A DNA stretch of 64,000 bases from positions 124,001 through 188,000 of the IMG/VR virus record IMGVR_UViG_3300009181_000033; one strand, given 5' to 3'. The notes under the pieces were generated by a model that did no database searches, was not told the origin of the DNA, and was given only the letters and a program-made list of their open reading frames with translations. Below, piece by piece: positions 1-64,000 of the stretch (positions are counted from its first letter, which is position 1; the number at the start of each line of letters is the position of its first letter). The translations under genes and the position numbers were made by a program.

Positions 1-22
1 TTTTAATGGATCTATTTCTACA

Positions 23-346
23 ATGAATGGTTCTTCGAGTCCTGAAGTTCTCGGATCAACATATGTTGATCCGACAAAAATTGGAGGCACCAAGATGGTC
101 CTTGAGGGATCGATAGCTTCTGTTGGTGGAGGTAATTCCACCGCTGCAAACCTGGTGCTCTTCAACAAGACATCGAACTCTGTCGCGACCACAGTTTCGA
201 CTACACTACAAAATTCGACCTTCGTGAGCTCTGAATTGAACATGCCCGCCTCGCCGGGGTTGTACGAGGTCAGGCTCTACGTATCCAACGCAACTGGTGC
301 AACCAGCGCCGCTGTGGCGTACATGGCTCGTCTCCGTTTCTATTGA
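23..346 (+). CDS. Hypothetical virion-associated beta-strand protein (may extend past the left edge)
   Basis: Ser/Thr-rich 107-aa ORF; the frame is open from position 2 to the ATG, so the true start may lie outside the window. Confidence 0.5.
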   Translation: MNGSSSPEVLGSTYVDPTKIGGTKMVLEGSIASVGGGNSTAANLVLFNKTSNSVATTVSTTLQNSTFVSSELNMPASPGLYEVRLYVSNATGATSAAVAYMARLRFY

Positions 347-371
347 ATCTAACGAATAAAGGAAAACAAAA

Positions 372-1418
372 ATGGCACTACCTACATTAGCAAAAACATG
401 GGAAATCAACGCAAATGACGCATATAACTATCAAGGATCAGTTCTCGCAGTTGCAAGGCTTGCAACTTGGAAACTTTTCACTGCACTCAAATCCTCGGGT
501 TGGATAGTTCAGTCGTCATCAAATGGAACAACAGCATCAGCATCAGATTTGTGGACAGATAGCTCTAAACTTAATTGGAATGGGAACGGCCTGGCTAGAT
601 CATGAGTCGTCTTAAGAAACTCCGTATTCGGTAGCACTTATGACATTTGTATAGATTGCTTGTCAGGCGCCGGCGCTTTGAACGTTAACCCTCAAAATTT
701 TGCCATTGTTGCTCGTAAACTTGGTTATGTAACAACTTCGTTGGTAACGACGTCTAGACCAGGTGGATCCAACGCTGGAGATGCAGAGCAAGTCATTGGA
801 AATCATTCACTTGCAACTGGTGGACCATCTTGGAGTCAGCAGTGGTTTGGTGGAGACCAAGCTGATCAAGCCCTAGTTTTTCACTGGCAACGTGCTACAG
901 ACAATTCGGCATTTAGATTTTTTATCTACAACCAAGATATTCTAACATATTTCTTTATGTTGGAAAAAGCCGGTAATCCATCTGCTGCTTGGACAAGTGC
1001 GTCATCAGACAGTCAGGTTGTGGGCTGGGGTATTTCTAGGTACGCTAGCGCCACAACAGTAGATATTGGCACAAATTTATGGACCAACGGTGTTCTAATG
1101 ACTAGATTGGGAACCTCACCCCAGACTGTCGGACTTCGTACTACGGTTGAAAGTTACAACGGTGGTTGGGTAACTCAGGGCATCATAAATGATCAGACTC
1201 TTGAGTATCCAATGATTCCAATGGGCCTTGTCTGCACGAATGCTCCATACCGCATGCGCCTAGGAAACATTGTTGACATGTGGCATACGCAGATCACCCT
1301 GCCCCATGGATCTACTTTCCCATCCGATGGAACTCGTCAATTCCTTCAGTTGGGCACCGTAATCATTCCTTGGGGAACTTCTGCATCTCCAGGTCCCCTG
1401 CTCCGCACACGTTTCTGA
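372..1418 (+). pseudogene. Virion-type protein gene (348 codons) interrupted by one in-frame TGA at 603-605
   Basis: ORFs 372..605 and 660..1418 are in the same frame. The join reads ARS*VVLRNSVFGSTYDICIDCLSGAG with no other stop, and the second ORF has only a TTG start without a clear RBS. Confidence 0.65.
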
Positions 1419-1446
1419 TTCTTTGTAGTCAAGAAAGGAGTCTAGA

Positions 1447-1809
1447 ATGGCAGACTATAGCGGAGGTTCTATTTTCACAGGAGATTGGTCTAATATACCA
1501 ATGTCAGAACTTCGTCCTCGTGACAACCCACTCGTCGGTCCGTTCTTGGGGGCGGTAACTGACAACGATCTGATTTGTAAGATTGGTGGAGACTTAAGTC
1601 CACGTGACAACCCACTACCCGGTTGGTTGGGACTTGAGCTACCAGTGCAAAACACGGTCACCTATTACTATGCAATGCGCGGTAAGGACAACACCGGTTA
1701 CAAGACCTGGGTCGCGTCAGGTTCGCCTGACACAACAGCATCACAGTACACAGGCTCGCTCAGTGGAACGATGACAGACATCGTCGTATTGCAGAGTTGG
1801 ACCAAGTAA
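1447..1809 (+). CDS. Hypothetical virion protein with a duplicated L-x-PRDNPL-x-G motif
   Basis: AAGGAG RBS; motif repeated at 28-aa spacing. Confidence 0.65.
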   Translation: MADYSGGSIFTGDWSNIPMSELRPRDNPLVGPFLGAVTDNDLICKIGGDLSPRDNPLPGWLGLELPVQNTVTYYYAMRGKDNTGYKTWVASGSPDTTASQYTGSLSGTMTDIVVLQSWTK

Positions 1810-1832
1810 CCAAAAACAAAATCACCATTTTT

Positions 1833-1870
1833 CCACCCGGGAGCTATCGAGTTTCCGGGTGGTTTTTTAT
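1833..1870 (+). terminator. Intrinsic terminator
   Basis: ccacccgggagct-atcg-agtttccgggtgg hairpin followed by a T-run. Confidence 0.8.
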
Positions 1871-1934
1871 TTTGTGAAGTTTTTAATTCATATACGAAAA
1901 TATTCAACTGCGAATATTTATTATTTCGGAGGGT

Positions 1935-2159
1935 ATGTCCATGAGCAAGGGTCCGTTATCTCCAAAGGATATGGAGAATTACATACTAGAAATTAAGTCT
2001 GACCTTGAGAAGATATGTGCCACTCTGGCACACTGGCGTCTCTATGGGTACAACGGCACAAAGGAAGTGCCGATCAAATTGTTGCCAATAGAAACACAGG
2101 CGCTTAAAGTGAAAGCCGAGACAAAAAAATTGGTTGAGTACATCCTCAATCTTCAATGA
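1935..2159 (+). CDS. Hypothetical protein
   Basis: GGAGGG RBS; ATATTTA motif at 1914-1920. Confidence 0.6.
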   Translation: MSMSKGPLSPKDMENYILEIKSDLEKICATLAHWRLYGYNGTKEVPIKLLPIETQALKVKAETKKLVEYILNLQ

Positions 2160-2193
2160 TGAATTTAAAACTCACAAATGAAAGGAAAGTATT

Positions 2194-2730
2194 ATGCCCA
2201 TAAATGGAAATGGTGAATTTTTTAGCAGAGTTTCTGGCGTAGGCCCGATCGGGCCCACAGGTCCCACCGGGCCCACAGGTCCCACAGGTGCCCGAGGAAT
2301 TGACGGTTATCAAGGCGTTGACGGTCCCCGAGGTGCAAACGGAGCAACTGGGCCGACCGGACCGGGGGTATACGACATATCAGCAGTCGTTGATGCCAAG
2401 CCAGACGCAAGTGATGTCATCATGAGGTTCGTGGCATGTAGGCCATTCACACTGTCGCTAACAGGATCGGGACATTCCGCGAGATGTCTGACTGCGGGAA
2501 CGAGCACTTCGTCAGCGTTCACGATATCAAGGACCCCGGCAGCTTCGACCACGGCTGCCACATTTTCAACGGTAACATTTGCTGTCAATTCATTGACAGG
2601 TTCCTTCTCAACGCCTGTTTCTGCCCAAGCAACCTTTGCCTCAGGTGACATGTTGACAATAACTGCTCCTGCGACGCAGAACGCCACCTTGGCAGACATC
2701 ATGTTTAATCTTAAAGGAACAGCTTCCTGA
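2194..2730 (+). CDS. Short collagen-like fibre/adaptor protein
   Basis: G-X-Y run (GPTGPTGPT...) then a C-terminal domain ending GDMLTITAP...[12 protein letters not shown]; paralog of 6550..7101. Confidence 0.75.
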
Positions 2731-2746
2731 TTTATCGAGGTGAACA

Positions 2747-5700
2747 ATGATCAACCATAGAAGAAAAAGAAACGGGGTCGTTTACTACTGGACTAACGGC
2801 AGTGGAACGCTAGACACAACCACAGCAAACGTGAAATTAAACAAACCAGGAGGCACATCGACAACATACCCAAATTCAACCGCTGCGTCAGCTTCAAAAA
2901 CACTACGCATCGCGACGTCGGCTGGGACAATGACCCTTAATCAGGCCACGAACATTGGAAAACTATACAACGACCTGACGACTGGTCAAAACACAATAAT
3001 TTCCGGCAATAAGTTAAACTTCACAGGTGGGGGAGGAACCATCTCGACAGCGGCAGGCGGTACCCTAACCATCAATTCTGATATAACCAGCGATGCTGCC
3101 CTCAACGTCATCGGTGAAGACGTAGTGGTAGTCAATGGAACAAGAACAGACTCTCAAGGAACAAATTTGATCGGTGGAACTTATGTACTGAATAGCGCAA
3201 ATGCAATAGGCACCGCTGGCCCAATATCATTTGGTGGTGGCACGCTCCAATATACCGAAAACAATTCAACAGATTACTCATCAAGATTCAGCACGAATCC
3301 TGGACAACAGTATAAATTTAGCCCCACTAGTTACAACATTTCTTTTGCCAATAGATTAACAAGCCCTAATAGCACATTAACAAAATTGGGCGGAGCACAA
3401 TTGTTTCTCATTAGCGGATCTGTTTGTTCAGGCACAGTCAATGTTAATGGAGGTGCTCTTCAAATTGGGAGGGGAGAAGTAACTGCTCACATGCCGAATG
3501 TTTCTTCCTATGCAGTTTCATCGGGTGCAAGACTGGCATTGAATTACTCAGGAAGCAAAAATTTATCACCCAGCGAATTTAATGTGACCGGGGCTGGGAT
3601 ATTGGATTTTGTGGGACCTGGTCAAATCAACATGAGCGGTTCATTTTCGCACACCGGAGGAACGTGGGTGTCAAGCGGAACATTAGTGTTATCCAGCTCA
3701 AATGCATTAGGGACAACTGGCAATATTTCATGTCCAAATTCTAAGGGCTTCATAAAACACACCCAATTTAATACGGTCGATTACTCTCCGAGAATAGCCA
3801 CCAACTCAACCATTTGCGTTGATGTAGTCGACCAAAACATTGACTGGAATTCAAACATCTCCGGTCTTTATCTGACAAAAAGAGGACAGGGTGATTTGAA
3901 AATAAACGGTACAACGACTAGTTTGGGGTCCATGTCTATCCAAAATGGAAGCGTCATGTTTAAGGGCAGCTCTCTAGGCGACGTTGATCTCGGAACAATT
4001 GCGCTTCTATATGGTGAATCTACATGTAATCAAATAGCCATATCACCAAATGGAGCGAAAGCGTACTGTCCCAAAGACGGTGGTTTGAACATAGTTGATA
4101 CGAACACAGGTGAATTAATAAAATCAATATCAATATCTAATTGCTCATTTTCTTTCATAAAAATAAATTCCACGGGAACGAAAGTTTACTTGGCACAAAG
4201 ACAAGATCTTTCTGGAAACGCCGGTACTAAGATCTATGTCGTTGACACATCGACATACCAAGTCACAAGCATGACTTGTAGTTCATATCCTGCGGCTCTT
4301 GAATTGTCATCAAATGATAATTTTTTGTATGTGATGATGGACAATCCAACAAACAAGATAGAGTCATTCAACGTCGGCACAGGAGTAAAAATTTCATCAG
4401 TTTCAATAAGAAATCCATGGGGAAAGTATATTTCAATATCACCCGATGGAACGAGGTTATTTGTTCCCCTGTATAGGGTAAGCGGTCCGGCTTGGACAGG
4501 TGTGAATATCGTCACAGTCGACCCAATGACTGGGGTGGTATCTTCAACGTATGATTATCGTGAAAGCTTTGCTTCTTCTTTGGCGCTCAGTGGACAATTA
4601 CTTGCATTAAATTCAACAAGTTTTTATTACGTCGCAAATGATTGCACCATAAGGCTATTTACCATTGATGCGGGTGGTGAATATACCGATAATATAGTTG
4701 TTCAATCTCCTTTTGATACTTCTTTTTCATTAAGAACATCGTGGAAAAACAACAATGGGACATTTACGATCGTGTGTAACAGAACAAGCAGAAACTTTGT
4801 TTGCACAATTTCTCCGACATTAAATAAACTGGTGGATTCATGCAGCGTAAAGGCAGACATTTCACATGGTTATTATGATGGCCAAAAATACTTCTTGGCT
4901 GCTTCATCTGGAGATTATTTCATTCTTAAGCCACAAACCTGCTCTTTGATTATTGACAATAATTCGGCCGCGACCAATAGCTCGAATACACAGATCGGTG
5001 GTCTCGGTGGAAAAATTACTAAATTGGGAACAGGAACATTTACACAACAAGCTTCAGACAACACTATTTCTAGTCTCAATGTTTTGTCTGGAACTTACGT
5101 TCTGAATGGTTCACCATCTTCCATTGGAATGTTCAAGGACGGAATAAATGTAGCTTCTGGATCGACACTTGGATTGGCAAATTATGGGTTGAGAAATCTT
5201 TCAGGAACCCTGATTCTTTCAGGATCAGGATTTAACAACAGTGGCTCTCTAAAAAATGTGAGTGGTGATAGCAGCATAACTGGTTCAATCATTCTGGCAC
5301 AAAACTCAAGAATAAATTGTGATTTGGGCAATCTTTTTATTACAAGTTCGATCACTGGATCTGGAAACAGCTTGACAGTAGGTGGAGCAGGAAACGTAAC
5401 AATCGGTGGAGCCAATCTAGCAAATGGCGTGTTGAACAAAGACGGAACTGGCAATTTGACATTAGTGGCGAACAATGTCATAAGTGGTACCATCAATGTG
5501 CTAACAGGGACTCTTACTGCAATTTCCAGTTCGGGATTTGGTTCAACGACGTCCGGTATTATCTTGAATCCAGGCACGGTGTTTGATTTGTCAAATTTGA
5601 AAACAATGACGCCGGTAACAAAGGGCTTCTTAACAGGGAGCAATGCGACGTTGATGTTTGACGCCAGTTCTCCAATTGGGACGAATTCAAGACTGGCAAT

Positions 5701-6532
5701 AAGTGGAAACATCAATTTAACTGGTGCCACAATAAACCTTGGAGCACTCTCCAAAGTTAACGTTGGAACCTACGATTTGATATCGTATACTGGAATCTTG
5801 ACAGGTACGCCCGGGTTCATTTCTGGCAGCGGGATATCACAGGCTTCTTTGAATTTGTCAACAAATCCTAAAAAAGTACAAGCAATCGTAACAAGAGGCT
5901 ATATTGATGCCAACTGGTTCTGGAACTGTACCAGCTCGGGGGCGGGAACGTTGGTCCAAAGAACTGACGGTTCTGTTCAAATGACAAACGCAGGCACTTC
6001 CTCAACGTGGATGTATACGGGAAGTGGTGCCGGCGTTGGTGCAAAAACCTTGACGATGAAGTTTTATTTACCACAAGGTGCACAACTTGCAGGAGGGTCT
6101 GGCTCGAGCCTCATCATCGGTCTTGCAATAGGAAATTCATCAACAGCTGTCTGCAGGGTTTTCGGAATTAACGTCAATAGTATCAACTGGACATATGGAT
6201 GGTATTTAAGGGGTTATGACCTTGGGATGTCAAGAATAATAGGTTCCGATCAGGGAAATTCAACAGACTCTTGGAATAGACCGTCAAGTTCACCTGTATG
6301 GTTGAAGTGCATTGATAATGGGACGACAACGACGTTCCACATGTCATTTGATGGAGTTAATTACACTCAAAAATTCTCTTTGGCAAATTCAACCTGGTCT
6401 GCCGATACAACGAACGGCATTCCAGGAAACAACAATGCGGATTTGTTCGGAATATCACTGAATGTTTCAAACATAAGTTATGATACCAGCAGAGGTCCAA
6501 TAGTCACTCAATTCGATATAACCAGACCATAA
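2747..6532 (+). CDS. Putative receptor-binding/adhesin protein: autotransporter-associated beta-strand repeats, YVTN-like beta-propeller and a C-terminal beta-sandwich
   Basis: Repeats LTKLGGAQL, LTKRGQGDL, ITKLGTGTF, LNKDGTGNL; blades such as IAISPNGAKAY and ISISPDGTRLFV; no signal peptide or beta-barrel recognised. Confidence 0.7.
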   Translation: MINHRRKRNGVVYYWTNGSGTLDTTTANVKLNKPGGTSTTYPNSTAASASKTLRIATSAGTMTLNQATNIGKLYNDLTTGQNTIISGNKLNFTGGGGTISTAAGGTLTINSDITSDAALNVIGEDVVVVNGTRTDSQGTNLIGGTYVLNSANAIGTAGPISFGGGTLQYTENNSTDYSSRFSTNPGQQYKFSPTSYNISFANRLTSPNSTLTKLGGAQLFLISGSVCSGTVNVNGGALQIGRGEVTAHMPNVSSYAVSSGARLALNYSGSKNLSPSEFNVTGAGILDFVGPGQINMSGSFSHTGGTWVSSGTLVLSSSNALGTTGNISCPNSKGFIKHTQFNTVDYSPRIATNSTICVDVVDQNIDWNSNISGLYLTKRGQGDLKINGTTTSLGSMSIQNGSVMFKGSSLGDVDLGTIALLYGESTCNQIAISPNGAKAYCPKDGGLNIVDTNTGELIKSISISNCSFSFIKINSTGTKVYLAQRQDLSGNAGTKIYVVDTSTYQVTSMTCSSYPAALELSSNDNFLYVMMDNPTNKIESFNVGTGVKISSVSIRNPWGKYISISPDGTRLFVPLYRVSGPAWTGVNIVTVDPMTGVVSSTYDYRESFASSLALSGQLLALNSTSFYYVANDCTIRLFTIDAGGEYTDNIVVQSPFDTSFSLRTSWKNNNGTFTIVCNRTSRNFVCTISPTLNKLVDSCSVKADISHGYYDGQKYFLAASSGDYFILKPQTCSLIIDNNSAATNSSNTQIGGLGGKITKLGTGTFTQQASDNTISSLNVLSGTYVLNGSPSSIGMFKDGINVASGSTLGLANYGLRNLSGTLILSGSGFNNSGSLKNVSGDSSITGSIILAQNSRINCDLGNLFITSSITGSGNSLTVGGAGNVTIGGANLANGVLNKDGTGNLTLVANNVISGTINVLTGTLTAISSSGFGSTTSGIILNPGTVFDLSNLKTMTPVTKGFLTGSNATLMFDASSPIGTNSRLAISGNINLTGATINLGALSKVNVGTYDLISYTGILTGTPGFISGSGISQASLNLSTNPKKVQAIVTRGYIDANWFWNCTSSGAGTLVQRTDGSVQMTNAGTSSTWMYTGSGAGVGAKTLTMKFYLPQGAQLAGGSGSSLIIGLAIGNSSTAVCRVFGINVNSINWTYGWYLRGYDLGMSRIIGSDQGNSTDSWNRPSSSPVWLKCIDNGTTTTFHMSFDGVNYTQKFSLANSTWSADTTNGIPGNNNADLFGISLNVSNISYDTSRGPIVTQFDITRP

Positions 6533-6549
6533 CACTAAAGGAGAATAAA

Positions 6550-7101
6550 ATGTCAGTAAATTGGTACAAAGGAAATGAAAGTGGATACCTAAGGGTGTAT
6601 GGTGTTGGTCCCATGGGGCCTTCTGGATCGCAAGGTCCTGCAGGTCCTCAAGGGCCGGCCGGACCGGATGGTTTTCAAGGTGGGGACGGCAATCCAGGAC
6701 CCACAGGGTTCTCTGGCTCTGCAGGATCTTCAATATACGATCTTTTTTCTCAGGTCGACGGAAACCTGGGACCGGGTGAAATTTTCTTCAAATTCCCCGT
6801 GGGAAGATCTTTCACTTTGTCGACAACCGGCTCACAACACGCCGCGCGTTGCGTGACTGCGGCGACGACGTCACCGGCAGTCATAACGATATCAAAAATA
6901 CCCTCAGGGTCAACAACGTCGCAAACATTTGCGACCTGCAACTTTGGGGTGAGCTCAACGACAGGAACGTTCACGATACAGGATGTGACCAAGGCTAGCT
7001 TCGTCTGGGGAGATACGCTGACAATAACAGCGCCTAATCCTGCGAATGCAGCCTTGGCCGATGTAATGATATCGCTCAGGGGATCTACAAATCAACTTTA
7101 G
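6550..7101 (+). CDS. Short collagen-like fibre/adaptor protein (paralog of 2194..2730)
   Basis: G-X-Y run then HAARC...GDTLTITAP...ALADVMISLRG; AAGGAG RBS. Confidence 0.75.
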   Translation: MSVNWYKGNESGYLRVYGVGPMGPSGSQGPAGPQGPAGPDGFQGGDGNPGPTGFSGSAGSSIYDLFSQVDGNLGPGEIFFKFPVGRSFTLSTTGSQHAARCVTAATTSPAVITISKIPSGSTTSQTFATCNFGVSSTTGTFTIQDVTKASFVWGDTLTITAPNPANAALADVMISLRGSTNQL

Positions 7102-7126
7102 TTGATTGAATTCTGGCTCACCGTGC

Positions 7127-7804
7127 TCATTCACTTGAGCGCGGTGAGCTTTTTTCCATAAATGATTTTATTTTATCTTTATGGATGAAAAATGAGAGAA
7201 GGGGAGAGCCGGGCATCACATAGGAGCATATGCCAACCAGCTTGCCTTCGTCATCGAATGCTCCCCCACCTGAATTGCCCATCCACGCCGGTGAAGATAT
7301 TTGAATGTGTTTGGTTTCTTTTTTGAAATTGTATCTACTGGCAGAAACTACGCCCTCGATGAACGTCCACCAGAGTCCATTCGTGTGACCGACTATGTTT
7401 ACATGTTGACCGTCCCATACTTCTTCCGTCAGTAATGCGACGGGGTGTTCTGGTGGATTAAGGGCAATGAGAAGAGCAAGGTCCTGAACAGGGTCTGATT
7501 GCAAGATATGGGCAATTTTTATCTTGCCTTTCCTGTCTCCAATGTCAATGTACATCACCACATTATCTATTTTCTTGTCGTCGACGCAATGTTCGGCGGT
7601 CAAGATCTTATCGCTCCCAACCCAGACTCCTGAACAATAAGGCATCATTTTATCCTGAAGGTCATCCAGATCAGGGATCACCAAAGCGACTGTTGTCCTC
7701 TTTAGTGTGTCAACAAAGTTCTTCTTCGGATTCACAGGCTTAAAAGGTGCACAGGTTGTCAAACCAAACAATATGAAAAACATCATGGCAAACGAAACCC
7801 TCAT
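7127..7804 (-). CDS. Exported trypsin-like (S1) serine protease
   Basis: LTAEHC, DLALL and GNSGG triad motifs; hydrophobic N-terminus ending LTTC; AGGAGG RBS before ATG at 7804. Confidence 0.85.
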   Translation of the reverse strand: MRVSFAMMFFILFGLTTCAPFKPVNPKKNFVDTLKRTTVALVIPDLDDLQDKMMPYCSGVWVGSDKILTAEHCVDDKKIDNVVMYIDIGDRKGKIKIAHILQSDPVQDLALLIALNPPEHPVALLTEEVWDGQHVNIVGHTNGLWWTFIEGVVSASRYNFKKETKHIQISSPAWMGNSGGGAFDDEGKLVGICSYVMPGSPLLSFFIHKDKIKSFMEKSSPRSSE

Positions 7805-8002
7805 AAAACCTCCTGAATTCACATGCGAATTAAAAATAACTATTGTGCTAAATCAACCACCCAAAATCACAAATGATTTTTTTGGAAAAACTCGACTACA
7901 ATCCGTTTTTCAGCGCATGAAATAATTGATGTCATCAATACTTAAAATCTCCTTGGTCAACCAACCTTGTGTGGAGCAAGGGTTTCTGCAAGAAAGACAA
8001 AG

Positions 8003-8848
8003 ATGAAAATAATCACAGTTGGCAATGGCTTTGTGGCAAGTCATCTGCCATATCAGGTTTCCAGAGTTCGCTTCGACAATGGAGTTAAATCAATTTCCAA
8101 ATTTTTGGAAAAAAACAAGCCAGATGTTGTGATCAACTGTGTGGGGAAAACAGGTCGACCCAATATGGATTGGTGTGAAATAAACAAAGGAGAGACCACG
8201 ATTGCCAACGTCGCCCTGCCTGTTTTGTTGGCGCAGGAATGTGCTAAGAAATCTATTCGCATGATTCACGTTGGTTCCGGTTGCATATTTTACGGAAGCT
8301 CCCCATACGTTGAAACAGCAGCAATGACCAGGGCAATTACAAAGGATCATGGATGGAGGGAGACTGACATCGCAAATCCACAATCACACTATTCCAAAAC
8401 AAAATATGCTTGTGATTTGGCAATTGGCGGGATGGAAAACGTGACCATTTTGAGGATTAGGATGCCAATATCGAAAAAGAATCATCCAAGAAATCTCATC
8501 ACTGAATTACGCGGATACAATAAAGTAATCAACGTTCCAAATTCCATGACTTTCATGGATGACTTTGTCAGGTGCGTTGATTGGATTGTCAGCGGCAACA
8601 AAACTGGAATCTATCACGTCACAAATCCAGGGGTCATAACAGCTGCTCAAATCATGGGAGAGTACAAAAAACATAACGCCGATCATGCTTTTTCTATGAT
8701 CAATGAAGAACAATTGACTGGGCTAACGATCGCAAAGAGGTCGAATTGTGTGCTGGACTCTTCTAAATTAAAAGGAGAAGGCTTTGAAATGACGCCTGCG
8801 TCAGACGCCCTTAAGGACTGCATGATCGACTACGTCAGGAATGTTTGA
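8003..8848 (+). CDS. NDP-4-keto-6-deoxysugar epimerase/reductase (RmlD/NRS-ER-like SDR)
   Basis: GNGFVA Rossmann motif, GKTGRPNMDWCE, YSKTK (YxxxK), LRIRMPI. Confidence 0.8.
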   Translation: MKIITVGNGFVASHLPYQVSRVRFDNGVKSISKFLEKNKPDVVINCVGKTGRPNMDWCEINKGETTIANVALPVLLAQECAKKSIRMIHVGSGCIFYGSSPYVETAAMTRAITKDHGWRETDIANPQSHYSKTKYACDLAIGGMENVTILRIRMPISKKNHPRNLITELRGYNKVINVPNSMTFMDDFVRCVDWIVSGNKTGIYHVTNPGVITAAQIMGEYKKHNADHAFSMINEEQLTGLTIAKRSNCVLDSSKLKGEGFEMTPASDALKDCMIDYVRNV

Positions 8849-9064
8849 ATTTTCTTCCCGCTTCATCTTTTCTTCCTTCCAAGGACAGTGTCGGCACCTG
8901 CCATTGCAGCAATATCCTCTACGAAAATGATATGCCTCGGTGAACACCATTCGACCACCCGGCTCCCTGTAGTAATCCACACCTTCAACTATCTTCGGTC
9001 TAGGCTCTATTTTCACGTCAAACATTTTAATTAACCCCCAGAGACTTTTAAGGTCAACAGTCAT
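8801..9064 (-). CDS. Small Cys-rich protein (DUF5522-like)
   Basis: VFTEAYHFRRGYCCNGRCRHCPW motif. Confidence 0.7.
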   Translation of the reverse strand: MTVDLKSLWGLIKMFDVKIEPRPKIVEGVDYYREPGGRMVFTEAYHFRRGYCCNGRCRHCPWKEEKMKREENSNIPDVVDHAVLKGV

Positions 9065-9090
9065 AAAGATTAAACCACGAGCCGTCTAGA

Positions 9091-9621
9091 CTAGTCTTCT
9101 TTGTTGCCGGCGTACTTCACACCCATAATAGTTCCGAGTATTGAAAAGGAATTGGTGAGCAGAATTCCTGTGAGAGAAGCCCACACAGTGCCTACTCTCT
9201 CAACCTCCCTATTTTTTATGAGAGCAAAAACATAGACGGCAGTTGCAACAAAGCCGACGGCTGCAACAACTCCGATTGCGAGGTTGACTATTCTGCGCAT
9301 CATGTGAAATTGATTTTTCTTTTGAAGCAATTCAAGGTCCTGCATAACAACTTTCTTTGCATTTTCAGCATCAAAAAGTGCGGACTTCAATTTTTCCTGA
9401 ATGTCCAAAAGCACCCTGTTTTTGGACTGAAGCTCCTTCATTATTTCGAGCCTCTTTTTTCTGGAATCCTGATCTCTTTCTATCGATTCCTTTATGTAAT
9501 CGATGAACTGAATGTCACCGCATTCAACATCGATCGCTTTGAGAATTGCACCTTCTAACCTGACGCCCTTCTGCTCCGCGAGCTCGATCAGCGATGTTTG
9601 GGCATCTTGTGAAAACTTCAT
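9091..9621 (-). CDS. Coiled-coil protein with two C-terminal transmembrane helices, coupled to the response regulator
   Basis: ATGA overlap with the upstream gene; two hydrophobic segments at the C-terminus. Confidence 0.7.
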   Translation of the reverse strand: MKFSQDAQTSLIELAEQKGVRLEGAILKAIDVECGDIQFIDYIKESIERDQDSRKKRLEIMKELQSKNRVLLDIQEKLKSALFDAENAKKVVMQDLELLQKKNQFHMMRRIVNLAIGVVAAVGFVATAVYVFALIKNREVERVGTVWASLTGILLTNSFSILGTIMGVKYAGNKED

Positions 9622-10052
9622 GCATACACCTTGAAGGGGACTATTTTGTTCTTATAGCCATCATAGTCAAGTTTAAATTTTTCAAGACGAGGTTCTATGT
9701 CGTCTGATTTCACTATCCAAAACTGTGCCCCCGCAAGCATTGCTTTGTTGATCTCCCTTTTGTCTGATGAAGAAGAAATGATGCCGATTACCACTCCATT
9801 CCCATAAACGTGATTTATTCTTCTCACCAATTCTATTCCATCAACTGAAGATCCGACAAGATTAAGATCAACAAAAACGCAATCAGGTTTCTTCATCTCC
9901 CCGGCTTGCCATTTTTGGCATAGACGCTCTGCTTCCTCGGCAGAATTGACTGTCATAAGATGAAGAGTGATATCGAGCAAATTACATACATCTTCAAATA
10001 CAAGATGAAATAAATTTTCATCATCTACTAAGAGGAGCGAATCGATTAACAT
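9618..10052 (-). CDS. Stand-alone response regulator receiver domain
   Basis: LLVDDE, phospho-acceptor FVDLNL, ISSS, conserved Lys in IVKS; no output domain. Confidence 0.9.
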   Translation of the reverse strand: MLIDSLLLVDDENLFHLVFEDVCNLLDITLHLMTVNSAEEAERLCQKWQAGEMKKPDCVFVDLNLVGSSVDGIELVRRINHVYGNGVVIGIISSSSDKREINKAMLAGAQFWIVKSDDIEPRLEKFKLDYDGYKNKIVPFKVYA

Positions 10053-11635
10053 TTGAGCCTTACCTTAAGCAAAGTGCCTTGTTGTAGTGTTTCACATGAA
10101 ATATTGAAACCATGTTCATTTAGGATGGCAACACAAATGGAAAGACCAAGACCAGTGCCAGTTTCCTTCTGGCCTGCCCGACGCATATAAGGCTGAGAAT
10201 ATCTCATGAAATCCTCCTGAGACATGCCCCTGCCGTTATCTTGGATGCCGAGTGTGTTTTCATCAACCATAAATATGCGCACACATTTCGTTGGTGAATC
10301 ATTATATTTTAATCCATTGCGAATTAAATTATCTATCGCTGTGCAGAACAAAGACTCATTCACTTTTGCGTAAGAAAGCTGATCCACAGTAACTTGGTCC
10401 CTGTAAGCGATTAGACTTAAATAATCCATTAGCATCTTCCTTAAGTCACATCGTTCAATCTCTAAGGCCTTATCTTCCCTGACTAGGCTGGTGAACTCTT
10501 TGACGCCTTTGTAGACGCGCTGTGTATGTGCCAGACCTTCTTTCAGTAATTTTATTGGTGATTCTAGCTTGTATTTTTCAATGACTTCCTTGGGCAAACG
10601 TCGCTCTAAAGACGTAACGCCACGTGGCATATAGGTGTTGATCCCGCTGTGCATGTCATGTCGCAGAATTTTTGCGGCGTGTTCGAGATATGAATTCTTT
10701 TTGTTAAGTTCCTTTATTGACTCAACAATTTGTGTCACATCCTGGCGAACTGAGGAGTAACCCGTCAAATTTCCATTGGTGGGATTAAAGTGTGCCTTGA
10801 TGTATGTGTCGACATAATGAAGCCTTCCATTTTTTGACTTATTGGTCACCACTGCATGCCACACCTCACCCTCGTGTACCGTGGTGTGATACATGTCTTC
10901 CCAAAAATCTTTAGTGTGAAGGCCCGAGCTGACCACACTGTGATCCTTGCCTATCAAGTCTGACAATTTCCAGCCTGAAACATCAACAAATTTCTTGTTG
11001 GCATAGGTGATCTTTCCTTCTGCGTCTGCCTTTGAAAATAAAGTTGCCTGATCGACAAGTTCATTTTGTTCAACAAGGCCCTCTATCTCGAGTAGTTTTT
11101 TCTCGAGGCTTATTCCTTCCTTTACGGAATGTGCCATGGAATAGAGCGGGGCGAGGAGCTTTGCAAAATTAACTTCCTCCCTTGTCCAAATCCTTGGTTT
11201 GTAACTTTCTATGCAAATAACGCCCAAAACATTTCTGTGATAAATTATTGGAACATCCAACATTGACTTGACGCCTGAAGGATGAAGGTAATCTTGCACG
11301 AGGCACGACGTAGCTGGATGATGCTCGGCATCGTCAGCAACAATGACGGGGTCCACCGAGAGAAAATGAAAATAAGGCAAATATTTCCTCACTTCAATTT
11401 CATCACCTTGCCGAAAGCAATTTTCATTTTTGACGTACATTTGTTCGCATTCTATCGAACTCTTGTTTTTAGTGTACAGCCAAACGGAGGCTCTGTCGAT
11501 TTGTAGGACATGAGCAACTTCCTTGGTTAGAATCTTTGACCCTTCCGATGTTTTTCCTTCGTAAAATAGCTTATTTTGTGATTGACATACCAACAAGTCA
11601 GTCAGTTTGTTTTTGTAGCTTTTTGTAGGAGACAT
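10046..11635 (-). CDS. Cytoplasmic GAF-PAS sensor histidine kinase
   Basis: GAF (SMLDVPI...GVICIE), PAS (ITYANKKF...GEVWH), H-box LRHD, N-box DNLIRNGLKY, G1 DNGRG, G2 GTGLGL. Confidence 0.92.
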   Translation of the reverse strand: MSPTKSYKNKLTDLLVCQSQNKLFYEGKTSEGSKILTKEVAHVLQIDRASVWLYTKNKSSIECEQMYVKNENCFRQGDEIEVRKYLPYFHFLSVDPVIVADDAEHHPATSCLVQDYLHPSGVKSMLDVPIIYHRNVLGVICIESYKPRIWTREEVNFAKLLAPLYSMAHSVKEGISLEKKLLEIEGLVEQNELVDQATLFSKADAEGKITYANKKFVDVSGWKLSDLIGKDHSVVSSGLHTKDFWEDMYHTTVHEGEVWHAVVTNKSKNGRLHYVDTYIKAHFNPTNGNLTGYSSVRQDVTQIVESIKELNKKNSYLEHAAKILRHDMHSGINTYMPRGVTSLERRLPKEVIEKYKLESPIKLLKEGLAHTQRVYKGVKEFTSLVREDKALEIERCDLRKMLMDYLSLIAYRDQVTVDQLSYAKVNESLFCTAIDNLIRNGLKYNDSPTKCVRIFMVDENTLGIQDNGRGMSQEDFMRYSQPYMRRAGQKETGTGLGLSICVAILNEHGFNISCETLQQGTLLKVRLKC

Positions 11636-11678
11636 TTTGCCAACCTTTCATCGACGATAAGTCCCGCTAGTCTGCGAA

Positions 11679-11936
11679 TCACTGATCCTCAAACCAAGCT
11701 ATTGAGGCCAATGCTGCATCCACATCTGAAGAACCACCCCTCTGCGCCGCTATGGTGAGGGTATCGCCTGACGGTGACCCGGTGTTATTTGGAATGGAAC
11801 CATAGACAAATGAACCTTGTGCCGCTGGTGTCATGTTTGAAACGAGAGCGGTGCCAAATGGACCAGTTGAATTGGAATTTGTTCCGCCTCCATTTCCTGA
11901 TGCGCCTTTTTTTCCCAATGAAGTAAATCCTGACAT
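11679..11936 (-). CDS. Small Gly/Ser-rich hypothetical protein, possibly an internally deleted virion gene
   Basis: 85-aa ORF preceded by ATAGTTA. Confidence 0.5.
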   Translation of the reverse strand: MSGFTSLGKKGASGNGGGTNSNSTGPFGTALVSNMTPAAQGSFVYGSIPNNTGSPSGDTLTIAAQRGGSSDVDAALASIAWFEDQ

Positions 11937-11940
11937 GTTC

Positions 11941-11971
11941 TTAACTATTGTCTCAGGTCAACAATAGTTAA
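11941..11971. promoter_or_regulatory. Back-to-back ACAATAGTTAA motifs (candidate divergent late promoters)
   Basis: Perfect 11-bp inverted repeat, 11941-11951 and 11961-11971, each a few nt upstream of a divergent ATG. Confidence 0.6.
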
Positions 11972-11978
11972 TATCATC

Positions 11979-12377
11979 ATGTCTTTAAATTGGCCGGTAA
12001 GTGGGGAATACTCAGTGCCCGCATACCAAATGTCTTCTTTGCCTTATTTGTCCTCATCGATCATATCACAGGGTCAAATTCACAGGTACGACTTTCCCTA
12101 TGCAACAAAATTCATCAACATTGTTAACAGAGGTTCCTTGGCAAGCGATAAAATCGCTTTGGCATTCACTGAAAGAGGAATGCAAAAAACGGTGGGCAAT
12201 TACATCACCTTGGGCCAAGGCGACACTGTGCATGAAGACATAAGAACAACTGCCATGTTTGTATCATGTTCCTCAGGAACAGATGTTGATTACCAAATCT
12301 TCTGTGGTTTGACAAATATTCCCGCAAAATTCTTCACACAGATCACTGGTTCCAATGGTCATAGTGGAGTAGGTTGA
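11979..12377 (+). CDS. Hypothetical virion-type protein
   Basis: 132-aa beta-rich ORF (VPAYQMSSLPY...GLTNIP). Confidence 0.6.
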   Translation: MSLNWPVSGEYSVPAYQMSSLPYLSSSIISQGQIHRYDFPYATKFINIVNRGSLASDKIALAFTERGMQKTVGNYITLGQGDTVHEDIRTTAMFVSCSSGTDVDYQIFCGLTNIPAKFFTQITGSNGHSGVG

Positions 12378-12412
12378 TTTACACTTTTTAACGAAGGGAT
12401 ATATTTCAATTT

Positions 12413-12733
12413 ATGTCACTAGAATTAATAGATGATAGTTCGTATGAAGCTGTCATTAGGACAAGCGGTTTTGTAATAATCCAATTTGGGGCAACGTGGT
12501 GCGGTCCTTGCAAGTTAATATCTCCAATATTGCATGAATTATCGGACAAAAGAAGAGATGTGAAATTTTGTAAAGTAGACATCGATGAATCACCAATTTC
12601 TTCGTCGAAGATGAACATAAGAGCAGTGCCAACCGTAATCATTTACAAAGACGGAGCTGAAGTGAAAAGGGAAGTGGGCTCAATGTCAAAAAACAGACTA
12701 GAACAACTAATTAGCTACTGTTCGAACAACTAA
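12413..12733 (+). CDS. trxA: Thioredoxin
   Basis: WCGPC active site, KVDID, AVPT. Confidence 0.95.
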   Translation: MSLELIDDSSYEAVIRTSGFVIIQFGATWCGPCKLISPILHELSDKRRDVKFCKVDIDESPISSSKMNIRAVPTVIIYKDGAEVKREVGSMSKNRLEQLISYCSNN

Positions 12734-12738
12734 AAGAA

Positions 12739-12768
12739 GTGCAAAACTAGCATCGTGTGTGGCATAAT
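12739..12768 (+). promoter_or_regulatory. Sigma70-like promoter, leaderless class
   Basis: GTGCAA-18nt-CATAAT-6nt-ATG(12775). Confidence 0.6.
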
Positions 12769-12774
12769 CGCTTC

Positions 12775-13056
12775 ATGCTAGACGAGCCGAACCTTCTTGA
12801 AAGACATGTTGTTGTTCTAAGCGGCAAAGACACAATGCTGAAGGGCAATTTTTATGAAATCCAGTGTTCTAATGGCAGCATCATTGCTGTGGACAAGAGC
12901 CTTTGGAATTCATGGACGGGTATTAGGTACATGAATGGTGAAGAATACCATGGAACAGTTTTTGTGATGGGCACACAAAAACCATATGGTGGAACGAGAA
13001 TATGCACGTGCAACACATGCCAAAAAGACTGTGATTTTAAACGTCAGTTGAATTAG
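12775..13056 (+). CDS. Hypothetical protein with C-terminal Cys cluster
   Basis: ATG at 12775; CTCNTC near the C-terminus. Confidence 0.55.
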   Translation: MLDEPNLLERHVVVLSGKDTMLKGNFYEIQCSNGSIIAVDKSLWNSWTGIRYMNGEEYHGTVFVMGTQKPYGGTRICTCNTCQKDCDFKRQLN

Positions 13057-13373
13057 CGTTTTATGGGAGGGGTTGGAATAACGTTAAAGTCATTGGTGTA
13101 AATATCGGGTCCCACGTGGGGATTTTCGGAAGTGGGAGGAACAGGACCCCAACAATCTTCTTCGTCATAAAGAGGATCCCTGAGATGACCAGCTATTTCG
13201 TCTGGTTCATCCTTGTCTTTCACGGATATTCTTCCGATTTGTTCTCTGTCAGACATGCTGGGTCCCATAGGATTACGCCCCATGGGACGACTTGGTATTG
13301 TAGTAGCACCACCGGCTTCAATTAAGATCATTTTTCTAATAATTGATCTAAATTCTGATAGCTTCATCGACAT
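13053..13373 (-). CDS. Hypothetical protein with N-terminal amphipathic tag
   Basis: MKLSEFRSIIRKMILIEA followed by an acidic, Pro-rich region. Confidence 0.65.
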   Translation of the reverse strand: MSMKLSEFRSIIRKMILIEAGGATTIPSRPMGRNPMGPSMSDREQIGRISVKDKDEPDEIAGHLRDPLYDEEDCWGPVPPTSENPHVGPDIYTNDFNVIPTPPIKR

Positions 13374-13376
13374 GTG

Positions 13377-14429
13377 TCAAAACCTCATTCCATAATAATA
13401 TCTAAAATAATTTTCTAATCTCAACTGTTCTGTTTCATTTGCCCAATAAGGCAACATTAAAAATGACGCAAGATACATTCCATTTGCGCCGGTTCCTGCC
13501 GTTGTATTATTTGAACCAATTGTTATTTGTTGGTTAATGGGAAAAACTATTGTTGGCGATACCGAAAATGTTCCCCATGTGTTAGTAACCAATGTGTGTT
13601 GAAACTTTCCATTAACGTAAAGCTCTTGTTCACTACCCAGGCCCTTTTGTGGCGCTTGATTTGGATCTAACAAACTCATTTTCATTGTAACTAAAATCCA
13701 ATCATTCAATTCCGGCAAATTTGTTGTGTCATATGAACTTGTTCGAATAGCACCACCAACATTTCCATAAACGATTAATCTCAATGTGTCTGTTGGTGTA
13801 ACTGCTTGCGTGTTAAAAATCATTCCGCCAGGCTGAGTTGAACTATCTAAGGTGAATAATGTTTTTGATGCTATTTCTTTTGATTTCAAAACCATCATCA
13901 CAGTAACTGATGGCGTTTTTGTTCCGCTTGGATTAATTGGAGCATATTCAAGCCTTGAATATCCAGAAGTGCCTGCAACCAACCATGTGGATAACCATGG
14001 TGCAACGCTAGAACCACTTGAGCCTCCAAAGTCTAAATACTTGTGAGAGCCCAATAGGCCTGTTTTTATATATGGTCTATTTGTTGCGCTACCATTTGAA
14101 CCAAGAATGACTTTTGTGCCAGAATGTGTTATTGTTGGAAAATTTGTTGCTGAAACCAAGCCTGTTGCAACCCATTTTGTTTCCAAGTCGGCTATGTCAG
14201 GAAGATAAGTGTAAGTGCCATCTTCTAGTGCTGAATCTGCATTCGCATAAATCCACGGTGTTTTAAAGCCTGAGAGTGAGGCAGGGTCCTGAATTTTGCC
14301 CTTATTTGTCGAATCTTCCTTTAACCCTCCCTTAAGCCCAGATTGCAATATTGCATAAATTGTCCCAGATTTGACACCTTGCATCAAACCTTGAGTCAGG
14401 CCTCTTTTTAATCCGCTGGGAGAGGTCAC
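13377..14429 (-). CDS. Virion protein with a probable ConA/LamG-like domain
   Basis: Beta-rich; ELYVNG and LENYFRYYYG end; GLxxG repeats at the N-terminus. Confidence 0.55.
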   Translation of the reverse strand: MTSPSGLKRGLTQGLMQGVKSGTIYAILQSGLKGGLKEDSTNKGKIQDPASLSGFKTPWIYANADSALEDGTYTYLPDIADLETKWVATGLVSATNFPTITHSGTKVILGSNGSATNRPYIKTGLLGSHKYLDFGGSSGSSVAPWLSTWLVAGTSGYSRLEYAPINPSGTKTPSVTVMMVLKSKEIASKTLFTLDSSTQPGGMIFNTQAVTPTDTLRLIVYGNVGGAIRTSSYDTTNLPELNDWILVTMKMSLLDPNQAPQKGLGSEQELYVNGKFQHTLVTNTWGTFSVSPTIVFPINQQITIGSNNTTAGTGANGMYLASFLMLPYWANETEQLRLENYFRYYYGMRF

Positions 14430-14818
14430 GCGTAAGTCTCACCAAATATCATAAAAGAACCAGTTGAATTTACCACGCTAGATAATTGAGCTGTAATGGT
14501 ATGACCTGCAGGTACGTTATAGTAAGGCACGCCATTTGCATCTTTTAATTTTTGAAACACAGCTGCTCCCGCTGAAGCTCCAAAAACATCGTTTGCTGAA
14601 GCAGCTGTTGAGGTAAATGAAAAAAATGCCTGGGCTGTTCCACCAAATGTGCCAGAGACAGTCAGTGTTGGTGTGCCTGTGTTTATAAAACAGGAAATCC
14701 CATATAATCTACGATGGTTGGTTGGGTCGGAAGTCAATATGGTTTGTGCAACGTTGTTTGCGTTGACTAACGTCCCTGAAGCAAACGGAGCTGATGTGAA
14801 TGTTAATGAAGTAGCCAT
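14426..14818 (-). CDS. Hypothetical virion protein
   Basis: 130-aa Ala/Thr/Ser-rich ORF in an operon with the fibre gene. Confidence 0.6.
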   Translation of the reverse strand: MATSLTFTSAPFASGTLVNANNVAQTILTSDPTNHRRLYGISCFINTGTPTLTVSGTFGGTAQAFFSFTSTAASANDVFGASAGAAVFQKLKDANGVPYYNVPAGHTITAQLSSVVNSTGSFMIFGETYA

Positions 14819-14832
14819 TTTTCCTCAATGTG

Positions 14833-17800
14833 TTATGTGTTGTTTGCCAAATACAACAACACTGATTGTAATATGACATCTGTATTAGTTAATGGTGTTG
14901 TAGAGCCCGCAATTGAACTACTTATAATGAGGGAACCAGTGATCTGAACACTAGAGTTCTCAATTCTCAAAATATCACTACGAAGTGAATTGTCATCGCC
15001 AGTTCCATTGCCAATTACAAAGAGCGAGAAGTCATTTCCTCTTTGATTGTACTTGCCCAGAACAGTCTGACCACTACCAGAGGCTATCGTATAGATGCCA
15101 CCAGCAAATGAGTAGGTGCCACTGGCAACAGTGTTCTGTCCTTGAGCATGTGAGTAATTGGCACTGCCCGTTGTAAACAATCCTTCAGCATGTGATCCAA
15201 CACCCAAGGCAAGAGTATTTTGACCTTCAGCATGTGATCTGGAACCTGAAGATGTTGTCCCACTTCCCTCAGCATGGGAGTATTGACCTGACGCAGTCGT
15301 GCTGAGCCCTTCTGCATGTGCTCCTTGGTTTGACGCAGTTGTTGTCTGACCTTCAGCATGGGAGCGGTTACCTGATGCTGTTGTTTGGTATCCTTCGGCA
15401 TGGGAGTATTGACCTGATGCTGTACTGCCATTGCCTTCTGCATGGGAATAGATTCCTGATGCTGTTGTTTGGTATCCTTCGGTGTGGGATGCAACACCTG
15501 ATGCTATGCTTCCATTGCCTTCTGCATGGGAGTATTGACCTGATGCTGTACTGCCATTTCCTTCTGCATGGGAATAATCGTTACTTCCTATTGTGTAATA
15601 TCCTTCTGCATGTGATGCATACCCTGATGCAAGTGATCCTTCACCTTCTGCGTGTGCATAATCAAAAGATCCCGTTGTACGTGTACCTTGAGCGTGAGAA
15701 TATGGACCTGAAGCTAGGCTGAAGGCACCTTCTGCGTGGGCTCCGCTGTTGGTCGCACTTGTTAGATAACCTTCAGCATGAGAACCTTGCCCTGATGCTG
15801 TTGTTAAGACACCTTCAGCATGAGCTCCGGTGTTGCTTGCCGAAGAAGATGAACCTTCCGCGTGGGAATATTGACCGGTAGCAATGTTGTTTGAATTGCC
15901 CTGAGCTAGTGAACCCGTTATCTCGAGACGGTCGAAGCCAACAGAAACTCCTCGCTCGATTCTTACAACATCTCTTCTGGATGCATCTGCATCACCAGTG
16001 CCTGTTCCAATCACAAAGAGAGATGTATTATTATTTCTTTTATTATATCCACCAAAAACTGTCTGTCCACTGCCAGAGGCTATCGTATAGATGCCACCAG
16101 CAAATGAGTAGGTGCCACTGGCGACAGTGTTCTGTCCTTGAGCATGTGAGTAATCGGCACTGCCTGTTGCAAACAATCCTTCAGCATGTGATCCAACACC
16201 CAAGGCAAGAGTATTTTCACCTTCTGCATGTGAACCATTTCCTAGCACAGTTGTTGAAATACCTTCAGCATGAGAATAATTGCTCTGAACAGTGGACTCA
16301 TATCCTTGGGAAAAAGAACCCAATCCCAATGTTTTGCTCGAAGGCCTTCCTACAGACAGAGAGCCACTGATTACAACGTCACCACCAAACAAAGATTTTC
16401 TATTGCCAGCATCAGATCCAGACAATGATCCACTAACATAGAAAAACACATCTGTTCCTTTTTGAATAGGAGAATCAATGCTTTCACTCCCTCTTATGGC
16501 AACTGAGCCAGTCGCATAAATAGAACCATTGGTTGTGCTAGAAAAATACTGGGAAGCAGCTGGTGCAGCGATTGTAACAGAACCGTTAGAACCCGAAGTA
16601 ATTGTTATATTCGTCCCAGCAACAAGATATGAAGTGCCGTCAGAGAGGTGAGTTAAAGAGCCCGATAATCCCTGCGGAAATTTTGTTTGCCCAGATAAAG
16701 TGTTCGTTCCTAAGACATTTCCAACATTTAATGCTGTAGATGCCCCACCTGCAAAATTAACTGTCGTTGCATTTGCGTTAATTACGTTAAACGTTGTAGA
16801 AGTTGTGGTAATCGCATTGTTATTTACCGCCAAATCACCTGCTAACGTCAAATCCTGTATCGACTTGGTGTTCTTCCAATTGTCTGTCGCAGAACTGTAT
16901 ACTAAAAGATCACCATTCGCAAGAGTTGAAAGAGCAACATCACCCAACTGACTTAGTTTGACAGGTATTGTTCCTTGTCCAGATGAACTCACACCACCAA
17001 CCAACCTAAATAAACCTGCTTGCTTTATTGATGATTTTGCCGCGTCTGTTAAAGACGTACAATCCTGGGCCACGACAATATGTGCACAAAGAATACCATT
17101 AATTGCCGTGTTAGGTGCCTCAGTAAATGCCTCAGTACCAACACCATTTTCAGCATCAATAAGTGTTTGATAAGACTTATTTCCGTAATATACTATAAAC
17201 GCATTTGTTGGTGAGTTGGGAATCCAAAACACCCTTTGAATTGAAAATTCATTGTTAGGAACATTTACAAGCGTCCCATTTCCATTAACATATTTCGTCG
17301 GATCTAGAACCGTATAACCGGCATTTGCAACACCGGTATTAACAACCGGCGTAGAACCCGACATGTAATATCGATAAATCTTTGAAACCGTTATTGGGTT
17401 TGATTCTATGACCGTAGAGGGGTGATTTGGATTAATGGTGTAATTGGCACCCGCCTTATAAGCACTACCAGCAGTTTTGGTAATTGATAATGTTGAACCA
17501 GACGCCTCGATGGTGTGTCCTGATATCTTTAAGGGTCCAAAGGCACGTATAAAATCATCATTTTGTTGATCTAAACCATAAGAAATTTGAGGTGAATTAA
17601 AAACACCATTAGAAACATTTCCTGAAAGGTGCAAAACAACCCCTAAATTAATGGCAGTATCCCACTGGGTTATATCTAAAGATCCCCAAGGCGTAGGTTG
17701 TTGTATGATTTGACCCGTATTATCTATGCCAACATACGTAATCTTTGCAGACGCGGAATACAACAGTGATATGTTAGATGTTGTCGGCCATTGTACGTAT

Positions 17801-19923
17801 TTGATTGTTGGGTACGGTGCAGAACTAGTTGATGCATTCATTGAAACAATAATGCCTTCACCACCCAACACACCAAAAGTAGTTCCTCCCAGAGACGTAG
17901 ACAAGATTCCTCCGTGGAGAAGGCCTGTGCTTAACGTACTTTCCAACCAACGAAGTCGAGTTGTGTTAGTAAAATCAGTTCCCGGCGCATACTGGGTAAA
18001 GTACATGTCATTGGTGGAACCCGAAGTATAAATGTAAGATGCACTTTGGTTCGTTGGAATTCTAAGAGATCCTACTGGTTTCATCTGAAAATAGTCAGAT
18101 ACACCAAATGCGCCTGATATGAAAGTATCACCACCAAATAATATTGACGGTTGATCTGCCCCTAATGTTGAAAGTGCACCGGAAACATAAAAAGATGTAT
18201 TAGGATTAATATCAAAAGGTGAATCAATTCCTGTTTTGTTTCCTATGAATGCAGCAGATCCTGTAGTGAATATCGAGCCGGCTGTTGTGCTCGTGAAAAA
18301 AGAATCGCCTGTAATCCCTTGATATCCTTGGACTCCTGTTATTCCTTGAGCTCCCTGAACTCCTTGGGTACCTTGAAAACCTTGATTTCCTTGGTTTCCT
18401 TGGGTGCCCTGGCTGCCTTGATTACCTTGAAAACCTTGAAAACCTTGAGAACCTTGTATGCCTTGGTCTCCTTGGGCTCCTTGGGTGCCCTGAGAACCGA
18501 TCATCCCCTGGAAGCCTTGGGTGCCTTGGAAGCCTTGAGAACCCTGTGAGCCTTGGAAGCCTTGAGAGCCCTGTGAGCCTTGGTCACCCTGTAAACCTTG
18601 GTCGCCTTGGAAGCCTTGGTCACCCTGTAAACCTTGGTCGCCTTGGAAGCCTTGGTCACCCTGTGAACCTTGGTCGCCTTGGTTACCTTGGAAGCCTTGG
18701 TCACCCTGTGAACCTTGATCGCCTTGGAAGCCTTGTCCTTGGAAGCCTTGAGAACCCTGTGAACCTTGGTCACCTTGGAAGCCTTGGTCACCTTGGAAGC
18801 CTTGTCCTTGGAAGCCTTGGTCACCCTGTGAACCTTGATCACCTTGGAAGCCTTGGTCGCCTTGGAAGCCTTGAGAACCTTGGAAGCCTTGAGAACCTTG
18901 GTCACCTTGTGAACCTTGGAAGCCTTGAGAGCCTTGGTCACCTTGTGAACCTTGGAAGCCTTGTCCTTGGAAGCCTTGGTCACCTTGTGAACCTTGGAAG
19001 CCTTGGTCGCCTTGTGAACCTTGGAAGCCTTGTCCTTGGAAGCCTTGGTCACCTTGTGAGCCTTGATCGCCTTGGAAGCCTTGGTCACCTTGTGAGCCTT
19101 GATCGCCTTGGAAGCCTTGAGAACCCTGTGAACCTTGGTCACCTTGGAAGCCTTGGTCACCTTGGAAACCTTGGAAGCCTTGGTCGCCCTGTGAACCTTG
19201 GAAGCCTTGAGAGCCCTGTGAGCCTTGGAAGCCTTGGAAGCCTTGAGAGCCTTGGTCACCTTGGAAGCCTTGAGAACCCTGGTCGCCCTGTGAACCTTGG
19301 TCGCCTTGGTCACCCTTCAGGCCCTGGGTCCCCTGGAATCCCTGGTTTCCTTGTGATCCTACTTCACCTTGAGGCCCTTGGGCTCCTTGATGTCCCTGGA
19401 ACCCTTGGTCTCCCTTCGAGCCTTGGAAGCCTTGGTCACCCTTGAAACCCTGAAATCCTTGGTCTCCCTTTAGGCCCTGATAGCCTTGGTCACCCTTCAA
19501 TCCCTGATAACCCTGGTGACCCTGGTTACCTTGATGGCCTTGGAGACCCTGGAGACCTTGGAGACCTTGGAGACCTTGGTAACCTTGTGTTCCTTGAACA
19601 CCTTGATAGCCTTGTGCACCTTGATAGCCTGCACCTTGGGCACCTTGATACCCTTGTTCTCCTTGAAAACCTTGTGTGCCTTGTTGACCCTGTGGCCCAA
19701 AATCACCAATATCACCTTGATATCCTTGGTAGCCTTGATATCCTTGGTAGCCTTGATATCCTTGGTAACCTTGATATCCTTGGTAACCTTGGGCTCCTTG
19801 GGCTCCTTGGGCTCCTTGGGCTCCTTGGGCTCCTTGGGCCCCTTGGGCTCCTGAACCGCCGCCATGTCCGCTAGCTCTAATTACGATTGAGCCATTTCCT
19901 TGTCCCGAAAATGAAACGGTCAT
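14833..19923 (-). CDS. Long collagen-like tail fibre/adhesin with YadA-like head repeats
   Basis: About 515 aa of G-X-Q triplets, a globular middle region, then many 14-aa ASGxxSHAEG repeats; AGGAGA RBS before ATG at 19923. Confidence 0.85.
15065..15237. repeat. Direct repeat copy 1 (173 bp) within the fibre gene
   Basis: Near-identical to 16061-16233 at a 996-nt offset. Confidence 0.85.
16061..16233. repeat. Direct repeat copy 2 (173 bp) within the fibre gene
   Basis: Near-identical to 15065-15237. Confidence 0.85.
18304..19851 (-). repeat. 9-bp-period coding tandem repeat (collagen G-X-Q)
   Basis: Units such as ccttggaag, ccttggtca and ccttgggct encode GFQ, GDQ and GAQ. Confidence 0.95.
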
Positions 19924-20019
19924 GGTGTCTCCTGTAAACAAGCATCAAAAAGAAACAAAGTATTAGGCATATCATCGTTAAATATTCGCCAACAGCAGAA
20001 AAAGACAAATTATAAATGT

Positions 20020-20050
20020 GAAAGCCAGGCTTTCGGCCTGGCTTTCTTTT
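20020..20050. terminator. Intrinsic terminator hairpin downstream of infA
   Basis: gaaagccaggc-tttcg-gcctggctttc with A/T-rich flanks. Confidence 0.75.
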
Positions 20051-20154
20051 AGTCATTGTTTTCTTTTTGTTTTTCTTTTTTAACGCCTGAAGCAAAAGTG
20101 CTGTTCAACATGGCAATAAACGATAAAATCAAAAAGAAAGTTAAATATGGGTGT

Positions 20155-20433
20155 TCAATCGACCACTCTTTCATTTTGCTGTTTTCTCCACATTATTCTT
20201 CCGCGGCTCGTATCGTAAGGTGAAACTTCTATTGCGACAAAATCACCTGGCAAAATATGGATATGATTCTGTCTTAGTTTTCCTGAAAGTGTTGTCAAAA
20301 CAACATTCCCGCCATCTATTCTTACTTTGAATAATGTTCCAGGTAGTGCCTCTTCAACAACACCATGCAGTTCCATTCTATCATCTCTTTCAAGAATTTG
20401 CTTTTGAACACTATTCTTCTTCTTCTTCGACAT
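20155..20433 (-). CDS. infA: Translation initiation factor IF-1
   Basis: GVVEEALPGTLFKV...SGKLRQNHIHILPGDFVAIEVSPYDTSRGRI; Lys-rich N-terminal extension. Confidence 0.95.
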   Translation of the reverse strand: MSKKKKNSVQKQILERDDRMELHGVVEEALPGTLFKVRIDGGNVVLTTLSGKLRQNHIHILPGDFVAIEVSPYDTSRGRIMWRKQQNERVVD

Positions 20434-20605
20434 TTTCCTTCTTTTTTCCTTCTTTCTTTTTTTCGTCACCTAAGCCTGGTGGTGTTATCTCTGTTCCACT
20501 CGAAGCGGTACCGCTTAACCCGCCAGGATAAAAGCCTGCAGATAACCTGAGATTCCTCTGAATCTCTTCACGTATCATTATTTTTAATAGAGACAAGGTT
20601 GACAT
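20411..20605 (-). CDS. Small hypothetical protein with N-terminal amphipathic tag
   Basis: MSTLSLLKIMIREEI and a charged tail. Confidence 0.5.
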   Translation of the reverse strand: MSTLSLLKIMIREEIQRNLRLSAGFYPGGLSGTASSGTEITPPGLGDEKKKEGKKKENVEEEEE

Positions 20606-20987
20606 CACCAACATATTTATTATTTATCTCAATAGATACATCATCCAATGATGAAAAGCTTTTTTCAATGAGCCACTTTGAATCAACAAAAAACCCCTTG
20701 TCGGTTCCTGGCCATCGAGTTGAATTATTCGGTAAATAAACCTTTTCACCACCGGATAGAGGCAAATAAACACCTTGAGGAATGTGATACTTTTCAGGAT
20801 CAAAATATTTGACTTCTGCTCTTGAAGTCACTATGGTTAGTTTTCCATCATTATGAATTCCACATGCCAATATGGTGACATCGCTTGATGTCATCATTAT
20901 GTCATCTATTTCTTTTTGATTAAGACTGATTAAATAATCAGGCAATTCTATTTCGACAGTGCCTACTTTGATAGCTCTATTGTGCAT
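20568..20987 (-). CDS. Hypothetical protein
   Basis: 139-aa ORF tiling the operon. Confidence 0.55.
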   Translation of the reverse strand: MHNRAIKVGTVEIELPDYLISLNQKEIDDIMMTSSDVTILACGIHNDGKLTIVTSRAEVKYFDPEKYHIPQGVYLPLSGGEKVYLPNNSTRWPGTDKGFFVDSKWLIEKSFSSLDDVSIEINNKYVGDVNLVSIKNNDT

Positions 20988-21077
20988 GTCATCACTATTA
21001 CAACTTATTGCAAGTTCTTAAAAATGTTCATGATACTTATTTTTAGTTGTATTTTGTGAAGTCAGGATTGGTCTATC

Positions 21078-21314
21078 ATGTGCGATACTTTGATTGGTGT
21101 GGCCCTGTGTTGTTCTGTTTTGTTTTTTTATATCACATTTGAAATAAATGAGAATAGAAAAAATTTCTATCTCAATAAATTAAAAAACGACTTGGAAGAA
21201 GGCATATGCCAACACTGCGGACATAAAAATATTTTCTTGGCAAATAAAATGAAATTTTGGACAATTCTTAGGTGTTTTAAGTGTAATAAAATTTCAAAAG
21301 CCCATTTCTATTAG
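21078..21314 (+). CDS. Small membrane-anchored Zn-ribbon protein
   Basis: N-terminal hydrophobic helix; CQHC...CFKC. Confidence 0.55.
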   Translation: MCDTLIGVALCCSVLFFYITFEINENRKNFYLNKLKNDLEEGICQHCGHKNIFLANKMKFWTILRCFKCNKISKAHFY

Positions 21315-21526
21315 CTCAAATGTTGTGTTAATTTCAACTCATTTGAATAAAAAGGTCCTGAAAATCCTTCATTTGAAAAATAAACGTAATAAACAAACAA
21401 ACCTGATAAAATGTTTTTTGTGTGCTGGGATATTGCAGCGCTATTAACAGAAGATTTTTTAACGACAATTCCTATTTTTTCAGAATTGTTCTTAGGACTG
21501 ACCAGATCGCCTATTTCGATGTGCAT
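21311..21526 (-). CDS. Small hypothetical protein (KOW/SH3-like)
   Basis: IEIGDLV...IGIVV pattern. Confidence 0.5.
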   Translation of the reverse strand: MHIEIGDLVSPKNNSEKIGIVVKKSSVNSAAISQHTKNILSGLFVYYVYFSNEGFSGPFYSNELKLTQHLS

Positions 21527-21729
21527 GTTCTCTCCAAGAATAAATCGTCATTTACTCCATTTAGTTCGATTAAGGCGGACTCCAAATGCACCTGTAATCT
21601 ATAAGATCCTTTTTTTGTCCACATGACGACCCAAGAATCTGGTTCATCAGATTCTTGGATAATGACACCAATGTTTCTGGAATCAGGTTCCCATCTAGAA
21701 GATTTTATGACCAATGAACCAGGGTTCAT
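21511..21729 (-). CDS. Small hypothetical protein (KOW/SH3-like)
   Basis: PGSLV...IGVII...VVMW pattern; overlaps the groEL stop. Confidence 0.5.
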   Translation of the reverse strand: MNPGSLVIKSSRWEPDSRNIGVIIQESDEPDSWVVMWTKKGSYRLQVHLESALIELNGVNDDLFLERTCTSK

Positions 21730-23357
21730 CGTGAAGAATTATTTTCCTCTACAATCACAGCATCAAGAGATAAGAATGTTGAAGCAACAGAGGCTGCGTT
21801 CTTCAGGGCTGTCCTAGTTACTTTGACAGGATCTATCACGCCAGTTTCAATTAAATTTTGATATTCAAATGTAGAAGCGTTCCAGCCAGTTAGCTCACCT
21901 GAGTCTCTACGCCTATTCAATTCGTTGATTATAACGTCCTTGCTTTGTCCTGCGTTTTCAGATATTCTGCTGATCGGAGCGACACAAGCATCCAATATAA
22001 CCTTAGCCCCCAAACCGAATTGGTCAACTGAATTTATCTTTCCAGATGACAATTTTCTCCAAACCTCAAATAAAGCCATGCCTCCACCTTGAACTATTCC
22101 TTCATCGACAGCAGCTCGTGTTGCATGAAGAGCATCTTCGATGCGATACTTCCTTTCAATCATTTCTACTTCAGTTGAGCCGCCGACCTTAATCAAAGCC
22201 ACACCAGAAGAAAGTTTGGCTATTCTGGTTTTTAATTTTGTTACTTCATCAAGTGTTAAGGAAATGTCACGCAATTGTGTTTTTAGCTCCAATGTGTGTC
22301 GATCGACATTTTCCTTAGTGGAACCAGAAGAAACCAAAGTACAGTTATCTCTTGTGACGACGACCTTCTTCAATGTGCCAAGGTCAGCTAGTGTTACTTG
22401 TTGCATCTTCACACCTGTGGAGGCTGAAACTATCTTTGCATCTGTCAAGATGCTAATGTCCCTCAAAAGATCATCCTTGTGTTGGCCGTAACCTGGTGAT
22501 TTGATTGCAACAACAGGAAGCGCACCATTGACTCTGTTAACAACAAGTCCTTGAAGGGCTTCACCCTCAACGTCGTCAGCGATAATGAGAAGCGGTGTCT
22601 TTGACTGTGATATCTTTTCGAGAAGAGGAATCATTTCCCTCATGCTGCTGATTTTATGATCAGTCAGCAAAACTCTTACATCGCTATAGGCTGCGTGCAT
22701 CTTCTCTGGATTTGTCACAAAGTAAGGAGAAAGATATCCTCTCTCAAATTGCATTCCCTCGACGAGATCCAAACTGGTCGACATTCCTTTTGCGTCTTCA
22801 ACTGTGATGATTCCATCATTGCCGACTTTTGTCATTGCATCAGCAATCAATTCACCAATTTTTCTATCTCCATTTGCTGAGATAGTTGCAATTTGGGCTA
22901 TTTCTTCTGTCGACGTTAATTGCTTTGCTTCTTCTTTCAAGAGCTGCAAGGCTACATTTAAAGTTTTTTCTATGCCGTCACAAAGTTCTTCTGCATCATA
23001 GCCTGCTTCTAATAACTTCATGCCAGATTTCACCATGGCATGTGTCAAAACGGTTGACGTCGTTGTTCCATCACCTGCAATGTCATTTGTTTGTTCAGCA
23101 GCTTGTCTAATTAGCTGAGCTCCCATTCTCTCGATTGGATCTTTTAATCTAATTGACTTGCTAACTGTCACTCCGTCCTTAGTGACAATGGGTGATGAAT
23201 TTTCATCTTGTTGTATGAGAACAGTCTTGCCTTTAGGACCAAGGGTACAACCAACAGCATTAGCTACTATTTCAACACCCTTAAACAAAGATTTTCTTGC
23301 ATCAGTTGAAAAAACAACACGTGTTGTAGAAGGCAATTTAGTTTCATGTTCAATCAT
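21726..23357 (-). CDS. groEL: Chaperonin GroEL
   Basis: TLGPKG, TKDGVTV, AGDGTTT, EGMQFERGYLSPYF, GVIDPVKVTR; lacks the GGM tail. Confidence 0.97.
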   Translation of the reverse strand: MIEHETKLPSTTRVVFSTDARKSLFKGVEIVANAVGCTLGPKGKTVLIQQDENSSPIVTKDGVTVSKSIRLKDPIERMGAQLIRQAAEQTNDIAGDGTTTSTVLTHAMVKSGMKLLEAGYDAEELCDGIEKTLNVALQLLKEEAKQLTSTEEIAQIATISANGDRKIGELIADAMTKVGNDGIITVEDAKGMSTSLDLVEGMQFERGYLSPYFVTNPEKMHAAYSDVRVLLTDHKISSMREMIPLLEKISQSKTPLLIIADDVEGEALQGLVVNRVNGALPVVAIKSPGYGQHKDDLLRDISILTDAKIVSASTGVKMQQVTLADLGTLKKVVVTRDNCTLVSSGSTKENVDRHTLELKTQLRDISLTLDEVTKLKTRIAKLSSGVALIKVGGSTEVEMIERKYRIEDALHATRAAVDEGIVQGGGMALFEVWRKLSSGKINSVDQFGLGAKVILDACVAPISRISENAGQSKDVIINELNRRRDSGELTGWNASTFEYQNLIETGVIDPVKVTRTALKNAASVASTFLSLDAVIVEENNSSR

Positions 23358-23363
23358 GCCAAA

Positions 23364-23393
23364 ATTTTAATGCAAAAAATCTACAAAGTACAA
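23364..23393 (-). promoter_or_regulatory. Sigma70-like promoter, leaderless class (groEL)
   Basis: TTGTAC-18nt-TAAAAT-6nt-ATG. Confidence 0.6.
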
Positions 23394-23394
23394 A

Positions 23395-23679
23395 TCAAAT
23401 TTTTTCTCTCGTAATTTTTAACCAAACTGGTCTTCCAGACTTCCAAGCTATGGCTACCCGGCCGGCCTTATAGTCTTTAAGAACATTTTTTAATGTAAAT
23501 TTTTGTTGTTCGTCAACAACCTGTTCAATATATTTTTCTAATCTGTGCTCCGAATAATCTCGGACATGCTTTAGAGACGACAGTTGAAATTGTGAGATGT
23601 GCATGTAAAATTCGGTGCAATACTCTCCAGGTAATAATTTCGGTCCTCTAGGTATTTTTGTCGCCATAACAGACTTCAT
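23395..23679 (-). CDS. Hypothetical protein
   Basis: 94-aa ORF; ATACTTA upstream. Confidence 0.55.
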   Translation of the reverse strand: MKSVMATKIPRGPKLLPGEYCTEFYMHISQFQLSSLKHVRDYSEHRLEKYIEQVVDEQQKFTLKNVLKDYKAGRVAIAWKSGRPVWLKITREKI

Positions 23680-23769
23680 GTTTTCATTTCTTTCATAAGT
23701 ATGAATACAACATGATTGTTCATCGGAACTTTAATGCCTTAAAGTAAATTAGTCAATTAAATTACTTAA

Positions 23770-24702
23770 TCACAATGGAACATTAAAGTCTCTAGACATG
23801 TTAAAGACCGCTAGATTTTTCATTTTTGCTTCGACCTCTACGTCGATTGTGTCTTCACGAAGAGACTTCAGTTGACACTCAGGAACATAGTGAATCATGT
23901 TACTGTGTTTACGTCGATCAATAAATGAGCCATTTTCTAGACCGGGTTCTGTGTTGCTGATGTGCTGCAACGGTCTAATGCCTGTTGGCCATGTTTCCTT
24001 GGTGACACTAAAAGCCTCGTCCATCGTAAGTTCACCATCATTGAAAGTGTGATGATGAGAATCAAAAACGACTGGAACACCTGTTTCCTGGTAAACAGGA
24101 AGCAGATCGACAACATTGTATCCCATCTCATCATTCTCGAGAGTGAGACGCTTTCTGACTCGATCTGGAAGTGACTTAATGTGGTTGATGAGCCTCGATG
24201 ATCGATCTCGCTTGCCACCATGAATATTGATTGCGTATTTAGGACTGTGATCGAGACCCATCATGTCGAACATCCAGCCGTGCTGGTCGAGTTCAATAAA
24301 TGCTTTTTCGACAACAGAATCTGTGTCAGAAGACAGAACACAAAATTGACCAGGATGTGTTGAAACACGAATGTCTTTCGACTTAATGAAGTCGCCAACC
24401 ATTTTTAAATAGGAAATAACTTCGGCATTGTCCCACAATGCCCGATCAACTTGATCTGCGAGAGGAAACATTGCAGATGAAATTCTAAAGAGCCTGACAC
24501 CTTGTTTGTGAATCTTAGGCAACATGGTTGAAAGATTCCTTACATTATTTACATATGTGCCCTTAATTTGGTCGGGCGTGTACTTGCCGGATTTATACCT
24601 ACCGAGCTGCAGTACACGCTCTTCCATTTCATTAATAAAATTTACTTTGCCGCTACGTGGTTTTACTTGTTCTTTGAGGTAGTGACAGCAAATGCCTAGC
24701 AT
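23770..24702 (-). CDS. uvsE: UV damage endonuclease
   Basis: FRISS, HPGQF, INIHGG, LTLEND, VFDSHHH, EVEAKMK. Confidence 0.93.
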   Translation of the reverse strand: MLGICCHYLKEQVKPRSGKVNFINEMEERVLQLGRYKSGKYTPDQIKGTYVNNVRNLSTMLPKIHKQGVRLFRISSAMFPLADQVDRALWDNAEVISYLKMVGDFIKSKDIRVSTHPGQFCVLSSDTDSVVEKAFIELDQHGWMFDMMGLDHSPKYAINIHGGKRDRSSRLINHIKSLPDRVRKRLTLENDEMGYNVVDLLPVYQETGVPVVFDSHHHTFNDGELTMDEAFSVTKETWPTGIRPLQHISNTEPGLENGSFIDRRKHSNMIHYVPECQLKSLREDTIDVEVEAKMKNLAVFNMSRDFNVPL

Positions 24703-24739
24703 AAAAATATCTTAATGCGCTGACATGCAATTTGTCACC

Positions 24740-26071
24740 CTATGCCAGCTTAGATTCTCTCAGCTCATTAATCAACTTTTTCTTTTTTTGAGCGTAATAT
24801 TTACTATTTTTCTTGCCTCTATTCATCAAAGCACTAAGAGCGCTGATTTCCTCAGAGTTGTTTTTTGATTCAAGCTTATCAATTACCTTTGAAATATCAT
24901 CATCTTCCGAGTCAAACATTCCTTTCACTCGTTGTGCCAATTCCTTCGTGGAATTTTCAGCTTCCTCACTGGTCATGAACCTGCAACGCTTCACATACTC
25001 CTGGATGAAAGCGATTGGCCAGTCTTTTACAGTGTCGAATGAGTCCGCGTGATCGGTCCCTAAAACATTCCTAACAACATCGCCATCCATTTGCTTGATG
25101 TGAATCAGTTCATCAAACCTACCCGGCCTGAGAATTGCATTGTCCAATCGATTCTTGTTATTGACGGTTGCAATAACGAGCTTAGTGTGCCTTTGAAAGT
25201 GTTCCAGTGCTTCTAGCATTGATGCTTGATCACCAAGTCTATCAAAATCGTCGATGATGACAGCATCAGGTTCAAAAATGCCGAGAGCCTCAAAAATTGT
25301 TGATGGTGAAATGTTGGCTATATCCTCCACCCTAATTCTAAATGACCTAAGTCCCAGGCTGGAAATGATCGTCCTGGCCAAGGTGCTCTTGCCCGTGCCT
25401 GGAGGCCCATATAAAAGAACTGATCTTGATACGTCAGCATCGATGCATTTCTTTAAATAAGCTGAATATTCCTCGGCTTTTTTTGACGGCATAGGATTAA
25501 AGGCATCATCGATCTCTAAATCAACATTGCAGTTGTCGTAATCGCTATTCTTGTTATTAATTCTTCGAAGAACGATGTTCTCATCCTTGAGCATCGACCA
25601 GAGCTCTTTCTTGATCAATTCTCTTGCGATGTCATATTTGTCGACTTCAACACAAAGCCTATCAACAAAATTAGATCTAGAATTGAAGACATAACCAATT
25701 TTTACGTCTCTCTCCTTGTCCAGCTGAAGAATGCGAATGGTCACGGCGTCATCAGAAGTCTTGATAGATTTATATGGTTTTTTTTGGAGGGCGGCAAGAA
25801 TCATTTTGTTAAAATCAAGAGGATAAGGATTTTCCCACTTGTCGTCAAAATAGTCATCAGGCCAAACCTCCATATCATCAACAATAACTCTGCCGATGAG
25901 GGCTGCAGATTGTATCGCAGTCATCATGTTCTGTTTTTGAATGAAAGGCTGGGCCGCATTTATGATCTCGGTGCCCATTCGAAACAATCTTTTTACACTG
26001 GCAACATTGAAAAAATCCCTAAATTTGTCGGATGTCCCTGGTTCAACAATAAGATCATTGATTTTTTTCAT
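24740..26071 (-). CDS. AAA+ ATPase
   Basis: GPPGTGKS, IIDDFD, SRH LDNAILRPGRFD; start placed at MKKIN (alternative 26152). Confidence 0.85.
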   Translation of the reverse strand: MKKINDLIVEPGTSDKFRDFFNVASVKRLFRMGTEIINAAQPFIQKQNMMTAIQSAALIGRVIVDDMEVWPDDYFDDKWENPYPLDFNKMILAALQKKPYKSIKTSDDAVTIRILQLDKERDVKIGYVFNSRSNFVDRLCVEVDKYDIARELIKKELWSMLKDENIVLRRINNKNSDYDNCNVDLEIDDAFNPMPSKKAEEYSAYLKKCIDADVSRSVLLYGPPGTGKSTLARTIISSLGLRSFRIRVEDIANISPSTIFEALGIFEPDAVIIDDFDRLGDQASMLEALEHFQRHTKLVIATVNNKNRLDNAILRPGRFDELIHIKQMDGDVVRNVLGTDHADSFDTVKDWPIAFIQEYVKRCRFMTSEEAENSTKELAQRVKGMFDSEDDDISKVIDKLESKNNSEEISALSALMNRGKKNSKYYAQKKKKLINELRESKLA

Positions 26072-26111
26072 ACGATTGTCTTTTACCCTACTATCAAATT
26101 TTGGTTTGTTT

Positions 26112-26957
26112 TTATTTTTGGTGTGTTGGACACCAATGAATGATTCTCCCATTCGAATCCTCTTCTCTCACAACCTCGTTGCCAAGAGGATCAATCTTTT
26201 TTCCATAAACCTTGAAGCTGAACTGTGCAGAGCCAACTGAGTCATTGGCCGTCCTATATGTCTTTATGGTTGCACCTTGTGAAAGGTATGCCTGTTTAGA
26301 AATGACCACAGTCTTTTCGTGCAAATCAACATATTCCTGGGGAGTGATGTCAGTTACACACCTCCAAGGATCAACTTTACAATCATACAGAATTTCCGAA
26401 CGGAGATAATTTCCTATGCCACTGATCATCTTTTGATCCATGAGTGCCTCGCAAATTGCTTTATTGGGTTTCTTAAGGATCATTTTTGCAAATGTTTCTG
26501 CGGTCAAATTCTCATCAAAGATGCATGGTCCAATTGATAACAACTTCTTCCTGTGTTCCTCTTCAGAGGACACAAATTTAATGGTGCCAAAGTGTCTCAT
26601 GTCATTGAAGAACAGCGTTCTTGAATCTCTTGTGATAGGTACACCTGAACCATTGAAATTAATGGAGAAGCATGTGTGATTGTTCCTTGAGGTAAACCAC
26701 CCACCCGCCATGCCATATGTGCAATGCATATACCACCTGTTGCCAGATGATGATCTGAATGACCACCACATGAACTTGCCTTTGACGTCGATAGATTCGA
26801 CCAACAAAGGAAGTTCCTTGGAAATTTGATCATACCCTATGGGTGAAGAGGTTTTGTATCTCCCCGCACTTCCAATTTCAAGTTTATGAATTTTATTGCC
26901 GACCAAAATTTGAGAAATGACGTCTCTTGAGTGTCTAAGCTCCGGGCCTTCAGGGAT
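26112..26957 (-). CDS. Fpg/Nei-family DNA glycosylase (Nei/NEIL-like, zincless finger) with an ATC start codon
   Basis: The frame extends upstream of the track ORF to ATC-CCT-GAA-GGC-CCG-GAG (xPEGPE); KGK, YGMAG, H2TH motif LMDQKMISGIGNYLRSE. Confidence 0.9.
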   Translation of the reverse strand: MPEGPELRHSRDVISQILVGNKIHKLEIGSAGRYKTSSPIGYDQISKELPLLVESIDVKGKFMWWSFRSSSGNRWYMHCTYGMAGGWFTSRNNHTCFSINFNGSGVPITRDSRTLFFNDMRHFGTIKFVSSEEEHRKKLLSIGPCIFDENLTAETFAKMILKKPNKAICEALMDQKMISGIGNYLRSEILYDCKVDPWRCVTDITPQEYVDLHEKTVVISKQAYLSQGATIKTYRTANDSVGSAQFSFKVYGKKIDPLGNEVVREEDSNGRIIHWCPTHQK

Positions 26958-26994
26958 TGGAATAACCCTCCTTTCAGCGTTTCTGCGTTATTTG

Positions 26995-27690
26995 TTATTT
27001 GGTAACAAGAATATTTGAAGTCAACATCCAGCCCCAAATCGAATCTGCCCAAAATTTATAACCGGCGGGCGTGGAATGAATCCCATCCTCAGATAAAGGC
27101 ACATCGATCGCTCTAGTGTCGTAGAATAAAGGTGCTACTTCAGAAATGTATTGACGAACAATCGATGATCTAAACAAAAGTTTTTTCTTGAATTCTGGCG
27201 GTCCGACCCAAACCAACTTGGCTCCAGAGGCTTCCACCGACTCAACAAACTTTAAATAGACTTCCTTATTTCTCTCCAACCATTCCTGATTAGCGACCGA
27301 ATCGTTGGTTCCCAATGAAACAACAACGAGAGATGGTTTGTATTTTGTCAAATCGTGGGCAATCAATGAAATCCAACGCTTGGTGGTCGAACCCAAAATA
27401 GCGTGCAAATAAGCTTCGTAATTGTTACCCCTCAGAATTTTCTCCAAATGGGGACCAAAACCCATCCCCAAAGAGTCGCCTACGATTAAGACTCTTTTGC
27501 CGCTAGGAATTAGTGGAAAAACTTTTTTTGGCAACACATCTTCGCTTACAACATCAGGCGATATCGGTGATGAAGGATCGATTGATGAATCGATTACTAC
27601 AGTAGAGTCCTCCCACTCGGCTGGAAATTGTGACTGGTGATAACCAGCAGTCATTCCAAGAATCATCATAGAAAATTTCTTCACTTCCAT
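26995..27690 (-). CDS. SGNH/GDSL hydrolase, probably exported
   Basis: IVGDSL, SLGTND, DGIH. Confidence 0.85.
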   Translation of the reverse strand: MEVKKFSMMILGMTAGYHQSQFPAEWEDSTVVIDSSIDPSSPISPDVVSEDVLPKKVFPLIPSGKRVLIVGDSLGMGFGPHLEKILRGNNYEAYLHAILGSTTKRWISLIAHDLTKYKPSLVVVSLGTNDSVANQEWLERNKEVYLKFVESVEASGAKLVWVGPPEFKKKLLFRSSIVRQYISEVAPLFYDTRAIDVPLSEDGIHSTPAGYKFWADSIWGWMLTSNILVTK

Positions 27691-28232
27691 TGCCCTCTGT
27701 AAAATGCCATTGCAACAGTAGCTGCAGAACCAACGTTTAAAGATCTTACTGCTCCCCATTGCGGAATGTATACAACTTTGCTGGCTTTCTTGAGTGACTG
27801 CGGAGACACACCAATCGACTCCTGTCCGAGAATTAGAATCGTTTTCTTTGACCATGAATGTTCGTAAATGCTGGTTGCACCTGGTACATTGTCAAAGACG
27901 ACAACCTCGTGCTCAGGATGTTGTTCGATAACCTCATCAATTGATGGCGAAAAACCAAGATGTTCGTAGTTTTGCATCCCACATGCACCACGCCTATCCC
28001 ACTTCCTTCGACCAACGATGAACACCTTTTCGCAAAGGAAGGCATTTGATGATCTGATCACAGTTGAAATGTTAAAGTCGTTACCAAAATTCTCTGCAGC
28101 TACAACGAGCTCTGAACGATTCTTGTCCTGGTCAGCAATGATAGCCTCATGGTTCCAGTATTTGTAATGATCAACAACATTCCTGTGATCAAACGGCTCA
28201 GCTGGCCAATTGTGGTTGACGAGATTGCTCAT
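27681..28232 (-). CDS. TrmH/SpoU-family (SPOUT) RNA methyltransferase
   Basis: NISTVIRSS, LILGQESIG, IPQWGAVRSLNVGSAA. Confidence 0.9.
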   Translation of the reverse strand: MSNLVNHNWPAEPFDHRNVVDHYKYWNHEAIIADQDKNRSELVVAAENFGNDFNISTVIRSSNAFLCEKVFIVGRRKWDRRGACGMQNYEHLGFSPSIDEVIEQHPEHEVVVFDNVPGATSIYEHSWSKKTILILGQESIGVSPQSLKKASKVVYIPQWGAVRSLNVGSAATVAMAFYRGQWK

Positions 28233-28314
28233 GTAATAATAGTAAACAACTTAACAAGATATTTGCACTCACAAAAACAAATAACTCTTCTTGGATTATA
28301 GTTAATAATTGAGT

Positions 28315-29490
28315 ATGTCAATCTTCAAAGAGCACAAAAGCAACGCCGATCGTGTAGCGGGGGATCGTCGAAGACACAAGGAAAAAATTGAGAAAGCAAT
28401 TCGTGAAGGAATTCACAATATAGTTGCCGACGAATCAATTATCGGTCAAGACGGAAAAAAGAAATTTAGAGTGCCCGTAAAAGGAATAAAAGAACACAGA
28501 TTTGTTTATGGGAATAATGGATCAAAACAGGTTGGATCAGCTCCTGGAAAGAACATACAGAAAGGCCAAAAAATAGGTGATGGCGACCAACAAGGACAAA
28601 GTGGTCAGCCAAACAAACCAGGCAGTGACAAGGGCGAAGAGTATTATGATGTTGAAATGTCGCTCGATGAACTAGCTGAATACCTATTTGCAGATTTGGG
28701 GCTTCCTGATCTCGAAAAGAAACAGTTGGCAAATATTGCATCAAAGAGATTCAAGAGATCTGGGTATAGGCCAGATGGAATTATTCCAAGGCTGGACAAA
28801 AAGAAGTCGGCCATAGCGAGAATAAAAAGAATGAAAGCCTCTGGGTTCAAAGAAGAAGAGGCTGAAGAAAGTGAATCATTTCCGTTCCATGAAGACGACT
28901 TGGTTTACCGACACTTTAAAATGAAAACGGAGCCCAATACAAACGCCGTTATTTTCTTTGTCATGGACGTTTCAGGTTCCATGACCGATGACAAAAAGTT
29001 TTTGGCCAGATCATTTTGCTTTTTATTGTATCAATTCATCAGAACAAAATACGAGAAGGTTGACGTCGTATTCGTCACACATGACATGGAAGCAAGAGAG
29101 GTCGACGAAAATGCGTTCTTTACAATATCGACATCTGGCGGAACCGTGGCATCAACAGGTCTCGAAAAAGTCAATGAAATAATAGAAGAAAGATACCCTC
29201 CTTCAAGCTGGAATTGTTATGCATTCCACAATTCAGATGGCGACAATTTCGGAACCGACAACGAGAAATATCTTCAAGAGCATGCGAAACTTGAGGAATC
29301 TGTTCAAATGTTTGGATATGTCGAGCTCGAACCACCTAGAAATTATGGCTACTATGACGAACTAAAACTGTCAGTACTGTTGGCGCCAAAGCTTGGAAAA
29401 AAATCCAGAAGCGTAAGGATAACTCGAAAAGAAGACGTGTGGCCTGCTTTTAAAGAAATTCTCGGCGCGGTCAAGAAAGACTCTGAGTGA
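28315..29490 (+). CDS. yeaH: YeaH/YhbH (DUF444) vWA-domain protein
   Basis: DRRRHKEKI, FFVMDVSGSM (MIDAS), SGGTVAS, SDGDN. Confidence 0.92.
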   Translation: MSIFKEHKSNADRVAGDRRRHKEKIEKAIREGIHNIVADESIIGQDGKKKFRVPVKGIKEHRFVYGNNGSKQVGSAPGKNIQKGQKIGDGDQQGQSGQPNKPGSDKGEEYYDVEMSLDELAEYLFADLGLPDLEKKQLANIASKRFKRSGYRPDGIIPRLDKKKSAIARIKRMKASGFKEEEAEESESFPFHEDDLVYRHFKMKTEPNTNAVIFFVMDVSGSMTDDKKFLARSFCFLLYQFIRTKYEKVDVVFVTHDMEAREVDENAFFTISTSGGTVASTGLEKVNEIIEERYPPSSWNCYAFHNSDGDNFGTDNEKYLQEHAKLEESVQMFGYVELEPPRNYGYYDELKLSVLLAPKLGKKSRSVRITRKEDVWPAFKEILGAVKKDSE

Positions 29491-29503
29491 ACAGGAGTGC
29501 AAA

Positions 29504-30823
29504 GTGGAATATAAACCAGAAGACTTAGAAATTTGGGACGAGAAAATCTGCAAAATAGCCAAGGAAAAATATTCCCTTGACTGGTTCCCAATAGAATACG
29601 AATTAATAGACTATTTTTCAATGTTGGGCGCAATGGCGTTCCATGGCCTTCCGAGTCACTTTAATCACTGGTCATTTGGAAAATCATTTGAAAGAACCCA
29701 ACACATGTATGACTTGGGCATGGAAGGACTGCCATACGAATTAATCCTCAATTCAAATCCATCACTAGCATACTTGATGAGAGAAAATCCATTATATCTT
29801 CAGATTCTCATCATGGCGCACTGTGTTGGCCACAGTGATTTCTTCAAAAACAATCGTACATTTAGATTCACGAGACCAGAAACAATCCATGGTCGCTGCA
29901 GGGCAGCCAAGAGAAGGTTTCAAGGGTATGTTGAGAACCCGAACATCGGTATTGAAAAAGTAGAAGAAGTTATTGACGCGTGTTATTCTGTGCAATTCCA
30001 GGCGCCAAAGCCTGGGTGGAGAAGAAGAACGAAACAGCAAATTGTAGAAGATTATCTCGATCGAAAAAAAGAAATGGCGTCGAGGGGACAAAAAATTAAA
30101 GAACTAGACATTGACAAAAAAGTTCTTGAACCTGACTATGACATTCTTGGATTTATCGCAGAAAATGGCGACATGCCTGAATGGAAGCGAGATATCATCG
30201 AGGTGTGCAGAGATGAAGCACAATACTTCTGGCCACAAATGATGACAAAAATCATGAATGAAGGCTGGGCGTCTGTTCATCATTACGACATTTTGCACGA
30301 ACTTGATCTTCCTCCAGAATTTCATTTGCCGTTCATTAAGTCGCACAATCAAGTAATTCGTCCTCATGTCGGAGGAATCAACCCATATCATCTTGGTTTT
30401 CATATGTTCAAAAGAATCAAAGAAAAATATGGTGAACAGGAATGTTTGCTGGCGAGAGAAGTCCACAATGACGCATCGTTCATAAGGCAATATTTGGACG
30501 AAGAAACATGTGTTGAATTAAACTTGTTCTCTTACGCCAAGAGGGGAAATAGCGGAATTTATATAGAAGAAGTTTCCGACAAGGATGGTTGGAAAAAAGT
30601 AAGAGATGATTTAGCGAAACAAGTCGGGGGTGGAGGAGTTCCGATCATCAAGGTGGTCGACGTGAGATGGGACGGCACTCTCATGCTAGATCATGACCAC
30701 GATGGTAGAGATTTGCTTTCAGATGAAGCCGGACACACGGTTTCACATCTCAAGACACTGTGGGGTAAACCTGTCTTTTTAATGACAGTCACCGACAATA
30801 AAGAATGTGTGATATCAAAATAA
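29504..30823 (+). CDS. spoVR: SpoVR/YcgB family protein
   Basis: HWSFGK, LPYELILNSNP, AHCVGHSDFFKNN, TKIMNEGWAS, NPYHLG. Confidence 0.93.
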   Translation: MEYKPEDLEIWDEKICKIAKEKYSLDWFPIEYELIDYFSMLGAMAFHGLPSHFNHWSFGKSFERTQHMYDLGMEGLPYELILNSNPSLAYLMRENPLYLQILIMAHCVGHSDFFKNNRTFRFTRPETIHGRCRAAKRRFQGYVENPNIGIEKVEEVIDACYSVQFQAPKPGWRRRTKQQIVEDYLDRKKEMASRGQKIKELDIDKKVLEPDYDILGFIAENGDMPEWKRDIIEVCRDEAQYFWPQMMTKIMNEGWASVHHYDILHELDLPPEFHLPFIKSHNQVIRPHVGGINPYHLGFHMFKRIKEKYGEQECLLAREVHNDASFIRQYLDEETCVELNLFSYAKRGNSGIYIEEVSDKDGWKKVRDDLAKQVGGGGVPIIKVVDVRWDGTLMLDHDHDGRDLLSDEAGHTVSHLKTLWGKPVFLMTVTDNKECVISK

Positions 30824-30859
30824 AAACCAAATATATATTTTATAATATCAAGAGGAACA

Positions 30860-32794
30860 ATGAGCCTAAAAGAATCACTTCTCCAACAAATACAACAAAA
30901 CAGAACAAAGTCAGAGTCTGAAAAGAAATTTTCTGGAACGCTTATGGATTACGTCGACCAGGTCGAAAAGGATCCCAGCATAGTCAAAACAGCTCACCAA
31001 AGACTAAATGAATCCATTAATGAGCATGGCTCATACGTCATGCCAGACTCAGATTCAAGAAAATACAAGGTATTTGATGGAGAATCCGTCAAAATCTATA
31101 AATACTTTGAAAATGAATTCTTCGGAATGGAGAATGTTGTTTCAAAGGTCATGAGCTTCCTCAATTCAGCAGCTCATCGTGGTGAAGAATCACGTCAAGT
31201 TCTCCTCTTCATGGGCCCTGTTGGCGCCGGCAAGTCCGCCCTAACAGAGCACATCAAGAAAGCACTGGAAGGTAAAAAATTCTATCACCTCAAGGGAGAC
31301 CCTCACCGTGGCGAACCCCTTCAGTTGATTCCACGTTCTCTTAGGGACTCATTTGAAAAACAATTGGGTGTTAAAATCGAAGGAGATATTTCGCCGATTG
31401 CTCGTCACAAGCTCCTCAATGACTACTCCGGACACTACGAAAATTTCGAGGTTGAGGAATCATCTGTGTCACAAAGGGCTCGCAGAGGCATCGGTGTCGT
31501 TCCTCCTATGGACGCCAACAGCCAAGATGTTTCTGTTCTAATCGGTTCTGTTGACATCAGCAAGCTGGACAAATACCCTGAGGATGACCCCCGTGCACTC
31601 TCGCTAACAGGCGCCTTTAACGTTGGCAACCGTGGTATCGTTGAGCTCGTCGAGGTCTTCAAGAATGAAATTGAGTTCCTCCACACCATCATCACAGCCA
31701 CACAAGAGAAGAGAGTTCCATCACCTGGAAAGAGCGACATGCTTCACTTCGATGGGGTCATTATCGCTCACTGTAATGAGGCTGAGTGGGTGAAATTCCA
31801 AGGCGAACACACCAACGAAGCTATCCTCGATCGTATCGTTAAAATCTCAGTGCCTTACTGTCTCGAGCTCAATCAGGAGCAGAAGATCTATGAGAAGATG
31901 TTGGGCAAGTCTGATTTTAAGGCTCACATTGCACCCCACACACTCAAGATAGCTTCCATGTTCTCGGTTATGAGTCGTCTTAAGCCTTCTTCTAAATGCG
32001 ACGCCCTCACCAAAATGAAGATCTATAATGGCGAAGACATTATTGAGAAGGGTCGAGTCAAGAAGGTCGATATTAAGGATCTTCGTGAAGAGGCAAAGCA
32101 TGAAGGCATGGACGGAATTTCAACCCGTTTCATCACCAAGGCAATCGATCACGCCCTGTCGAACTCCGACAAGAACATGGTTACTCCGATATCAATGCTT
32201 GACTCTTTGACTAGAATGGTAAAGGAGCAGATTACAGACGAAGCCTTCAAGAAATCTTGTCTCGAGCTTCTTCAGAAAACTGTTCGCGATGAATATCTCA
32301 AAATTTTGGAGACAGAGGTTTCCAAGGCATTCGTCAATGCATATGAAGAGCAGGCACAGAGCCTTTTCGACAACTATCTTGATCACGCCGAGGCTTATAC
32401 CACACGATGCAAACTAAAGGATCGTGTCACCAAGGAAGAACGTCATCCTGACGAGGAATTCATGAAGTCCATCGAGGAACAGATCGGCATCACAGGCTCT
32501 TCACGTGATGGCTTCCGTTCAGATGTCACAGCATACATGTTTGCCAAGATGCGCAAGGGCGAGAAGGTTGATTACACGACCTATGAGCCATTGAAGGAAG
32601 CAATCGAAGCTTATCTCATTAGCTCTGTGAAGTCGCTTGCTCGTATCGTCACCAAGTCCAAGAGCCGTGACAAAGAGCAGCAAGAGAAGTACTCTGAGAT
32701 GGTCAATACCTTGTGCAAGAAATACAATTACAATCCTGATTCAGCCGAAGAAATATTGGTGTTCTGCGCCAACAATCTCTTTAGAGATAGCTGA
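30860..32794 (+). CDS. prkA: PrkA/YeaG AAA+ serine kinase family protein
   Basis: EFFGME, GPVGAGKS, GNRGIVELVEVFK, NEAILDRI, EGMDGISTRF. Confidence 0.93.
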   Translation: MSLKESLLQQIQQNRTKSESEKKFSGTLMDYVDQVEKDPSIVKTAHQRLNESINEHGSYVMPDSDSRKYKVFDGESVKIYKYFENEFFGMENVVSKVMSFLNSAAHRGEESRQVLLFMGPVGAGKSALTEHIKKALEGKKFYHLKGDPHRGEPLQLIPRSLRDSFEKQLGVKIEGDISPIARHKLLNDYSGHYENFEVEESSVSQRARRGIGVVPPMDANSQDVSVLIGSVDISKLDKYPEDDPRALSLTGAFNVGNRGIVELVEVFKNEIEFLHTIITATQEKRVPSPGKSDMLHFDGVIIAHCNEAEWVKFQGEHTNEAILDRIVKISVPYCLELNQEQKIYEKMLGKSDFKAHIAPHTLKIASMFSVMSRLKPSSKCDALTKMKIYNGEDIIEKGRVKKVDIKDLREEAKHEGMDGISTRFITKAIDHALSNSDKNMVTPISMLDSLTRMVKEQITDEAFKKSCLELLQKTVRDEYLKILETEVSKAFVNAYEEQAQSLFDNYLDHAEAYTTRCKLKDRVTKEERHPDEEFMKSIEEQIGITGSSRDGFRSDVTAYMFAKMRKGEKVDYTTYEPLKEAIEAYLISSVKSLARIVTKSKSRDKEQQEKYSEMVNTLCKKYNYNPDSAEEILVFCANNLFRDS

Positions 32795-32810
32795 AATAAA
32801 TAGGCAAAGT

Positions 32811-32842
32811 AAAAAGCCGGGGATTTTATCCCCGGCTTTTTT
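32811..32842. terminator. Bidirectional intrinsic terminator
   Basis: aaaaagccggggat-ttt-atccccggcttttt between convergent genes. Confidence 0.88.
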
Positions 32843-32850
32843 ATTTCCCA

Positions 32851-34155
32851 TCAGACGTATTTAGCACCTGGTTGTCGCTGACCCTTGAGGGCACAAAGAT
32901 CGGCAATGACATATGGAACTTCATATCTGTATGGGTGAGGACCCATTATTTGATTTTCCCTATAGAGTCTAACTGCCTGAAATTTTGCCTTGGCAGATGG
33001 ATATGCCGATTCTAAAAATGGCCTCAATCCGGAATGACACCAATACAAGAATCTTCTTTCATCCCACCTCGCTTTGTGTGAAGGATCACATGAGGCACCT
33101 ATTCCTAGGGCATGTGGTGTATAAGAAAGAAACCAACCACCAGGAACAAGACACCTATAGATTTCTTCCATTAACCAAAAAGCGTCTTGGTCTTCACCGT
33201 GTTCGAGAAAATCAAAAGCCCTAAAGGCACCGATCGAATTGTCACTAAATGGAAGTTTTTTTGTACCGAAGACATCATGGGTTATGTCTGGATTGCCTGA
33301 TACATCCAGTGTTGTCCAGCCTTTTGCCCCAAATATTCCGCCTCCTAGATCAATTTTTGGATGTCCTTTTACTTCACATTCCTTCTCAACTAATTGATGT
33401 AGATACTTATCTCTCAAGGGCATGGGTTGCGCTTCAGCCGGGAGCTGAGGGGTTTTTCCTTGGCCACATAAATGCTGAATCTCATTAACATTCTTCAGCC
33501 AAGTATTTCCCCCATCAGATCTATGCCTGTACCCATACAGTGGCTTCTCTATCCACTTAAATTTGGTGACTAAATATGTCCTAGCGATTAAATCAAAATC
33601 GTCTGCAACATGAAGATTAACGTCATGACCGCCGACCTTTTCATACACGTCTTTCCTCCATGCCCTCAAGTGATTAGGCGAATATAAAATCTGACACAAT
33701 GATCTTGCGGAAACCGGAAAAGATCTTGTAGCCAACAGTTTTTTATTTCTCACTTGACAAGGATAAGACTCCCAGCCATAGGCGCTACCATATTCTAAAG
33801 TTTTGTCATCGGGGTCGATCCAATGTGCACAATCAGAAAAAACAAAACCAACTTCTTCGTCTTTAAAGGCTTCTACTAATTCTTCTAGTGCACCTTCGGC
33901 CAAAATATCATCATGGTCCATTTCAAGAAGAATGTTTCCATTGGCGATCGCACAGAGTTTTTTCTTTGCGTCTCCGACTCCTGCCCATGGGCCAGTTTGC
34001 ACAATTCTAATTCTATGATCTTCTGGAAGAACAGATGCATCTGCACTTCCATTCAATCCAATTATCCACTCAAATTCTGGTTTTTGATCCTTGAGCGAAT
34101 CCCAAACTTCCTTGAGCCAAGTTGTGTCGTTTGTGGGAGTATAAATTGATATCAT
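32851..34155 (-). CDS. GT2 glycosyltransferase fused to a SAM methyltransferase-like domain
   Basis: ISIYTPT, MDHDD (DxD), ADDFDL; then IDLGGG, DFLEH, EIYRCLVPGG, DPSH. Confidence 0.85.
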   Translation of the reverse strand: MISIYTPTNDTTWLKEVWDSLKDQKPEFEWIIGLNGSADASVLPEDHRIRIVQTGPWAGVGDAKKKLCAIANGNILLEMDHDDILAEGALEELVEAFKDEEVGFVFSDCAHWIDPDDKTLEYGSAYGWESYPCQVRNKKLLATRSFPVSARSLCQILYSPNHLRAWRKDVYEKVGGHDVNLHVADDFDLIARTYLVTKFKWIEKPLYGYRHRSDGGNTWLKNVNEIQHLCGQGKTPQLPAEAQPMPLRDKYLHQLVEKECEVKGHPKIDLGGGIFGAKGWTTLDVSGNPDITHDVFGTKKLPFSDNSIGAFRAFDFLEHGEDQDAFWLMEEIYRCLVPGGWFLSYTPHALGIGASCDPSHKARWDERRFLYWCHSGLRPFLESAYPSAKAKFQAVRLYRENQIMGPHPYRYEVPYVIADLCALKGQRQPGAKYV

Positions 34156-34161
34156 TCAACC

Positions 34162-34764
34162 TCACTCAAAATCATATCCTACATCTATCTTTACTTTGAG
34201 ACTCGGAACCCTAATGTGGTTGGCTAAACCAATGTCCCTTGCTTCATCAGCATCAAGGTACCAATCGGCGTGTGATCTCTCATGAATTTGCTTAAGAAAA
34301 TATTCTGGATCCTTGCCGCAGTTCGCAGACATTTCCCTGTAGAGTGATTGATTAAGTCGATCTCCTTCCTTGGCATCAGCTTTAATTTCCTCAACCTTGC
34401 CTTTGGCACCGCTGGAAACATCGTGAATCATAATCGTTGCGTGTTTGTCAATAAAGCGATAGCCAGAGGAACCAAAACTAAAGAGCAGTGCCCCACAAGA
34501 CATTGCCTTGCCTTCAACTATTGTAGCGACAGGAAGCTTGGAAGCCTTTATGTTTGCAATCATGGACATGAGAGAATATACCTGCCCACCATAAGAATCT
34601 ATGACGACAGGAATGATGGACTGGCCAGTTGAGTGTGCCAAAGACATAGCATTTGAAAACTTGGCGGCCTCATCCTCATCAAATTTATTTACCCTAATCA
34701 CCACGGGCTCATAACGCAGCTTAACTTCGCTCAATCTCTTTGATATATCTTTAATTACGTTCAT
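34162..34764 (-). CDS. clpP: ClpP-like protease
   Basis: IDSYGG, AMSCG (Ser), IMIHD (His), DWYLDADEA. Confidence 0.85.
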   Translation of the reverse strand: MNVIKDISKRLSEVKLRYEPVVIRVNKFDEDEAAKFSNAMSLAHSTGQSIIPVVIDSYGGQVYSLMSMIANIKASKLPVATIVEGKAMSCGALLFSFGSSGYRFIDKHATIMIHDVSSGAKGKVEEIKADAKEGDRLNQSLYREMSANCGKDPEYFLKQIHERSHADWYLDADEARDIGLANHIRVPSLKVKIDVGYDFE

Positions 34765-34779
34765 TTTTTCCTTTATTTT

Positions 34780-35058
34780 CTAAGATAGAATCTTCGCTAT
34801 TAAATTTTTCTTAACCAAATCTGAAACTTCAAATGAGAACCATTGCTCTATGGTTTCGTCCCACGTGTGAATTGCACCTTTATCCGTTATTTCTTTTATC
34901 GTGCACTTGTGTTGTTGTTTCGTTCCATCAAGGTGTCGAACGATAATTAATTTCATTCCAACCTTGCCCAAAAAAGTTTGGGTCTCTTCTTCGAACAAAT
35001 CCTTCAAGGCTGAGAAAACTATTCTCTTGCCGACATGCTTCTTCTCTTCTTCACTCAT
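34780..35058 (-). CDS. Hypothetical protein
   Basis: 92-aa ORF overlapping the upstream stop. Confidence 0.55.
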   Translation of the reverse strand: MSEEEKKHVGKRIVFSALKDLFEEETQTFLGKVGMKLIIVRHLDGTKQQHKCTIKEITDKGAIHTWDETIEQWFSFEVSDLVKKNLIAKILS

Positions 35059-35464
35059 GCTTTTTTCTCCATTTGTAATAAAGCGTCAAGGCATGATCAT
35101 TTGGACACTTTTGTGGCATTGTTTGCCGACAAAATAATTCCCATGCATCAGCTGTATAATCACCAATCCCAGGTAAATCCCTTGCGCTTTTCCAATTGTT
35201 TTTAAGATAAGCCTTGGCCATCTTTATCAAATTTTCAGAACGCCTATTCTTAAACCCCAAAGAAGAAATGACTTCTCTCAATTCGCACTGATTCGCAGCC
35301 GCAAGTGATTCGGCATCAGGCCATTTTGAAAAAAGCATTGGAACAACTTTTTCAACCTGTTTTCTTGTGGTGCAATTTAAAAGCATGCAAGAAACAAGAA
35401 TCTTAAATTCATCAGGCCATAAATCTTCCTGAATTAAGCTGTAAGGTGATCGAGGAGGAATCAT
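35051..35464 (-). CDS. MBD4-like HhH-GPD DNA glycosylase (catalytic domain only)
   Basis: PPRSPYSLIQE, CMLLNCT, HhH LPGIGDYTAD (catalytic Asp), DHALTLY. Confidence 0.85.
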   Translation of the reverse strand: MIPPRSPYSLIQEDLWPDEFKILVSCMLLNCTTRKQVEKVVPMLFSKWPDAESLAAANQCELREVISSLGFKNRRSENLIKMAKAYLKNNWKSARDLPGIGDYTADAWELFCRQTMPQKCPNDHALTLYYKWRKKHE

Positions 35465-36514
35465 TCAATTTCCATTTAATAGCTTTGCAGCTTTCTTCAA
35501 ATCTTCGCTGTTTTTTATTGGTAAGAACCTAGTGTGCCTGGGGATTTCAACAAATGAAGTTTGAAATGTGTATGTTAGATCCTGCAAAAGCCTCTCATAG
35601 TGAACCACAAGGTTTCCATGCACGTTCTTTTTTACCCTGTGCCATGACCATTTTATTGTGTTAAAATCCAAATTTGCATCCACTATCATGCTATTTGTAT
35701 TCAGCCAATTAAATTGAATGGGATCATACTTCCCAAAAATCCTAAATTCTTCCACTATCTGATTAACCCCATCAACACTGCAAAGTATTCCACCGGAATC
35801 TGTTGGTATTTTTTCAACCACTTCACACGTGATGGGCTTTGCATTCTTTATGTGCCATCCAATCAAAAGAGGATCCAGCGAGGCCAGTACATTGCTTGCA
35901 TTAACAACACAGATATATTTGCCACCCTGTTTGATAAAATCATGAAGCAATCCAGATTCTTTTAAGGCAGGAACAACATCACCATGTCCACAAGAACTTA
36001 AATAAGGCTGTTGATTTCTTAGGCAAAGAAGATTATCAGGTGTTAATCCAATTGTCTGATATTGTTTAAAGGTTTTTATCTCTCCCTTAAAAGCCAAGGA
36101 AGAAAGATGGGATTTTATTTCCTCATCATTCGCAGGGTCTGTCATAATCCAAACATGGCGACTTGGCACCGATTGCATTATTTTCATTGCCAAAAGCGAA
36201 ATATTCAAATCAGGCAGCTTTTTTAGAGAATCAAAATTCCCTCCTGACAAAATACAATATGCAACCTGTCCATCCTCTATGGCCTTCAAGCCTAAATCAA
36301 AAATATCTTTTTCAATATCTTCGTATTTTGCAACATCATCTTGATGAACAACCACAGGATCATCGACCGAATAATCCTGTGGATTTGTCAACATCCTCAA
36401 TAATGATTGCAATCTCAAGCCATTGTCTCTGTCTATGGACTGAATTGTTTCAAATGAAACTTTTTCAAGTTGTAGCTGTAGGCTTTTCAAGAAACCTGGT
36501 GTGCGAGCGAACAT
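35465..36514 (-). CDS. UDPGP-family UTP--sugar-1-phosphate uridylyltransferase
   Basis: ILSGG, WIMT, CGHGDV, NVLASLDP, GGILC, NTNS, RFLPIK; the GTR loop looks shortened. Confidence 0.78.
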   Translation of the reverse strand: MFARTPGFLKSLQLQLEKVSFETIQSIDRDNGLRLQSLLRMLTNPQDYSVDDPVVVHQDDVAKYEDIEKDIFDLGLKAIEDGQVAYCILSGGNFDSLKKLPDLNISLLAMKIMQSVPSRHVWIMTDPANDEEIKSHLSSLAFKGEIKTFKQYQTIGLTPDNLLCLRNQQPYLSSCGHGDVVPALKESGLLHDFIKQGGKYICVVNASNVLASLDPLLIGWHIKNAKPITCEVVEKIPTDSGGILCSVDGVNQIVEEFRIFGKYDPIQFNWLNTNSMIVDANLDFNTIKWSWHRVKKNVHGNLVVHYERLLQDLTYTFQTSFVEIPRHTRFLPIKNSEDLKKAAKLLNGN

Positions 36515-36545
36515 GCAATAAACATAACACTATTTTAAAGAAAGT

Positions 36546-36920
36546 TCACATGTCTAAGGCATTTTCCTCATCCTTTAGAATTCTTGCCTCAAGTTCCTTT
36601 AGCGACTTAGAAAACCTCTTTGTCAAAGCCTTCTTCGCTATTCTTTTTGCACTTTCAGCATCTCCTCGGGTCATTTGCAATATTTTTTCAAATTTCAAAT
36701 TTACTATTCTTTTTGCAGAATTCAATATATCCGATGGAATTTCAAAACCATAAGAAAATTCTATTTCTTCAGCCCACTCATCAACTATTGCATCAGAAGG
36801 AGCCTCAGATCCAAAAAAGGATTTGATTTTTTCCCACCAGCTCTTTTGGCTCTTCTCCTGGGGTTATAGTTCGCTAGCCAAATATTTTGATATAAATTCT
36901 CTTAAAATTTTTTCATTCAT
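36546..36920 (-). pseudogene. 124-codon gene, absent from the ORF track, interrupted by an in-frame TAA at 36864-36866
   Basis: MNEKILREFISKYLASEL*PQEKSQKSWWEKIKSFFGSEAPSDAIVDEW...KDEENALDM*; start overlaps the upstream stop (TAATG) and the gene fills the gap exactly. Confidence 0.7.
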
Positions 36921-37378
36921 TATCTTGCCCTCAATTTCTTCACGGCTCCCTCAAGATCTATTGGCTGCCCAGCAAATCTCCTAGAATCAATTTCAAATGT
37001 GTTTGACCAAAATGCATTTGAAGCCTCACAGCCTAAATAAACTATCAAAGAAGAAAAAACATATAAAATAGGATAAAAAATGCCCAGTCTCATGCTATGC
37101 CTCACATGACACAATTCGTATTCAAGCATTCTACTTTCTTTTTGTGGTTCAAAATTTAAAACCACAACATTTCCCAATGTGTGTCCAAACCATCTGCTCC
37201 AAACATTCCTAAACCAAATTGGAGAGCTTGGGGAGACAGTCCATATTAATCCATCCCCACGCGAAGAGTTCCATTCATACAAGCCCAAGAATTGAAACAA
37301 TAGTGCATAAATTAATCCAAAGAAAGTGAGGGGCGAGGCCCAAACATACCCACAAAATTTTTTAATTGAAATAGACAT
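36920..37378 (-). CDS. Membrane protein with a degenerate zincin-like motif
   Basis: Two hydrophobic segments; GHTLGNVV...YELCH...NTFEID resembles HExxH families. Confidence 0.55.
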   Translation of the reverse strand: MSISIKKFCGYVWASPLTFFGLIYALLFQFLGLYEWNSSRGDGLIWTVSPSSPIWFRNVWSRWFGHTLGNVVVLNFEPQKESRMLEYELCHVRHSMRLGIFYPILYVFSSLIVYLGCEASNAFWSNTFEIDSRRFAGQPIDLEGAVKKLRAR

Positions 37379-37445
37379 GGCGGATACCTCATTCTTAATA
37401 AAAATAAATATTAAGATGAAATATCCGCCATTTTTTGTGATGTTT

Positions 37446-37850
37446 TTACTGTGAGTCGACGTCTATGCTACAATAACACCATTCGTTGCACTCCTGCAAA
37501 CAAATCTCACAACTACAACCACCATCTTCTGATGAAATGATGCCAAGATACAGTGTGTCACAATCTGAAAAACAATTGTCTAGTGCACCCTCAGAGATAC
37601 ACGAGTCAATGCACATACCGTGTGACTCACAACTAGTTTCCTCAGGAATATCAACGTAAGTGCACACGTCTGTCATGTCGTCCAAACAATCAAGATATGT
37701 CTGGTTATCGATAATAATTTCAGAAACTTGGGTGTCTTCTGTCGAAACAGTCTCAGATTGAGATGAGATCGTATCAGAAGTACAAGTTAAAAAAGAAGCT
37801 GCAAAAAAAAGAGAACACATTCCAACAATTGCATTTTTAGTTCTTGACAT
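37446..37850 (-). CDS. Cys-rich acidic exported/lipoprotein-like protein
   Basis: Signal peptide ending FLTC; many CxxxC pairs. Confidence 0.6.
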   Translation of the reverse strand: MSRTKNAIVGMCSLFFAASFLTCTSDTISSQSETVSTEDTQVSEIIIDNQTYLDCLDDMTDVCTYVDIPEETSCESHGMCIDSCISEGALDNCFSDCDTLYLGIISSEDGGCSCEICLQECNEWCYCSIDVDSQ

Positions 37851-37923
37851 ATTTCCTCAGATGGTTGATCAATATAAAATGAGAAGTGACATGTTTACAT
37901 TGTCTTCCCATATATAAAACAAG

Positions 37924-38340
37924 ATGAAAATTGTTAAAGAGATATTTAAGGCCATAGTTCAAGAAGGTATCGAACTCGAACTGAATGGGGAGCTTGACAA
38001 TTACGAACTGAATACTGAAGCCATAGAAAATGAATACTATAGCGAAATCCTAAGAGAAGCCGAATACAAAGGAAGAGATGTTCCGTTGGGAAAGCCTATG
38101 AGGGGAGACGTAAAAAAATACAAAGTTTATGTAAAAGACCCTAAAACTGGCAACGTCAAGAAAGTAAATTTCGGAGATCCAAACGCCGAAATAAAGAGAG
38201 ACGACCCAGAACGTCGCAAGAATTTCAGGGCCAGGCATGGATGCGGGACGAAAAGAGCTTCCAATAGAACGAAAGCTGCCTATTGGTCGTGTCGACTATG
38301 GTCGAGGAAACCTGTTTCTAAAATCATGAAGGGGGAATAA
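37924..38340 (+). CDS. Conserved phage protein (DUF6321-like basic domain) with an acidic N-terminal leader
   Basis: LREAEYKG, KKYKVYVKDPKTGNVKKVNFGD, RRKNFRARHGC, AYWSC. Confidence 0.7.
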   Translation: MKIVKEIFKAIVQEGIELELNGELDNYELNTEAIENEYYSEILREAEYKGRDVPLGKPMRGDVKKYKVYVKDPKTGNVKKVNFGDPNAEIKRDDPERRKNFRARHGCGTKRASNRTKAAYWSCRLWSRKPVSKIMKGE

Positions 38341-39169
38341 CGTCACCAAACAAATGATCAAACGTGGCAATAAACTTTTGCCATGTGCCATCCTTTGTCA
38401 TGGACTGAAAACCATAAGAGTCAAAAAGATCTTTTACTTTGGACCAGTTGCGCTCTGGAGAAGAAGATGTCATTTCGATCCTATCTTCGTCCGACCAAGT
38501 CATAAACTTAATCAAGTCATAGTTACGTTCGAACTGTACAGCATGCTCTGGATTGGCTAGGAAAGAAGCCAACTTGCCAGGATCCATGCATAGCTCCTCG
38601 GCTGTCTTGTCGCCGATGCCGGGGATGCCAGGAATATTGTCCGAAGTATCACCGCGCAAGGCCTTCCAGGTCACATAATCGTACTCCTCAGGAGCCTCTA
38701 GATATTTCTTTTTAATTGGATTCCATACTTTTACGTGTGGATATTCCTGAACTACCTGAGTGAAATCCGTGTCATTAGAAACGACAATCCAAGGAGCGGC
38801 CGTTGAACTGCAATTGATGAGATTGTAGATGGTGTCGTCGCACTCAGAAGTGGGGTGACGAACAACCGAAACAGGAAACACGGTGGAGAGAAGATCAACA
38901 ATCTGATCTTTTTGCTTGAAGAACCTTTGCAGCTCCTCGTACTTCGGATCATCCTTTTCAACCTTGCGTGTTGCCTTGTACTCTGCCAGCTTTTCGTATC
39001 GATTGACCGGTCGACCCTCGAGGACAACATAGATTCGACTAGGCTTAAATTCATCGATCGTCGACTTGAACTGACGGAAGAAGTTGAAAACAACAGGAGC
39101 AGGACCCATCTGAAAACCACTGCGAGCCCTATGACACTGATTCATGAAGTCCAAACAGAGGATTGTCAT
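38324..39169 (-). CDS. 5'-3' exonuclease/flap endonuclease (T4 RNase H-like)
   Basis: CLDFMN, YKATR, ECDD, SNDTDF, LRGDTSDNIPGIPGIGDKTA. Confidence 0.93.
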   Translation of the reverse strand: MTILCLDFMNQCHRARSGFQMGPAPVVFNFFRQFKSTIDEFKPSRIYVVLEGRPVNRYEKLAEYKATRKVEKDDPKYEELQRFFKQKDQIVDLLSTVFPVSVVRHPTSECDDTIYNLINCSSTAAPWIVVSNDTDFTQVVQEYPHVKVWNPIKKKYLEAPEEYDYVTWKALRGDTSDNIPGIPGIGDKTAEELCMDPGKLASFLANPEHAVQFERNYDLIKFMTWSDEDRIEMTSSSPERNWSKVKDLFDSYGFQSMTKDGTWQKFIATFDHLFGDVIPPS

Positions 39170-39227
39170 ATTCTTAACTTACCTCACCAATAATCAAGGT
39201 TGCACTTTTTATTGTATATTTTTTGCC

Positions 39228-40148
39228 ATGTTTTACCACGATACCGACTCCCAGGAAGTTCTCATGCATGTCGACAAAGTCGAAAAAGAAAATAATCAAT
39301 ATCGATTTTTGGGATGGATGGCTCACAAGACATCCGAGATAATCGGTCTCAATATTGAAGGCAAAAACATTGGACACACTTCATTATCTCGACCGGACGT
39401 CGTTGACGCTTATCCCATGCTTAAGAACGATAAAGTCGGAATGGAATTCGTTTTGTCGAAAGAACAATTAAGAATCCCTCTCAATATAGTAACGAAAGAA
39501 GGCCAATTTTGTACTGTTGGTAAAATGGAAAAATGGGCAGTCGTGATGTCGGGCTTCAATCCTGTGAAAAAAAATATTGTCGTCGTTGACGACTTCTACA
39601 GCGATCCTGATTTCGTGAGGAACTTTGCAATCAACAACTTGGACTACAATCCTTCAGGCTATCACAAGGGGAGAAGAAGTCAGAGGTTTTTGCTGAATGG
39701 CACGAAAGAAAAACTGGAAGAAATCATGGGCAGAAAGGTGATCAACTGGAATCACCCCGAGTACGCGAATGGTGTGTTTCAGTATTGCAGCAGTGAAGAT
39801 CCTATCGTTTATCACAGCGACAAACAAACTTACGCAGCTGCCATATATTTGACTCCAAATGCACCGCTAAGGTCAGGAACTTCGACTTACCGAAGCACAA
39901 TAACCGGTGCAACCATGTTTGATCCCGGAGAAGCAAGGGGTGAAGTGTTCTTCAAGACATTCTCCCAAGGAGGATCTGAATTGAATTTCTATGACAATTC
40001 AACTCTCGAAGTGGTTGATTCAATCGCCAATGTCTACAATAGACTGGTGATTTGGGATGGCAGGGCCATTCACGCCGGAAATGGCTACTTCGGGACAGAC
40101 ATAAACGATTCCAGGTTCTTCCAATTATTTTTCTTTGATCTTGCCTAG
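39228..40148 (+). CDS. 2OG-Fe(II) oxygenase-like protein (DUF6445-like) with an extra N-terminal domain
   Basis: VVDDFYSDPDFVR, HSD, YLTPNAP, NVYNRLV, IHA, RFFQLFFF; start uncertain (39228 or 39264). Confidence 0.7.
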   Translation: MFYHDTDSQEVLMHVDKVEKENNQYRFLGWMAHKTSEIIGLNIEGKNIGHTSLSRPDVVDAYPMLKNDKVGMEFVLSKEQLRIPLNIVTKEGQFCTVGKMEKWAVVMSGFNPVKKNIVVVDDFYSDPDFVRNFAINNLDYNPSGYHKGRRSQRFLLNGTKEKLEEIMGRKVINWNHPEYANGVFQYCSSEDPIVYHSDKQTYAAAIYLTPNAPLRSGTSTYRSTITGATMFDPGEARGEVFFKTFSQGGSELNFYDNSTLEVVDSIANVYNRLVIWDGRAIHAGNGYFGTDINDSRFFQLFFFDLA

Positions 40149-40775
40149 AGATTCGAGCTTCTCGACCCCCGCGATAACCTTCTGCTGAACATCGCTTTCA
40201 ATCGCCTTAATATCTTCAACGGTGAGGATGCTGCCTGTCTTCCTATCGTGCAAGATGATTGCGGATTTCTCAACCGCTGAAGAATAACGACCAAGGAGAC
40301 CATCGGCTGCCCTTTCCGACAAGACTCCATAATTGCTAATCTTCATGTTTGACAATAGCACGGTGTCCTGTCTGGCATCCAGGATCTCGGATGCCGGAAC
40401 AATCAAATCCTCTTTCTTTACTCCACGGAGAAGTGCTCCGGAGCAATGATCCCACAGAAGAGACTTGGTGATTTTCTTGGACCACGGATGCTCGCAGTGC
40501 GGATTTTTGGCCGGTGTCATTGTCACCTCAGAAGATCTCCAGCGACATCGATCAAATCTCTTGGAAGGACCACGATGGCCATACTCAGCCGGCCCTTGAA
40601 CGAGGGCAATGACAGCACGCTTATAAGCCTCCGTCGCCGCTGTCTCTGTAACGTTGGATGGTCTGTTGAGGTGTGACTCAATTAAGCACAACCAAATCCA
40701 GGTTGTTGACCTGAGAACATCGTAATATTCTTCAGTTCGGTAATCGACCCAGTCGCTATCGGAAAGCAATTTCAT
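40125..40775 (-). CDS. Hypothetical protein
   Basis: 216-aa ORF coupled to the PolX gene; the CEHP motif is only weakly HNH-like. Confidence 0.55.
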   Translation of the reverse strand: MKLLSDSDWVDYRTEEYYDVLRSTTWIWLCLIESHLNRPSNVTETAATEAYKRAVIALVQGPAEYGHRGPSKRFDRCRWRSSEVTMTPAKNPHCEHPWSKKITKSLLWDHCSGALLRGVKKEDLIVPASEILDARQDTVLLSNMKISNYGVLSERAADGLLGRYSSAVEKSAIILHDRKTGSILTVEDIKAIESDVQQKVIAGVEKLESLGKIKEK

Positions 40776-41356
40776 TAATTCCTCACGTACTTCTTAATAA
40801 CATTCTTGGACGTACGAATCTCGGGTGGGACGAAATCCATCTCGAGGATGTCGAAAAAATCCTGCTCCTCGGGCACCCACAGCTGTTCTCCTGTTGGCAT
40901 CGTCGGCATGCAATCAGTCATGCGGCCGCCACCTGACAATTTCTTGAATCGACCAAAAATTCCTGGCACAAAACCATTGAACGAGTTGCCTTCGGCATCA
41001 GACCCGGAGCCTGTGCGCATCATGTATAGCCCGCCCCAGTTCTCAGGGGAAGCCATGAATAGATCAAGGTTCATGCCTTCACTGAGACGAACACGAATGT
41101 ACTTGGCCGCAAGCTTGGGGATCCAAGGCACAGTACCTGGAACACCTGGCTTAATATGCTGACCGACCTCTGTTAGGAGACGGATTAGCTTTTCACGATC
41201 ATCGGAGATGCCTACCAGCTCGATGTCGCCTACGATTGGCTTTTGTCTGCGAATAGAACCTGCAATCTCCACTCTAGTCATTGCAGACGAAATATGGTTC
41301 TTCACCTTAATGGCGATGGCTTGGGCTTCGACCAGATCGATTTTTCCGATTCCCAT
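40775..41356 (-). CDS. Minimal DNA polymerase X/beta-family nucleotidyltransferase
   Basis: IAGSIRR, GDIE, LDLF, RTGS, EEQDFF...VPPEIR; no lyase or PHP domain. Confidence 0.85.
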   Translation of the reverse strand: MGIGKIDLVEAQAIAIKVKNHISSAMTRVEIAGSIRRQKPIVGDIELVGISDDREKLIRLLTEVGQHIKPGVPGTVPWIPKLAAKYIRVRLSEGMNLDLFMASPENWGGLYMMRTGSGSDAEGNSFNGFVPGIFGRFKKLSGGGRMTDCMPTMPTGEQLWVPEEQDFFDILEMDFVPPEIRTSKNVIKKYVRN

Positions 41357-41412
41357 GTATTAAACATACACAGCTCAGTGACGGGTTTGCACCGGTGGCA
41401 TATAATTAATTC

Positions 41413-42324
41413 ATGCACAAAAAAATTTCGAGTCAAAATCTAAGAAAATTGATCAGAGAAATCATTGAGGAAGAAACGGCAATTCCCGGTGATGCCCCTT
41501 CTGAAAACCAAGTTCATCTTTTTGACTTTGATGATACACTTGCTGTAACACAGGATCCCACAGCTGTAATGCTCTACAATGATGAAATCCCTGCACATAA
41601 ATCGGCAGACGAAGTCATAAATTGGCTGACACAATTTAAAATATCTGATGATGATCTAATAAACCCAGGCATTGCGCAAATACCGCAGAGGGGTGGACAC
41701 GCTGCATATATTAATTCGGCAGCTTTGGCTAAAATACAGACAGCCTATAATAGAAGCCAACAAAAGGTCAGCGGAATAAGTGAACCCAAACAAGGTGAAT
41801 CTATATTAATGGACTTTACACCATGTGCATCAACAAACCTCGATGCAGCCAAACCAATAGATTCAACTATTGAAAAAATGAAGAGAATGCAAGATGTAGG
41901 AGCAACAACAGGTGTAGTGACAGCAAGAAAAGAAAAAGGAAGTGGAATCGATCTTCATGGACACAAGGTTGATGCCACCAACAAAGAAGACATAATTAAA
42001 TTTCTTGCACAAAATGGCGTAAGCCCCAGTGCTGGCGTCATGGGTGTCTCTGGACAAAATAAAGGAAATTTCATTGCGAAATATTTTGCCGGCGACAAGA
42101 ACACAAAGGAAATACACTTTTACGATGATATGCCTAAAAACACTTCAGAAGTTGAACAAGCGCTAGCAGAGAAAACTCCTTCGGAATTATTCATATATGG
42201 ACCAGGTGAATTCGACAAAGGAGAAGCAAATCCAAATGTTCCTTCAAAGAGTCATCCTGCTAAAAAGCAAAAGTTCGAAAATTTTGATTTATCGAGATGG
42301 AATAAATTGGCCGGACTAAAATGA
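41413..42324 (+). CDS. HAD-superfamily phosphatase-like protein with N-terminal tag
   Basis: FDFDDTL, VTAR, K, FYDD; N-terminal NLRKLIREIIEE; C-terminal RWNKLAGL. Confidence 0.75.
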   Translation: MHKKISSQNLRKLIREIIEEETAIPGDAPSENQVHLFDFDDTLAVTQDPTAVMLYNDEIPAHKSADEVINWLTQFKISDDDLINPGIAQIPQRGGHAAYINSAALAKIQTAYNRSQQKVSGISEPKQGESILMDFTPCASTNLDAAKPIDSTIEKMKRMQDVGATTGVVTARKEKGSGIDLHGHKVDATNKEDIIKFLAQNGVSPSAGVMGVSGQNKGNFIAKYFAGDKNTKEIHFYDDMPKNTSEVEQALAEKTPSELFIYGPGEFDKGEANPNVPSKSHPAKKQKFENFDLSRWNKLAGLK

Positions 42325-42346
42325 GAAACCCCCTTTCGGGGGTTTC
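42325..42346. terminator. Terminator hairpin between convergent genes
   Basis: gaaaccccc-tttc-gggggtttc. Confidence 0.8.
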
Positions 42347-42348
42347 AT

Positions 42349-42783
42349 TTATATTGAAGGCAATTTTATCTTTGCAACTGTTCCATCTGACATCATCACT
42401 GTAGTGACATCTTCAGGCAATTCCTTTGTAATTGTGGTGTTAGGTTCAAAATCAGGAAGATCCTCTATTGACTGTGGTTCTGAAATTTCGGTCAAAGAAT
42501 ACCATTCTTTGGATTTTGTAACTGCAATATCCATTAGTCTATTAACATGCTTGATCGCTCTATCAATTAATGTTTTTCTAGCCTTGTCAGAAGAATCAAA
42601 TATTTCTCCGTCGACTTGATCCAGCATTACAGTCGATGTTCTATCTGATCCGCCTTGCAACAGGTATTGCACTTCTTCGCCTTTAAGCGTTTTCTTGGTA
42701 ATTATTTCTATTACCTGCATCGGATAAATTTGATTCTTTTTGTTTAGAACAATGAAAAGAACTTGTCCAATTGAGTATCTCAC
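42349..42783 (-). CDS. Hypothetical protein
   Basis: 144-aa ORF (YSIGQVLF). Confidence 0.6.
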   Translation of the reverse strand: MRYSIGQVLFIVLNKKNQIYPMQVIEIITKKTLKGEEVQYLLQGGSDRTSTVMLDQVDGEIFDSSDKARKTLIDRAIKHVNRLMDIAVTKSKEWYSLTEISEPQSIEDLPDFEPNTTITKELPEDVTTVMMSDGTVAKIKLPSI

Positions 42784-43142
42784 TTTTGTTCTCCAGCGTC
42801 ATTGCCCAAAAAACTTGAACTTTGTTCATCTTCGTCGTCTGATGGCTCAGAAGCCAATTGAAAAACACTGATAGGAGGAGGTCCAGAGGGTGCCACAATG
42901 AAATCTGGTGCATCCTCATTCATGGGAATGCTGGCCAATTCACAGGCGTCAGAAATCTTGTTCCACAAGAGCGTTTCTGTCATTGATCTATTTTCAACTT
43001 CAGCAAGAGATTGACTTAGTGTTTTCTTGCCTTCCGGAGGCAGAACCACACCGAATAAATCCCTAAGGTGAACTAGTTCAAACTTTGTTAGCCTTAGTTC
43101 GAAAGTTTTTCTTTTCTTAAGGAAAGGTTGTTTATCACTCAT
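42780..43142 (-). CDS. Hypothetical protein
   Basis: 120-aa ORF in operon. Confidence 0.6.
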   Translation of the reverse strand: MSDKQPFLKKRKTFELRLTKFELVHLRDLFGVVLPPEGKKTLSQSLAEVENRSMTETLLWNKISDACELASIPMNEDAPDFIVAPSGPPPISVFQLASEPSDDEDEQSSSFLGNDAGEQK

Positions 43143-43156
43143 GTTCTATTCTCACT

Positions 43157-43444
43157 TCAAGAAGTTGGATCAATTGCTTCCAGGAATAAATCAAATGTAT
43201 CTCGGTGTGCAACACCTTGCTGAATCTTAACAACCTTAAGAGCGGCTTGCAACGTTTTCATGTCAAGTCGATCCTGATATTCTTCAATGATTTCTTTTCT
43301 ATCTGTTTTTAGGAGCTCGATCTCATTATCAACTGTTTCAATCTTTCCAATGAACTCCTTCACAAGACCTCTAAGGGTATTGATCTCATCAGGCTGCATA
43401 TCAGCGGTATTGTATTGCTTCTTGGGTGGTGCTTTCTTTGGCAT
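43157..43444 (-). CDS. DsbA/GapR-like double-stranded DNA-binding protein
   Basis: FIGKIETVDNEIELLKTDRKEIIEE...LDMKTLQAALK helical pattern. Confidence 0.6.
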   Translation of the reverse strand: MPKKAPPKKQYNTADMQPDEINTLRGLVKEFIGKIETVDNEIELLKTDRKEIIEEYQDRLDMKTLQAALKVVKIQQGVAHRDTFDLFLEAIDPTS

Positions 43445-43476
43445 GTTGATATTCTAAACCGCCAAGTTTGAAAAGT

Positions 43477-44556
43477 TCAAAGCGCCTTTATTTTTTGTAT
43501 TGTCGACCTGTAGTCTTTAACATATTGAGCATCTTCAGGGACGCCTTGCTTCAAGACTTCCTGCACTTTGTCTTCGAGTGATTTTATGTAAAATTGCTTC
43601 ATAGAAGCACGAATAGTTTTCATAATGCTCTTTTCTGCTTCTTGTTTTTCTTTGCCTTCAAGCTCAGAAAGCTTCTTAATTTCAGGTATTTCCTTCTTGT
43701 TTTTCTTCATCAAATTCTGAAGATCCTGGGGAGATTTTGCATTCTTTAAAACGCCTTCTGCTTGATTGTAAATTTGATCCAAGCTTTTTCTATAAATTTC
43801 CGTGGCGGTCTTCTTCATTTTTTCAGCCTCGGGGCTTGAATAGACTTTCGTCAAAAATTTTGGATTCTTCATCAATTTTTGTGGCGTAAATCCACCTTTT
43901 TGATTTTTTTCATTGGAGTCATCCTCTGTGATTTGTTGAGATTCTCCCCACAAATCACTTGGGTTACGACTCTTGCCACCTGATTCCCGAGAAGTCTTTT
44001 TAGGAGCCTTGGCACCTTTGTTGCCTAACATCCACCTTCCTGTTTTTTGCAACTTTTCTTTTGTGGCGTCATATAATTGGTCAGAAAATCCACCGGTTGT
44101 TGCACTCAAAAGACTCTTTGCGACTTTGGGTGCAGCCTTTGCCGTAAAGGCACCCATGACAAGTGCTGGTGAAGCCATAAAGGCTAGCGCCACAGCGTCT
44201 CCCTTAAACGCCTCATCATTTCTTTTATAAACTTCTGAATAATCATTTCTTATCTTGTTGATCTCTTCTTTTTCTTCATCAAAAACGCCGGCATAATCGG
44301 CCCTCAACATGGGATTGAGGGTCGTCACAATTGTTCCCCAAACAACTTTTACTAGAGTTTTGGCACGCGTTGTAAGCTCCTTCGTTTTACCTATAGCAGT
44401 TTGCACTGCATCAACAAATGGAGATCCAAATACCTTAAAAAGATCCCCTTGATAAGAAGAACCCATCATTCCTGCTGTATCCATTGGGCCATAGTCATCT
44501 TCTTTTAAGATGTGTTGAACATATTCCTTCAACAATATTTCGCCAGATTTTTTCAT
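43477..44556 (-). CDS. Hypothetical helical protein with N-terminal tag
   Basis: LLKEYVQHILKED; ATATTTA 5 nt upstream. Confidence 0.7.
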   Translation of the reverse strand: MKKSGEILLKEYVQHILKEDDYGPMDTAGMMGSSYQGDLFKVFGSPFVDAVQTAIGKTKELTTRAKTLVKVVWGTIVTTLNPMLRADYAGVFDEEKEEINKIRNDYSEVYKRNDEAFKGDAVALAFMASPALVMGAFTAKAAPKVAKSLLSATTGGFSDQLYDATKEKLQKTGRWMLGNKGAKAPKKTSRESGGKSRNPSDLWGESQQITEDDSNEKNQKGGFTPQKLMKNPKFLTKVYSSPEAEKMKKTATEIYRKSLDQIYNQAEGVLKNAKSPQDLQNLMKKNKKEIPEIKKLSELEGKEKQEAEKSIMKTIRASMKQFYIKSLEDKVQEVLKQGVPEDAQYVKDYRSTIQKIKAL

Positions 44557-44593
44557 AGCTCTAAATATCTCTCTAACTACATAATTATACTTT

Positions 44594-45190
44594 ATGTCAA
44601 CAACAATAGCTCTGCTTCCAGGAAGTTTTAAACCTTATCACGCCGGACACGATGGACTAGTAAGACTCGCAGCATCAGAATGTGACGAAGTACATCTCTT
44701 TATATCAACATCCGATAGAAGTCGCAAAGGGGAAATGACCATATATGGAACAGACATGCAAAGAATATGGCTTGATTTTATAGAGCCAACGTTACCCGAA
44801 AATGTTGTTGTCGAATACGGTGGAGCTCCTGTTCAAAAAGTGTATGCAGAGCTAGAAGAGGCCGAAGCTGCCGCAAGCGAAGACACTTATGTAATCTACT
44901 CAGACGAAGAAGACATACTGAAATACACAGATGCAGCTCTCACCAAAGTCGCACCAACACTGTTCGAAAATGGACAAATAGAAAGAAGGCCTGTCTCAAG
45001 AACAGAAACAGTCCCAGTCAGCGGTACCAAAATGAGAGAATACCTGGCGACAGGCGACTCAAAAAACTTCGCCAAATTCTTGTCGCCAAGTATTCGTCAA
45101 TACTCTCAGCAAATAATAGACATTCTAACTCGGAAGCAAATAGGAGAAAGTCTATTAAAAAGATACATCAAGGAATTCATCCAACTCTAA
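44594..45190 (+). CDS. HxGH (cytidylyltransferase-like) nucleotidyltransferase with C-terminal tag
   Basis: PGSFKPYHAGH, VSGTKMRE; ends ESLLKRYIKEFI. Confidence 0.82.
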   Translation: MSTTIALLPGSFKPYHAGHDGLVRLAASECDEVHLFISTSDRSRKGEMTIYGTDMQRIWLDFIEPTLPENVVVEYGGAPVQKVYAELEEAEAAASEDTYVIYSDEEDILKYTDAALTKVAPTLFENGQIERRPVSRTETVPVSGTKMREYLATGDSKNFAKFLSPSIRQYSQQIIDILTRKQIGESLLKRYIKEFIQL

Positions 45191-46340
45191 TATTGACTTG
45201 GTTTGGAACAATTTTTCCTTGAGTGTTTCTGACTTCGACAACATATCTGCCCTTTGTGGTCAAAATTCTACAAGAAATTTGTTTCGTGGTTCCTGGATAA
45301 GATATGTCTATTCTCTTCACCACACCAACTAATTCCAGGGCATGTTCTTGATTTTCAATTTTTTCTACATGCCATTTACCGCCACCCATGTCTCTAGCGT
45401 ACCAATATCCGTAACCATAACCAGAAGCTAAATATCTCTGGACTTTTTCGTAATCCTGTGTGCCAGATGGGGCAACGTCCTTGCTCATCTCAGGGTCTTT
45501 GCTTGAGAAACGAGAAGCAGGAGTCTTAGTCACTGAGGATGGTGTACCACGCAAGTAATTAGTTAGACCTCTGGCTGCCAAAGTTTTGTTGATGCCTAGA
45601 GCTCTTAAAAAATCGTCAGTTGGATGTGAACCTGACTTAACGATAGGTTCTCCGGTTTTTTTATCTTCATCCTGAACAAATCCACCTACATAACCTGTAT
45701 TGGCAAAAGTATTACCTGAGGGATCCTTCAGGGAGATAAAAACCTTTTTACCAGATTCAGCATTTCCAGCCGAGTCTGGTCTTTTTAAAATAAGTGTTAG
45801 GTCGGAAATTATTGGACCAACATTCGGCACTTCAGGGAGCAAAGGCCTTGCATTGTTCTTGCCCCCTGTTTGTTCTGAATCCTTAATGTTATTCGGATTG
45901 ATTCCGATCGCCTTTAAAAGGCTAGCTATTCTGGGAGAGATCTTTCCTGATTTCAGATCCTGTGCTTCACTTGCAACCTCATCTTCGAAAACCTGTCCTT
46001 TGTTTCTGCCGCTGGTGAATAGAACATTGTATTGTTTTCCTCCATGGTTCACGATATATGTCGTAAATCTTCCACTCAAGGAACCTGGATCACCTTTGGG
46101 AATGGAATCCAATAGCTTAATTCTTGCCTTCTTCAAAATCTTGGCAATCTCTTCACCAGAAAAAAGGTGTGACGTAGAAGGAGCTAGTCTTATCTCTTTG
46201 TCAGAAGCGACCTTTACCTGAAGGCCTTCAACACCTGAGTCTGCTGCGGCTGAAACTATCAAATTAGCAACCAACACAGTATCAGGTGATTTCGCCTCCT
46301 TTATGAAGTTCCTGATATATTGCTTCAATAGATCATTCAT
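45177..46340 (-). CDS. Putative PD-(D/E)xK-like nuclease-fold protein with N-terminal tag
   Basis: KGQVFE...ISDLTL...FISLK; starts MNDLLKQYIRNFIKEA. Confidence 0.5.
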   Translation of the reverse strand: MNDLLKQYIRNFIKEAKSPDTVLVANLIVSAAADSGVEGLQVKVASDKEIRLAPSTSHLFSGEEIAKILKKARIKLLDSIPKGDPGSLSGRFTTYIVNHGGKQYNVLFTSGRNKGQVFEDEVASEAQDLKSGKISPRIASLLKAIGINPNNIKDSEQTGGKNNARPLLPEVPNVGPIISDLTLILKRPDSAGNAESGKKVFISLKDPSGNTFANTGYVGGFVQDEDKKTGEPIVKSGSHPTDDFLRALGINKTLAARGLTNYLRGTPSSVTKTPASRFSSKDPEMSKDVAPSGTQDYEKVQRYLASGYGYGYWYARDMGGGKWHVEKIENQEHALELVGVVKRIDISYPGTTKQISCRILTTKGRYVVEVRNTQGKIVPNQVNIRVG

Positions 46341-47599
46341 ATCTTTATCCCTTTTCTTCCATACTTGAACAACCCCAAAATTTGATTGGCGGCCGCAAAT
46401 GAACCCGTAAATTTATACGCATTTCCTTTATAGATGAACACAACTCCTTCCATGGGCGAAGTTATGTTGCTCACGTCCTTGAGCTTTTCCATTTGTTGTT
46501 TGAGGATGGACATGGCACCTTCATTACCGCTAGCTTCGATAGCGTTGATTGCTGTCTGAACCTCACTTCGCAACCTGGAGACCTCGCGATCAGAATCATC
46601 AATCAGGGTTGAGTTAAGGCCTTTCAAGAGCTCAACAGCAAAATCGTTGATAGCTATCTCTATTGGCATCACGTACTGCTTGAACAAGGCTCCAGCGCCC
46701 TTGACAAAATCCGATATGGTTTTATGCAATGATTTATCTGCAGCTTTTTTAATGTCAACCACGGTCGGTGCATCAGACTCTTCAAACACTCTTGCCATCA
46801 ACATATTGGCTACCTTAGGCGGAAGACCGAGAGCATCAACGTCAGCTCTTATCAAGAGCCTCAAATAGTCACCTATCGTATCCGAATCACCCACTCCGGC
46901 AGAAGCGGCTGCCTCGTCAATCTTGGCAGCCGTTGTTGTGAAAATGGTGCCATTAGAAAGATTATTCATTCGGATGAGCGAAGGACCTTTGACTCTCCAG
47001 CCTGTCTGAGAAATCGAGGCTTGCATTCTATCGATGTATTGTGCTAGTGTATCAACACCATCAACCTCATCTTCTGACATCTCAACACTGCCTGTATTCG
47101 TTCTTTTGAAAACGGGCCAACCATGAAAAACGATATTATTAGAATCGTAATTTATGACGTTTGGATTTTTTGTGTATATAACCTCGATTGAATACCATCG
47201 ATCAACTGATGGACCAAAGATCTTTTCTTTGACTTTTTTTGGCAATGAACCTACAGCGCCTTGTAATACCTTGAAGGCATTAGTAAAAGCTTCTTCTACT
47301 GATCCTCTTCCAGCAAATTTTGCTGCCAATGCCGTAGCATCCATGCCGCCCTTGCTGACATCTGAACCCCTTGTGACTCTAATTTCTTCAGAAGATATAT
47401 CATAAGAAAAAACAAGATTCATGCCATCCATTTTTTCTGACACTTTTTCAAGACGACCAGTCGCAGCTCTTCTTAAGATCTTTTTAATTTCACCAAATGT
47501 TAAATCCCTATTGTCATAGAGATGCATGAGGTGACCTACTAGGCCCCCGCATACCAAAAGCTGTTTATTCAACAAGGTGGTGGGAGATGATAAAATCAT
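46337..47599 (-). CDS. DUF6267-like protein with ATP-dependent ligase-type motifs
   Basis: GHLMHLYD, EKMDG (KxDG), EGVVF, YKFTGSF. Confidence 0.6.
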   Translation of the reverse strand: MILSSPTTLLNKQLLVCGGLVGHLMHLYDNRDLTFGEIKKILRRAATGRLEKVSEKMDGMNLVFSYDISSEEIRVTRGSDVSKGGMDATALAAKFAGRGSVEEAFTNAFKVLQGAVGSLPKKVKEKIFGPSVDRWYSIEVIYTKNPNVINYDSNNIVFHGWPVFKRTNTGSVEMSEDEVDGVDTLAQYIDRMQASISQTGWRVKGPSLIRMNNLSNGTIFTTTAAKIDEAAASAGVGDSDTIGDYLRLLIRADVDALGLPPKVANMLMARVFEESDAPTVVDIKKAADKSLHKTISDFVKGAGALFKQYVMPIEIAINDFAVELLKGLNSTLIDDSDREVSRLRSEVQTAINAIEASGNEGAMSILKQQMEKLKDVSNITSPMEGVVFIYKGNAYKFTGSFAAANQILGLFKYGRKGIKI

Positions 47600-47868
47600 T
47601 TTTGTTTCTCGTTAATCTGTTGTCTATTTTTTGCTGACTGCAGCTCTCTCTTTAAGTGATTTACCAAATGCTTATAATGAGATCTTTTTTCGGTCCCACG
47701 CGCACATTTATCACGCCAATACTCTGCATCACCGATTCTTGATTGTAAATCATCTATATGGTCTGTAGAACCCCAATCAGTCGTTCTGTCTTTAGACAAA
47801 GAAACCTGACGAACCTGTCTTTCAACCAACAGCTTGATGTAATTTTTAATTAGATTTATGCCTTCCAT
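47596..47868 (-). CDS. Hypothetical protein with N-terminal tag
   Basis: MEGINLIKNYIKLLVER. Confidence 0.6.
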   Translation of the reverse strand: MEGINLIKNYIKLLVERQVRQVSLSKDRTTDWGSTDHIDDLQSRIGDAEYWRDKCARGTEKRSHYKHLVNHLKRELQSAKNRQQINEKQK

Positions 47869-48064
47869 CTTCTTGCTCCAAAGCATTTTTCATAGAACCA
47901 ACAAGAAATTTCTTTATGTGACTCTCGGTGATCTCGCCAGAAGAAGACAGGGAGAAAGCATTTTTTACTTGTTCAAGAAATTCTTGTGACATGGAAAGTT
48001 CAACTTCTTCACCAGAAGGAAGATTGAATTTCATGCTATTTGCTATTTTCATATTGACACTCAT
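47846..48064 (-). CDS. Hypothetical protein
   Basis: 72-aa ORF overlapping its neighbours. Confidence 0.5.
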   Translation of the reverse strand: MSVNMKIANSMKFNLPSGEEVELSMSQEFLEQVKNAFSLSSSGEITESHIKKFLVGSMKNALEQEDGRHKSN

Positions 48065-48660
48065 TTTTTAGCCTTAATGGGAACAGGTCCTGAACTATCT
48101 TCTAGAGATGTCTTTTTTGTATCGCCTTGTTTTGGCGACGGTGTCTTTACAACAACAGGTTTAATGGTGACTTTTGTTTTCTCTTCGCCTCTTTTCATTT
48201 CAATATTGGCAGGATTTGAATCAGGTGAAACAGCTGATTTGGCAGGTATTTCGCCTGTTACAACCTGCGATATTCCTTTCAAGAAGGCTAACAAGGCAAC
48301 CCTCTCTGCTTTTGTCAAACTATTGACATATTCTTCAAGCTTTGAAGATATGTCTTCATCCTTGAAAGAACGACCAGCTCTTATGGCATTGAGTCTATCA
48401 ATGACATCAGAAGCGGTAATTTCCCCCTTCTTCATTTTCTCACTGGCGTCATCTAGGGTTTTTGAAGACGCATTTGTTTTTTCTGCAGAATTTTCAGCGT
48501 CATCATCTTCCTCAGTCAAAGACTCCTGGCGTTCTTTTTCGGCAACTGCATTTTGATACAACGCTTGCTTTACGCTTTCTTTTACAACTTTATCAATAAT
48601 AGTCGATAACTGCAAGCCTGTTTGAATATTCATTTGTCTTTCCATTAAAACACCATTCAA
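48061..48660 (-). CDS. Hypothetical protein
   Basis: 199-aa ORF (LNAIRAGRSFKD); LSTIIDKVVKES near the N-terminus. Confidence 0.6.
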   Translation of the reverse strand: MNGVLMERQMNIQTGLQLSTIIDKVVKESVKQALYQNAVAEKERQESLTEEDDDAENSAEKTNASSKTLDDASEKMKKGEITASDVIDRLNAIRAGRSFKDEDISSKLEEYVNSLTKAERVALLAFLKGISQVVTGEIPAKSAVSPDSNPANIEMKRGEEKTKVTIKPVVVKTPSPKQGDTKKTSLEDSSGPVPIKAKK

Positions 48661-48667
48661 TATATAT

Positions 48668-49069
48668 TCACTTTTTAATTAAATCCATGCCTAACATGCA
48701 CAACTTGTTGTGCATATCAATGCCAAATAATTTGGGCGATGTTAAAAAGTAAGGACCAATTATTCGATTTATTTTTTCTGATAGGTGCAACTGGATGCCG
48801 TTGCACAATAAATCTGCTCCGGATGTTATCAAAATGAATATTTCATAAGCTTCTTCAAGTTTAAGCTTAACGTCCAATTTAATTGATTGTTTTTCTACCT
48901 GTATTCCATCGAGAGTACCAATTAATGGCTCTAGGCCATTAATTTCAATTACAGTAATCACTACAGAATCCATTGAAGTCAAAGTTTGTGTAACTTCATC
49001 TTCAAGCTCTGGTATCATCCCCTTTAATGAATCGCTCATTAACAGCCTATTTGTCGTTGAATCAATCAT
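48668..49069 (-). CDS. Hypothetical protein
   Basis: 133-aa ORF with ATGA overlap. Confidence 0.55.
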   Translation of the reverse strand: MIDSTTNRLLMSDSLKGMIPELEDEVTQTLTSMDSVVITVIEINGLEPLIGTLDGIQVEKQSIKLDVKLKLEEAYEIFILITSGADLLCNGIQLHLSEKINRIIGPYFLTSPKLFGIDMHNKLCMLGMDLIKK

Positions 49070-49443
49070 GCTGATACACTGTACACTACATCCTTATACA
49101 GTGTATCAGCATGCTTCGCATATTCCTTATCTAATTCGGTTATCTGGTCTACATCCTTCGTGTAAACATCCAACACCACTTCATTCTCATTAATCGTTAT
49201 GGTGGCATTGTGCATCGTCTCATCTTCGTATTTTAAGAGAGATCTCACAAAATCATTTCTTAAATCTTGATTAAGAAATTGAAATTTCTTTCTGAGGCGG
49301 CGGGGCGACTCTATTTTTTCCCATTTGTTGACGGCCATAATGGGAACATCTTTTTCACGCGGCAAGACTGGCAGTGCCCCAAAATTCATTGGCCTCCTTG
49401 CTTTGTCGATAAACTCTTCGTGTAGACGAGAAAGCTGCTTCAT
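49066..49443 (-). CDS. Pterin-4a-carbinolamine dehydratase (PCD/DCoH)-like protein
   Basis: W...LRKKFQF...HNATITI...YTKDVDQITELDKEYA; catalytic histidines partly lost. Confidence 0.65.
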   Translation of the reverse strand: MKQLSRLHEEFIDKARRPMNFGALPVLPREKDVPIMAVNKWEKIESPRRLRKKFQFLNQDLRNDFVRSLLKYEDETMHNATITINENEVVLDVYTKDVDQITELDKEYAKHADTLYKDVVYSVSA

Positions 49444-50204
49444 AAAAGAACGTAACCTCCCACTACAGCTGCCTCAGTAAATGATGAGCCATTCGTCCAA
49501 ACGTTCCTGTTTCTATCTACGATGCAAGAGCCGCCTTTGAACTCCAGATCTCTCTCCTTGCCAACCCTATTCGAGACAACGACGTTCGCGTCTGTTTCTT
49601 CTGCTAGTTCAACCCATGATGAATCAGGATAGCCATAATCACTGCCCCAATTCGTCAATAGGGCTATTGTGTCGACAGAGCCATTTTTATAAAACCTCTG
49701 TTCATTCTTATAGAATTTATAACTATCTCTATAGTTGTTCATGACATCCCTACAAATCAACACACCTGTTCTTCCTGCTTTGGTGATTATAACAGGGTGC
49801 ATTGCCTCTGATGAAGTCGCCCATAAATTATCGGATCCCCACAGGTTGTGCTTCTGGCAATTCTCAACAAGGCCACTTGGTCCAACAATGGCAGCTGAAT
49901 TAAACAATTGATCTCCACGTTGTTCAACATAGCCAAAGACTATGTGGGTGTTAAATTTCTTTGCTATAGGGGCAAAAACTTCGGTTTGATAACCGTTTTT
50001 CTCCTGTGCACAAGAAGCTGCTTCTCTTTTGTTTTCCAAGACATAACCACTGATGCATAGTTCTGGAAGAACAACCAAACATGCGCCTTTAGCTGCAGCT
50101 TCGAAAGCCATTTGTTGTGCTGTTTTTAAATTTGCATATACGTCCAGGATCTTTGGCTGAAACTGGACTGCTGCAACGATAGGCGCATTTTGCATTTCAA
50201 TCAC
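49440..50204 (-). CDS. Carbon-nitrogen hydrolase (nitrilase superfamily)
   Basis: Triad LPEL, QKHNL, LICRD; SNRVG, FKGGS. Confidence 0.9.
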   Translation of the reverse strand: MIEMQNAPIVAAVQFQPKILDVYANLKTAQQMAFEAAAKGACLVVLPELCISGYVLENKREAASCAQEKNGYQTEVFAPIAKKFNTHIVFGYVEQRGDQLFNSAAIVGPSGLVENCQKHNLWGSDNLWATSSEAMHPVIITKAGRTGVLICRDVMNNYRDSYKFYKNEQRFYKNGSVDTIALLTNWGSDYGYPDSSWVELAEETDANVVVSNRVGKERDLEFKGGSCIVDRNRNVWTNGSSFTEAAVVGGYVLL

Positions 50205-51222
50205 CTTCTATGGGGTTAATAACCTTCTGACCTGATCTTTGAGTTTTCTTCAAGTACTTGTCAAAGAAGACACGGAAGGTGTCCAATTCCGTTACCATCT
50301 CGGGATGGTCCTTCATGAGTTGCACATCAGCAGCTGTAAGCTCACCAGAGCTGCTAAATTCCTTGATATATTCGTTCATGGCAGTCAGAAACAATATTTC
50401 TTTCTCGTCAGGGTCCATTTCTATAAGATATCGTGCCTTCGCCAGAGCATTATCGATGAACTGCTGAAGCTTACCGTGCGACTTGAGACCGAGCTCGGTT
50501 GCAATTGCAGGAATCGAGGCACCACCAACGTCAGACATCGTCACGTTCCTCTTGGGTACAAGGCTTGGATTTGCAGCAAGAGCTTCATCCAAAGCCATGG
50601 CTGCCTCGGGATCTATCTCTTCAACAACTTCGATTGCTGATCTAATTGTCGCCAATCTATCACCAGCAAATCTTGTCAATTTAGAAACGAGCAATTTGAG
50701 GAATTCTTCAGGTTGGTCTTTTATGTCGAGGACATCAAATGTCTTCATGGCTAAGGCAACTATCTTTTCAGCCATATCAACATCACCGTCACTGCCATAA
50801 GAAGCACCTGAATAGCTGAGACCAGTGTCAGTATGGGCACCTGCAGCTTCACTTAATAATTTCCTGATGGTTTTTCTTATGACTTCTTCAATCTTTTGAT
50901 CTTCCTTGTTTTTCATTTTCTTTTCCTCACTGTCGTCATTTAAATCGGCAATAGAATTTTTTATTGAATCGTAAACCTTTGAAGCATCATCATCAGAAAT
51001 ATCTTGAACAATAGAAGACAACGCAGTGTTCAATTCAATCCTATTTCTTGGCTTGAAATTTGGATTGCCTGGATTTGTGATGGCTTCAGAAGGATCAACA
51101 ACATCTGAAATAGATGTAGGCAATTGATCATGCTCGGCTTTTTTCCAGCCCATCGGGGCTGGATTGTCAAGCATTTCCTTGATAAATTGCCTCAGCGCCT
51201 TTTTAGCAACTACTATCTTCAT
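50197..51222 (-). CDS. Hypothetical protein with two copies of the amphipathic tag
   Basis: ALRQFIKEML and VIRKTIRKLLSEA. Confidence 0.7.
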   Translation of the reverse strand: MKIVVAKKALRQFIKEMLDNPAPMGWKKAEHDQLPTSISDVVDPSEAITNPGNPNFKPRNRIELNTALSSIVQDISDDDASKVYDSIKNSIADLNDDSEEKKMKNKEDQKIEEVIRKTIRKLLSEAAGAHTDTGLSYSGASYGSDGDVDMAEKIVALAMKTFDVLDIKDQPEEFLKLLVSKLTRFAGDRLATIRSAIEVVEEIDPEAAMALDEALAANPSLVPKRNVTMSDVGGASIPAIATELGLKSHGKLQQFIDNALAKARYLIEMDPDEKEILFLTAMNEYIKEFSSSGELTAADVQLMKDHPEMVTELDTFRVFFDKYLKKTQRSGQKVINPIEGD

Positions 51223-51557
51223 TGTCCAACCTTATTAGATTCATTCTTTGAGTCTGTCCAGCGCCGTCCAAAATAGAGGGTAAGAACTGGGATTAAATAA
51301 CTAGAACACGCTCCAACATCAAAAGACCTTATAGATAACGGGCCAATCGTTTCAAACATAGAAACCATGTAAGCGGTTGTTGTTGTAAAAAAAGCAATGG
51401 TTGCAAATGTCGCAGACATGGAAGGATTGCCCTTTGTGTCATTTAACAAAAACCATGGTGCTTTTTTGGAAGGAACAACTACCGCTGTCTTCGCTGCGGC
51501 TTTGGCCATTGTCGGTGTGGTTGATGTATTCTTTTCTTCTTTTTTTATGGGAGGCAT
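51219..51557 (-). CDS. Small two-TM membrane protein (holin-like candidate)
   Basis: GNPSMSATF hydrophobic helix; LYFGRR. Confidence 0.5.
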   Translation of the reverse strand: MPPIKKEEKNTSTTPTMAKAAAKTAVVVPSKKAPWFLLNDTKGNPSMSATFATIAFFTTTTAYMVSMFETIGPLSIRSFDVGACSSYLIPVLTLYFGRRWTDSKNESNKVGQ

Positions 51558-51594
51558 ATCAAACCCTTTACAACTCTAAATATTATGCACGTCA

Positions 51595-52095
51595 TCATTT
51601 GGCGATTTGACCAAGTGCAAATATTGTCAATAGAGTAACTGTAGTTCCTCCAACAAATCCCAATCCAGTCCAAAGATAAGGATTGATTTGTTGAGACTCC
51701 AGTTTTTTTATCTCAGAGCTTAAAATCGCAATTCTTGTATCCTTCTCTTGAGCATTTGCCAATAATATTTTTTTATCGGCTTCGAACTGTATTTTTAATT
51801 CCGATTTTTCATATTCACACTTCGAAACACAAGTCCTCGAGACTTTATCAACCTCTATTTTTATCTTTTCATCGACTGTTGAAAGCTCTGTTATAACTGT
51901 AGCAGCTGCACCAGGAGAAAAAAGAACGCCAGTAAATACGGCTCTTTGTCCTTTTTTCATAGGAGAAATAGCGTTGCCAACGTCAGCTTCTCCTTCGGGT
52001 GTCGCAATCGAAGGAATGACGACTGTAGATTCAGCAAAAGCAATAGAGGGTGCCAACATGCTAAAAATCAAAAACAAAGAAACCAACTTCTTCAT
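51595..52095 (-). CDS. Exported coiled-coil protein with C-terminal TM helix
   Basis: Signal peptide (AFA-E), coiled coil, LWTGLGFVGG TM segment. Confidence 0.6.
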   Translation of the reverse strand: MKKLVSLFLIFSMLAPSIAFAESTVVIPSIATPEGEADVGNAISPMKKGQRAVFTGVLFSPGAAATVITELSTVDEKIKIEVDKVSRTCVSKCEYEKSELKIQFEADKKILLANAQEKDTRIAILSSEIKKLESQQINPYLWTGLGFVGGTTVTLLTIFALGQIAK

Positions 52096-52096
52096 A

Positions 52097-52534
52097 TCAT
52101 TCCTCTGGAAAAATAATTTTAAACCCCGTAACCTCGCTAACTCTTTTTGCTAGTTCTTCGGGTGACTTTCCATATTTTTTTACAATCTGTGTTACCTGTT
52201 CTTTTTTCTTCTCTTCAAAAGCTCTTTTGTCTTCATCATATTGTTTCTGGATCAAATCCAAAGTGTCTTGTAGTCTTTTGAGATTTTCTTCGTGCTGCTT
52301 TCTTTCTTCTTCTCTTGCAGATTGAATCTTTCTCATTTCATCATCATGAGCAATCTGTAGTTGATTATATCGATCTGAAAATCGATCTTGTTCTCTTCTA
52401 AAGAAGAAATATCCTGCGGTCGCCGAAACGACAAGAAGCACAACATTCCAGTATTTTTTTATAATCGTCCAAAACATTTCAATTCGGTTTTTCTGTTTTA
52501 TTTTTATTTGTGCTGACCAATGCCGAATCAGCAC
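52097..52534 (-). CDS. N-terminally anchored coiled-coil membrane protein (i-spanin-like topology)
   Basis: TM WNVVLLVVSATAGYFFF then a long charged coiled coil; true start is probably MFWTII. Confidence 0.55.
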   Translation of the reverse strand: MLIRHWSAQIKIKQKNRIEMFWTIIKKYWNVVLLVVSATAGYFFFRREQDRFSDRYNQLQIAHDDEMRKIQSAREEERKQHEENLKRLQDTLDLIQKQYDEDKRAFEEKKKEQVTQIVKKYGKSPEELAKRVSEVTGFKIIFPEE

Positions 52535-52829
52535 TATTTTTCATCATGTTGGACAATATGATTGTTTGAGCTGCCAATATTTCTTCTATGACTTCGTGGT
52601 GCTGCATCACAAGTTTGGTAATTTTTAACACTGCTTGGGACAGCTTTGAGAGTTCTTCAGCCATTATTTCAAAACTTTTTGGCAAAGAACGTATGTCTTC
52701 TGGTATTTCAGAAGACTTCTTTAGGACAGAAGAAAGCATTGATAGCAATCCTGATTCTTCACCATTTTTCATTATTAGTCTTCTCTGCTTCCTCGAGAAG
52801 ACTATACAACGTATTGCTATCGAGTTCAC
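52479..52829 (-). CDS. Hypothetical coiled-coil protein
   Basis: ORF tiling the operon; start uncertain. Confidence 0.5.
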   Translation of the reverse strand: MNSIAIRCIVFSRKQRRLIMKNGEESGLLSMLSSVLKKSSEIPEDIRSLPKSFEIMAEELSKLSQAVLKITKLVMQHHEVIEEILAAQTIILSNMMKNSADSALVSTNKNKTEKPN

Positions 52830-53085
52830 CCATCATTAGGCCTTTTATCTGCTTCTTTCTATTGGCCTTCGCGTCTTCTAGCATGGCTTTAATTCTCTTA
52901 GAAACTAATCGTTCGAAAGTTCTTTCTGCCTTCATGCTATCCTCGGCCATTGTTTCAGCATAGTCAGAAAAAAGTTCTTGCATTGTAAGATTGTGTTTAA
53001 ACATTTTTTCCCTAAGAGTTGCGTGAACCTCTTTGGGTATTTTTATATGCACACATTTTCTACTTTGAAACAAATCACTTCTCAA
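52759..53085 (-). CDS. Putative ribbon-helix-helix DNA-binding protein
   Basis: KCVHIKIPKEVHATLREK...TMQELF pattern. Confidence 0.5.
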   Translation of the reverse strand: MRSDLFQSRKCVHIKIPKEVHATLREKMFKHNLTMQELFSDYAETMAEDSMKAERTFERLVSKRIKAMLEDAKANRKKQIKGLMMGELDSNTLYSLLEEAEKTNNEKW

Positions 53086-53627
53086 GCGCTTCCCCCCATA
53101 GGACCTGCTGCCCCTGCTTTGGGAGCAATATTCTCATCTTCCATCTCAAAATTTGACTTACCGATCTCAATGTCATAAGAATCAAGCAAGTCAGCATTAA
53201 AAGATTCAACAACATCTTCTTCGTAATTTTTGGCTATATAATTACTGGCTCTTCTCAAGATTGTATTTCTCACCTCAAGAAGGGAATCGTAATTTTCTAC
53301 AAGCCTCATGACGTCAGAAACAAAAGAACGAATATCAATATCTTCAGCAGTTAATTTCTCAGGCTCTTCGTCCAGGACTTCGTCTTCATCATCAGCAGAT
53401 TCTTCGTCATCTTCAGCTTCGAACAACCTCCTGACTAGAGAACGAAAGTCACTCCCTTCTGTCTTGACATTCTTGGCCTCAGATTCATATGTGCTAAAAT
53501 ACTTGTCTATCTGGGCATCCAGAGAGTCTTCACCAGGCTCCATTTCTTCTTCCTTCGCTTCCCTTAAAAAGGAAGCAACTACACTACGAAGATAAAATTT
53601 TTTGCTTTTTTTTGAGTGAGTCATCAC
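53082..53627 (-). CDS. Acidic hypothetical protein with two tag copies
   Basis: YLRSVVASFLREA and FRSLVRRLFEA. Confidence 0.65.
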   Translation of the reverse strand: MMTHSKKSKKFYLRSVVASFLREAKEEEMEPGEDSLDAQIDKYFSTYESEAKNVKTEGSDFRSLVRRLFEAEDDEESADDEDEVLDEEPEKLTAEDIDIRSFVSDVMRLVENYDSLLEVRNTILRRASNYIAKNYEEDVVESFNADLLDSYDIEIGKSNFEMEDENIAPKAGAAGPMGGSA

Positions 53628-54385
53628 TTCACCACCTGAGCTATTTGTTCTGCCTTCTTAAATCTTTCTTCAATGGTTTCCCAATTAAATTCTCTCATTT
53701 GGGCAATAAGATAACTCTTTTTATCGTTGAGATAATCTCTATAGTAAGAATGCTCCCACATGTCGACAACAACTAATGGATAAAAGCCAACAGGGACATC
53801 ACCGCTATGATGACTAATCATAAAGTTGACATATTTTCTAAGGAACATGTGGTATCCTAAAACTGCCCAACCACTTCCAGCAGAAAGCGCACAGGCCATA
53901 AAATCACGCTGCCAATCATCAAAAGTACCAAAATCACGTTGTAGCCTAAGGTATGCGGTTGAATCCATTACAATTTCGCTATTTGGATCAAAACAATTAG
54001 CGAAATAAAGTTCATGTAACCAAGCAGCATTTAAGTTATAAACTTCATCAAGCTTAAGAGATCTATATGACGAATGTCTGGAATTGGTGTCAGATCTCTC
54101 TGCAGTATCAAGCTCAGAAGAAACCTTATTGAGACTCTCAACATATCCTTTGTAAAGATCAACGTGCGCACTCTTAGTCTTTTGTGAAACAAACTCAGAG
54201 ACTTGCTTGAATTGCTTTGGCTCATGAACGTATGATTCATTCAAATCAATTTTAGGCAAATTGGCAGTTACCTTTGTCATGTGAACATTCAATGTTTTTT
54301 TGATTATACCTTCAACGTCAACGTTGGCAAAGAGATTTTTATTATCAGTCAAGCTCATATTCGTCCTCCAGGGTGTCTTTATCAA
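53624..54385 (-). CDS. Fe/Mn superoxide dismutase-family protein with an N-terminal extension
   Basis: AH...YKGYV, LHELYF, FGTFDDW, GSGWAVL, DMWEHSYY. Confidence 0.85.
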   Translation of the reverse strand: MIKTPWRTNMSLTDNKNLFANVDVEGIIKKTLNVHMTKVTANLPKIDLNESYVHEPKQFKQVSEFVSQKTKSAHVDLYKGYVESLNKVSSELDTAERSDTNSRHSSYRSLKLDEVYNLNAAWLHELYFANCFDPNSEIVMDSTAYLRLQRDFGTFDDWQRDFMACALSAGSGWAVLGYHMFLRKYVNFMISHHSGDVPVGFYPLVVVDMWEHSYYRDYLNDKKSYLIAQMREFNWETIEERFKKAEQIAQVVK

Positions 54386-54626
54386 CCAAAAAATCGGTGC
54401 CCTCAGGCGTCTTCAATATAGCATCGCGAGGACCAACTGAAACAATCGTATAGAGAAATTGAGTCTTCTTGTGTCTCAACTTCAAATCCTTATCCAAGAC
54501 CTGTTCTTCTTTTCCATCGACCTTGGTTTTAAAAATGGCATCAACGCTCTCAGACAATGTTTTGAGTTTTGCATCCCACTCTTCTCTCATTATCCGGATG
54601 ATTTCAGATTCAGTAAGTTTTTTCAT
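54345..54626 (-). CDS. Hypothetical protein with N-terminal tag
   Basis: MKKLTESEIIRIMREE; ATATTTA and GGGAG upstream. Confidence 0.65.
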   Translation of the reverse strand: MKKLTESEIIRIMREEWDAKLKTLSESVDAIFKTKVDGKEEQVLDKDLKLRHKKTQFLYTIVSVGPRDAILKTPEGTDFLVDKDTLEDEYELD

Positions 54627-55057
54627 GTTTCTCCCTTAAATATTATGTCGGAGAATCTAATTACTTCAATACCGCAAGATTTAATCAATTCAATGCCTTC
54701 GGTGTTTCTATATTCATTTTCGTAAACAACCCTATGAATATTTGCATTGATAATTAATTTAGAACACTGTGGACATGGAGAGTGAGTCAAATACATCGTC
54801 TTCTCTTGGTTGAAGTTATAATCACATTTTATAAGCGAATTAACTTCAGCGTGAATAAATCCGCTCTGGCCAGGATCTAAAGAGTCTGGTTCATTGGGGC
54901 CTCCCCGATAATTTCCGTTATATCCTAAAGACAAAAGTCTAGTGTTGTCTTTGGAGACTATAATCGATCCTACTTTGAGTCTTGGATCATAAGATCGATC
55001 AGCGACAGTACGAGCAATGCTCATCCATGTTTCATCCCAAGAAGGTCTTCTACTCAT
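54623..55057 (-). CDS. dCMP deaminase
   Basis: RPSWDE, LGYNG, HAEVN, SPCPQC. Confidence 0.93.
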   Translation of the reverse strand: MSRRPSWDETWMSIARTVADRSYDPRLKVGSIIVSKDNTRLLSLGYNGNYRGGPNEPDSLDPGQSGFIHAEVNSLIKCDYNFNQEKTMYLTHSPCPQCSKLIINANIHRVVYENEYRNTEGIELIKSCGIEVIRFSDIIFKGET

Positions 55058-55058
55058 A

Positions 55059-55637
55059 TTAATTTCCATATGTTTTTTGTCTATTGTCAACATAAAGATA
55101 GTGACTATAGCACCTGGGTTCATACAATTCTGAGCCACCCACCTCTATTTCATCACCACCCGTCTGTTTTTTATGAGTATAGTGTGCATCTCTTCCACAC
55201 ACAGTGCAAACAGCCGTGCACTTCTCAAGACTTGTTGCCCAAACAGACATTTTTTCTATCTCTTCAAATGGCTTACCAGTCGCAGACATCTCAAGAGATG
55301 AGACTACAATAGTAAACCCATTCTTATATAACCACACCAAAGACTCGGCTATTCCTGGAATCATGAATGCTTCATCTACTGCAATCACCTGAGGGTTGTC
55401 CGGAGAATTGGCAAGATGCTCAAGAAGATCAACTCCCGTCTTTACACGAACGGCAGGCAACTTCCATCCAGCATGTGTGACAATTTCTCCTTCGCCATAC
55501 CGGTCATCCATAGAAGGCTTAAAAGCTACAACTTTCTTGTGTTGGTACTTGTATCTCTCAAGGGCTGAGAGTAGCCTCGAGGTCTTCGAGGAAAACATGG
55601 GACCGGTATAGACTATGAATTCGGGATTGTTTGACAT
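55059..55637 (-). CDS. tdk: Thymidine kinase
   Basis: GPMFSSKTS, VDEAF, CTVC, VGGSELYEPRC. Confidence 0.9.
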   Translation of the reverse strand: MSNNPEFIVYTGPMFSSKTSRLLSALERYKYQHKKVVAFKPSMDDRYGEGEIVTHAGWKLPAVRVKTGVDLLEHLANSPDNPQVIAVDEAFMIPGIAESLVWLYKNGFTIVVSSLEMSATGKPFEEIEKMSVWATSLEKCTAVCTVCGRDAHYTHKKQTGGDEIEVGGSELYEPRCYSHYLYVDNRQKTYGN

Positions 55638-55638
55638 A

Positions 55639-56595
55639 TCACATTTCCTTTAGACGGTGCCAGTTGGATAAGTACCAATCTATCGTCTGATCAAGTCCAT
55701 TCCAAAAGTCCATCACAGGCTCATATCCTATAACGTTTTTCGACTTTCTTATACACGCATGAGTATGCATAATATCACCCGGGCGCCATGGAGCAACATG
55801 ATGTTTGGCGTCAGGAAACCTACTCAAGAGATAGTCTAGAATTTCTTTATTGGAATAACTTAAGCCACATGCAACGTTAAATGCTTCACCTTTCAGTTGA
55901 TTTTCTGCAAGGGCAGCCTTGATGCAAGCTTCAACGACATTGTCGACGTGACACATGTCTCTTGTTTGGGAGCCATCACCATCAGATCTCATCGAATTTC
56001 CTGACATAATGGCAGTTAACCACGCAGACACAGCTGTTGAATAAGGGGAGCCACCGAGCTGATTATTCCCGAAGACATTAAAGAATCTCATGCAAGCAGA
56101 GTCCAAGCCGTAGAGTTTCGAATAAAGCCCAAGGTATTGTTCTATCAATAATTTCTGTAGTCCATATGGTGACTCCGGAACTGTATTTGCTCTTTCATCT
56201 GTTGGCAATAAATCTACTTGTCCATATACGGCTGATGAAGAAGCAAAGATAAACCTCTTGATGTTTCCCTTGCAAGCGTCAATTAGCTCAAGACTCTTGG
56301 TGACATTCGTATCATTGGTTTTAATGGGTTGCTCTACGGAATAGGAAACTCGAGGATTGGCCGCGAGGTGGAACACATAATCGTATTTTCCATCTCTTAT
56401 TCTTTTTAATATACGTGGAGAAGAAAAATCAGAAACTATCAAATTTTCTGATTCGATTGCAAATGGAATGAAAGTCAAATTTCCATTTGACATATCATCC
56501 ACCATGTCAACTTCCCAATTGTCATTAATCAACTTTAAAGAGAGGTTGCTTCCAATGAAACCACAGCCACCAGTCACCAATGCTCTTTTATTCAT
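55639..56595 (-). CDS. NAD-dependent NDP-sugar epimerase/dehydratase (WbpP/GalE-like)
   Basis: TGGCGFIGS, FHLAA, SSSAVYG, YGLQK, RFFNVFG, GDGSQTRD. Confidence 0.92.
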   Translation of the reverse strand: MNKRALVTGGCGFIGSNLSLKLINDNWEVDMVDDMSNGNLTFIPFAIESENLIVSDFSSPRILKRIRDGKYDYVFHLAANPRVSYSVEQPIKTNDTNVTKSLELIDACKGNIKRFIFASSSAVYGQVDLLPTDERANTVPESPYGLQKLLIEQYLGLYSKLYGLDSACMRFFNVFGNNQLGGSPYSTAVSAWLTAIMSGNSMRSDGDGSQTRDMCHVDNVVEACIKAALAENQLKGEAFNVACGLSYSNKEILDYLLSRFPDAKHHVAPWRPGDIMHTHACIRKSKNVIGYEPVMDFWNGLDQTIDWYLSNWHRLKEM

Positions 56596-56601
56596 AAACT
56601 C

Positions 56602-57612
56602 TCATTTCTTAAAATAATGATAACCCTTAAAAAGGGTGCCTTCCAAAATAAGATTTGAAAGATTCTTGTCATTCAACTTGATGGCCCTGTGCGAAGCCAA
56701 AATTTTGCACCAATCATTCCAGTATGGGTCGTTGGCTTCAAAATGCTTTGCCGTGTTGCCCAAAGCAATCAACAGTTGTTTGTTTGTCTTTGCCTTTCGG
56801 AAATTTGTCTCCACAATTGAAAGGCCGACAGTTGGAACTTCACTTGGGAGCTCTGGCATTTCCTCGGGCAGTTCGTGCCTAAACTTCCAAGAATCATCAA
56901 TGATCTTTTCAACCATCCCGAAGTGTCTCTCGTAAATGTGAAGAGAACCACTTGTGTGAATATAGTCGCCAAGACCAATCGGTCTTCCTAGTTCCTTCGT
57001 TAATTGAATCGCCAATAGTTCCTGGAACAAGGTAAAGGCAGGGACATCATAGGCCAACCCAAGGATTAAATCAGAAGAACGCATGGTTGTGACCATGTGC
57101 ACCTTATCTTTCCTGAGGAAAAACTGGAGGGACAAGGTGCAAGGCACATCAAGGTTGGCATAAATCGAATCCTTAGGTGACCTGATATGAATTATTGCAC
57201 GCCTTGAATCAGGATCTTTCTTGAGCTCATCTACGACATACTTCCACTGAGACCAATCCTCAGAAACATCGCCTGCAATCCTGTCGTGTGGTCTGAATAT
57301 TCTTGCGCCGTATGCACTGTTCGCAGTCTTGCCGTCATCTGAAATCTTTGACCAGAATGTCGAATAGTTTGAAATCCAACTCGTTGAATCATTTGCGCTA
57401 AAATACCACAGCAGCTCAGCAATCATATAGTGAATGGAAAAATCCCTCTCCTTCACATAAGGAATTCTATTCCTCGGGTTCGTGATCTTAAACTGATAGG
57501 CGATGCTCTCCTTGATTCCTAGTCCGCGAGGAGAAGAAGAATACTCAGGATTTTCATAAACATCCTTGAGGATGTCAAGGTAAGCATCGGTGAAATTGTC
57601 GTAAGTTCTCAT
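56602..57612 (-). CDS. Thymidylate-synthase-family enzyme, probably a dCMP hydroxymethylase/methylase
   Basis: DSRRA, VPCT, MRSSD, GLAYDV (Asp at the base-specificity position), SLHIY. Confidence 0.85.
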   Translation of the reverse strand: MRTYDNFTDAYLDILKDVYENPEYSSSPRGLGIKESIAYQFKITNPRNRIPYVKERDFSIHYMIAELLWYFSANDSTSWISNYSTFWSKISDDGKTANSAYGARIFRPHDRIAGDVSEDWSQWKYVVDELKKDPDSRRAIIHIRSPKDSIYANLDVPCTLSLQFFLRKDKVHMVTTMRSSDLILGLAYDVPAFTLFQELLAIQLTKELGRPIGLGDYIHTSGSLHIYERHFGMVEKIIDDSWKFRHELPEEMPELPSEVPTVGLSIVETNFRKAKTNKQLLIALGNTAKHFEANDPYWNDWCKILASHRAIKLNDKNLSNLILEGTLFKGYHYFKK

Positions 57613-57613
57613 A

Positions 57614-58279
57614 TTATTTTCCCGTCAAGAGATGGTAGGAGTCAATGAAATTCTGCCACTTGTCGTGGTTCTGACAGGTCGAAGAATAAACAGATAAATT
57701 AACCTGTTGCTTTGAATAGATCGGTTTAATGAAAAACTCTGTGATGGTCAGGATGTCAATAAGCAGCTCATTCTCAACATCAGAAGCCCTGAACACCAAT
57801 CGAGGAGAGTCCTTGAAATAATGTATCAGATTGAGGCACGTCACATCTTGAGGTGACAACATCTCACTGTCAGAATATTCTGTGAATGGATTTGCAAACC
57901 GAACAACACATCGACGTGTGTCTGGTTTCTTCGTAAGATGTTTCTTTATCTCTTCCAACAAGAATGTGTAATTGACATTGTTGTGTTTTTCACAAGCCAC
58001 CGTATAAATGGTTGACCTGAGAGAAGGTAGTTTCGTCAAGGATCGAAGACTAGGTCTTGATTCGGAAAATTCAGCAAAAACACTCGGCTTAATGTTGTGA
58101 CTTGCGAAGGCATTTCTTTTTGTGTCATAATAGGCTGCCACATCAGGAGATAAATTCTTAAGTCTCCTGATCGCCTCATCTCCCAAGGGAAGATTAGTCA
58201 CATCAAGACGAATGAGATAATCATCATTTTCGAATTCTGGCTTCTTTACTGTAATCATTTTTTCATCCATCAAAATCAC
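57614..58279 (-). CDS. Second, divergent thymidylate-synthase-fold protein
   Basis: PDTRRC, DVTCL, FRASD, LLIDI; lacks the HxY motif. Confidence 0.6.
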   Translation of the reverse strand: MILMDEKMITVKKPEFENDDYLIRLDVTNLPLGDEAIRRLKNLSPDVAAYYDTKRNAFASHNIKPSVFAEFSESRPSLRSLTKLPSLRSTIYTVACEKHNNVNYTFLLEEIKKHLTKKPDTRRCVVRFANPFTEYSDSEMLSPQDVTCLNLIHYFKDSPRLVFRASDVENELLIDILTITEFFIKPIYSKQQVNLSVYSSTCQNHDKWQNFIDSYHLLTGK

Positions 58280-60029
58280 AGAGAAAGAGGTAAGGTAGTT
58301 CGAGGTTCATTTCCTGAGCCTTGTCAAATTCAAACTTAAAGCTATCAAGAACACTGTCAATTGCGTAAACAATCGGACGACCGTGGGCATTGAAGCTAGT
58401 GTTAATTAGCGCCTTAGATTTCGGATAGATCTTGGAGAGCACCTCGAACATAAATGTATCGTTCGATGTTACTCTCTGGGGGCGACCTGACCAAACCTCT
58501 CTGTTAGGATATTTATGTGCAATGCCTCCATAGTTCTCAAGATCAGGATTTAAATAGTTATAGGTCAGGATCATATACTTGTCTGAGCCTACCACTCTCT
58601 TTGAAATGTCTTTGTCAAAGAATTCATCAATCGCTGAATCCAACATAACAGGGGCCATAGGCATAACGGTGTCTCTCTCATTTAGATCATTGATGATCAT
58701 AACGTTAGTTGTCGTTGGAATGGAAAGAGTGGTCGTGCTGCAAAGAGCCCGAGGGCCAAATTCCATCCTGGACTTGACAACGTTGACAAGTTTGTTCCTG
58801 GAGACCAAATCGACCGTATCATCAATCGCTGTTGATCTTTGGTTGGAAGAATAATGCCTAATATGACTACCGTATTTCTTTAAATCACTTGGAGAAATAC
58901 AACTATCCCAATCAGCGAACTCTGGTCGAGGGCCCCACTTAAGGTCTCCCCATTTAAATCCGCCAACAAAAGCCTCGTACATTCCCATTCCGCAACCCTG
59001 GTCACCTGCCAGGGGGACAACTGAAAACACTCCGGAAGTAGAATTTAGAACCTTGTTGTTGAGCTTCACATTGTAGAAAATTCCACCAGAAAGAGCCACG
59101 TGTTTCATGTTGTTGGCACTGACGATCTTCGCCAGGACACCTTCAATCACCTCTTGAATGTAATGACCAATTGCGATCCTAACATCACGACCAGTGATGC
59201 TCGGGGCCACCTTGGATAGAACGTCGGCGTAATGCTCATTCCATGACTGCTTTACAGTCTTGAGATAATCGATGTTGGCGAGGCCGTCAGTCTTCCAATT
59301 CTCCGGACGACCATCTGGTTTCGCCTGCATTGTATCGAACATCTCTTGAGACTTCTTTACAGCAAGGCTCCGGAGCAAATCAATTTGTGTTGAATCCAAT
59401 AGCTGTGAAACATGTGTCTCATAGCCAAGGAACTTATACTCATCCTGGTTCTCCTTCATCCCACAGAAGGAGGTCGCAAACTGATACATCAGGCCAAGTG
59501 AATACTGATATCCGTAATATCTGTTGACCAGCTGGGGAACTGTGCCGAGAGAATCGGTGCTATAGACACTAATGACTTCCTGTGAATTGCCAAATCCATC
59601 TGCAGCGATGATGTGAAACTTATCATAACTTACAACCTGAGATGAATGTTTAGAAACATCCCACTGATCTCTCATGAAGGAAAGAGCTGACATGGCATGT
59701 GCGTCGTGATGAGTGAAGTCCTCGCCCAAGTGAACTGTCTTTAGAGAATATTTGACCACGAGAGAATCAAAGTGTTGCTTGTCAAAGTACTTGCTGGTCT
59801 CTGTGTGGAAATCAAACTTATCGAACCAATGAGAAACAAAAATATAGCTGCCTGGCTCGATCTTAACGTGCTTCTCGATCTCATCCAAAGAAAGACGAGG
59901 ATATGCGCTGGAAGATTTAATGCGATTGATTCGCTCCTCTTCATAACCGATGACAGTCTTGTCACCATCGAAATAAACAGCAGAAGAGTTGTGCCCGAGA
60001 GTAATCATTAATGCAGACTTTTTGTTCAT
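58263..60029 (-). CDS. NodU/CmcH-family O-carbamoyltransferase
   Basis: GHNSSA, EEERINRIK, HHDAHA, DGFG, SLGLMY, EYKFLG, GDQG, EFGPRAL, MPMAP, NTSFNAHG. Confidence 0.93.
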   Translation of the reverse strand: MNKKSALMITLGHNSSAVYFDGDKTVIGYEEERINRIKSSSAYPRLSLDEIEKHVKIEPGSYIFVSHWFDKFDFHTETSKYFDKQHFDSLVVKYSLKTVHLGEDFTHHDAHAMSALSFMRDQWDVSKHSSQVVSYDKFHIIAADGFGNSQEVISVYSTDSLGTVPQLVNRYYGYQYSLGLMYQFATSFCGMKENQDEYKFLGYETHVSQLLDSTQIDLLRSLAVKKSQEMFDTMQAKPDGRPENWKTDGLANIDYLKTVKQSWNEHYADVLSKVAPSITGRDVRIAIGHYIQEVIEGVLAKIVSANNMKHVALSGGIFYNVKLNNKVLNSTSGVFSVVPLAGDQGCGMGMYEAFVGGFKWGDLKWGPRPEFADWDSCISPSDLKKYGSHIRHYSSNQRSTAIDDTVDLVSRNKLVNVVKSRMEFGPRALCSTTTLSIPTTTNVMIINDLNERDTVMPMAPVMLDSAIDEFFDKDISKRVVGSDKYMILTYNYLNPDLENYGGIAHKYPNREVWSGRPQRVTSNDTFMFEVLSKIYPKSKALINTSFNAHGRPIVYAIDSVLDSFKFEFDKAQEMNLELPYLFLCDFDG

Positions 60030-60094
60030 AGATTCTCCAGAAGATTTTTATCTTACACCTGTATCAGTAACTTGTCTCTCAAAAAATGGACAAA

Positions 60095-60574
60095 TTATTT
60101 TCGCCTTTTGTATTCAGAAATAACGAATTCCAAATTCTGTTCGTTGGGCTCAATGATGAATTTGTCAATATTCAAAGTGGGATAGATCTCACGATATGCC
60201 ACCTTCACCTTTTCATTCTGTTCCTTCGTAACTGTCTCTTCCCTGCCAATCCAAGGTCGATTGAGCTCGAGCAAGATCATGAAGTACCCTAGATCAGAGA
60301 ATTTGCTCTCAATTTTGTCCTTGATTTCTGTGGTGATGTTGTTTCTCGAAAAGACCTTGCCATAGGACAGCTCGGAAATGTAAGAGCGATCGAAAACAAA
60401 CGGTCCACCTCGCTGGTCGATATCAACGAAATATCCGTTGAAATAATCATAATCCTTGGCAGCCGGTCCGTAATGAATCACCTCAATCCCTAGGCGCTCC
60501 TGCAGCTTCTTGCAGAAAGTCGTCTTGCCCTGCTGTTCAGCTCCCTCAACAATAATTCCACCTGTCTTCATCAT
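60095..60574 (-). CDS. Thymidylate-kinase-like dNMP kinase
   Basis: IVEGAEQQGKTT P-loop, FDRSYISELSYG. Confidence 0.8.
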   Translation of the reverse strand: MMKTGGIIVEGAEQQGKTTFCKKLQERLGIEVIHYGPAAKDYDYFNGYFVDIDQRGGPFVFDRSYISELSYGKVFSRNNITTEIKDKIESKFSDLGYFMILLELNRPWIGREETVTKEQNEKVKVAYREIYPTLNIDKFIIEPNEQNLEFVISEYKRRK

Positions 60575-63500
60575 TCCTCCTCTAGGATCTTAATCTTGCT
60601 CATGAAGGTTTTGCACCCGTAAGAATCAATGGTGATCTCAGAGATACAAACCGAATATTCCGGGAACTCCTTCTTCCCATCCCATCCCCAACAAAACACT
60701 CTCTTTAGCTGTCCAGATGGGCCAGAAGCATCCAGAATCAAATAAGGCTTGCCATTCTTCGTTTCTTTTTTCTTGGCATTAAGAACGACAAACCAGCAAA
60801 TGTCGCTGGCCTCGATCTCGTCAATCGGCCTGATGTTTTTCTCGTTGAATTTCCTCAAGATGTAATCGGGAACAAGGGAGATTGGGTTGAATGTGCTGAG
60901 GAACTTCGTGCAGTTACTGACGAACTCTTTTCTCGTCCAATCTTCCATGTCCTCAGTCGAGAGAAGGAGGTCCCTGAAGGCCTCCATTCCAGCAAATGGA
61001 TTCTTCTTGGTCGACTTCTTAATATCGTTGCTCTTGTTAATCAGGATCTCGTGCATCTGTTTGTAGCTACTAAAGGTCTTGCCAGGACCAACGGAGTCGA
61101 GAGAATCGAAAGCCTTGATTGAAATCAGGGCCTCGAGGCCTCGCTTATTAAACTTGGAGTGCCTCCACGTGCCATCCTCTGTCCAGAGGAGTTGTTCAAT
61201 TGACTCGTAAGGTCGATTCTCGATAATCTCCTCGATAGCCGATGAACCGACGCCTTTGCAGGAAAGGAAACTCGGCATGAATCTCTTTCCGTCGAGGATT
61301 GTCCATGAGGCTGTGGCGTGATTGATGTCAATGGGAACAATCTTATATCCAAGGGCCTTAACCTCAGAGAAAGCCTTTGTTCGTTTGTCATCGCTGTCCG
61401 ACATGGACTCGAGATAAGCACAGAGCCACTCCTCCTCGAAGTAAGTCAGGAGCCATGCACAATAGTAGGAATCGATAGCGTAAGAGAAGGCATGTGCAGA
61501 ATTAAAGCCGTAACCGGCGAAGAACAAAATCTTTTCATAAAGATCGTCTGCAACTTTTTCAGGCACTCCGTTCTTAATGGCCCCAGCGACAAAGTCCACC
61601 TTCGTTTTCTTGGCTTCCTCAACACCCTTCGCACCATCCTTGGCAGTCGTCTTCTTCATGATGTTTCGTCGGATGGTGTCCGTCTCTGTCTCAGGGAAAC
61701 CAGCCACAACAGAGCACAATTTCATTACCGATTCCTGGAAAATGATGCAACCAAAGCTTGGCTCGAGAACCTGCTTGATCAGTGGATGCTGATAATCGAT
61801 CTTGTCAGGATTTGCCTTGGCGTCCAAATACAACTTGTCGACGTTTGCGGCCAAGGGACCGGGACGATAGATTGAAGTCAATGTTGCAATGTCGAGGATG
61901 CTCCTCGGCTTTGCCTTCATGAATAGTCTCTGTGCACCGGCGTTGGCGAGCTGGAAGATGCCGGCGAATCGACCTTCGTGGTACACGTACTCATAGACCT
62001 TCTGGTCGTTTAGGTCGATGTTCTTCGGATCCATGTGCTTATCAAACCAAGCACGAACCTGTGCGAAAGTCGGATTCTCGATACCTTCACGGCGCTGGAG
62101 GATGAGCGAAATGCATCGCTCAATAATCCTCAAGGTTTCAAGGCCAAGGAGGTCGAACTTAATCCAACCGAGCTCCTCAAGGTGCTTGGCAGCCATGCCT
62201 TCGGCCCATGGAGTCTGAGGCTCGCCCCTCGCAAGAATCAGAGGCATCCTTTCTGCGATGTTTTCAGAAACAATGACTCCTCCAGCATGGCGACCCAAGG
62301 ACCTGTTCTGTCGAAAGAGAATCTTGATGGGATCGGCAACCTCGGGATGAGCCGCAATGAAGTTCTGGAGGGACTTCGAATATTGAATGGCGTCCTCGTA
62401 AGAGAGGACGAAGCTGTTCTTGTCATGTCCTGGCTTGAAGATGACCTTTTTGACATCATCCTCGATCGGTGCCATGGCAGCGTTGACCTCCTCGAATGGA
62501 ATTCCATAGAACTTAGAAATGTCCTTGATGAGGCTCTTCAGCTTGAAGGTGTTGTAATTGGAGATCGGAATGACATTCTCGTTGCCAAAGTTCTTTCGGA
62601 GCAACTCAATCAACCTGTCTCGGTCGGAGATATCACTATCGATATCAGGGAATCCTGAATTGTGTGTCAGCGTCCAATTTGTTCCTGATGTAGAAACCCA
62701 AAAAGTGTGATCTTCATCAACTTCAATGTCAATCAAATTGACATCATTCTCATGATCAATGATCTCGATCTTGTTGATCTTTGTAGGCTCTTGTTGAACA
62801 AAGAAATTATCCATTGGCAGTATGTGCTGTGCTTGAACTTCAATTTGTTTGCCTTCCCTTAGGACTAACCAAATATGATTTGGTGAACATTCGAAAATAT
62901 TAGAGCTCACATGAAGTCTGTATGTTTTCTTAGAGTTAGAATTAAATTTCTTTTTGATTTTTCGAGGAACTAAAGAACCCCCAACAACAACATCACCTTC
63001 AACTAGCTCTTCGATTTTTTTATGCCCGCTCGGTGTTTTCACCAAAGTCCCAGGCAAAAGACATCGATGGGGATTCATGAATCTCTCGAAAGGAAGATCA
63101 TATTCGATAGGATCGAGGTTGGTAATGCCAAGGACGTATGCAACGAGAGCACCAGCAGCAGAGCCACGACCAGGACCAATCAACATGTTTTCCCTGGCGA
63201 TGTCGAGAATCTTTTTCATGGTCAAGAAGTAATTGGAGAACTTCTTGTCCTTGATGATCTTCAGCTCGTACTTGAGTCGATCGATGTATTCCTGCTTGTC
63301 CTCCAAACCTCGCCAAACAAGACCCTTCTTGCAAGCCTCGACTAGAGCCTTGTCTTCAGTTAGTCCCTCAGGAATGGCATAGGAAGGCAGCTTCATGGAT
63401 CGATCAGGGTGTGCCTCCTGCAGCTCATTATGAACGATGTCGTGTGTCCTCTCGATTGCATCACAAACAATCGTATCATCATAGAAGGACATTCCTTCTG

Positions 63501-63999
63501 TTGTCTTACGATAGGTGTCCCAAAGCTGTGTGGCATTCTTGGGATAAAGCTCACACTTTAGATCTTCTACGGTTTGAGGAAGATCCTTGGGATTGAAACT
63601 CTGATAGTTCAACCACCCAAGCTTCTTATAGATCTCCCTCTCCCGCCAGTGCTCAGGTCGAGAATAGTGAGAGTCACAAGTGACAACAAGGCGGTCAGTC
63701 AAGGAATTTCGCTTGGCAAATTCGATGATCGCGCGGTTGGCAAGGTGCTGCGCTGACAGCTTGTTAAACTGAATCTCGAGACAGACGTTTTCCTTACCAA
63801 CCGCATCAGAGAGTCGATCGTAGGTGTTGCCCATGGAATTGAGCACCTTTTCCATGAGAGACTGATCGTTGAGCAAGTCATGCTTCAGATCATCGAATGG
63901 AATCTTCTGGAGCTGCTCAAAGATATCGTAACAAAGTGGGCCACCAAGGCATGCTGTGCTCACCATAAGGTGGCCACCCTTGGCAGCTTCCTTCAACAT
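60571..63999 (-). CDS. dnaE: DNA polymerase III alpha subunit (5' end outside the window) containing an intein
   Basis: TACLGG, DSHY, GPGRGSAAG, FERF, PDIDSD, GRHAGG, KFDLLGL, GYGFNSAHA. Confidence 0.96.
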   Translation of the reverse strand: MLKEAAKGGHLMVSTACLGGPLCYDIFEQLQKIPFDDLKHDLLNDQSLMEKVLNSMGNTYDRLSDAVGKENVCLEIQFNKLSAQHLANRAIIEFAKRNSLTDRLVVTCDSHYSRPEHWREREIYKKLGWLNYQSFNPKDLPQTVEDLKCELYPKNATQLWDTYRKTTEGMSFYDDTIVCDAIERTHDIVHNELQEAHPDRSMKLPSYAIPEGLTEDKALVEACKKGLVWRGLEDKQEYIDRLKYELKIIKDKKFSNYFLTMKKILDIARENMLIGPGRGSAAGALVAYVLGITNLDPIEYDLPFERFMNPHRCLLPGTLVKTPSGHKKIEELVEGDVVVGGSLVPRKIKKKFNSNSKKTYRLHVSSNIFECSPNHIWLVLREGKQIEVQAQHILPMDNFFVQQEPTKINKIEIIDHENDVNLIDIEVDEDHTFWVSTSGTNWTLTHNSGFPDIDSDISDRDRLIELLRKNFGNENVIPISNYNTFKLKSLIKDISKFYGIPFEEVNAAMAPIEDDVKKVIFKPGHDKNSFVLSYEDAIQYSKSLQNFIAAHPEVADPIKILFRQNRSLGRHAGGVIVSENIAERMPLILARGEPQTPWAEGMAAKHLEELGWIKFDLLGLETLRIIERCISLILQRREGIENPTFAQVRAWFDKHMDPKNIDLNDQKVYEYVYHEGRFAGIFQLANAGAQRLFMKAKPRSILDIATLTSIYRPGPLAANVDKLYLDAKANPDKIDYQHPLIKQVLEPSFGCIIFQESVMKLCSVVAGFPETETDTIRRNIMKKTTAKDGAKGVEEAKKTKVDFVAGAIKNGVPEKVADDLYEKILFFAGYGFNSAHAFSYAIDSYYCAWLLTYFEEEWLCAYLESMSDSDDKRTKAFSEVKALGYKIVPIDINHATASWTILDGKRFMPSFLSCKGVGSSAIEEIIENRPYESIEQLLWTEDGTWRHSKFNKRGLEALISIKAFDSLDSVGPGKTFSSYKQMHEILINKSNDIKKSTKKNPFAGMEAFRDLLLSTEDMEDWTRKEFVSNCTKFLSTFNPISLVPDYILRKFNEKNIRPIDEIEASDICWFVVLNAKKKETKNGKPYLILDASGPSGQLKRVFCWGWDGKKEFPEYSVCISEITIDSYGCKTFMSKIKILEEE
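62659..63063 (-). mobile_element. Mini-intein (135 aa, no homing endonuclease)
   Basis: Starts CLLPGTLV, block B CSPNH, ends DIEVDEDHTF...LTHN/S; removal restores FMNPHR-SGFPDID. Confidence 0.92.
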
Positions 64000-64000
64000 G

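What the first reader, a model, noticed from the sequence alone, without database searches (positions are those of the whole stretch)
26940..26976. Nei/Fpg glycosylase appears to start at a non-canonical ATC codon
Seen on the minus strand: AAAGGAGG-gttattcca-ATC CCT GAA GGC CCG GAG, a strong Shine-Dalgarno site 9 nt before ATC (26957-26955), giving (M)PEGPE in frame with the gene. No in-frame ATG is available. Established: Fpg/Nei enzymes need Pro2 as the free N-terminal nucleophile, so initiation must occur at this codon, and non-canonical starts are policed by IF3. Inference: either deliberate translational control linked to initiation-factor status, or an ATG-to-ATC mutation or sequencing error.
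Basis: partly seen in the sequence, partly recalled or inferred. Interest (0 to 1): 0.6.

Follow-up and report, generated by a model that had tools for sequence, protein, structure and literature searches.

The report
Phage Nei glycosylase starts at ATC
A DNA-repair gene of a 298-kb phage really does begin at the rare start codon ATC, and about a quarter of its phage relatives also begin at ATT, ATC or ACG, so this is a recurrent trait that gene finders routinely mis-call rather than an error.

Summary
On the minus strand, AAAGGAGGG (26974-26966) lies 8-9 nt upstream of ATC (26957-26955). CCT-GAA (Pro2-Glu3) follows, opening an intact 281-codon Fpg/Nei gene (26112-26957). No ATG, GTG or TTG lies between the in-frame stop (26990-26988) and TTG at 26906.

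It is not an error. Three assemblies carry ATC. The closest relative (91% aa) has ATT behind the same Shine-Dalgarno (SD) site, and the next (83%) has ATG behind a weaker one. dN/dS is 0.06-0.25, and codons 2-18, upstream of the called TTG, show only synonymous changes.

The trait runs through the family. Among 121 distinct members of this almost purely viral Nei clade, the codon before the catalytic Pro is ATG 57, ATT 21, TTG 16, GTG 15, ATC 9, ACG 2 and GTT 1. That is 27% non-canonical, against 0 of 102 cellular mutM genes (p = 2e-10). The tree needs at least 25 switches. Near-cognate starts sit behind stronger SD sites. Two cultured Bacillus phages, G and Nachito, show ATT in their Fpg genes, and both are mis-annotated.

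Most likely this is genuine near-cognate initiation that gives low output. Control by IF3, the initiation factor that rejects non-canonical starts, is plausible but untested. I could not get a read pileup. This is a new member of a known kind; interest is moderate to high.

The parts
26966..26974 (-). Shine-Dalgarno site AAAGGAGGG
   Evidence: The duplex with the anti-SD is -12.1 kcal/mol, which puts it in the top 1% of crude gene starts of this genome. The same motif stands upstream of ATT in the 91%-identical relative L171.
26955..26957 (-). Initiation codon ATC (near-cognate)
   Evidence: It aligns with the Met of MvNei1 and with position 1 of six NCBIfam models. It is identical in assemblies L169, L170 and L214. 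Relatives carry ATC or ATT at the same place.
26949..26954 (-). Codons for catalytic Pro2 and Glu3 (CCT GAA)
   Evidence: P2 and E3 are invariant in 40 aligned relatives. The Pfam PF01149 match starts at residue 2.
26112..26957 (-). Nei-like (MvNei1-like) Fpg/Nei family DNA glycosylase gene, 281 codons plus TAA (26114-26112)
   Evidence: Pfam PF01149, PF06831 and PF21025. PDB sequence match to MvNei1 over the full length, E 1.5e-40. Model pLDDT 91 and TM 0.84-0.85 to MvNei1. dN/dS 0.06-0.25.
26988..26990 (-). In-frame stop TAA that closes the frame 11 codons upstream of ATC
   Evidence: No ATG, GTG or TTG lies between it and ATC.
26904..26906 (-). TTG (codon 18), the start chosen by gene callers; probably not used
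   Evidence: P0002. Codons 2-18 show 0 non-synonymous and 4 synonymous differences against L125, so the stretch upstream of TTG is translated.
26961..26963 (-). ATT two codons upstream, a rejected alternative start
   Evidence: Only 3 nt separate it from GGAGG. It would give MPIPEGPE, which moves Glu away from Pro. Relatives with other upstream sequence keep the near-cognate codon directly before Pro.
26259..26522 (-). H2TH DNA-binding domain (residues 146-233)
   Evidence: PF06831, E 1e-14.
26115..26207 (-). C-terminal finger that lacks a full set of zinc ligands (zincless type)
   Evidence: Most relatives have CPxGH...WCxxCQK where the window has DPLGN...HWCPTHQK. The KKxDPxGNxV motif is shared with MvNei1. 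The model has a beta-hairpin at 263-275, and R271 is invariant.
26995..27855 (-). Upstream SGNH/DUF459 hydrolase gene; its stop is at 26997-26995, 37 nt before ATC and in another frame
   Evidence: No terminator-like site or convincing promoter lies between the two genes.
21726..26080 (-). Downstream genes on the same strand: AAA ATPase (24740-26080), UvdE (23770-24702), Cpn60 (21726-23357)
   Evidence: Pfam. Nei stands next to UvdE, Cpn60 or the AAA ATPase in relatives L126, L127 and L128.

Best explanation
ATC at 26957-26955 is the real initiation codon of an intact, selected, phage-encoded Nei-like DNA glycosylase. By inference from established bacterial initiation, the 30S subunit is anchored by the unusually strong, correctly spaced Shine-Dalgarno site in an unstructured leader. 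Initiator fMet-tRNA then pairs with AUC with a third-position mismatch, and deformylase and Met aminopeptidase expose Pro as the catalytic N-terminus. The output should be a small fraction of what ATG would give. This is a property of the gene family, not of this genome. In a Nei clade found almost only on viral contigs, 27% of distinct members start at ATT, ATC, ACG or GTT and only 47% at ATG. The state has switched many times, and weak codons go with strong Shine-Dalgarno sites. The most likely purpose is a gene-local way to hold a potentially harmful glycosylase/lyase at a low level within a polycistronic phage transcript. That purpose is inferred and I put it at about 0.5. A possible by-product is sensitivity to IF3 or to the host's growth state.
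For: Shown: the sequence and frame. The ATC aligns with the Met of solved MvNei1 and of six family profiles. P2, E3 and K61 are invariant. ATC stands in three assemblies. The closest relative has ATT with the same SD, and the next has ATG with a weaker SD. dN/dS is 0.06-0.25, and codons 2-18 show only synonymous changes. The census of 121 distinct proteins gives ATG 57, ATT 21, TTG 16, GTG 15, ATC 9, ACG 2, GTT 1, and no other codon ever appears. In 22 of 30 distinct near-cognate loci there is no canonical in-frame start after the upstream stop. The tree needs at least 25 switches. Cellular mutM controls give 0 of 102 (Fisher p = 1.8e-10). SD duplex medians are ATT -11.9, ATC -8.3 and ATG -5.9 kcal/mol (Mann-Whitney p = 1e-7); in independent pairs the SD follows the codon in 6.9 against 0.7, median p 0.039. 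The leader is less structured than shuffles. The same pattern occurs in the Fpg genes of cultured Bacillus phages G and Nachito. From the literature: AUC and AUU initiate at 1-2% of AUG in E. coli, with Met at the N-terminus (10.1101/063800). infC uses AUU or AUC as the target of IF3 (PMC5499595).
Against: There is no direct evidence of expression: no reads, transcripts, ribosome footprints or N-terminal peptides. The host is unknown, so E. coli efficiencies may not apply. A strong SD with a weak codon can also arise if a strong SD merely makes loss of ATG tolerable, which would be drift rather than design. The phylogenetically corrected SD test is only marginal (median p 0.039, range up to 0.73). 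If low output were the only aim, a weak SD with ATG would serve equally well. The complete absence of ATA among 30 ATH starts is not explained by the E. coli data.
Confidence: 0.75

Rival explanations
1. The weak start codon is tolerated drift, not a device. So few Nei molecules are needed that ATG decays freely to any near-cognate wherever a strong Shine-Dalgarno site keeps some initiation going. There is no regulatory meaning. Initiation is still at ATC.
For: The start-codon state is very labile, with at least 25 switches among 121 sequences. ATG relatives exist next to ATT and ATC ones. Near-cognates occur only where the SD is strong, as a permissive model predicts. The phages with AT-rich leaders and no SD all keep ATG.
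Against: Cellular mutM, also a low-abundance enzyme, shows 0 of 102. ATC is shared by the window, L021, L126 and L127 at only 56-57% aa identity, although reversion needs one base change. ATC and ATT interchange between the window and L171 without passing to ATG. The absence of ATA, the transition product, argues against unselected mutation.
Confidence: 0.3
2. The ATC is a sequencing or assembly error, or a recent inactivating mutation, and the gene is dead.
For: ATC differs from ATG by one base. E. coli data give about 1-2% efficiency. I could not get a read pileup.
Against: The sequence is identical in two JGI assemblies and one Logan assembly. The closest relative has ATT. Nine distinct ATC and 21 distinct ATT relatives exist. 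The 281-codon frame is intact, with dN/dS 0.06-0.25. The SD is in the top 1% of the genome.
Confidence: 0.03
3. Translation starts at TTG 26906, as gene callers say, giving a 264-residue protein without Pro2 and Glu3: a DNA-binding, non-catalytic protein.
For: TTG is the first canonical start in the frame. The public gene calls use it.
Against: The 17 codons upstream are identical in protein to relatives at 83% and 91% identity, with only synonymous differences. PEGPE is kept across the family. In my reading, no Shine-Dalgarno match precedes TTG. Truncated calls in relatives hide the same ATC (P0024/L127).
Confidence: 0.04
4. Initiation is at ATT 26963-26961, two codons upstream, giving Met-Pro-Ile-Pro-Glu; or ribosomes finishing the upstream SGNH gene re-initiate at ATC without a need for codon fidelity.
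For: ATT is also a near-cognate and is followed by Pro. IPIPEGPE recurs in several relatives. The upstream gene ends 37 nt before ATC.
Against: Only 3 nt separate GGAGG from that ATT. Glu would be displaced from the N-terminal Pro. Most near-cognate relatives lack the upstream ATT. Distances to the upstream gene end are not shorter for near-cognate starts than for ATG starts (median 67 against 16 nt, p = 0.14; several exceed 400 nt).
Confidence: 0.04

Closest known systems
infC (IF3) and pcnB of E. coli: AUU (AUC in some infC) initiation codons
   Same: A near-cognate AUH codon serves as the true start of a conserved gene, it lowers translation, and IF3 discriminates against it (10.1101/063800; PMC5499595).
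   Different: Here the gene is a phage DNA glycosylase. The state is not fixed but switches among ATG, GTG, TTG, ATT, ATC and ACG within the family. IF3 dependence is untested, and there is no autoregulatory logic.
Enterococcus faecalis ebpA (ATT start) and Streptomyces sigR (GTC start)
   Same: Rare start codons shown to attenuate expression (ebpA, PMC4447247) or to place it under IF3 repression (sigR, PMC5472188). I know both only from the titles and abstracts listed.
   Different: Those are single cellular genes with experimental proof. This is an uncultured-phage gene family with comparative evidence only. One relative (L255) has GTT at the start position.
Mimivirus Nei1 (MvNei1; PDB 3A42, 3A45, 3VK7, 4NRW)
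   Same: It is the closest solved structure: a full-length match with E 1.5e-40, 32-34% identity and TM 0.84-0.85. It shares the MPEGPE N-terminus and the finger motif KKxDPxGNxV without zinc ligands.
   Different: MvNei1 begins with Met in the deposited chain. The window's gene belongs to a bacteriophage clade in which most members still have the CHCC zinc finger.
Cellular Fpg/MutM and Nei
   Same: Same fold, the same Pro2-Glu3-Lys catalytic set and the same H2TH domain.
   Different: The window's protein scores below every NCBIfam equivalog cut-off. Cellular genes started with ATG or GTG in 102 of 102 cases examined.
Fpg of Bacillus phage G (gp292) and Bacillus phage Nachito
   Same: These are phage-encoded Fpg genes in which ATT directly precedes the catalytic Pro. 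In phage G an in-frame TGA lies 3 codons upstream. In Nachito the SD lies 5 nt upstream.
   Different: They belong to other clades of the family (PELPEV and PEIVEV types, about 25% identity to the window). Their records annotate other starts: a downstream ATG in G, and a GTG inside the SD in Nachito.

Membership tests
Fpg/Nei (H2TH) DNA glycosylase superfamily | Pro directly after the initiator residue, followed by Glu (catalytic N-terminal nucleophile and acid) | tested here: met
   CCT GAA follow ATC. P2 and E3 are invariant in 40 relatives. They align to residues 2-3 of MvNei1 and of the family profiles.
Fpg/Nei (H2TH) DNA glycosylase superfamily | Conserved Lys of the G-K motif in the N-terminal beta-sandwich | tested here: met
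   G60 and K61 are invariant in alignment A1 and align with TKGKF of MvNei1. The equivalence to E. coli Fpg and Nei residues is from my own knowledge of the motif.
Fpg/Nei (H2TH) DNA glycosylase superfamily | Helix-two-turn-helix domain | tested here: met
   PF06831, E 1e-14, 54.7 bits against a cut-off of 34.7.
Fpg/Nei (H2TH) DNA glycosylase superfamily | C-terminal zinc finger or zincless finger with the conserved Arg | tested here: met
   R271 and W275 are invariant. The model has a beta-hairpin at 263-275. The zinc ligands are incomplete (D, N, C, H in place of C, H, C, C), as in MvNei1. Metal content cannot be tested here.
Fpg/Nei (H2TH) DNA glycosylase superfamily | Overall two-domain fold | tested here: met
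   Model pLDDT 91.2. Foldseek TM 0.84-0.85 to MvNei1 and 0.8 or more to MutM structures.
Fpg (MutM) or Nei equivalogs of bacteria | Score above the curated NCBIfam equivalog cut-off | tested here: not met
   The best is TIGR00577 at 134 bits against a cut-off of 203; endonuclease VIII scores 82 against 252. It should be filed as an Fpg/Nei family, MvNei1-like enzyme, not as MutM or Nei proper.
Genes with a true near-cognate (non-AUG/GUG/UUG) initiation codon, infC/pcnB type | A non-canonical codon at a position that must be the start, with no usable canonical start | tested here: met
   In 22 of 30 distinct relatives the frame is closed upstream with no canonical start.
Genes with a true near-cognate (non-AUG/GUG/UUG) initiation codon, infC/pcnB type | Shine-Dalgarno site at working distance | tested here: met
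   The spacer is 8-9 nt in the window and 5-9 nt in nearly all relatives. The duplex is -12.1 kcal/mol.
Genes with a true near-cognate (non-AUG/GUG/UUG) initiation codon, infC/pcnB type | Conservation or recurrence of the near-cognate codon in orthologs | tested here: met
   33 of 121 distinct proteins, against 0 of 102 cellular controls.
Genes with a true near-cognate (non-AUG/GUG/UUG) initiation codon, infC/pcnB type | A protein product shown to begin at that codon | not testable with these tools
Genes with a true near-cognate (non-AUG/GUG/UUG) initiation codon, infC/pcnB type | Repression by IF3 | not testable with these tools
   This rests only on general knowledge. The phage encodes no IF3 C-terminal domain.

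The most novel reading that the evidence does not exclude
The pairing of a strong Shine-Dalgarno site with an AUU/AUC start is a selected translational gate. Ribosomes are recruited efficiently, but start only when initiation fidelity is relaxed, for example when IF3 is low relative to 30S subunits, or under particular growth, ppGpp or temperature states. Phages would thereby tie synthesis of a base-excision enzyme to the host's physiological state. A further untested twist concerns the changes seen at the start codon's G. They are G-to-T and G-to-C, never G-to-A (0 ATA among 30 ATH). To my knowledge these are the transversions caused by the oxidised guanines that Fpg/Nei enzymes remove, so the gene's own dosage might be set by the damage it repairs.
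Probability: 0.15. Interest if true: 0.8.

Novelty: new member of a known kind. Interest (0 to 1): 0.58.

Why it matters
Proven non-canonical start codons are very rare in bacteria. The Hecht preprint (10.1101/063800) counts two confirmed genes in E. coli. Fpg/Nei enzymes are unusual because chemistry fixes their first residue, so the start codon can be read from DNA alone.

Read that way, a phage-specific Nei clade shows ATT, ATC, ACG or GTT starts in 27% of distinct members and ATG in under half. The same is seen in two cultured Bacillus phages.

- **Annotation:** gene finders truncate or extend these genes, which removes or buries the catalytic Pro-Glu.
- **Translation biology:** the family is a natural series of leaders in which start-codon strength and Shine-Dalgarno strength vary together, and it can be tested directly in phage G or Nachito.
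- **Phage biology:** it suggests that the dose of a DNA glycosylase is set gene by gene at the level of initiation.

Tried and rejected
1. **Read pileup.** Three assemblies served as a weaker substitute. I could not check whether the samples behind them differ.
2. **DNA search of the phage collection.** The nucleotide search found nothing. The protein search found only relatives at about 25% identity.
3. **A genome-wide habit?** A scan of the 298-kb genome for a strong SD plus ATH/ACG opening a long frame found no enrichment and no other clean case. The trait is specific to the gene.
4. **A special phage initiator tRNA?** The genome has 14 tRNA genes. The two with anticodon CAT both have a paired 1-72 end, so they are not bacterial-type initiators.
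5. **Phage IF3 or peptide deformylase.** None found.
6. **A regulatory RNA structure over the start.** The leader folds less well than 187 of 200 shuffles.
7. **Translational coupling or re-initiation as the general cause.** Rejected on distances to the upstream gene.
8. **Terminator or promoter between the upstream gene and nei.** No terminator-like site was found, and promoter-like matches were no more than chance.
9. **First SD-compensation test.** With 51 sequences it was underpowered, with 5 independent pairs. It reached marginal support only with 121 sequences.
10. **Is the clade cellular?** A scan of one genome for each of 185,579 prokaryote species gave one good hit, a Bdellovibrionota MAG contig, and that hit also has ATT.
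11. **Prior description.** Four full-text searches found no paper linking Fpg/Nei genes with non-canonical starts.

Full report
**1. The observation**

The minus strand reads gctgAAAGGAGGgttattccaATC CCT GAA GGC CCG GAG, with ATC at 26957-26955. The stop-to-stop frame is 26112-26987. The in-frame stop TAA lies at 26990-26988, and the ten codons between it and ATC contain no ATG, GTG or TTG. The first canonical start in frame is TTG at 26906, which is codon 18. Public gene calls use it and so produce a 264-residue protein that lacks the catalytic N-terminus (P0002).

**2. What the gene is**

From ATC the frame encodes 281 residues (P0001).

- **Domains:** Pfam finds the Fpg/Nei N-terminal domain from residue 2, the H2TH domain, and a weak match to the C-terminal finger.
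- **Profiles:** six full-length NCBIfam Fpg/Nei models align from their position 1 to the end, but all score below their equivalog cut-offs.
- **Closest structure:** mimivirus Nei1 matches over the full length with E 1.5e-40, its Met aligned to the ATC.
- **Fold:** a model with pLDDT 91 superposes on MvNei1 with TM 0.84-0.85.
- **Conserved residues:** P2, E3, G60-K61 and R271 are invariant in 40 relatives.
- **Finger:** the window's protein and its nearest kin have lost two of the four zinc ligands and carry the KKxDPxGNxV motif of the zincless MvNei1 finger. Most relatives keep CPxGH...WCxxCQK.

The gene sits on a 297,894-bp virus record with direct terminal repeats. On the same strand it lies between an SGNH hydrolase gene and genes for an AAA ATPase, UvdE and Cpn60. 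Relatives keep Nei next to UvdE, Cpn60 or the AAA ATPase.

**3. Error or dead gene?**

Neither. The identical sequence, ATC included, stands in three assemblies:

- the JGI contig that is the window's genome (L170);
- a second JGI assembly of 297,898 bp (L214);
- a Logan assembly of run SRR5818192, a 97-kb contig (L169).

I could not check whether the samples behind these assemblies differ.

The closest relative (L171, 91% aa identity) has ATT behind the same AAAGGAGGG. The next (L125, 83%) has ATG behind a weaker cggagaaagca. dN/dS is 0.18-0.25 against L171 and 0.06-0.11 against L125. Codons 2-18, upstream of the called TTG, show four synonymous and no non-synonymous differences against L125. 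That stretch is therefore translated and under purifying selection.

I could not get a read pileup.

**4. The family-wide pattern**

I read the codon directly 5' of the catalytic Pro in relatives from IMG/VR, from JGI metagenomes and from single look-ups. Among 121 distinct proteins the counts are as follows.

| Codon before Pro | Distinct proteins |
|---|---|
| ATG | 57 |
| ATT | 21 |
| TTG | 16 |
| GTG | 15 |
| ATC | 9 |
| ACG | 2 |
| GTT | 1 |

- No other codon occurs, so the position behaves as a start codon in every member.
- In 22 of 30 distinct near-cognate loci, the frame is closed upstream with no canonical start in between.
- Truncated or extended public gene calls hide these starts. 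P0024 and P0009 both proved to have ATC.
- On a tree, the non-canonical state needs at least 25 changes. In an earlier tree of 51 sequences, the window's well-supported group of 12 held ATT 4, GTG 3, ATG 3 and ATC 2.
- The clade is almost purely viral. A scan of one genome for each of 185,579 prokaryote species gave one good hit, on a Bdellovibrionota MAG contig, and that gene has ATT. The same assembly's own mutM has ATG.

**5. Controls**

Cellular mutM genes from two bacterial phyla, plus single genomes, gave ATG or GTG in 102 of 102 cases. Fisher's exact test against 33 of 121 gives p = 1.8e-10.

Within the window's own genome, a scan for a strong SD plus ATH or ACG opening a long frame found no other clean case. 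The trait therefore belongs to the gene, not to the phage's translation in general.

**6. Shine-Dalgarno compensation**

- Median anti-SD duplex energies are ATT -11.9, ATC -8.3, GTG -9.1, TTG -8.9 and ATG -5.9 kcal/mol. For near-cognate starts against ATG, Mann-Whitney p = 1e-7.
- In phylogenetically independent pairs (13 on well-supported branches), a strong SD goes with the weak codon in 6.9 pairs and against it in 0.7. The median sign-test p is 0.039. An earlier test with 51 sequences was underpowered.
- Spacers are mostly 5-9 nt.
- The window's SD is matched by only 2 of 269 crude gene starts in its genome.
- Its leader is less folded than shuffled controls.
- Relatives with AT-rich leaders and no SD all keep ATG.

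**7. Beyond this clade**

The pattern also appears in the Fpg genes of cultured Bacillus phages, which belong to other clades of the family.

- **Phage G gp292:** ATT stands directly before PELPEVHS, with an in-frame TGA three codons upstream. The record annotates an ATG ten codons downstream.
- **Phage Nachito:** the sequence reads aaagagggtggttaaaATT CCT GAA. The record annotates a GTG inside the SD.
- **Other isolates:** SP-10, Goe26, SBSphiC, YungSlug, SP-15 and the actinophage DSL-LC01 have ATG, and LIS04 has TTG.

**8. Mechanism**

What is shown: the codon, the SD, the open leader, the conservation and the selection on the gene.

What follows from established knowledge:

- Initiator tRNA can start at AUC or AUU at about 1-2% of the AUG level in E. 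coli, and Met is found at the N-terminus (10.1101/063800).
- AUU and AUC are non-canonical for IF3 and are its target in infC. Non-AUG starts are also sensitive to nutrient state and ppGpp (PMC5499595).
- Removal of Met before Pro would then expose the nucleophile.

What is inferred: the weak codon is kept to hold the dose of a glycosylase/lyase low within a polycistronic transcript, and it may be gated by IF3.

The main rival to that purpose is tolerated drift behind a strong SD. Four observations speak against pure drift:

- the zero rate in cellular mutM;
- retention of ATC across 56-57% aa identity;
- ATC-to-ATT exchange without a return to ATG;
- the absence of ATA.

I also tested and rejected re-initiation after the upstream gene, a special phage initiator tRNA, a phage IF3 or deformylase, and the ATT two codons upstream, which has only a 3-nt spacer and would displace Glu.

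**9. Comparison with what is known, and novelty**

Near-cognate initiation as a means of attenuation or control is a known kind. Examples are infC and pcnB, ebpA with ATT, and sigR with GTC. Four full-text searches found no paper that links Fpg/Nei genes with non-canonical starts.

I therefore file this as a new member of a known kind. Its added value is that the trait recurs across a whole phage gene family. The family's chemistry allows the start to be read from DNA, and gene callers systematically get it wrong.

**10. Verdict**

- ATC as the true start: about 0.8.
- The gene is functional: about 0.85.
- The weak start is selected rather than merely tolerated: about 0.5.
- Gating by IF3 or host state: about 0.15.
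- Interest: 0.58.

Noticed in passing
Relatives L021-L293 (censuses): Among 30 distinct ATH start codons there are 21 ATT, 9 ATC and no ATA. ATA is the single transition away from ATG, and in the E. coli data it initiates about as well as AUU or AUC. I have no explanation for this.
   Followed up: partly
L255 (Ga0194129_10014819), start position: GTT stands directly before PEGPELKH, behind gaaaggcgggtattcca, with no canonical start in the 28 codons upstream. It is either a start with two mismatches (compare the GTC of Streptomyces sigR) or a dead copy.
   Followed up: no
L172 (Bacillus phage G, JN638751.1, gp292) and L177 (Bacillus phage Nachito, OP380492.1): Both cultured-phage Fpg genes have ATT directly before the catalytic Pro. 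Their GenBank CDS starts are misplaced: truncated by 10 codons in G, and extended by 3 codons from a GTG inside the SD in Nachito. In SP-15 (L181) the annotated start lies 24 codons upstream of an ATG preceded by an SD.
   Followed up: partly
window 26115-26207 (-): The window's Nei and its nearest kin (P0003, P0007) have lost the zinc-finger ligands that most of the clade keeps, and they carry the zincless-finger motif of mimivirus Nei1. The phage clade therefore holds both zinc and zincless forms and is the closest sequence relative of MvNei1.
   Followed up: partly
window 28309-32794 (+): A complete DUF444 (YeaH-like), SpoVR and PrkA gene trio, normally a bacterial stress or sporulation-associated set, is encoded by this phage next to the repair genes (Pfam E 4e-105, 2e-112 and 4e-137).
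   Followed up: no
window 21726-28232 (-): One same-strand run holds SpoU methylase, SGNH/DUF459 hydrolase, Nei, AAA ATPase, UvdE (UV-damage endonuclease) and Cpn60. Nei stands next to UvdE and/or Cpn60 in relatives L126 and L127, which suggests a conserved repair module.
   Followed up: partly
G000:C1:88512-91232 and scattered sites (outside the window): The phage genome carries 14 tRNA genes, including two tandem tRNA(CAT) genes with a paired 1-72 end. They are elongator Met or Ile2 type, not initiators. The window itself holds no tRNA gene.
   Followed up: partly
window 10046-11635 (-) and 58263-60029 (-): The phage also encodes a GAF plus HATPase_c (histidine-kinase-like) protein and a carbamoyltransferase.
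   Followed up: no
L087/L094 (Bdellovibrionota MAG JBBAUR010000009.1, 89-kb contig): This is the only good hit of the phage Nei clade in the prokaryote genome collection. It has an ATT start behind tgaggaggtgtacc. The contig may be a phage or prophage binned into the MAG. The same assembly's mutM, on another contig, starts with ATG.
   Followed up: partly

What the first reader, a model, noticed from the sequence alone, without database searches (positions are those of the whole stretch)
41413..47599. Tagged enzyme cluster: HAD phosphatase, HxGH nucleotidyltransferase, nuclease-like and ligase-like proteins
Seen within 6 kb: a DxDxT HAD protein, an HAGH nucleotidyltransferase, a PD-(D/E)xK-like protein (all three tagged) and an EKxDG/EGVV ligase-motif protein. 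Established: phosphatase plus ligase is the logic of T4 Pnk/Rnl1 RNA repair, and HxGH enzymes include NMN adenylyltransferases. Inference: this could be a virion-delivered counter-defence kit for nucleic-acid end healing/sealing or nucleotide-cofactor rescue, active before phage genes are expressed.
Basis: inference. Interest (0 to 1): 0.6.

Follow-up and report, generated by a model that had tools for sequence, protein, structure and literature searches.

The report
Tagged enzyme cargo of a jumbo phage
A 298-kb T4-related jumbo phage encodes a phosphatase, an adenylyltransferase-type enzyme, a restriction-endonuclease-like protein and an RNA-ligase-fold enzyme that carry short end tags also found on its head-assembly proteins, so they are probably loaded into the capsid, but what they do to nucleic acids or cofactors is still unknown.

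Summary
All four motif-bearing ORFs are real, conserved genes of a complete 297,894-bp T4-type jumbo phage.

- **HAD (303 aa):** all four HAD motifs are invariant.
- **HxGH enzyme (198 aa):** HxGH and SGTxMR are conserved.
- **387-aa protein:** a HinP1I/MspI-like endonuclease domain behind a degenerate Pol-beta-like domain.
- **420-aa protein:** models as an RNA-ligase-type fold with invariant KxDG, SxE and EGxVF. It is a remote structural relative of Pfam DUF6267.

The tags are real. They sit at protein termini, are conserved in orthologues and recur in the head-gene module. The genome encodes a T4 gp21-type prohead protease. The HAD C-terminus (RWNKLAGLK) copies the C-terminus of the protein encoded just upstream of the capsid gene, here and in two cultured relatives.

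The ligase-like protein gets its tag from a separate 96-aa ORF just outside the given range, which is fused to it in relatives. The HxGH enzyme and the ligase-like domain are fused in both orders in many phages, and cyanophage homologues of the HxGH enzyme were found in virions by mass spectrometry.

The Pnk/Rnl1 "repair kit" reading is not supported. The HAD gene is a stand-alone insertion absent from relatives, has a large cap-sized insert, and no kinase is present. Packaging and function remain inferred.

The parts
41378..41406 (+). Promoter-like site directly upstream of the HAD gene
   Evidence: GTGACG-17-TATAAT, 10 of 12 matches. The number of such sites in the region is not above chance, so only its position is notable.
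41413..42324 (+). HAD-superfamily phosphatase, 303 aa, with an N-terminal and a C-terminal tag. It is a stand-alone cassette.
   Evidence: All four HAD motifs are invariant. DUF2608 scores 22.7 bits and phrog_415 gives E 4e-7. There are 60 family clusters in 1.84 billion proteins. The gene is absent from L003-L005.
41440..41475 (+). N-terminal helix tag of the HAD protein (residues 10-21, LRKLIREIIEEE)
   Evidence: PSSM and leave-one-out scores. The same tag type occurs in HAD homologues at either terminus.
42292..42321 (+). C-terminal RWxKLAG tag of the HAD protein (residues 294-303)
   Evidence: The same C-terminal motif ends the 689-aa protein upstream of the capsid gene, a 327-aa head-module protein, and the scaffold-position proteins of Mel-JY01 and Flavobacterium phage immuto.
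42325..42346 (.). Bidirectional hairpin terminator after the HAD gene
   Evidence: Nine-pair stem with 6 G-C pairs, followed by a T-rich tail on both strands.
43477..44556 (-). Tagged 359-aa Lys/Glu-rich protein of unknown fold (tag at residues 8-19, nt 44500-44535)
   Evidence: Tag score 22-23. The proteins at the same position in L003 and L004 keep the tag. No family hit.
44594..45190 (+). HxGH nucleotidyltransferase, 198 aa, with a C-terminal tag (residues 187-198, nt 45152-45187)
   Evidence: Family hits. There are 222 homologues, and the C-terminal tag is kept in most of them. It is fused to the ligase-like domain in many phages.
45177..46340 (-). Two-domain 387-aa protein. It has an N-terminal tag (residues 4-15, nt 46296-46331), a degenerate Pol-beta-like domain (about residues 17-111) and a HinP1I/MspI-like PD-(D/E)xK endonuclease domain (residues 112-387).
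   Evidence: D180 is nearly invariant and K205 is invariant.
46337..47599 (-). Ligase-like lysine nucleotidyltransferase, 420 aa, with a helical insert at about residues 215-375. It is a remote DUF6267 relative.
47596..47886 (-). Tagged 96-aa module (tag at residues 12-22, nt 47821-47853). Its stop codon overlaps the ligase-like start codon (ATGA). It is fused to the ligase-like protein in relatives.
   Evidence: P0012, P0015, P0041 and P0069 are single polypeptides of about 500 aa. A separate adaptor ORF lies upstream in 27 of 80 loci.
50197..51222 (-). Tagged 341-aa protein in the same gene block (context)
   Evidence: Tag score 21.6. The orthologues in L003-L005 keep a tag-like N-terminus.
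40775..41356 (-). Untagged mini Pol X-like nucleotidyltransferase, 193 aa (context only; its link to the cluster is uncertain)
   Evidence: Weak DNA_pol_B palm and thumb hits and a PolX NCBIfam hit. It is 71-73% identical in L003-L005.

Best explanation
The region is part of a block of genes for tagged 'cargo' proteins of a distant T4-type jumbo phage.

Two short peptide motifs act as position-independent address labels. One is an amphipathic helix of the type L-(L/R)-K-x-(Y/F/L)-I-x-x-h-h-x-E. The other is the peptide RWxKLAG(I/L). Both are shared with proteins of the head-assembly module. The second is the conserved C-terminus of the scaffold-position protein. The inferred steps are these: the tags dock the enzymes to the scaffolding core or inner capsid during prohead assembly, the gp21-type protease cuts after the Glu of the helix tag, and the enzymes stay in the head and enter the host with the DNA.

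The cargo encoded in and next to the given range is:
- an RNA-ligase-fold lysine nucleotidyltransferase, tagged in trans by a split-off 96-aa N-terminal module;
- its obligate partner, an HxGH (NMNAT/PPAT-like) nucleotidyltransferase;
- a HinP1I-like endonuclease;
- a capped HAD phosphatase, which is a lineage-specific add-on.

What is shown: the gene identities and folds, the tags with their terminal position and conservation, the sharing of tags with head-module proteins, and the ligase-NTase fusions. What is inferred: packaging, cleavage, injection, and that the ligase/NTase pair adenylylates or seals nucleic-acid ends early in infection.
For: Genome context:
- The record is a complete 297,894-bp virus with direct terminal repeats.
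- It has a gp23-type capsid protein, a portal, a terminase and a PF03420 prohead protease at 87.8 bits.

Tags:
- They are restricted to termini and exceed shuffles.
- They are conserved in orthologues of the nuclease, adaptor, NTase and 359-aa proteins.
- The same helix tag starts five small proteins between terminase and capsid gene.
- RWxKLAG ends the protein upstream of the capsid gene in this genome, in Mel-JY01 and in Flavobacterium phage immuto, and it ends the HAD protein.
- In 47 HAD-family representatives this motif is C-terminal in 11, N-terminal in 5 and interior in 0.
- T4 IPII and IPIII begin MKTYQEFIAE|A. In T4, residues 4 and 7 target the protein and residues 8 and 10 direct cleavage. 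The cyanophage S-SZBM1 cytidylyltransferase begins MRFRQFIIEA.

Virion mass spectrometry: the cytidylyltransferase was detected in S-SZBM1 and S-CREM2 virions. The S-SZBM1 gene lies next to a DUF6267 gene (E 3.7e-130).

Ligase fold:
- The top 11 VIA hits are all ATP-dependent RNA ligases, with Z 6.3-7.8 over 182-215 aligned residues.
- The top 3 Foldseek PDB hits are T4 Rnl1 structures, and RNA ligases are 10 of the first 15 rows shown.
- K56, D58, G59, S137, E139, Y142, E384, G385, K391 and K396 are invariant.

Coupling:
- The NTase-ligase order is found in Mel-JY01 and LR756508.
- The ligase-NTase order is found in 39 of 80 IMG/VR loci.
- Atlas and BFVD fusion clusters include S-PM2.
Against: - No proteomic or cleavage data exist for this phage or a close relative.
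- The cyanophage proteomics authors themselves warn of possible carry-over of abundant proteins.
- The NTase tag is C-terminal and would not be removed in the T4 manner.
- In long fusion proteins the helix tag also lies internally, so it may be a structural or linker element as much as an address.
- The ligase assignment rests on a middling Z. The tool notes that a best Z of 7-8 is common. There is no sequence-profile link to any known ligase family.
- The complex prediction of adaptor with ligase gave no verdict.
- Substrates are unknown.
Confidence: 0.5

Rival explanations
1. The tags are not capsid addresses. They are docking helices that assemble a cytoplasmic multi-enzyme complex, or they are simply a shared structural or linker element. 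On this reading the enzymes act in the infected cell after normal expression.
For: The helix tag occurs internally and in tandem in long ligase-NTase fusion proteins and at the start of a conserved downstream protein family. The NTase tag is C-terminal. The tagged enzyme genes lie about 80 kb from the head module.
Against: The second tag is the conserved C-terminus of scaffold-position proteins in three distant phages. Small proteins of the head module carry the helix tag. The tag ends in a gp21-type h-x-E site. Cyanophage homologues were found in virions.
Confidence: 0.2
2. This is a DNA-end or nick-processing set for the phage genome. A site-specific endonuclease or nickase, the ligase-like sealer, the nearby mini Pol X-like enzyme and the 5'-3' exonuclease would process or repair nicks, gaps or termini of the packaged or injected DNA.
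For: The nuclease has a HinP1I/MspI fold. The ligase-like and nuclease genes are adjacent on one strand. A ligase-like protein is fused to a different PD-(D/E)xK-like neighbour in L024. Some relatives carry a Pol-beta-like signature (GS...DxD, read by eye) in the C-terminal extension of the ligase-like protein. A Pol X-like gene lies at 40775-41356, and an ORF at 38324-39169 was taken by reading alone for a 5'-3' exonuclease. It was not scanned.
Against: The HinP1I-like gene accompanies the ligase-like gene in only 6 of 80 loci. The nearest solved folds are RNA ligases, not DNA ligases. The Pol X-like protein is untagged. The Pol-beta reading of the L022 extension got no support from BLASTP or Pfam.
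Confidence: 0.15
3. This is a T4 Pnk/Rnl1-style RNA repair kit against anticodon nucleases. The HAD would heal 3' ends and the ligase-like enzyme would seal tRNA.
For: The nearest folds are RNA ligases, including T4 Rnl1 and Trl1. The HAD hits phrog_415, 'polynucleotide kinase'.
Against: No kinase domain is present. The HAD shares only the DxDxT stretch with T4 Pnk. The HAD has a cap-sized insert of about 127 residues, which by established HAD classification is typical of small-molecule phosphatases. The HAD gene is absent from syntenic relatives and is a self-contained cassette.
Confidence: 0.08
4. This is nucleotide-cofactor (NAD+) rescue. The HxGH enzyme would be an NMN adenylyltransferase that rebuilds NAD+, possibly feeding the ligase-like enzyme as an AMP donor.
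For: The best named hits are NMNAT families (phrog_3462, TIGR01526, MJ0541). Relatives place a NUDIX gene next to the NTase, as in NadM-Nudix enzymes. The S-CREM2 authors call the cyanophage enzyme an NMNAT homologue.
Against: The matches cover only the HxGH region and lie far below the equivalog cut-offs (27.5 against 341 bits). This genome has no Nampt/NAPRTase and no NUDIX gene. The fusion partner is a ligase-fold enzyme, not a salvage enzyme.
Confidence: 0.07

Closest known systems
T4 capsid targeting sequence (CTS) and internal proteins IPI-III/Alt, processed by the gp21 prohead protease
   Same: A short terminal peptide with hydrophobic or aromatic positions ends in (I/L)-x-E. It sits on otherwise unrelated, polymorphic proteins. 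The phage has gp20/21/23-type head genes, and enzymes can be carried as cargo, as Alt is in T4.
   Different: The tag is longer, with a different spacing of its hydrophobic positions. It works at either terminus and in tandem. There is a second tag (RWxKLAG) that copies the scaffold C-terminus. The cargo is a set of nucleic-acid and nucleotide enzymes. Packaging has not been shown here.
CTP_transf_like + DUF6267 gene pair or fusion of T4-like cyanophages (the 'cytidylyltransferase' of S-SZBM1, S-CREM2 and S-PM2)
   Same: An HxGH enzyme is coupled to a KxDG protein that starts with an HLxHL motif. The two are adjacent or fused. The fold matches at TM 0.77-0.88. The cyanophage NTase has a CTS-like N-terminus and was detected in virions.
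   Different: The window's protein does not hit the DUF6267 HMM even at E 10. Here the tag sits on a split-off module and on the NTase C-terminus. The function of the cyanophage pair is also unknown.
ATP-dependent RNA ligases (T4 Rnl1, T4 Rnl2, Trl1 ligase domain, Naegleria Rnl, archaeal Rnl3)
   Same: The nucleotidyltransferase fold is the best match in the PDB. A KxDG lysine motif is followed by SxE and EGxVF/K motifs in the canonical order.
   Different: There is no profile-level similarity. A helical insert of about 160 residues lies between motifs IIIa and IV. An invariant GHLxHLYDN motif lies ahead of motif I. The protein is obligately associated with an HxGH enzyme.
HinP1I and MspI type IIP restriction endonucleases
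   Same: The fold of residues 112-387 matches. There is a conserved Asp and an S-x-K in place of (D/E)-x-K. From my own knowledge, HinP1I and MspI likewise use Q-x-K and N-x-K.
   Different: The protein is tagged, is preceded by a degenerate Pol-beta-like domain, and has no methyltransferase partner in the neighbourhood that was read. Its specificity and activity are unknown.
Encapsulin cargo-loading peptides
   Same: Short, transferable terminal peptides that occur at either end of unrelated enzymes and would bind the inside of an HK97-fold shell or its scaffold. This is an analogy only.
   Different: The sequences are unrelated. This is a phage capsid that also holds DNA. Binding has not been tested.

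Membership tests
Covalent nucleotidyltransferases (ATP-dependent RNA/DNA ligases) | Motif I KxDG with the nucleophilic lysine | tested here: met
   E55, K56, D58 and G59 are invariant in 37 homologues. The motif is aligned to KWDG of a DUF6267 protein.
Covalent nucleotidyltransferases (ATP-dependent RNA/DNA ligases) | Motifs III, IIIa, IV and V in canonical order | tested here: inconclusive
   S137-x-E139-x-x-Y142, F158-H-G-W, E384-G-x-V-F and K391/K396 are invariant and in the right order. They were assigned by inspection, not from a residue-level structural alignment.
Covalent nucleotidyltransferases (ATP-dependent RNA/DNA ligases) | Nucleotidyltransferase domain fold | tested here: met
   The top 11 of 48,161 chains are RNA ligases, with Z 6.3-7.8 over 182-215 aligned residues. 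The Foldseek E-values are weak, 0.075 or worse, so the strength is moderate.
Covalent nucleotidyltransferases (ATP-dependent RNA/DNA ligases) | Sequence-profile membership in a known ligase family | tested here: not met
   There is no Pfam, NCBIfam or PHROG hit. The PDB profile search gave nothing relevant. hhalign against T4 Rnl1 gave nothing.
Covalent nucleotidyltransferases (ATP-dependent RNA/DNA ligases) | Self-adenylylation and strand joining | not testable with these tools
   Needs a biochemical assay.
Pfam DUF6267 | Match to the family HMM | tested here: not met
   There is no hit at E up to 10 for the window protein or four relatives. The S-SZBM1 neighbour hits at 3.7e-130.
Pfam DUF6267 | Shared fold and shared partner (HxGH domain) | tested here: met
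   The Atlas match is TM 0.77/0.80 to a cluster in which 24% of members carry DUF6267. Fusion clusters with CTP_transf_like also match, as do BFVD hits. hhalign gives E 0.0023 over HLxHL...KxDG.
HxGH nucleotidyltransferases (CTP_transf_like superfamily) | HxGH and SxTxxR signatures, and family cut-offs | tested here: met
   H16-A-G-H19 is nearly invariant. In S143-G-T-x-x-R148, S143, G144 and R148 are invariant. Citrate_ly_lig scores 26.7 against a cut-off of 20.9, and TIGR00125 scores 29.7 against 27.7. CTP_transf_like itself scores 18.8, below its cut-off of 21.
NMN adenylyltransferase (NadM/NadR type) | Equivalog-level match over the whole domain | tested here: not met
   The scores are 27.5 against a cut-off of 341 and 21.8 against 181, and only the first 50 or so residues are matched.
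HAD phosphatases | Motifs I-IV (DxDxT, S/T, K, DD) | tested here: met
   D38, D40, D41, T42, T170, K217, D238 and D239 are invariant in 27 sequences.
T4 Pnk-type polynucleotide kinase-phosphatase | P-loop kinase domain plus capless HAD phosphatase domain | tested here: not met
   There is no kinase domain. Only the DxDxT stretch aligns to T4 Pnk. About 127 residues lie between motifs I and II.
PD-(D/E)xK endonucleases of the HinP1I/MspI type | Fold | tested here: met
   Foldseek gives 2fkc_A at E 5e-4 with probability 1.0, and 1sa3 at 5.5e-3. VIA gives 1ynm at Z 7.7 over 174 residues and 1sa3 at Z 6.6 over 167 residues.
PD-(D/E)xK endonucleases of the HinP1I/MspI type | Catalytic Asp ... (x)-x-Lys | tested here: inconclusive
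   D180 is nearly invariant, and S203 (nearly invariant) and K205 (invariant) are conserved. They were assigned by inspection.
T4-type capsid-targeted internal proteins | gp21-family prohead protease in the genome | tested here: met
   PF03420 scores 87.8 bits at G000 256401-256826. phrog_207 gives 2e-49.
T4-type capsid-targeted internal proteins | Short terminal propeptide ending in (L/I)-x-E | tested here: met
   The tags end in IKE|A, LKE|D, LVE|R and IEE(E). This Glu is invariant in the 96-aa adaptor alignment (E22) and is present in most members of the nuclease alignment. Exception: the NTase tag is C-terminal.
T4-type capsid-targeted internal proteins | Presence in virions and cleavage of the tag | not testable with these tools
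   The only evidence is indirect: virion mass spectrometry of distant cyanophage homologues.

The most novel reading that the evidence does not exclude
A widespread clade of aquatic T4-related (jumbo) phages uses a modular two-peptide address code. One peptide is an LRKxIRE-type helix and the other is RWxKLAGI, which mimics the scaffold C-terminus. The code works at either protein end and loads a polymorphic arsenal of enzymes into the capsid. At the core of that arsenal is a previously unrecognised pair, an RNA-ligase-fold enzyme with an HxGH adenylyltransferase (DUF6267 with 'cytidylyltransferase'). This pair would be delivered with the DNA and would modify or seal nucleic-acid ends in the first moments of infection.
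Probability: 0.3. Interest if true: 0.8.

Novelty: new variant of a known kind. Interest (0 to 1): 0.62.

Why it matters
If the tags are capsid addresses, this would extend the T4 capsid-targeting principle in three ways. The code would be position-independent, it would use two motifs, and one of them would work by mimicking the scaffold. That would give a sequence rule for predicting injected proteins in uncultured phages. It would also give new tags for loading foreign proteins into capsids.

The work also gives a first structural reading of DUF6267 as RNA-ligase-like. It shows that the 'cytidylyltransferase' recurring in T4-like cyanophages (from my own recollection listed among their core genes; not checked here) is one half of a conserved two-enzyme module. 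That turns an unexplained gene into a testable biochemical question.

Tried and rejected
- **DNA and protein searches in cultured phages.** DNA similarity of the region to cultured phages found nothing. tblastn of the HAD and of the NTase against phage records found nothing. The IMG/VR pattern search for the HAD found nothing.
- **Sequence links of the ligase-like family to known ligases.** The PDB profile search gave only noise. hhalign against T4 Rnl1 gave nothing. The DUF6267 HMM is not matched by the window family.
- **Complex prediction.** Complex prediction of the 96-aa module with the ligase-like protein gave no verdict (score 0.00). It is not evidence either way.
- **Triple fusion in L037.** My guess that the 1121-aa L037 protein is a ligase + HinP1I-like nuclease + NTase fusion was not supported by hhalign.
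- **C-terminal module of long fusions.** My guess that the window's 341-aa tagged protein is the free form of the C-terminal module of long fusion proteins was not supported. The HMM has no hit in the window's own genome.
- **The 328-aa neighbour in L004.** It shares only the tag with the window's nuclease. It should not have been in alignment A2, though its presence only makes the invariant list more conservative.
- **Pol-beta-like reading of the L022 extension.** It rests on a motif read by eye. BLASTP and Pfam gave no support.
- **Catalytic competence of the nuclease's N-terminal domain.** The Pol-beta-like N-domain lacks the G[GS] and DxD signatures, so it was rejected as a working nucleotidyltransferase.
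- **HAD match to RPA14.** The HAD PDB sequence hit to RPA14 (E 5e-4) was set aside as spurious without further testing, because it runs through the cap-sized insert.

Full report
**Setting.** The window is bases 124001-188000 of a complete 297,894-bp virus record with direct terminal repeats. The phage carries GroEL, a PrkA/SpoVR/DUF444 operon, a GAF-PAS histidine kinase and a carbamoyltransferase. Its head genes are of the T4 type. They include a gp23-family capsid protein, a portal, a large terminase and a gp21-family prohead protease (PF03420, 87.8 bits). The nearest capsid proteins belong to an uncultured 484-kb phage, Flavobacterium phage immuto, Microcystis phage Mel-JY01 and Rhodothermus phage RM378. 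The phage is therefore a distant T4 relative. T4's way of loading internal proteins into the prohead is a legitimate frame for reading it.

**The observation.**
- The HAD protein (41413-42324, +) has DFDDT. All four HAD motifs are invariant across 27 homologues (D38, D40, D41, T42, T170, K217, D238, D239).
- The HxGH enzyme (44594-45190, +) has HAGH and SGTKMR, both conserved. It passes the Citrate_ly_lig and TIGR00125 cut-offs. Its best named neighbours are NMNAT and PPAT, matched only over the HxGH region.
- The 387-aa protein (45177-46340, -) and the 420-aa protein (46337-47599, -) have no curated family. Both belong to conserved metagenomic families.

**The ligase-like protein.** An AlphaFold model built from 37 homologues has pLDDT 82.
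- In an exhaustive structural comparison with 48,161 PDB chains, the best 11 hits are all ATP-dependent RNA ligases. They are Naegleria Rnl, three fungal tRNA-ligase (Trl1) entries, T4 Rnl2 (two entries), trypanosome REL1, archaeal Rnl3-type ligases and T4 Rnl1. Z is 6.3-7.8 over 182-215 residues. DNA ligases and capping enzymes follow.
- Foldseek ranks T4 Rnl1 first, but weakly (E 0.075).
- The invariant residues fall in the order of ligase motifs: K56-x-D-G, S137-x-E139, F158-H-G-W, E384-G-x-V-F, and K391/K396.
- A helical insert of about 160 residues separates motifs IIIa and IV.
- No sequence profile links the family to any known ligase.
- Among predicted structures the fold matches viral clusters at TM 0.75-0.88. 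One cluster carries Pfam DUF6267, and several are fusions with CTP_transf_like.
- In cyanophage S-SZBM1, the gene next to the 'cytidylyltransferase' is a full DUF6267 (E 3.7e-130). It starts with HLEHLEDD...KWDG. hhalign aligns this stretch to the window family's HLMHLYDN...KMDG (E 0.0023).

I therefore read the 420-aa protein as a remote DUF6267 relative with an RNA-ligase-type nucleotidyltransferase fold. Its activity is untested.

**Coupling to the HxGH enzyme.** This is the strongest functional result.
- Mel-JY01 encodes one 639-aa protein with tag, HxxH domain and ligase-like domain in that order. LR756508 has the same fusion.
- Of 80 IMG/VR loci with relatives of the ligase-like protein, 39 encode the opposite order, ligase-like then NTase, in one ORF. 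A further 24 have a separate NTase gene nearby.
- Fusion in both orders, together with adjacency in T4-like cyanophages, shows that the two enzymes work together.
- The chemistry is not known. The NTase could supply or recycle the nucleotide donor, or both enzymes could act on one substrate.

**The nuclease-like protein.** The model has pLDDT 87.5 and two domains behind a detached N-terminal helix.
- Residues 112-387 match HinP1I (Foldseek E 5e-4, probability 1.0; VIA Z 7.7 over 174 residues) and MspI.
- D180 and S203-x-K205 are conserved. This resembles the Q-x-K and N-x-K variants of those two enzymes, which I cite from my own knowledge.
- Residues 1-111 resemble Pol-beta-type nucleotidyltransferases (Z 6-8) but lack their catalytic signatures.
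- T4-like cyanophages hold homologues of the C-terminal domain only.
- This gene follows the ligase-like gene in only 6 of 80 loci. In other relatives that position holds a different tagged protein. In L024 that different protein is fused to the ligase-like protein (BLASTP 7e-13). The position is polymorphic, much like the T4 internal-protein locus.

**The HAD protein.**
- It belongs to a small family of 60 clusters among 1.84 billion proteins.
- It is absent from the otherwise collinear loci L003-L005.
- It has its own promoter-like site and a strong hairpin terminator.
- About 127 residues lie between motifs I and II. By the established HAD classification this points to a capped enzyme that acts on small molecules, not a capless polynucleotide 3'-phosphatase.
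- It shares only DxDxT with T4 Pnk.

**The tags.**
- A helix motif of the type L-(L/R)-K-x-(Y/F/L)-I-x-x-h-h-x-E lies at the N-terminus of the HAD, the 359-aa, the 387-aa, the 96-aa and the 341-aa proteins. It lies at the C-terminus of the NTase.
- A compact pattern gives 8 terminal hits and no interior hits in the genome, far above shuffles.
- Orthologues keep the tags.
- The 96-aa ORF overlaps the ligase-like start by ATGA. It is fused to the ligase-like protein in proteins of about 500 aa from relatives. The ligase-like protein is therefore tagged in trans here.
- Five small proteins between terminase and capsid gene start with the same kind of helix.
- A second motif, RWxKLAG(I/L), ends the HAD protein, a 327-aa head-module protein and the 689-aa protein encoded just upstream of the capsid gene. 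The proteins at that same position in Mel-JY01 and in phage immuto end in the same peptide.
- In HAD homologues both motifs occur at either end, sometimes swapped. The RW motif is C-terminal in 11, N-terminal in 5 and never interior.
- T4 IPII and IPIII begin MKTYQEFIAE|A. In T4, residues 4 and 7 target the protein and residues 8 and 10 direct cleavage, and an Asp at position 10 blocks cleavage without blocking targeting. The tags here end in IKE|A, LKE|D or LVE|R.
- In long fusion proteins of distant relatives the helix motif also stands internally and in tandem, ahead of a conserved acidic module. This fits cleavage of a polyprotein, but it equally fits a structural role.

**Outside evidence.** Purified virions of S-SZBM1 contained the cytidylyltransferase, which begins MRFRQFIIEA, and its neighbour gene product. 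S-CREM2 virions also contained a cytidylyltransferase. Its authors note that such enzymes are frequently found in cyanophage virions, and they caution about carry-over.

**Conclusion.** The enzyme identities and the tags are confirmed. The best reading is a block of capsid-targeted cargo enzymes whose conserved core is a ligase-fold/HxGH pair. The HinP1I-like nuclease and the HAD are variable additions. Packaging, cleavage, injection and substrates are inferences. The Pnk/Rnl1-style repair kit is not supported as a unit. NAD+ rescue and DNA-end processing remain open but weaker alternatives. No reads tool, alternative genetic code or restricted sequence was involved.

Noticed in passing
window 28309-32794 (+): A complete DUF444 / SpoVR / PrkA (YeaH-YcgB-YeaG-like) operon with very strong Pfam matches (E 1e-105 to 1e-137), which is unusual for a phage.
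   Followed up: no
window 21726-23357 (-) and 10046-11635 (-): A phage GroEL (phrog_5725, E 2e-151) and a GAF-PAS histidine kinase.
   Followed up: no
G000 257774-260902 (= L007:13774-16902, -), outside the window: The portal ORF is 1042 aa and contains an HNH endonuclease-like segment (residues about 187-280) ahead of the portal domain (588-852). This could be a mobile insertion or an intein-like element.
   Followed up: no
window 40775-41356 (-): A 193-aa mini Pol X-like protein with a GS...DIE signature, 71-73% identical in relatives. It is comparable in size to the ASFV Pol X chain (5hr9_A, 176 residues) listed.
   Followed up: partly
window 49066-50204 (-): A CN-hydrolase (nitrilase-like) gene and a 125-aa gene are conserved in the same order next to the tagged genes in L003-L005. 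The orthologue of the 125-aa gene in those loci carries Pterin_4a.
   Followed up: no
L003:12703-15704, L004:12224-16339: Relatives carry ClpP, an isocitrate lyase/PEP mutase-family gene, a NUDIX gene and, in L004/L005 only, an FGE-sulfatase gene between the nuclease-position gene and the NTase. This genome lacks them at that place.
   Followed up: no
L035-L090 (for example L071:2114-2851, L039:4194-6824): A conserved family of about 245-330 aa has two tandem helix tags, an STGIN...YFDKF domain and an acidic tail. It is fused to, or encoded directly after, the ligase-NTase gene in 40 loci. It has no hit in the window's own genome.
   Followed up: partly
L092:4731-5972 (Flavobacterium phage immuto) and L091:3184-3411 (Mel-JY01): The immuto protein upstream of the capsid gene is annotated 'DNA polymerase phi-like', but it sits in the scaffold position and ends in SRWQKLAGIIK. 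Mel-JY01 has a ribosomal protein S21 gene inside its head module.
   Followed up: partly
P0271 (570 aa): A HAD homologue is fused to an N-terminal NTP_transf_2 (Pol-beta-type) nucleotidyltransferase domain.
   Followed up: no
window 14833-19941 (-): A 1702-aa ORF spans a stretch of raised G+C (0.507 at 18-20 kb, against about 0.41 elsewhere).
   Followed up: no

What the first reader, a model, noticed from the sequence alone, without database searches (positions are those of the whole stretch)
54623..60574. Probable cytosine hypermodification operon: two TS-fold enzymes, carbamoyltransferase, dNMP kinase and NDP-sugar epimerase
Seen: a tightly coupled operon directly downstream of dnaE, in the order dNMP kinase, carbamoyltransferase, divergent TS-fold protein, TS-family enzyme, epimerase, thymidine kinase, dCMP deaminase. 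The full-length TS has MRSSDLILGLAYD, with Asp where dUMP-specific ThyA has Asn. Established: that Asp marks dCMP-specific enzymes such as T4 gp42, and phage NodU-family carbamoyltransferases acting on 5-hydroxymethylcytosine are known. Inference: the phage makes hm-dCMP, phosphorylates it with its own kinase and carbamoylates it. The second TS-fold protein and the epimerase are not needed for that known route. They could indicate a more elaborate base (for example a carbamoylated glycosyl-cytosine) or two different modified pyrimidines.
Basis: partly seen in the sequence, partly recalled or inferred. Interest (0 to 1): 0.85.

Follow-up and report, generated by a model that had tools for sequence, protein, structure and literature searches.

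The report
Phage cytosine carbamoylation operon with extra enzyme
A giant phage carries the known gene set for turning DNA cytosine into hydroxymethyl- and then carbamoyl-cytosine, and next to it an uncharacterised miniature relative of thymidylate synthase that always travels with that set, so the final DNA base may be something not yet described.

Summary
On the minus strand, directly after dnaE, lie seven genes: a small TMPK/dNK-fold kinase, a NodU/TobZ-type carbamoyltransferase (CT), a 214-221 aa divergent TS-fold protein (sTS), a 336 aa TS homolog, a GalE/WbpP-like epimerase, thymidine kinase and dCMP deaminase.

The TS homolog has the full dCMP hydroxymethylase signature. Its best solved relative is MilA.

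CT + Asp177-TS + dCMP deaminase is the published MetaGPA module, whose CT converts 5hmC to 5-carbamoyloxymethyl-C in vitro. The core is therefore a new member of a known kind.

sTS is the new part.
- It is a discrete family of 99 clusters at 50% identity, with no Pfam model and no match in 50,697 GenBank phages.
- In 22 further non-duplicate loci it always lies beside CT, wherever the upstream flank is present. A kinase and a hydroxymethylase-type TS accompany it in nearly all.
- It keeps the catalytic Cys, Tyr94, Arg166 and the cytosine-specifying Asp. The folate-activating Glu58 is an invariant Lys.
- I read it as an active, non-folate enzyme tied to carbamoylation. Its reaction is unknown.

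The epimerase looks like a genuine UDP-hexose 4-epimerase. It occurs only in the closer jumbo-phage relatives, so it is accessory. No glycosyltransferase lies in the operon.

The parts
60571..63999 (-). DnaE-type DNA polymerase III alpha. It is cut by the window edge and carries a Hint/intein-like insert. Its stop overlaps the kinase start by 4 nt.
   Evidence: Orthologs in L005, L007 and L012 carry PF02811, PF07733 and PF17657. tblastn to relatives gives 53-88% identity.
60095..60574 (-). Small (159 aa) P-loop nucleotide kinase of the TMPK/dNK fold. It is the predicted dNMP kinase for the modified dCMP.
   Evidence: Weak Pfam AAA_28 and Thymidylate_kin hits; PHROG 761 at 9e-9. AF2 model pLDDT 92; Foldseek top hits are YorR 3kb2, human TMPK and dNK. 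Walker A GxxxxGKT and a DRSY motif are present. A homolog was detected by tblastn in 19 of the 22 further non-duplicate loci. Three more contigs have a P-loop or kinase-sized gene at that position.
58263..60029 (-). NodU/TobZ-type O-carbamoyltransferase (588 aa). It is predicted to be a 5-hydroxymethylcytosine carbamoyltransferase.
   Evidence: Pfam Carbam_trans_N and _C; PHROG 1601. It is 34-38% identical over 96-99% of its length to the CTs of Bacteroides phage BF503P1, Xp15 and Acinetobacter phages, all of which sit beside Asp177 TS genes. It shares all conserved blocks with the enzyme characterised in PMC8670742 (sequence printed, compared by eye).
57614..58279 (-). sTS, a divergent short TS-fold protein. 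The longest ORF starts at GTG 58279. The likely start is ATG 58270 or 58258, giving 218 or 214 aa. It is a probable non-folate enzyme acting on a cytosine nucleotide.
   Evidence: No Pfam, PHROG, NCBIfam or PDB sequence hit. AF2 pLDDT 94 and Foldseek hits to MilA, ThyA and AfhB. hhalign against TS gives E = 1.8e-6. The family has 99 clusters at 50% identity. Conserved residues: Asp at C-3, Cys148, Arg164, Ala165, Asp175, Lys54 and Tyr92.
56602..57612 (-). MilA-like TS homolog (336 aa) with a C-terminal extension. It is the predicted dCMP 5-hydroxymethylase.
   Evidence: PF00303 at 1.5e-31. The best PDB relative is MilA 5jnh at 9e-42; T4 gp42 scores 9e-13. Residues present: E58, W80, Y94, R126, R127, C146, R166, S167, D169, D177, H207, Y209 and Asp at C-3.
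55639..56595 (-). Extended-SDR NDP-hexose 4-epimerase of the GalE/WbpP/WbgU type. It is an accessory component of the cassette.
   Evidence: PF01370 at 1e-47. PDB hits: 6dnt 5e-53, WbgU 4e-45, WbpP 1.5e-39. TIGR01179 galE scores 156 bits, below its cut-off of 262. GalE residues S124, Y149, K153, N179, R231, R292 and D295 are conserved. Orthologs at 39-75% identity occur in 10 of the 22 further non-duplicate loci.
55059..55637 (-). Thymidine kinase.
   Evidence: PF00265 at 8e-38; PHROG 592.
54623..55138 (-). dCMP deaminase. The longest ORF starts at GTG 55138. The probable start is ATG 55069, giving 148 aa as in relatives.
   Evidence: PF00383 at 4e-21; PHROG 174 at 1e-51. Relatives are 131-150 aa.
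53624..54626 (-). A conserved 93-aa protein and an Fe/Mn-SOD-like protein. Both are syntenic downstream in the jumbo relatives. Their membership of the pathway is not shown.
   Evidence: Sod_Fe_C at 9e-21. The DxWEH motif is kept. Synteny.

Best explanation
This is the nucleotide-level cassette by which a roughly 298-kb uncultivated jumbo phage replaces DNA cytosine with a 5-hydroxymethylcytosine-derived, carbamoylated base.

Proposed steps; the gene assignments rest on sequence and structure, the reactions are inferred.
1. dCMP deaminase and thymidine kinase lower dCMP and feed the dTTP pool.
2. The 336-aa MilA/gp42-type TS homolog adds the methylene of CH2-THF to C5 of dCMP and lets water attack, giving 5hm-dCMP.
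3. The small TMPK/dNK-fold kinase makes the diphosphate. Host NDP kinase makes the triphosphate. The phage DnaE polymerase incorporates it.
4. The NodU/TobZ-type carbamoyltransferase uses carbamoyl phosphate and ATP to O-carbamoylate the 5-CH2OH, either on the free nucleotide or on nascent single-stranded DNA. The product is 5-carbamoyloxymethyl-cytosine, as shown in vitro for a homologous phage enzyme.
5. The short TS-fold protein (sTS) is a further catalytic component coupled to the carbamoyltransferase. It keeps the residues for binding a cytosine nucleotide and attacking C6. It has lost the folate-activating glutamate. It most likely performs a non-folate reaction on dCMP or on the 5hm/5-carbamoyloxymethyl nucleotide. 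The end product may therefore differ from plain 5cmC.
6. The GalE/WbpP-like epimerase supplies a UDP-4-epimer sugar. It is a lineage-specific add-on whose acceptor is unknown.
For: Hydroxymethylase signature of the TS homolog:
- Asp177 specifies dCMP (PMC8670742; PMC13326640).
- An acidic residue three positions before the catalytic Cys specifies hydroxymethyl rather than methyl.
- Asp169 is retained, so it is not a 5-hydroxy-dCMP synthase (RB69 gp48 control).
- Arg126/Ser167 indicate deoxyribose preference (PMC5175136).

Known enzymology: a phage CT found beside such a TS converts 5hmdC in DNA and 5hmdCTP to 5cmdC. It needs carbamoyl phosphate and ATP. That CT co-occurs with TS and dCMP deaminase only on cytosine-modified contigs.

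The window CT is full-length homologous to CTs beside Asp177 TS genes in cultured phages.

Conservation of the cassette:
- CT lies beside sTS in every one of the 22 further non-duplicate loci whose upstream flank is present.
- Two unrelated hydroxymethylase lineages, MilA-like and T4 gp42-like, occupy the TS slot in different relatives while CT and sTS stay. This points to 5hm-dCMP supply as the selected function.

sTS: TS fold. At least 90% conservation of Asp(C-3), Cys148, Arg164 and Asp175. Lys54 and Tyr92 are invariant.
Against: - No chemical data exist for this phage or any relative. The modification state of its DNA is unknown.
- 5cmdC has so far been shown only in vitro, not in a cultured phage's virion DNA.
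- The identity of the window CT to the characterised enzyme was judged only by eye on conserved blocks. No tree places it in the 'modified' clade.
- No dCTPase (dUTPase-like or MazG/PRA-PH) was found in the 64-kb window, although the known modules and the divergent sTS cassettes have one. It could lie elsewhere on the 298-kb contig.
- The role assigned to sTS rests on residue conservation alone. Two of the 29 aligned family members lack the Cys.
Confidence: 0.6

Rival explanations
1. The carbamate is an activating group, not the end product. CT turns the 5-CH2OH into a leaving group. sTS attacks C6 with Cys148 and expels carbamate, regenerating the exocyclic methylene intermediate of TS chemistry. 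It then captures another nucleophile, for example ammonia to give 5-aminomethyl-C. In relatives that carry an ATP-grasp ligase the product is extended further. The logic parallels thymidine hypermodification, where 5hmU is first phosphorylated and then substituted.
For: - sTS lies beside CT in all loci with an upstream flank and tracks CT identity, while the TS partner can be swapped.
- sTS keeps the C6 nucleophile and the Asp at C-3, which in hydroxymethylases sits where water attacks the methylene.
- Glu58 is replaced by Lys and Trp80 by Leu, which argues against folate use.
- A PF15632 ATP-grasp gene sits between kinase and CT in 7 of the 22 further non-duplicate loci.
Against: - This is purely mechanistic inference. 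No such base is known in phage DNA.
- The invariant Tyr92 aligns with Tyr94, the C5-H abstracting residue. That fits a substrate with a C5 hydrogen (dCMP) better than a 5-substituted one.
- The characterised CT product was stable enough to be measured.
Confidence: 0.2
2. sTS makes a second, independent C5-modified dCMP by adding a non-folate electrophile to C5 of dCMP. The electrophile could be an activated oxygen, carbamoyl or carboxyl species. This would follow the logic of the flavin-dependent AfhB/RB69 gp48 5-hydroxy-dCMP synthases. The phage would then have two modified cytosines, or CT would act on the sTS product.
For: - sTS is the size of AfhB (217-234 aa), and AfhB structures are among its Foldseek hits, with TM 0.54-0.57 and the lowest rmsd, 5.6 A.
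- Cys, Tyr94-equivalent and Asp177-equivalent are conserved.
- An Fe/Mn-SOD-like gene and a pterin-4a-carbinolamine dehydratase are syntenic downstream in the jumbo relatives. This would fit oxygen chemistry, but it is weak circumstantial evidence.
Against: - The published diagnostic D169N is not met. The close family has Asp167, and no member of the wider alignment has Asn there.
- RB69 gp48 keeps Glu58 whereas sTS has Lys.
- Two enzymes competing for the same dCMP pool would give mixed DNA.
- The characterised CT did not accept substrates other than 5hmC nucleotides.
Confidence: 0.12
3. The base is glycosylated. 5hmC in DNA receives a Gal or GalNAc from the UDP-sugar made by the epimerase, and the CT carbamoylates either the sugar or the remaining 5hmC.
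For: - The epimerase has all the UDP- and NAD-binding and catalytic residues of GalE/WbpP-type enzymes and sits inside the cassette in the window and 10 relatives.
- NodU, NolO and TobZ carbamoylate sugar hydroxyls (established knowledge).
- The window also encodes a UDP-sugar pyrophosphorylase (35465-36514) and a GT2-methyltransferase fusion (32851-34155) on the same strand.
Against: - No glycosyltransferase lies in or next to the cassette in any of the 23 loci.
- The epimerase is absent from all divergent sTS cassettes and from some close ones.
- The GT2 is about 21 kb away and is fused to a methyltransferase, an architecture typical of glycan or protein glycosylation.
- The homologous CT acts directly on 5hmC.
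Confidence: 0.1
4. sTS is not an enzyme. It is a nucleotide-binding regulatory, scaffold or chaperone subunit, for example one that presents 5hm-dCMP to CT or sequesters dCMP. The end product would then be plain 5cmC.
For: - sTS is strictly adjacent to CT and shows translational coupling.
- It has lost Glu58 and Trp80.
- Two family members have lost the Cys, and several divergent ones have lost Asp169 and the Arg-Arg pair.
- CT works alone in vitro.
Against: - Cys148, Asp(C-3), Arg164, Asp175 and Tyr92 are near-invariant across a family with only 29% mean column identity. That is hard to explain without catalysis.
- The TS partner is exchanged between lineages, so an obligate TS heterodimer is unlikely.
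Confidence: 0.15
5. This is ordinary nucleotide metabolism. The TS homolog makes dTMP, the CT and epimerase serve glycan or cell-surface chemistry, and the DNA is canonical.
For: TK, dCMP deaminase and a TS-family gene next to the polymerase are a common dTTP-supply arrangement in large phages.
Against: - Asp177, the acidic residue at C-3 and the rest of the hydroxymethylase signature are present in every TS of the cassette.
- CT + Asp177-TS co-occurrence was found only on cytosine-modified contigs.
- The four-gene core is conserved across very divergent phages.
Confidence: 0.04

Closest known systems
MetaGPA 5-hydroxymethylcytosine carbamoyltransferase module (Yang et al., eLife 2021, PMC8670742)
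   Same: A two-domain NodU/TobZ-type CT lies next to a TS homolog with Asp at position 177 and a dCMP deaminase, in a phage. The conserved CT sequence blocks are shared with the characterised enzyme. The predicted product is 5-carbamoyloxymethyl-cytosine.
   Different: - The window has no PRA-PH/MazG pyrophosphohydrolase.
- It adds a dedicated small kinase, the sTS protein and a UDP-hexose 4-epimerase.
- It sits in a jumbo phage next to DnaE.
- Cultured phages with the simple module (Xp15, Acinetobacter MD-2021a/Effie/HHU4, Bacteroides BF503P1) lack sTS.
T4 hydroxymethylcytosine pathway (gp42 dCMP hydroxymethylase, gp1 dNMP kinase, gp56 dCTPase, Cd dCMP deaminase, alpha/beta-glucosyltransferases)
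   Same: The pre-replicative logic is the same: a TS-homolog hydroxymethylase with Asp177 and an acidic C-3 residue, a phage dNMP kinase, a dCMP deaminase, and a group transfer onto the 5-CH2OH.
   Different: - The transferred group is predicted to be carbamoyl rather than glucose.
- The hydroxymethylase is MilA-like (E = 9e-42) rather than gp42-like (E = 9e-13).
- No gp56 homolog lies in the window.
- The kinase is a 159-aa TMPK/dNK-type protein, not gp1.
MilA, CMP 5-hydroxymethylase of mildiomycin biosynthesis (PDB 5jnh, 5b6d; PMC5175136)
   Same: It is the best solved relative of the 336-aa TS homolog, aligned over residues 2-257. It has Asp at 177 and at C-3, and a comparable total length with a C-terminal extension. 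It is also the top structural match of sTS.
   Different: - MilA has Lys133/Ala176, which favour ribo-CMP. The window TS has Arg/Ser, the deoxy signature.
- sTS has Arg plus an invariant Ala at the Ser167 position, which is half of the ribo signature.
- MilA works in secondary metabolism, not DNA precursor synthesis.
Flavin-dependent 5-hydroxy-dCMP synthases (HY126 AfhB, RB69 gp48, DLP3 gp80; PMC13326640)
   Same: These are short TS-fold enzymes of about 217-238 aa that act on dCMP through the catalytic Cys with a non-folate cofactor. They show that the TS fold has been recruited for new C5 chemistry in phages. AfhB structures match the sTS model.
   Different: - The diagnostic D169N is absent from both window proteins.
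- RB69 gp48 keeps Glu58, whereas sTS has Lys.
- These enzymes are detectable by sequence as TS homologs, whereas sTS is not. The window TS hits 9iqu at 5.6e-12, but the sTS profile finds no PDB sequence.
Thymidine hypermodification pathways
   Same: The analogy is one of logic only. A hydroxymethyl-pyrimidine is first activated with a leaving group and then substituted.
   Different: - The base is different (U rather than C).
- The activating chemistry is different (phosphate rather than carbamate).
- The protein families are unrelated.
- Those reactions act on DNA, not on free nucleotides.

Membership tests
MetaGPA-type 5hmC carbamoyltransferase module | Two-domain NodU/TobZ-type carbamoyltransferase (Carbam_trans_N + Carbam_trans_C) | tested here: met
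   PF02543 at 2e-11 and PF16861 at 5.5e-23; PHROG 1601 at 5e-58 over residues 6-565.
MetaGPA-type 5hmC carbamoyltransferase module | Adjacent TS homolog with Asp at ThyA position 177 | tested here: met
   The TS gene lies one gene away and has Asp177.
MetaGPA-type 5hmC carbamoyltransferase module | Co-occurring dCMP deaminase and PRA-PH/MazG pyrophosphohydrolase | tested here: inconclusive
   A dCMP deaminase is present. No PRA-PH, MazG or dUTPase-like gene was found in the 64-kb window. The other 234 kb of the contig was not examined.
MetaGPA-type 5hmC carbamoyltransferase module | CT belongs to the clade found on cytosine-modified contigs and resembles the characterised enzyme | tested here: inconclusive
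   The window CT is 34-38% identical over its full length to CTs beside Asp177 TS genes in cultured phages. Blocks shared with the published sequence were judged by eye only. No tree was built, and the three differential residues (TobZ W408, G421, R423) were not mapped.
MetaGPA-type 5hmC carbamoyltransferase module | Carbamoylation of 5hmC with carbamoyl phosphate + ATP | not testable with these tools
   This needs an enzyme assay.
dCMP 5-hydroxymethylase (T4 gp42 / MilA type) | Catalytic Cys146 plus the folate-chemistry residues Glu58, Trp80 and Tyr94 | tested here: met
   All are present in the 336-aa protein.
dCMP 5-hydroxymethylase (T4 gp42 / MilA type) | Asp at 177 (cytosine), an acidic residue at 143 (C-3; water access) and Asp169 retained | tested here: met
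   The sequence reads LDVPC...MRSSDLILGLAYD. The rules come from PMC13326640.
dCMP 5-hydroxymethylase (T4 gp42 / MilA type) | Deoxyribose preference: Arg126 and Ser167, against Lys/Ala in MilA and BcmA | tested here: met
   The motifs are DSRRA and MRSSD. The rule comes from PMC5175136.
5-hydroxy-dCMP synthase (AfhB / RB69 gp48) | Asn in place of Asp169 (D169N) | tested here: not met
   The TS homolog has Asp169. sTS has Asp167, and the wider family shows Asp, His, Leu or Cys there but never Asn. The RB69 gp48 control shows Asn.
Thymidylate synthase fold (for the 221-aa sTS) | Match to the Pfam PF00303 model or to solved TS sequences | tested here: not met
   No Pfam, PHROG or NCBIfam hit. The family profile finds no TS among PDB sequences.
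Thymidylate synthase fold (for the 221-aa sTS) | TS three-dimensional fold and alignable active-site core | tested here: met
   AF2 model pLDDT 94; Foldseek hits to MilA, ThyA and AfhB at probability 1.0 and TM about 0.6. hhalign gives E = 1.8e-6 over 121 columns. BLASTP to the neighbouring TS gives 1e-4.
Thymidylate synthase fold (for the 221-aa sTS) | Folate-dependent catalytic set (Glu58, Trp80) alongside Cys146, Tyr94 and Arg166 | tested here: not met
   Cys148, Tyr92 and Arg164 are conserved. Glu58 aligns with the invariant Lys54, and Trp80 with Leu78. The N-terminal part of that alignment has moderate confidence.
UDP-hexose 4-epimerase (GalE / WbpP / WbgU) | GxxGxxG NAD site, Ser-Tyr-Lys triad, and UDP-binding Asn179, Arg231, Arg292 and Asp295 | tested here: met
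   Alignment with E. coli GalE and six orthologs. PDB hits are 6dnt, WbgU and WbpP.
UDP-hexose 4-epimerase (GalE / WbpP / WbgU) | Score above a curated equivalog cut-off | tested here: not met
   TIGR01179 scores 156 bits against a cut-off of 262. TviC scores 146 against 760. The substrate sugar is therefore not assignable.
Phage dNMP kinase function (TMPK/dNK fold) | P-loop, DR(Y/S) motif and TMPK/dNK fold | tested here: met
   Atlas neighbours are viral thymidylate-kinase clusters, some of them fused to TS, dUTPase or MazG.
Phage dNMP kinase function (TMPK/dNK fold) | Phosphorylation of the modified dCMP | not testable with these tools
   This needs an assay.
Glycosyl-hmC systems (T4-like) | DNA glycosyltransferase encoded with the hydroxymethylase | tested here: not met
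   No GT lies in the cassette in the window or in any related locus. A GT2-methyltransferase fusion lies 21 kb away, and its target is untested.

The most novel reading that the evidence does not exclude
sTS founds a new class of TS-fold enzymes that do not use folate. Working with the carbamoyltransferase, it would produce a cytosine derivative not yet described in any DNA. One possibility is that it uses the O-carbamate as a leaving group to install an amine or other nucleophile on the 5-methylene. Another is that it adds a carbamoyl or carboxyl electrophile directly to C5. Relatives that carry an ATP-grasp ligase or a UDG-like protein would elaborate the product further.
Probability: 0.3. 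Interest if true: 0.85.

Novelty: new variant of a known kind. Interest (0 to 1): 0.62.

Why it matters
Phage DNA hypermodifications decide which restriction and CRISPR defences a phage escapes. They have also repeatedly yielded new enzymology and tools for epigenomic sequencing.

5-carbamoyloxymethyl-cytosine is known only from one in vitro study. This locus shows that in a large group of uncultivated phages, including 175-390 kb jumbo phages, the carbamoyltransferase never travels alone. It comes with a dedicated kinase and a conserved, unannotated TS-fold protein.

That gives a concrete four-gene set to express in E. coli. It also offers a specific candidate for a third non-canonical use of the TS fold, after hydroxymethylation and flavin-dependent hydroxylation.

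If sTS proves to be only a helper protein, the locus is an ordinary new member of the 5cmC module.

Tried and rejected
- Megablast of 54000-61000 against 50,697 GenBank phages gave no match.
- tblastn of sTS against the same set at E <= 1 gave no match.
- The sTS profile against PDB sequences gave only a chance hit.
- I tested whether the unannotated genes flanking CT in cultured phages are hidden sTS homologs. BF503P1_00039, the Acinetobacter 224-aa protein and Xp15 gp40 all gave hhalign probability about 0.1. Pfam shows the first two are an AAA_28 kinase and a PRA-PH; Xp15 gp40 has no Pfam family.
- I tested whether the C-terminal extension of the 336-aa TS corresponds to the separate 180-aa gene that follows the 254-aa TS in L013/L014. 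It does not.
- I looked in the window for an ATP-grasp, UDG-like, dUTPase-like, PRA-PH or DHHA1 gene. None was found.
- Promoter and terminator scans of 53000-61500 gave counts within the range of shuffles, so they were not used.
- Single-protein scans with the window's UDPGP and GT2 proteins found only one relative each, so co-variation with the epimerase could not be tested.
- Foldseek of the sTS model against the viral library failed with 'no such model on the box'.
- Literature searches for 5cmdC follow-ups, for HY126 AfhB and for Xp15 carbamoyl found nothing beyond PMC8670742.
- The published CT sequence was not pasted into any tool, so no numerical identity to it is given.
- I considered whether the epimerase might act on the nucleotide itself, for example oxidising the 5-CH2OH. 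I rejected this because all the GalE UDP-sugar-binding residues are conserved.

Full report
**Source and setting.** The window is part of IMG/VR contig IMGVR_UViG_3300009181_000033, 297,894 bp. It has no nucleotide-level relative among 50,697 GenBank phages. Other genes in the window mark it as a large tailed phage. They include a 1702-aa collagen-repeat tail fibre, GroEL and a clamp-loader-like ATPase.

**Observation.**
- Spacing runs from a 4-nt overlap to a 6-nt gap, apart from one 65-nt gap between the kinase and the carbamoyltransferase.
- Pfam and PHROG assign the carbamoyltransferase (CT), TS homolog, SDR epimerase, thymidine kinase and dCMP deaminase with strong scores.
- The kinase gets only weak P-loop and thymidylate-kinase hits.
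- The 221-aa ORF between CT and TS gets no hit at all.

**The full-length TS homolog.** Its best solved relative is MilA, the CMP hydroxymethylase (E = 9e-42). Canonical ThyA scores about 1e-16 to 1e-23, and T4 gp42 scores 9e-13. I aligned it with E. coli ThyA, T4 gp42 and the TS genes of related loci. It shows the following.
- Glu58, Trp80, Tyr94, Arg126/127, Cys146, Arg166, Ser167, His207 and Tyr209 are present.
- Asp sits at position 177.
- Asp sits three residues before the catalytic Cys.
- Asp169 is retained.

The literature read here gives the meaning of these positions.
- N177D switches specificity to dCMP (PMC8670742; PMC13326640).
- An acidic residue at position 143 goes with hydroxymethyl rather than methyl products.
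- D169N marks the flavin-dependent 5-hydroxy-dCMP synthases. I confirmed this on RB69 gp48 as a control.
- Arg126/Ser167, rather than the Lys/Ala of MilA, goes with deoxyribose preference (PMC5175136).

The protein therefore meets every sequence criterion of a dCMP 5-hydroxymethylase.

**The carbamoyltransferase.**
- It is a two-domain NodU/TobZ-type enzyme.
- It is 34-38% identical over 96-99% of its length to CTs of Bacteroides phages (BF503P1 and relatives), Xanthomonas phage Xp15 and several Acinetobacter phages.
- In each of these phages CT lies beside a TS homolog that also has Asp177 and Asp at C-3.
- Yang et al. showed that such a CT, taken from a sewage phage contig where it neighbours a TS homolog, converts 5hmdC in DNA and 5hmdCTP to 5-carbamoyloxymethyl-dC. 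The reaction requires carbamoyl phosphate and ATP.
- They also showed that CT/TS co-occurrence is confined to cytosine-modified contigs. The other recurrent neighbours were a PRA-PH pyrophosphohydrolase and dCMP deaminase.
- The published enzyme's sequence shares all long conserved blocks with the window protein. I compared them by eye only.

**The kinase.**
- An AlphaFold2 model (pLDDT 92) matches YorR, thymidylate kinases and deoxynucleoside kinases.
- The Walker A and DRS motifs are conserved.
- Atlas neighbours are small viral thymidylate-kinase-like clusters, some fused to TS, dUTPase or MazG.
- A nucleotide-level kinase is the sensible reading.

**The short TS-fold protein (sTS).**
- BLASTP against the neighbouring TS aligns the active-site core at E = 1e-4.
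- An AlphaFold2 model built on 25 homologs has pLDDT 94.
- Foldseek hits are MilA, many ThyA structures and the AfhB dCMP hydroxylase, at probability 1.0.
- A profile of the wider family aligns to a TS profile at E = 1.8e-6 over 121 columns.

An exhaustive HMM search of 1.84 billion representatives found 99 clusters and no canonical TS. The family is therefore discrete. It has no Pfam model and no match in any GenBank phage.

Across an alignment with only 29% mean column identity, the following are conserved.
- At 90% or more: Asp145 (C-3), Cys148 (= Cys146), Arg164 (= Arg166), Ala165 (= Ser167), Asp175 (= Asn177) and Gln203.
- Invariant: Lys54 and Tyr92.

In the profile alignment Tyr92 falls on Tyr94 and Lys54 on Glu58, while Trp80 is replaced by Leu. 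So the parts that bind a cytosine nucleotide and attack C6 are kept, and the folate-activating glutamate is replaced by lysine. This argues for an active enzyme with non-folate chemistry. It fails the D169N test for the hydroxylase class.

**Context census.** I compared the window with 22 further non-duplicate loci carrying an sTS homolog. They came from 11 exact-sequence look-ups and an IMG/VR scan. Three IMG/VR loci come from contigs already sampled, and L006 duplicates L005; these are not counted.
- CT lies beside sTS in every locus whose upstream flank is present. The one contig with no detectable CT starts 548 nt before sTS.
- A kinase homolog was detected by tblastn in 19 of 22. Two of the other three have a P-loop or kinase-sized gene in that position. 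The third (L014) begins inside CT.
- An Asp177/Asp(C-3) TS is present in all but two. One of those two (L032) has a TS-family match 5 kb upstream that was not checked for the signature.
- Gene order is K-CT-sTS-TS or CT-K-sTS-TS. In one locus the kinase is fused to a UDG-like domain.
- Among the loci tabulated, sTS identity tracks CT identity.
- The TS slot is filled by two different hydroxymethylase lineages, MilA-like (324-339 aa) and T4 gp42-like (254 aa). This argues that 5hm-dCMP supply is the selected function. It also argues that sTS is tied to CT rather than to one particular TS.

Variable additions among the 22 loci:

| Addition | Loci |
|---|---|
| PF15632 ATP-grasp ligase | 7 |
| dUTPase-like (gp56-like) gene | 6 |
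| UDG-like gene | 6 |
| DHHA1 phosphoesterase | 3 |
| Epimerase ortholog | 10, all among the closer jumbo relatives |

None of the first four is in the window.

**The epimerase.**
- Its best solved relatives are a UDP-GlcNAc-type epimerase (6dnt), WbgU and WbpP.
- It keeps the GalE catalytic triad and the UDP-binding Asn179, Arg231, Arg292 and Asp295.
- It scores below every curated equivalog cut-off.
- It is therefore a real NDP-hexose 4-epimerase of unassigned sugar specificity.
- No glycosyltransferase lies in the cassette of any locus.
- The window does encode a UDP-sugar pyrophosphorylase and a GT2-methyltransferase fusion about 20 kb away. Their target is unknown.

**Interpretation.**
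- The core is the known route from dCMP through 5hm-dCMP to carbamoylation. That part is a new member of a known kind, with a dedicated kinase.
- The conserved sTS makes this a distinct variant whose end product may not be plain 5cmC.
- I rank the helper-free core model with an undefined catalytic sTS step first (0.6).
- The rivals are carbamate-as-leaving-group substitution (0.2), a non-catalytic sTS (0.15), a parallel second dCMP modification (0.12), a glycosylated base (0.1) and ordinary metabolism (0.04). These overlap and are not exclusive.

**Limits.**
- No chemistry was measured.
- The sTS N-terminal alignment has moderate confidence.
- No numerical identity to the characterised CT was computed.
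- Only 64 kb of the 298-kb contig was examined, so the absence of a dCTPase or of a DNA glycosyltransferase is not established.

Noticed in passing
window 28309-32794 (+): Three consecutive genes resemble the bacterial PrkA/YeaG serine kinase, YeaH and SpoVR stress/sporulation trio. The 644-aa PrkA-like protein is 32-34% identical to proteins of Thermus phages phiYS40/TMA and Ralstonia jumbo phage RsoM2USA.
   Followed up: partly
window 32851-36514 (-): A cluster of a GT2 glycosyltransferase fused to a methyltransferase domain (32851-34155), ClpP (34162-34764), a short HhH-GPD base-excision-type protein (35051-35464) and a UDP-sugar pyrophosphorylase, PF01704 (35465-36514). Together with the operon's epimerase and an RmlD-like reductase at 7967-8848, the phage has its own nucleotide-sugar metabolism. 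Its target is unknown.
   Followed up: partly
window 49066-50204 (-): A nitrilase-superfamily C-N hydrolase is followed by a pterin-4a-carbinolamine dehydratase. The hydrolase's weak best matches are nitrilase, the NAD synthase glutaminase domain and N-carbamoylputrescine amidase. The C-N hydrolase is syntenic about 5 kb downstream of the cassette in three relatives (L008, the P0011 contig, L014). The dehydratase follows it in the one contig that reaches that far. Any link to carbamoyl or pterin chemistry is untested.
   Followed up: no
window 53624-54385 (-): An Fe/Mn superoxide-dismutase-like protein with an N-terminal extension of about 60 aa. It keeps the DxWEH metal-ligand motif. It follows dCMP deaminase, with one small gene between, in every jumbo relative but not in the divergent cassettes.
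   Followed up: partly
window 60571-63999 (-): DnaE carries a Hint/intein-like insertion (CLLPGTLV ... THNSGF). In relatives L008 and L013 the polymerase is split into several ORFs with Hint or intein Pfam hits.
   Followed up: no
window 23770-27855 (-): DNA-repair genes: UvdE UV endonuclease (23770-24702) and an Fpg/Nei-type glycosylase (26112-26906). An SGNH/GDSL hydrolase lies at 26995-27855. A phage with modified cytosines that carries base-excision enzymes is worth a look.
   Followed up: no
window 9618-11635 (-): A response-regulator receiver-domain protein lies next to a 529-aa protein with kinase-like PHROG hits. This may be a phage-borne two-component pair.
   Followed up: no
window 21726-23357 (-), 44594-45190 (+) and 39144-40148 (+): GroEL chaperonin (PHROG 5725, 2e-151), an NMN-adenylyltransferase-like protein and a DUF6445 protein.
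   Followed up: no
L005:4946-6235, L007:4929-6200, L012:3972-5231, L019:1751-3046: Relatives insert a PF15632 (Ter-operon-type) ATP-grasp ligase between the kinase and CT. L005 and L012 also add a second, distinct SDR (329 aa, 23-30% identical to the window's). These lineages probably make a more elaborate base than the window phage.
   Followed up: partly
L028:6691-8007; L018:5530-6285; L026, L029, L030, L032: Divergent sTS cassettes carry a UDG-superfamily protein next to CT or the kinase. In L028 it is fused to the kinase in one 438-aa ORF. This hints at a step that handles the base in DNA.
   Followed up: partly
L013:8603-9912, L014:1682-2985: In some close relatives the MilA-like TS is replaced by a T4 gp42-like 254-aa hydroxymethylase. 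It is followed by a 180-aa protein with weak proteasome/Ntn-hydrolase similarity. CT and sTS remain 55-73% identical to the window's.
   Followed up: partly
L001:8468-9274 and L001:11347-12027 (Bacteroides phage BF503P1): This cultured phage has CT, an AAA_28 kinase and two TS homologs, both with Asp177 and Asp at C-3 (268 and 226 aa). It is a different kind of 'two TS' arrangement from the window's, and a tractable system for testing 5cmC in virion DNA.
   Followed up: partly
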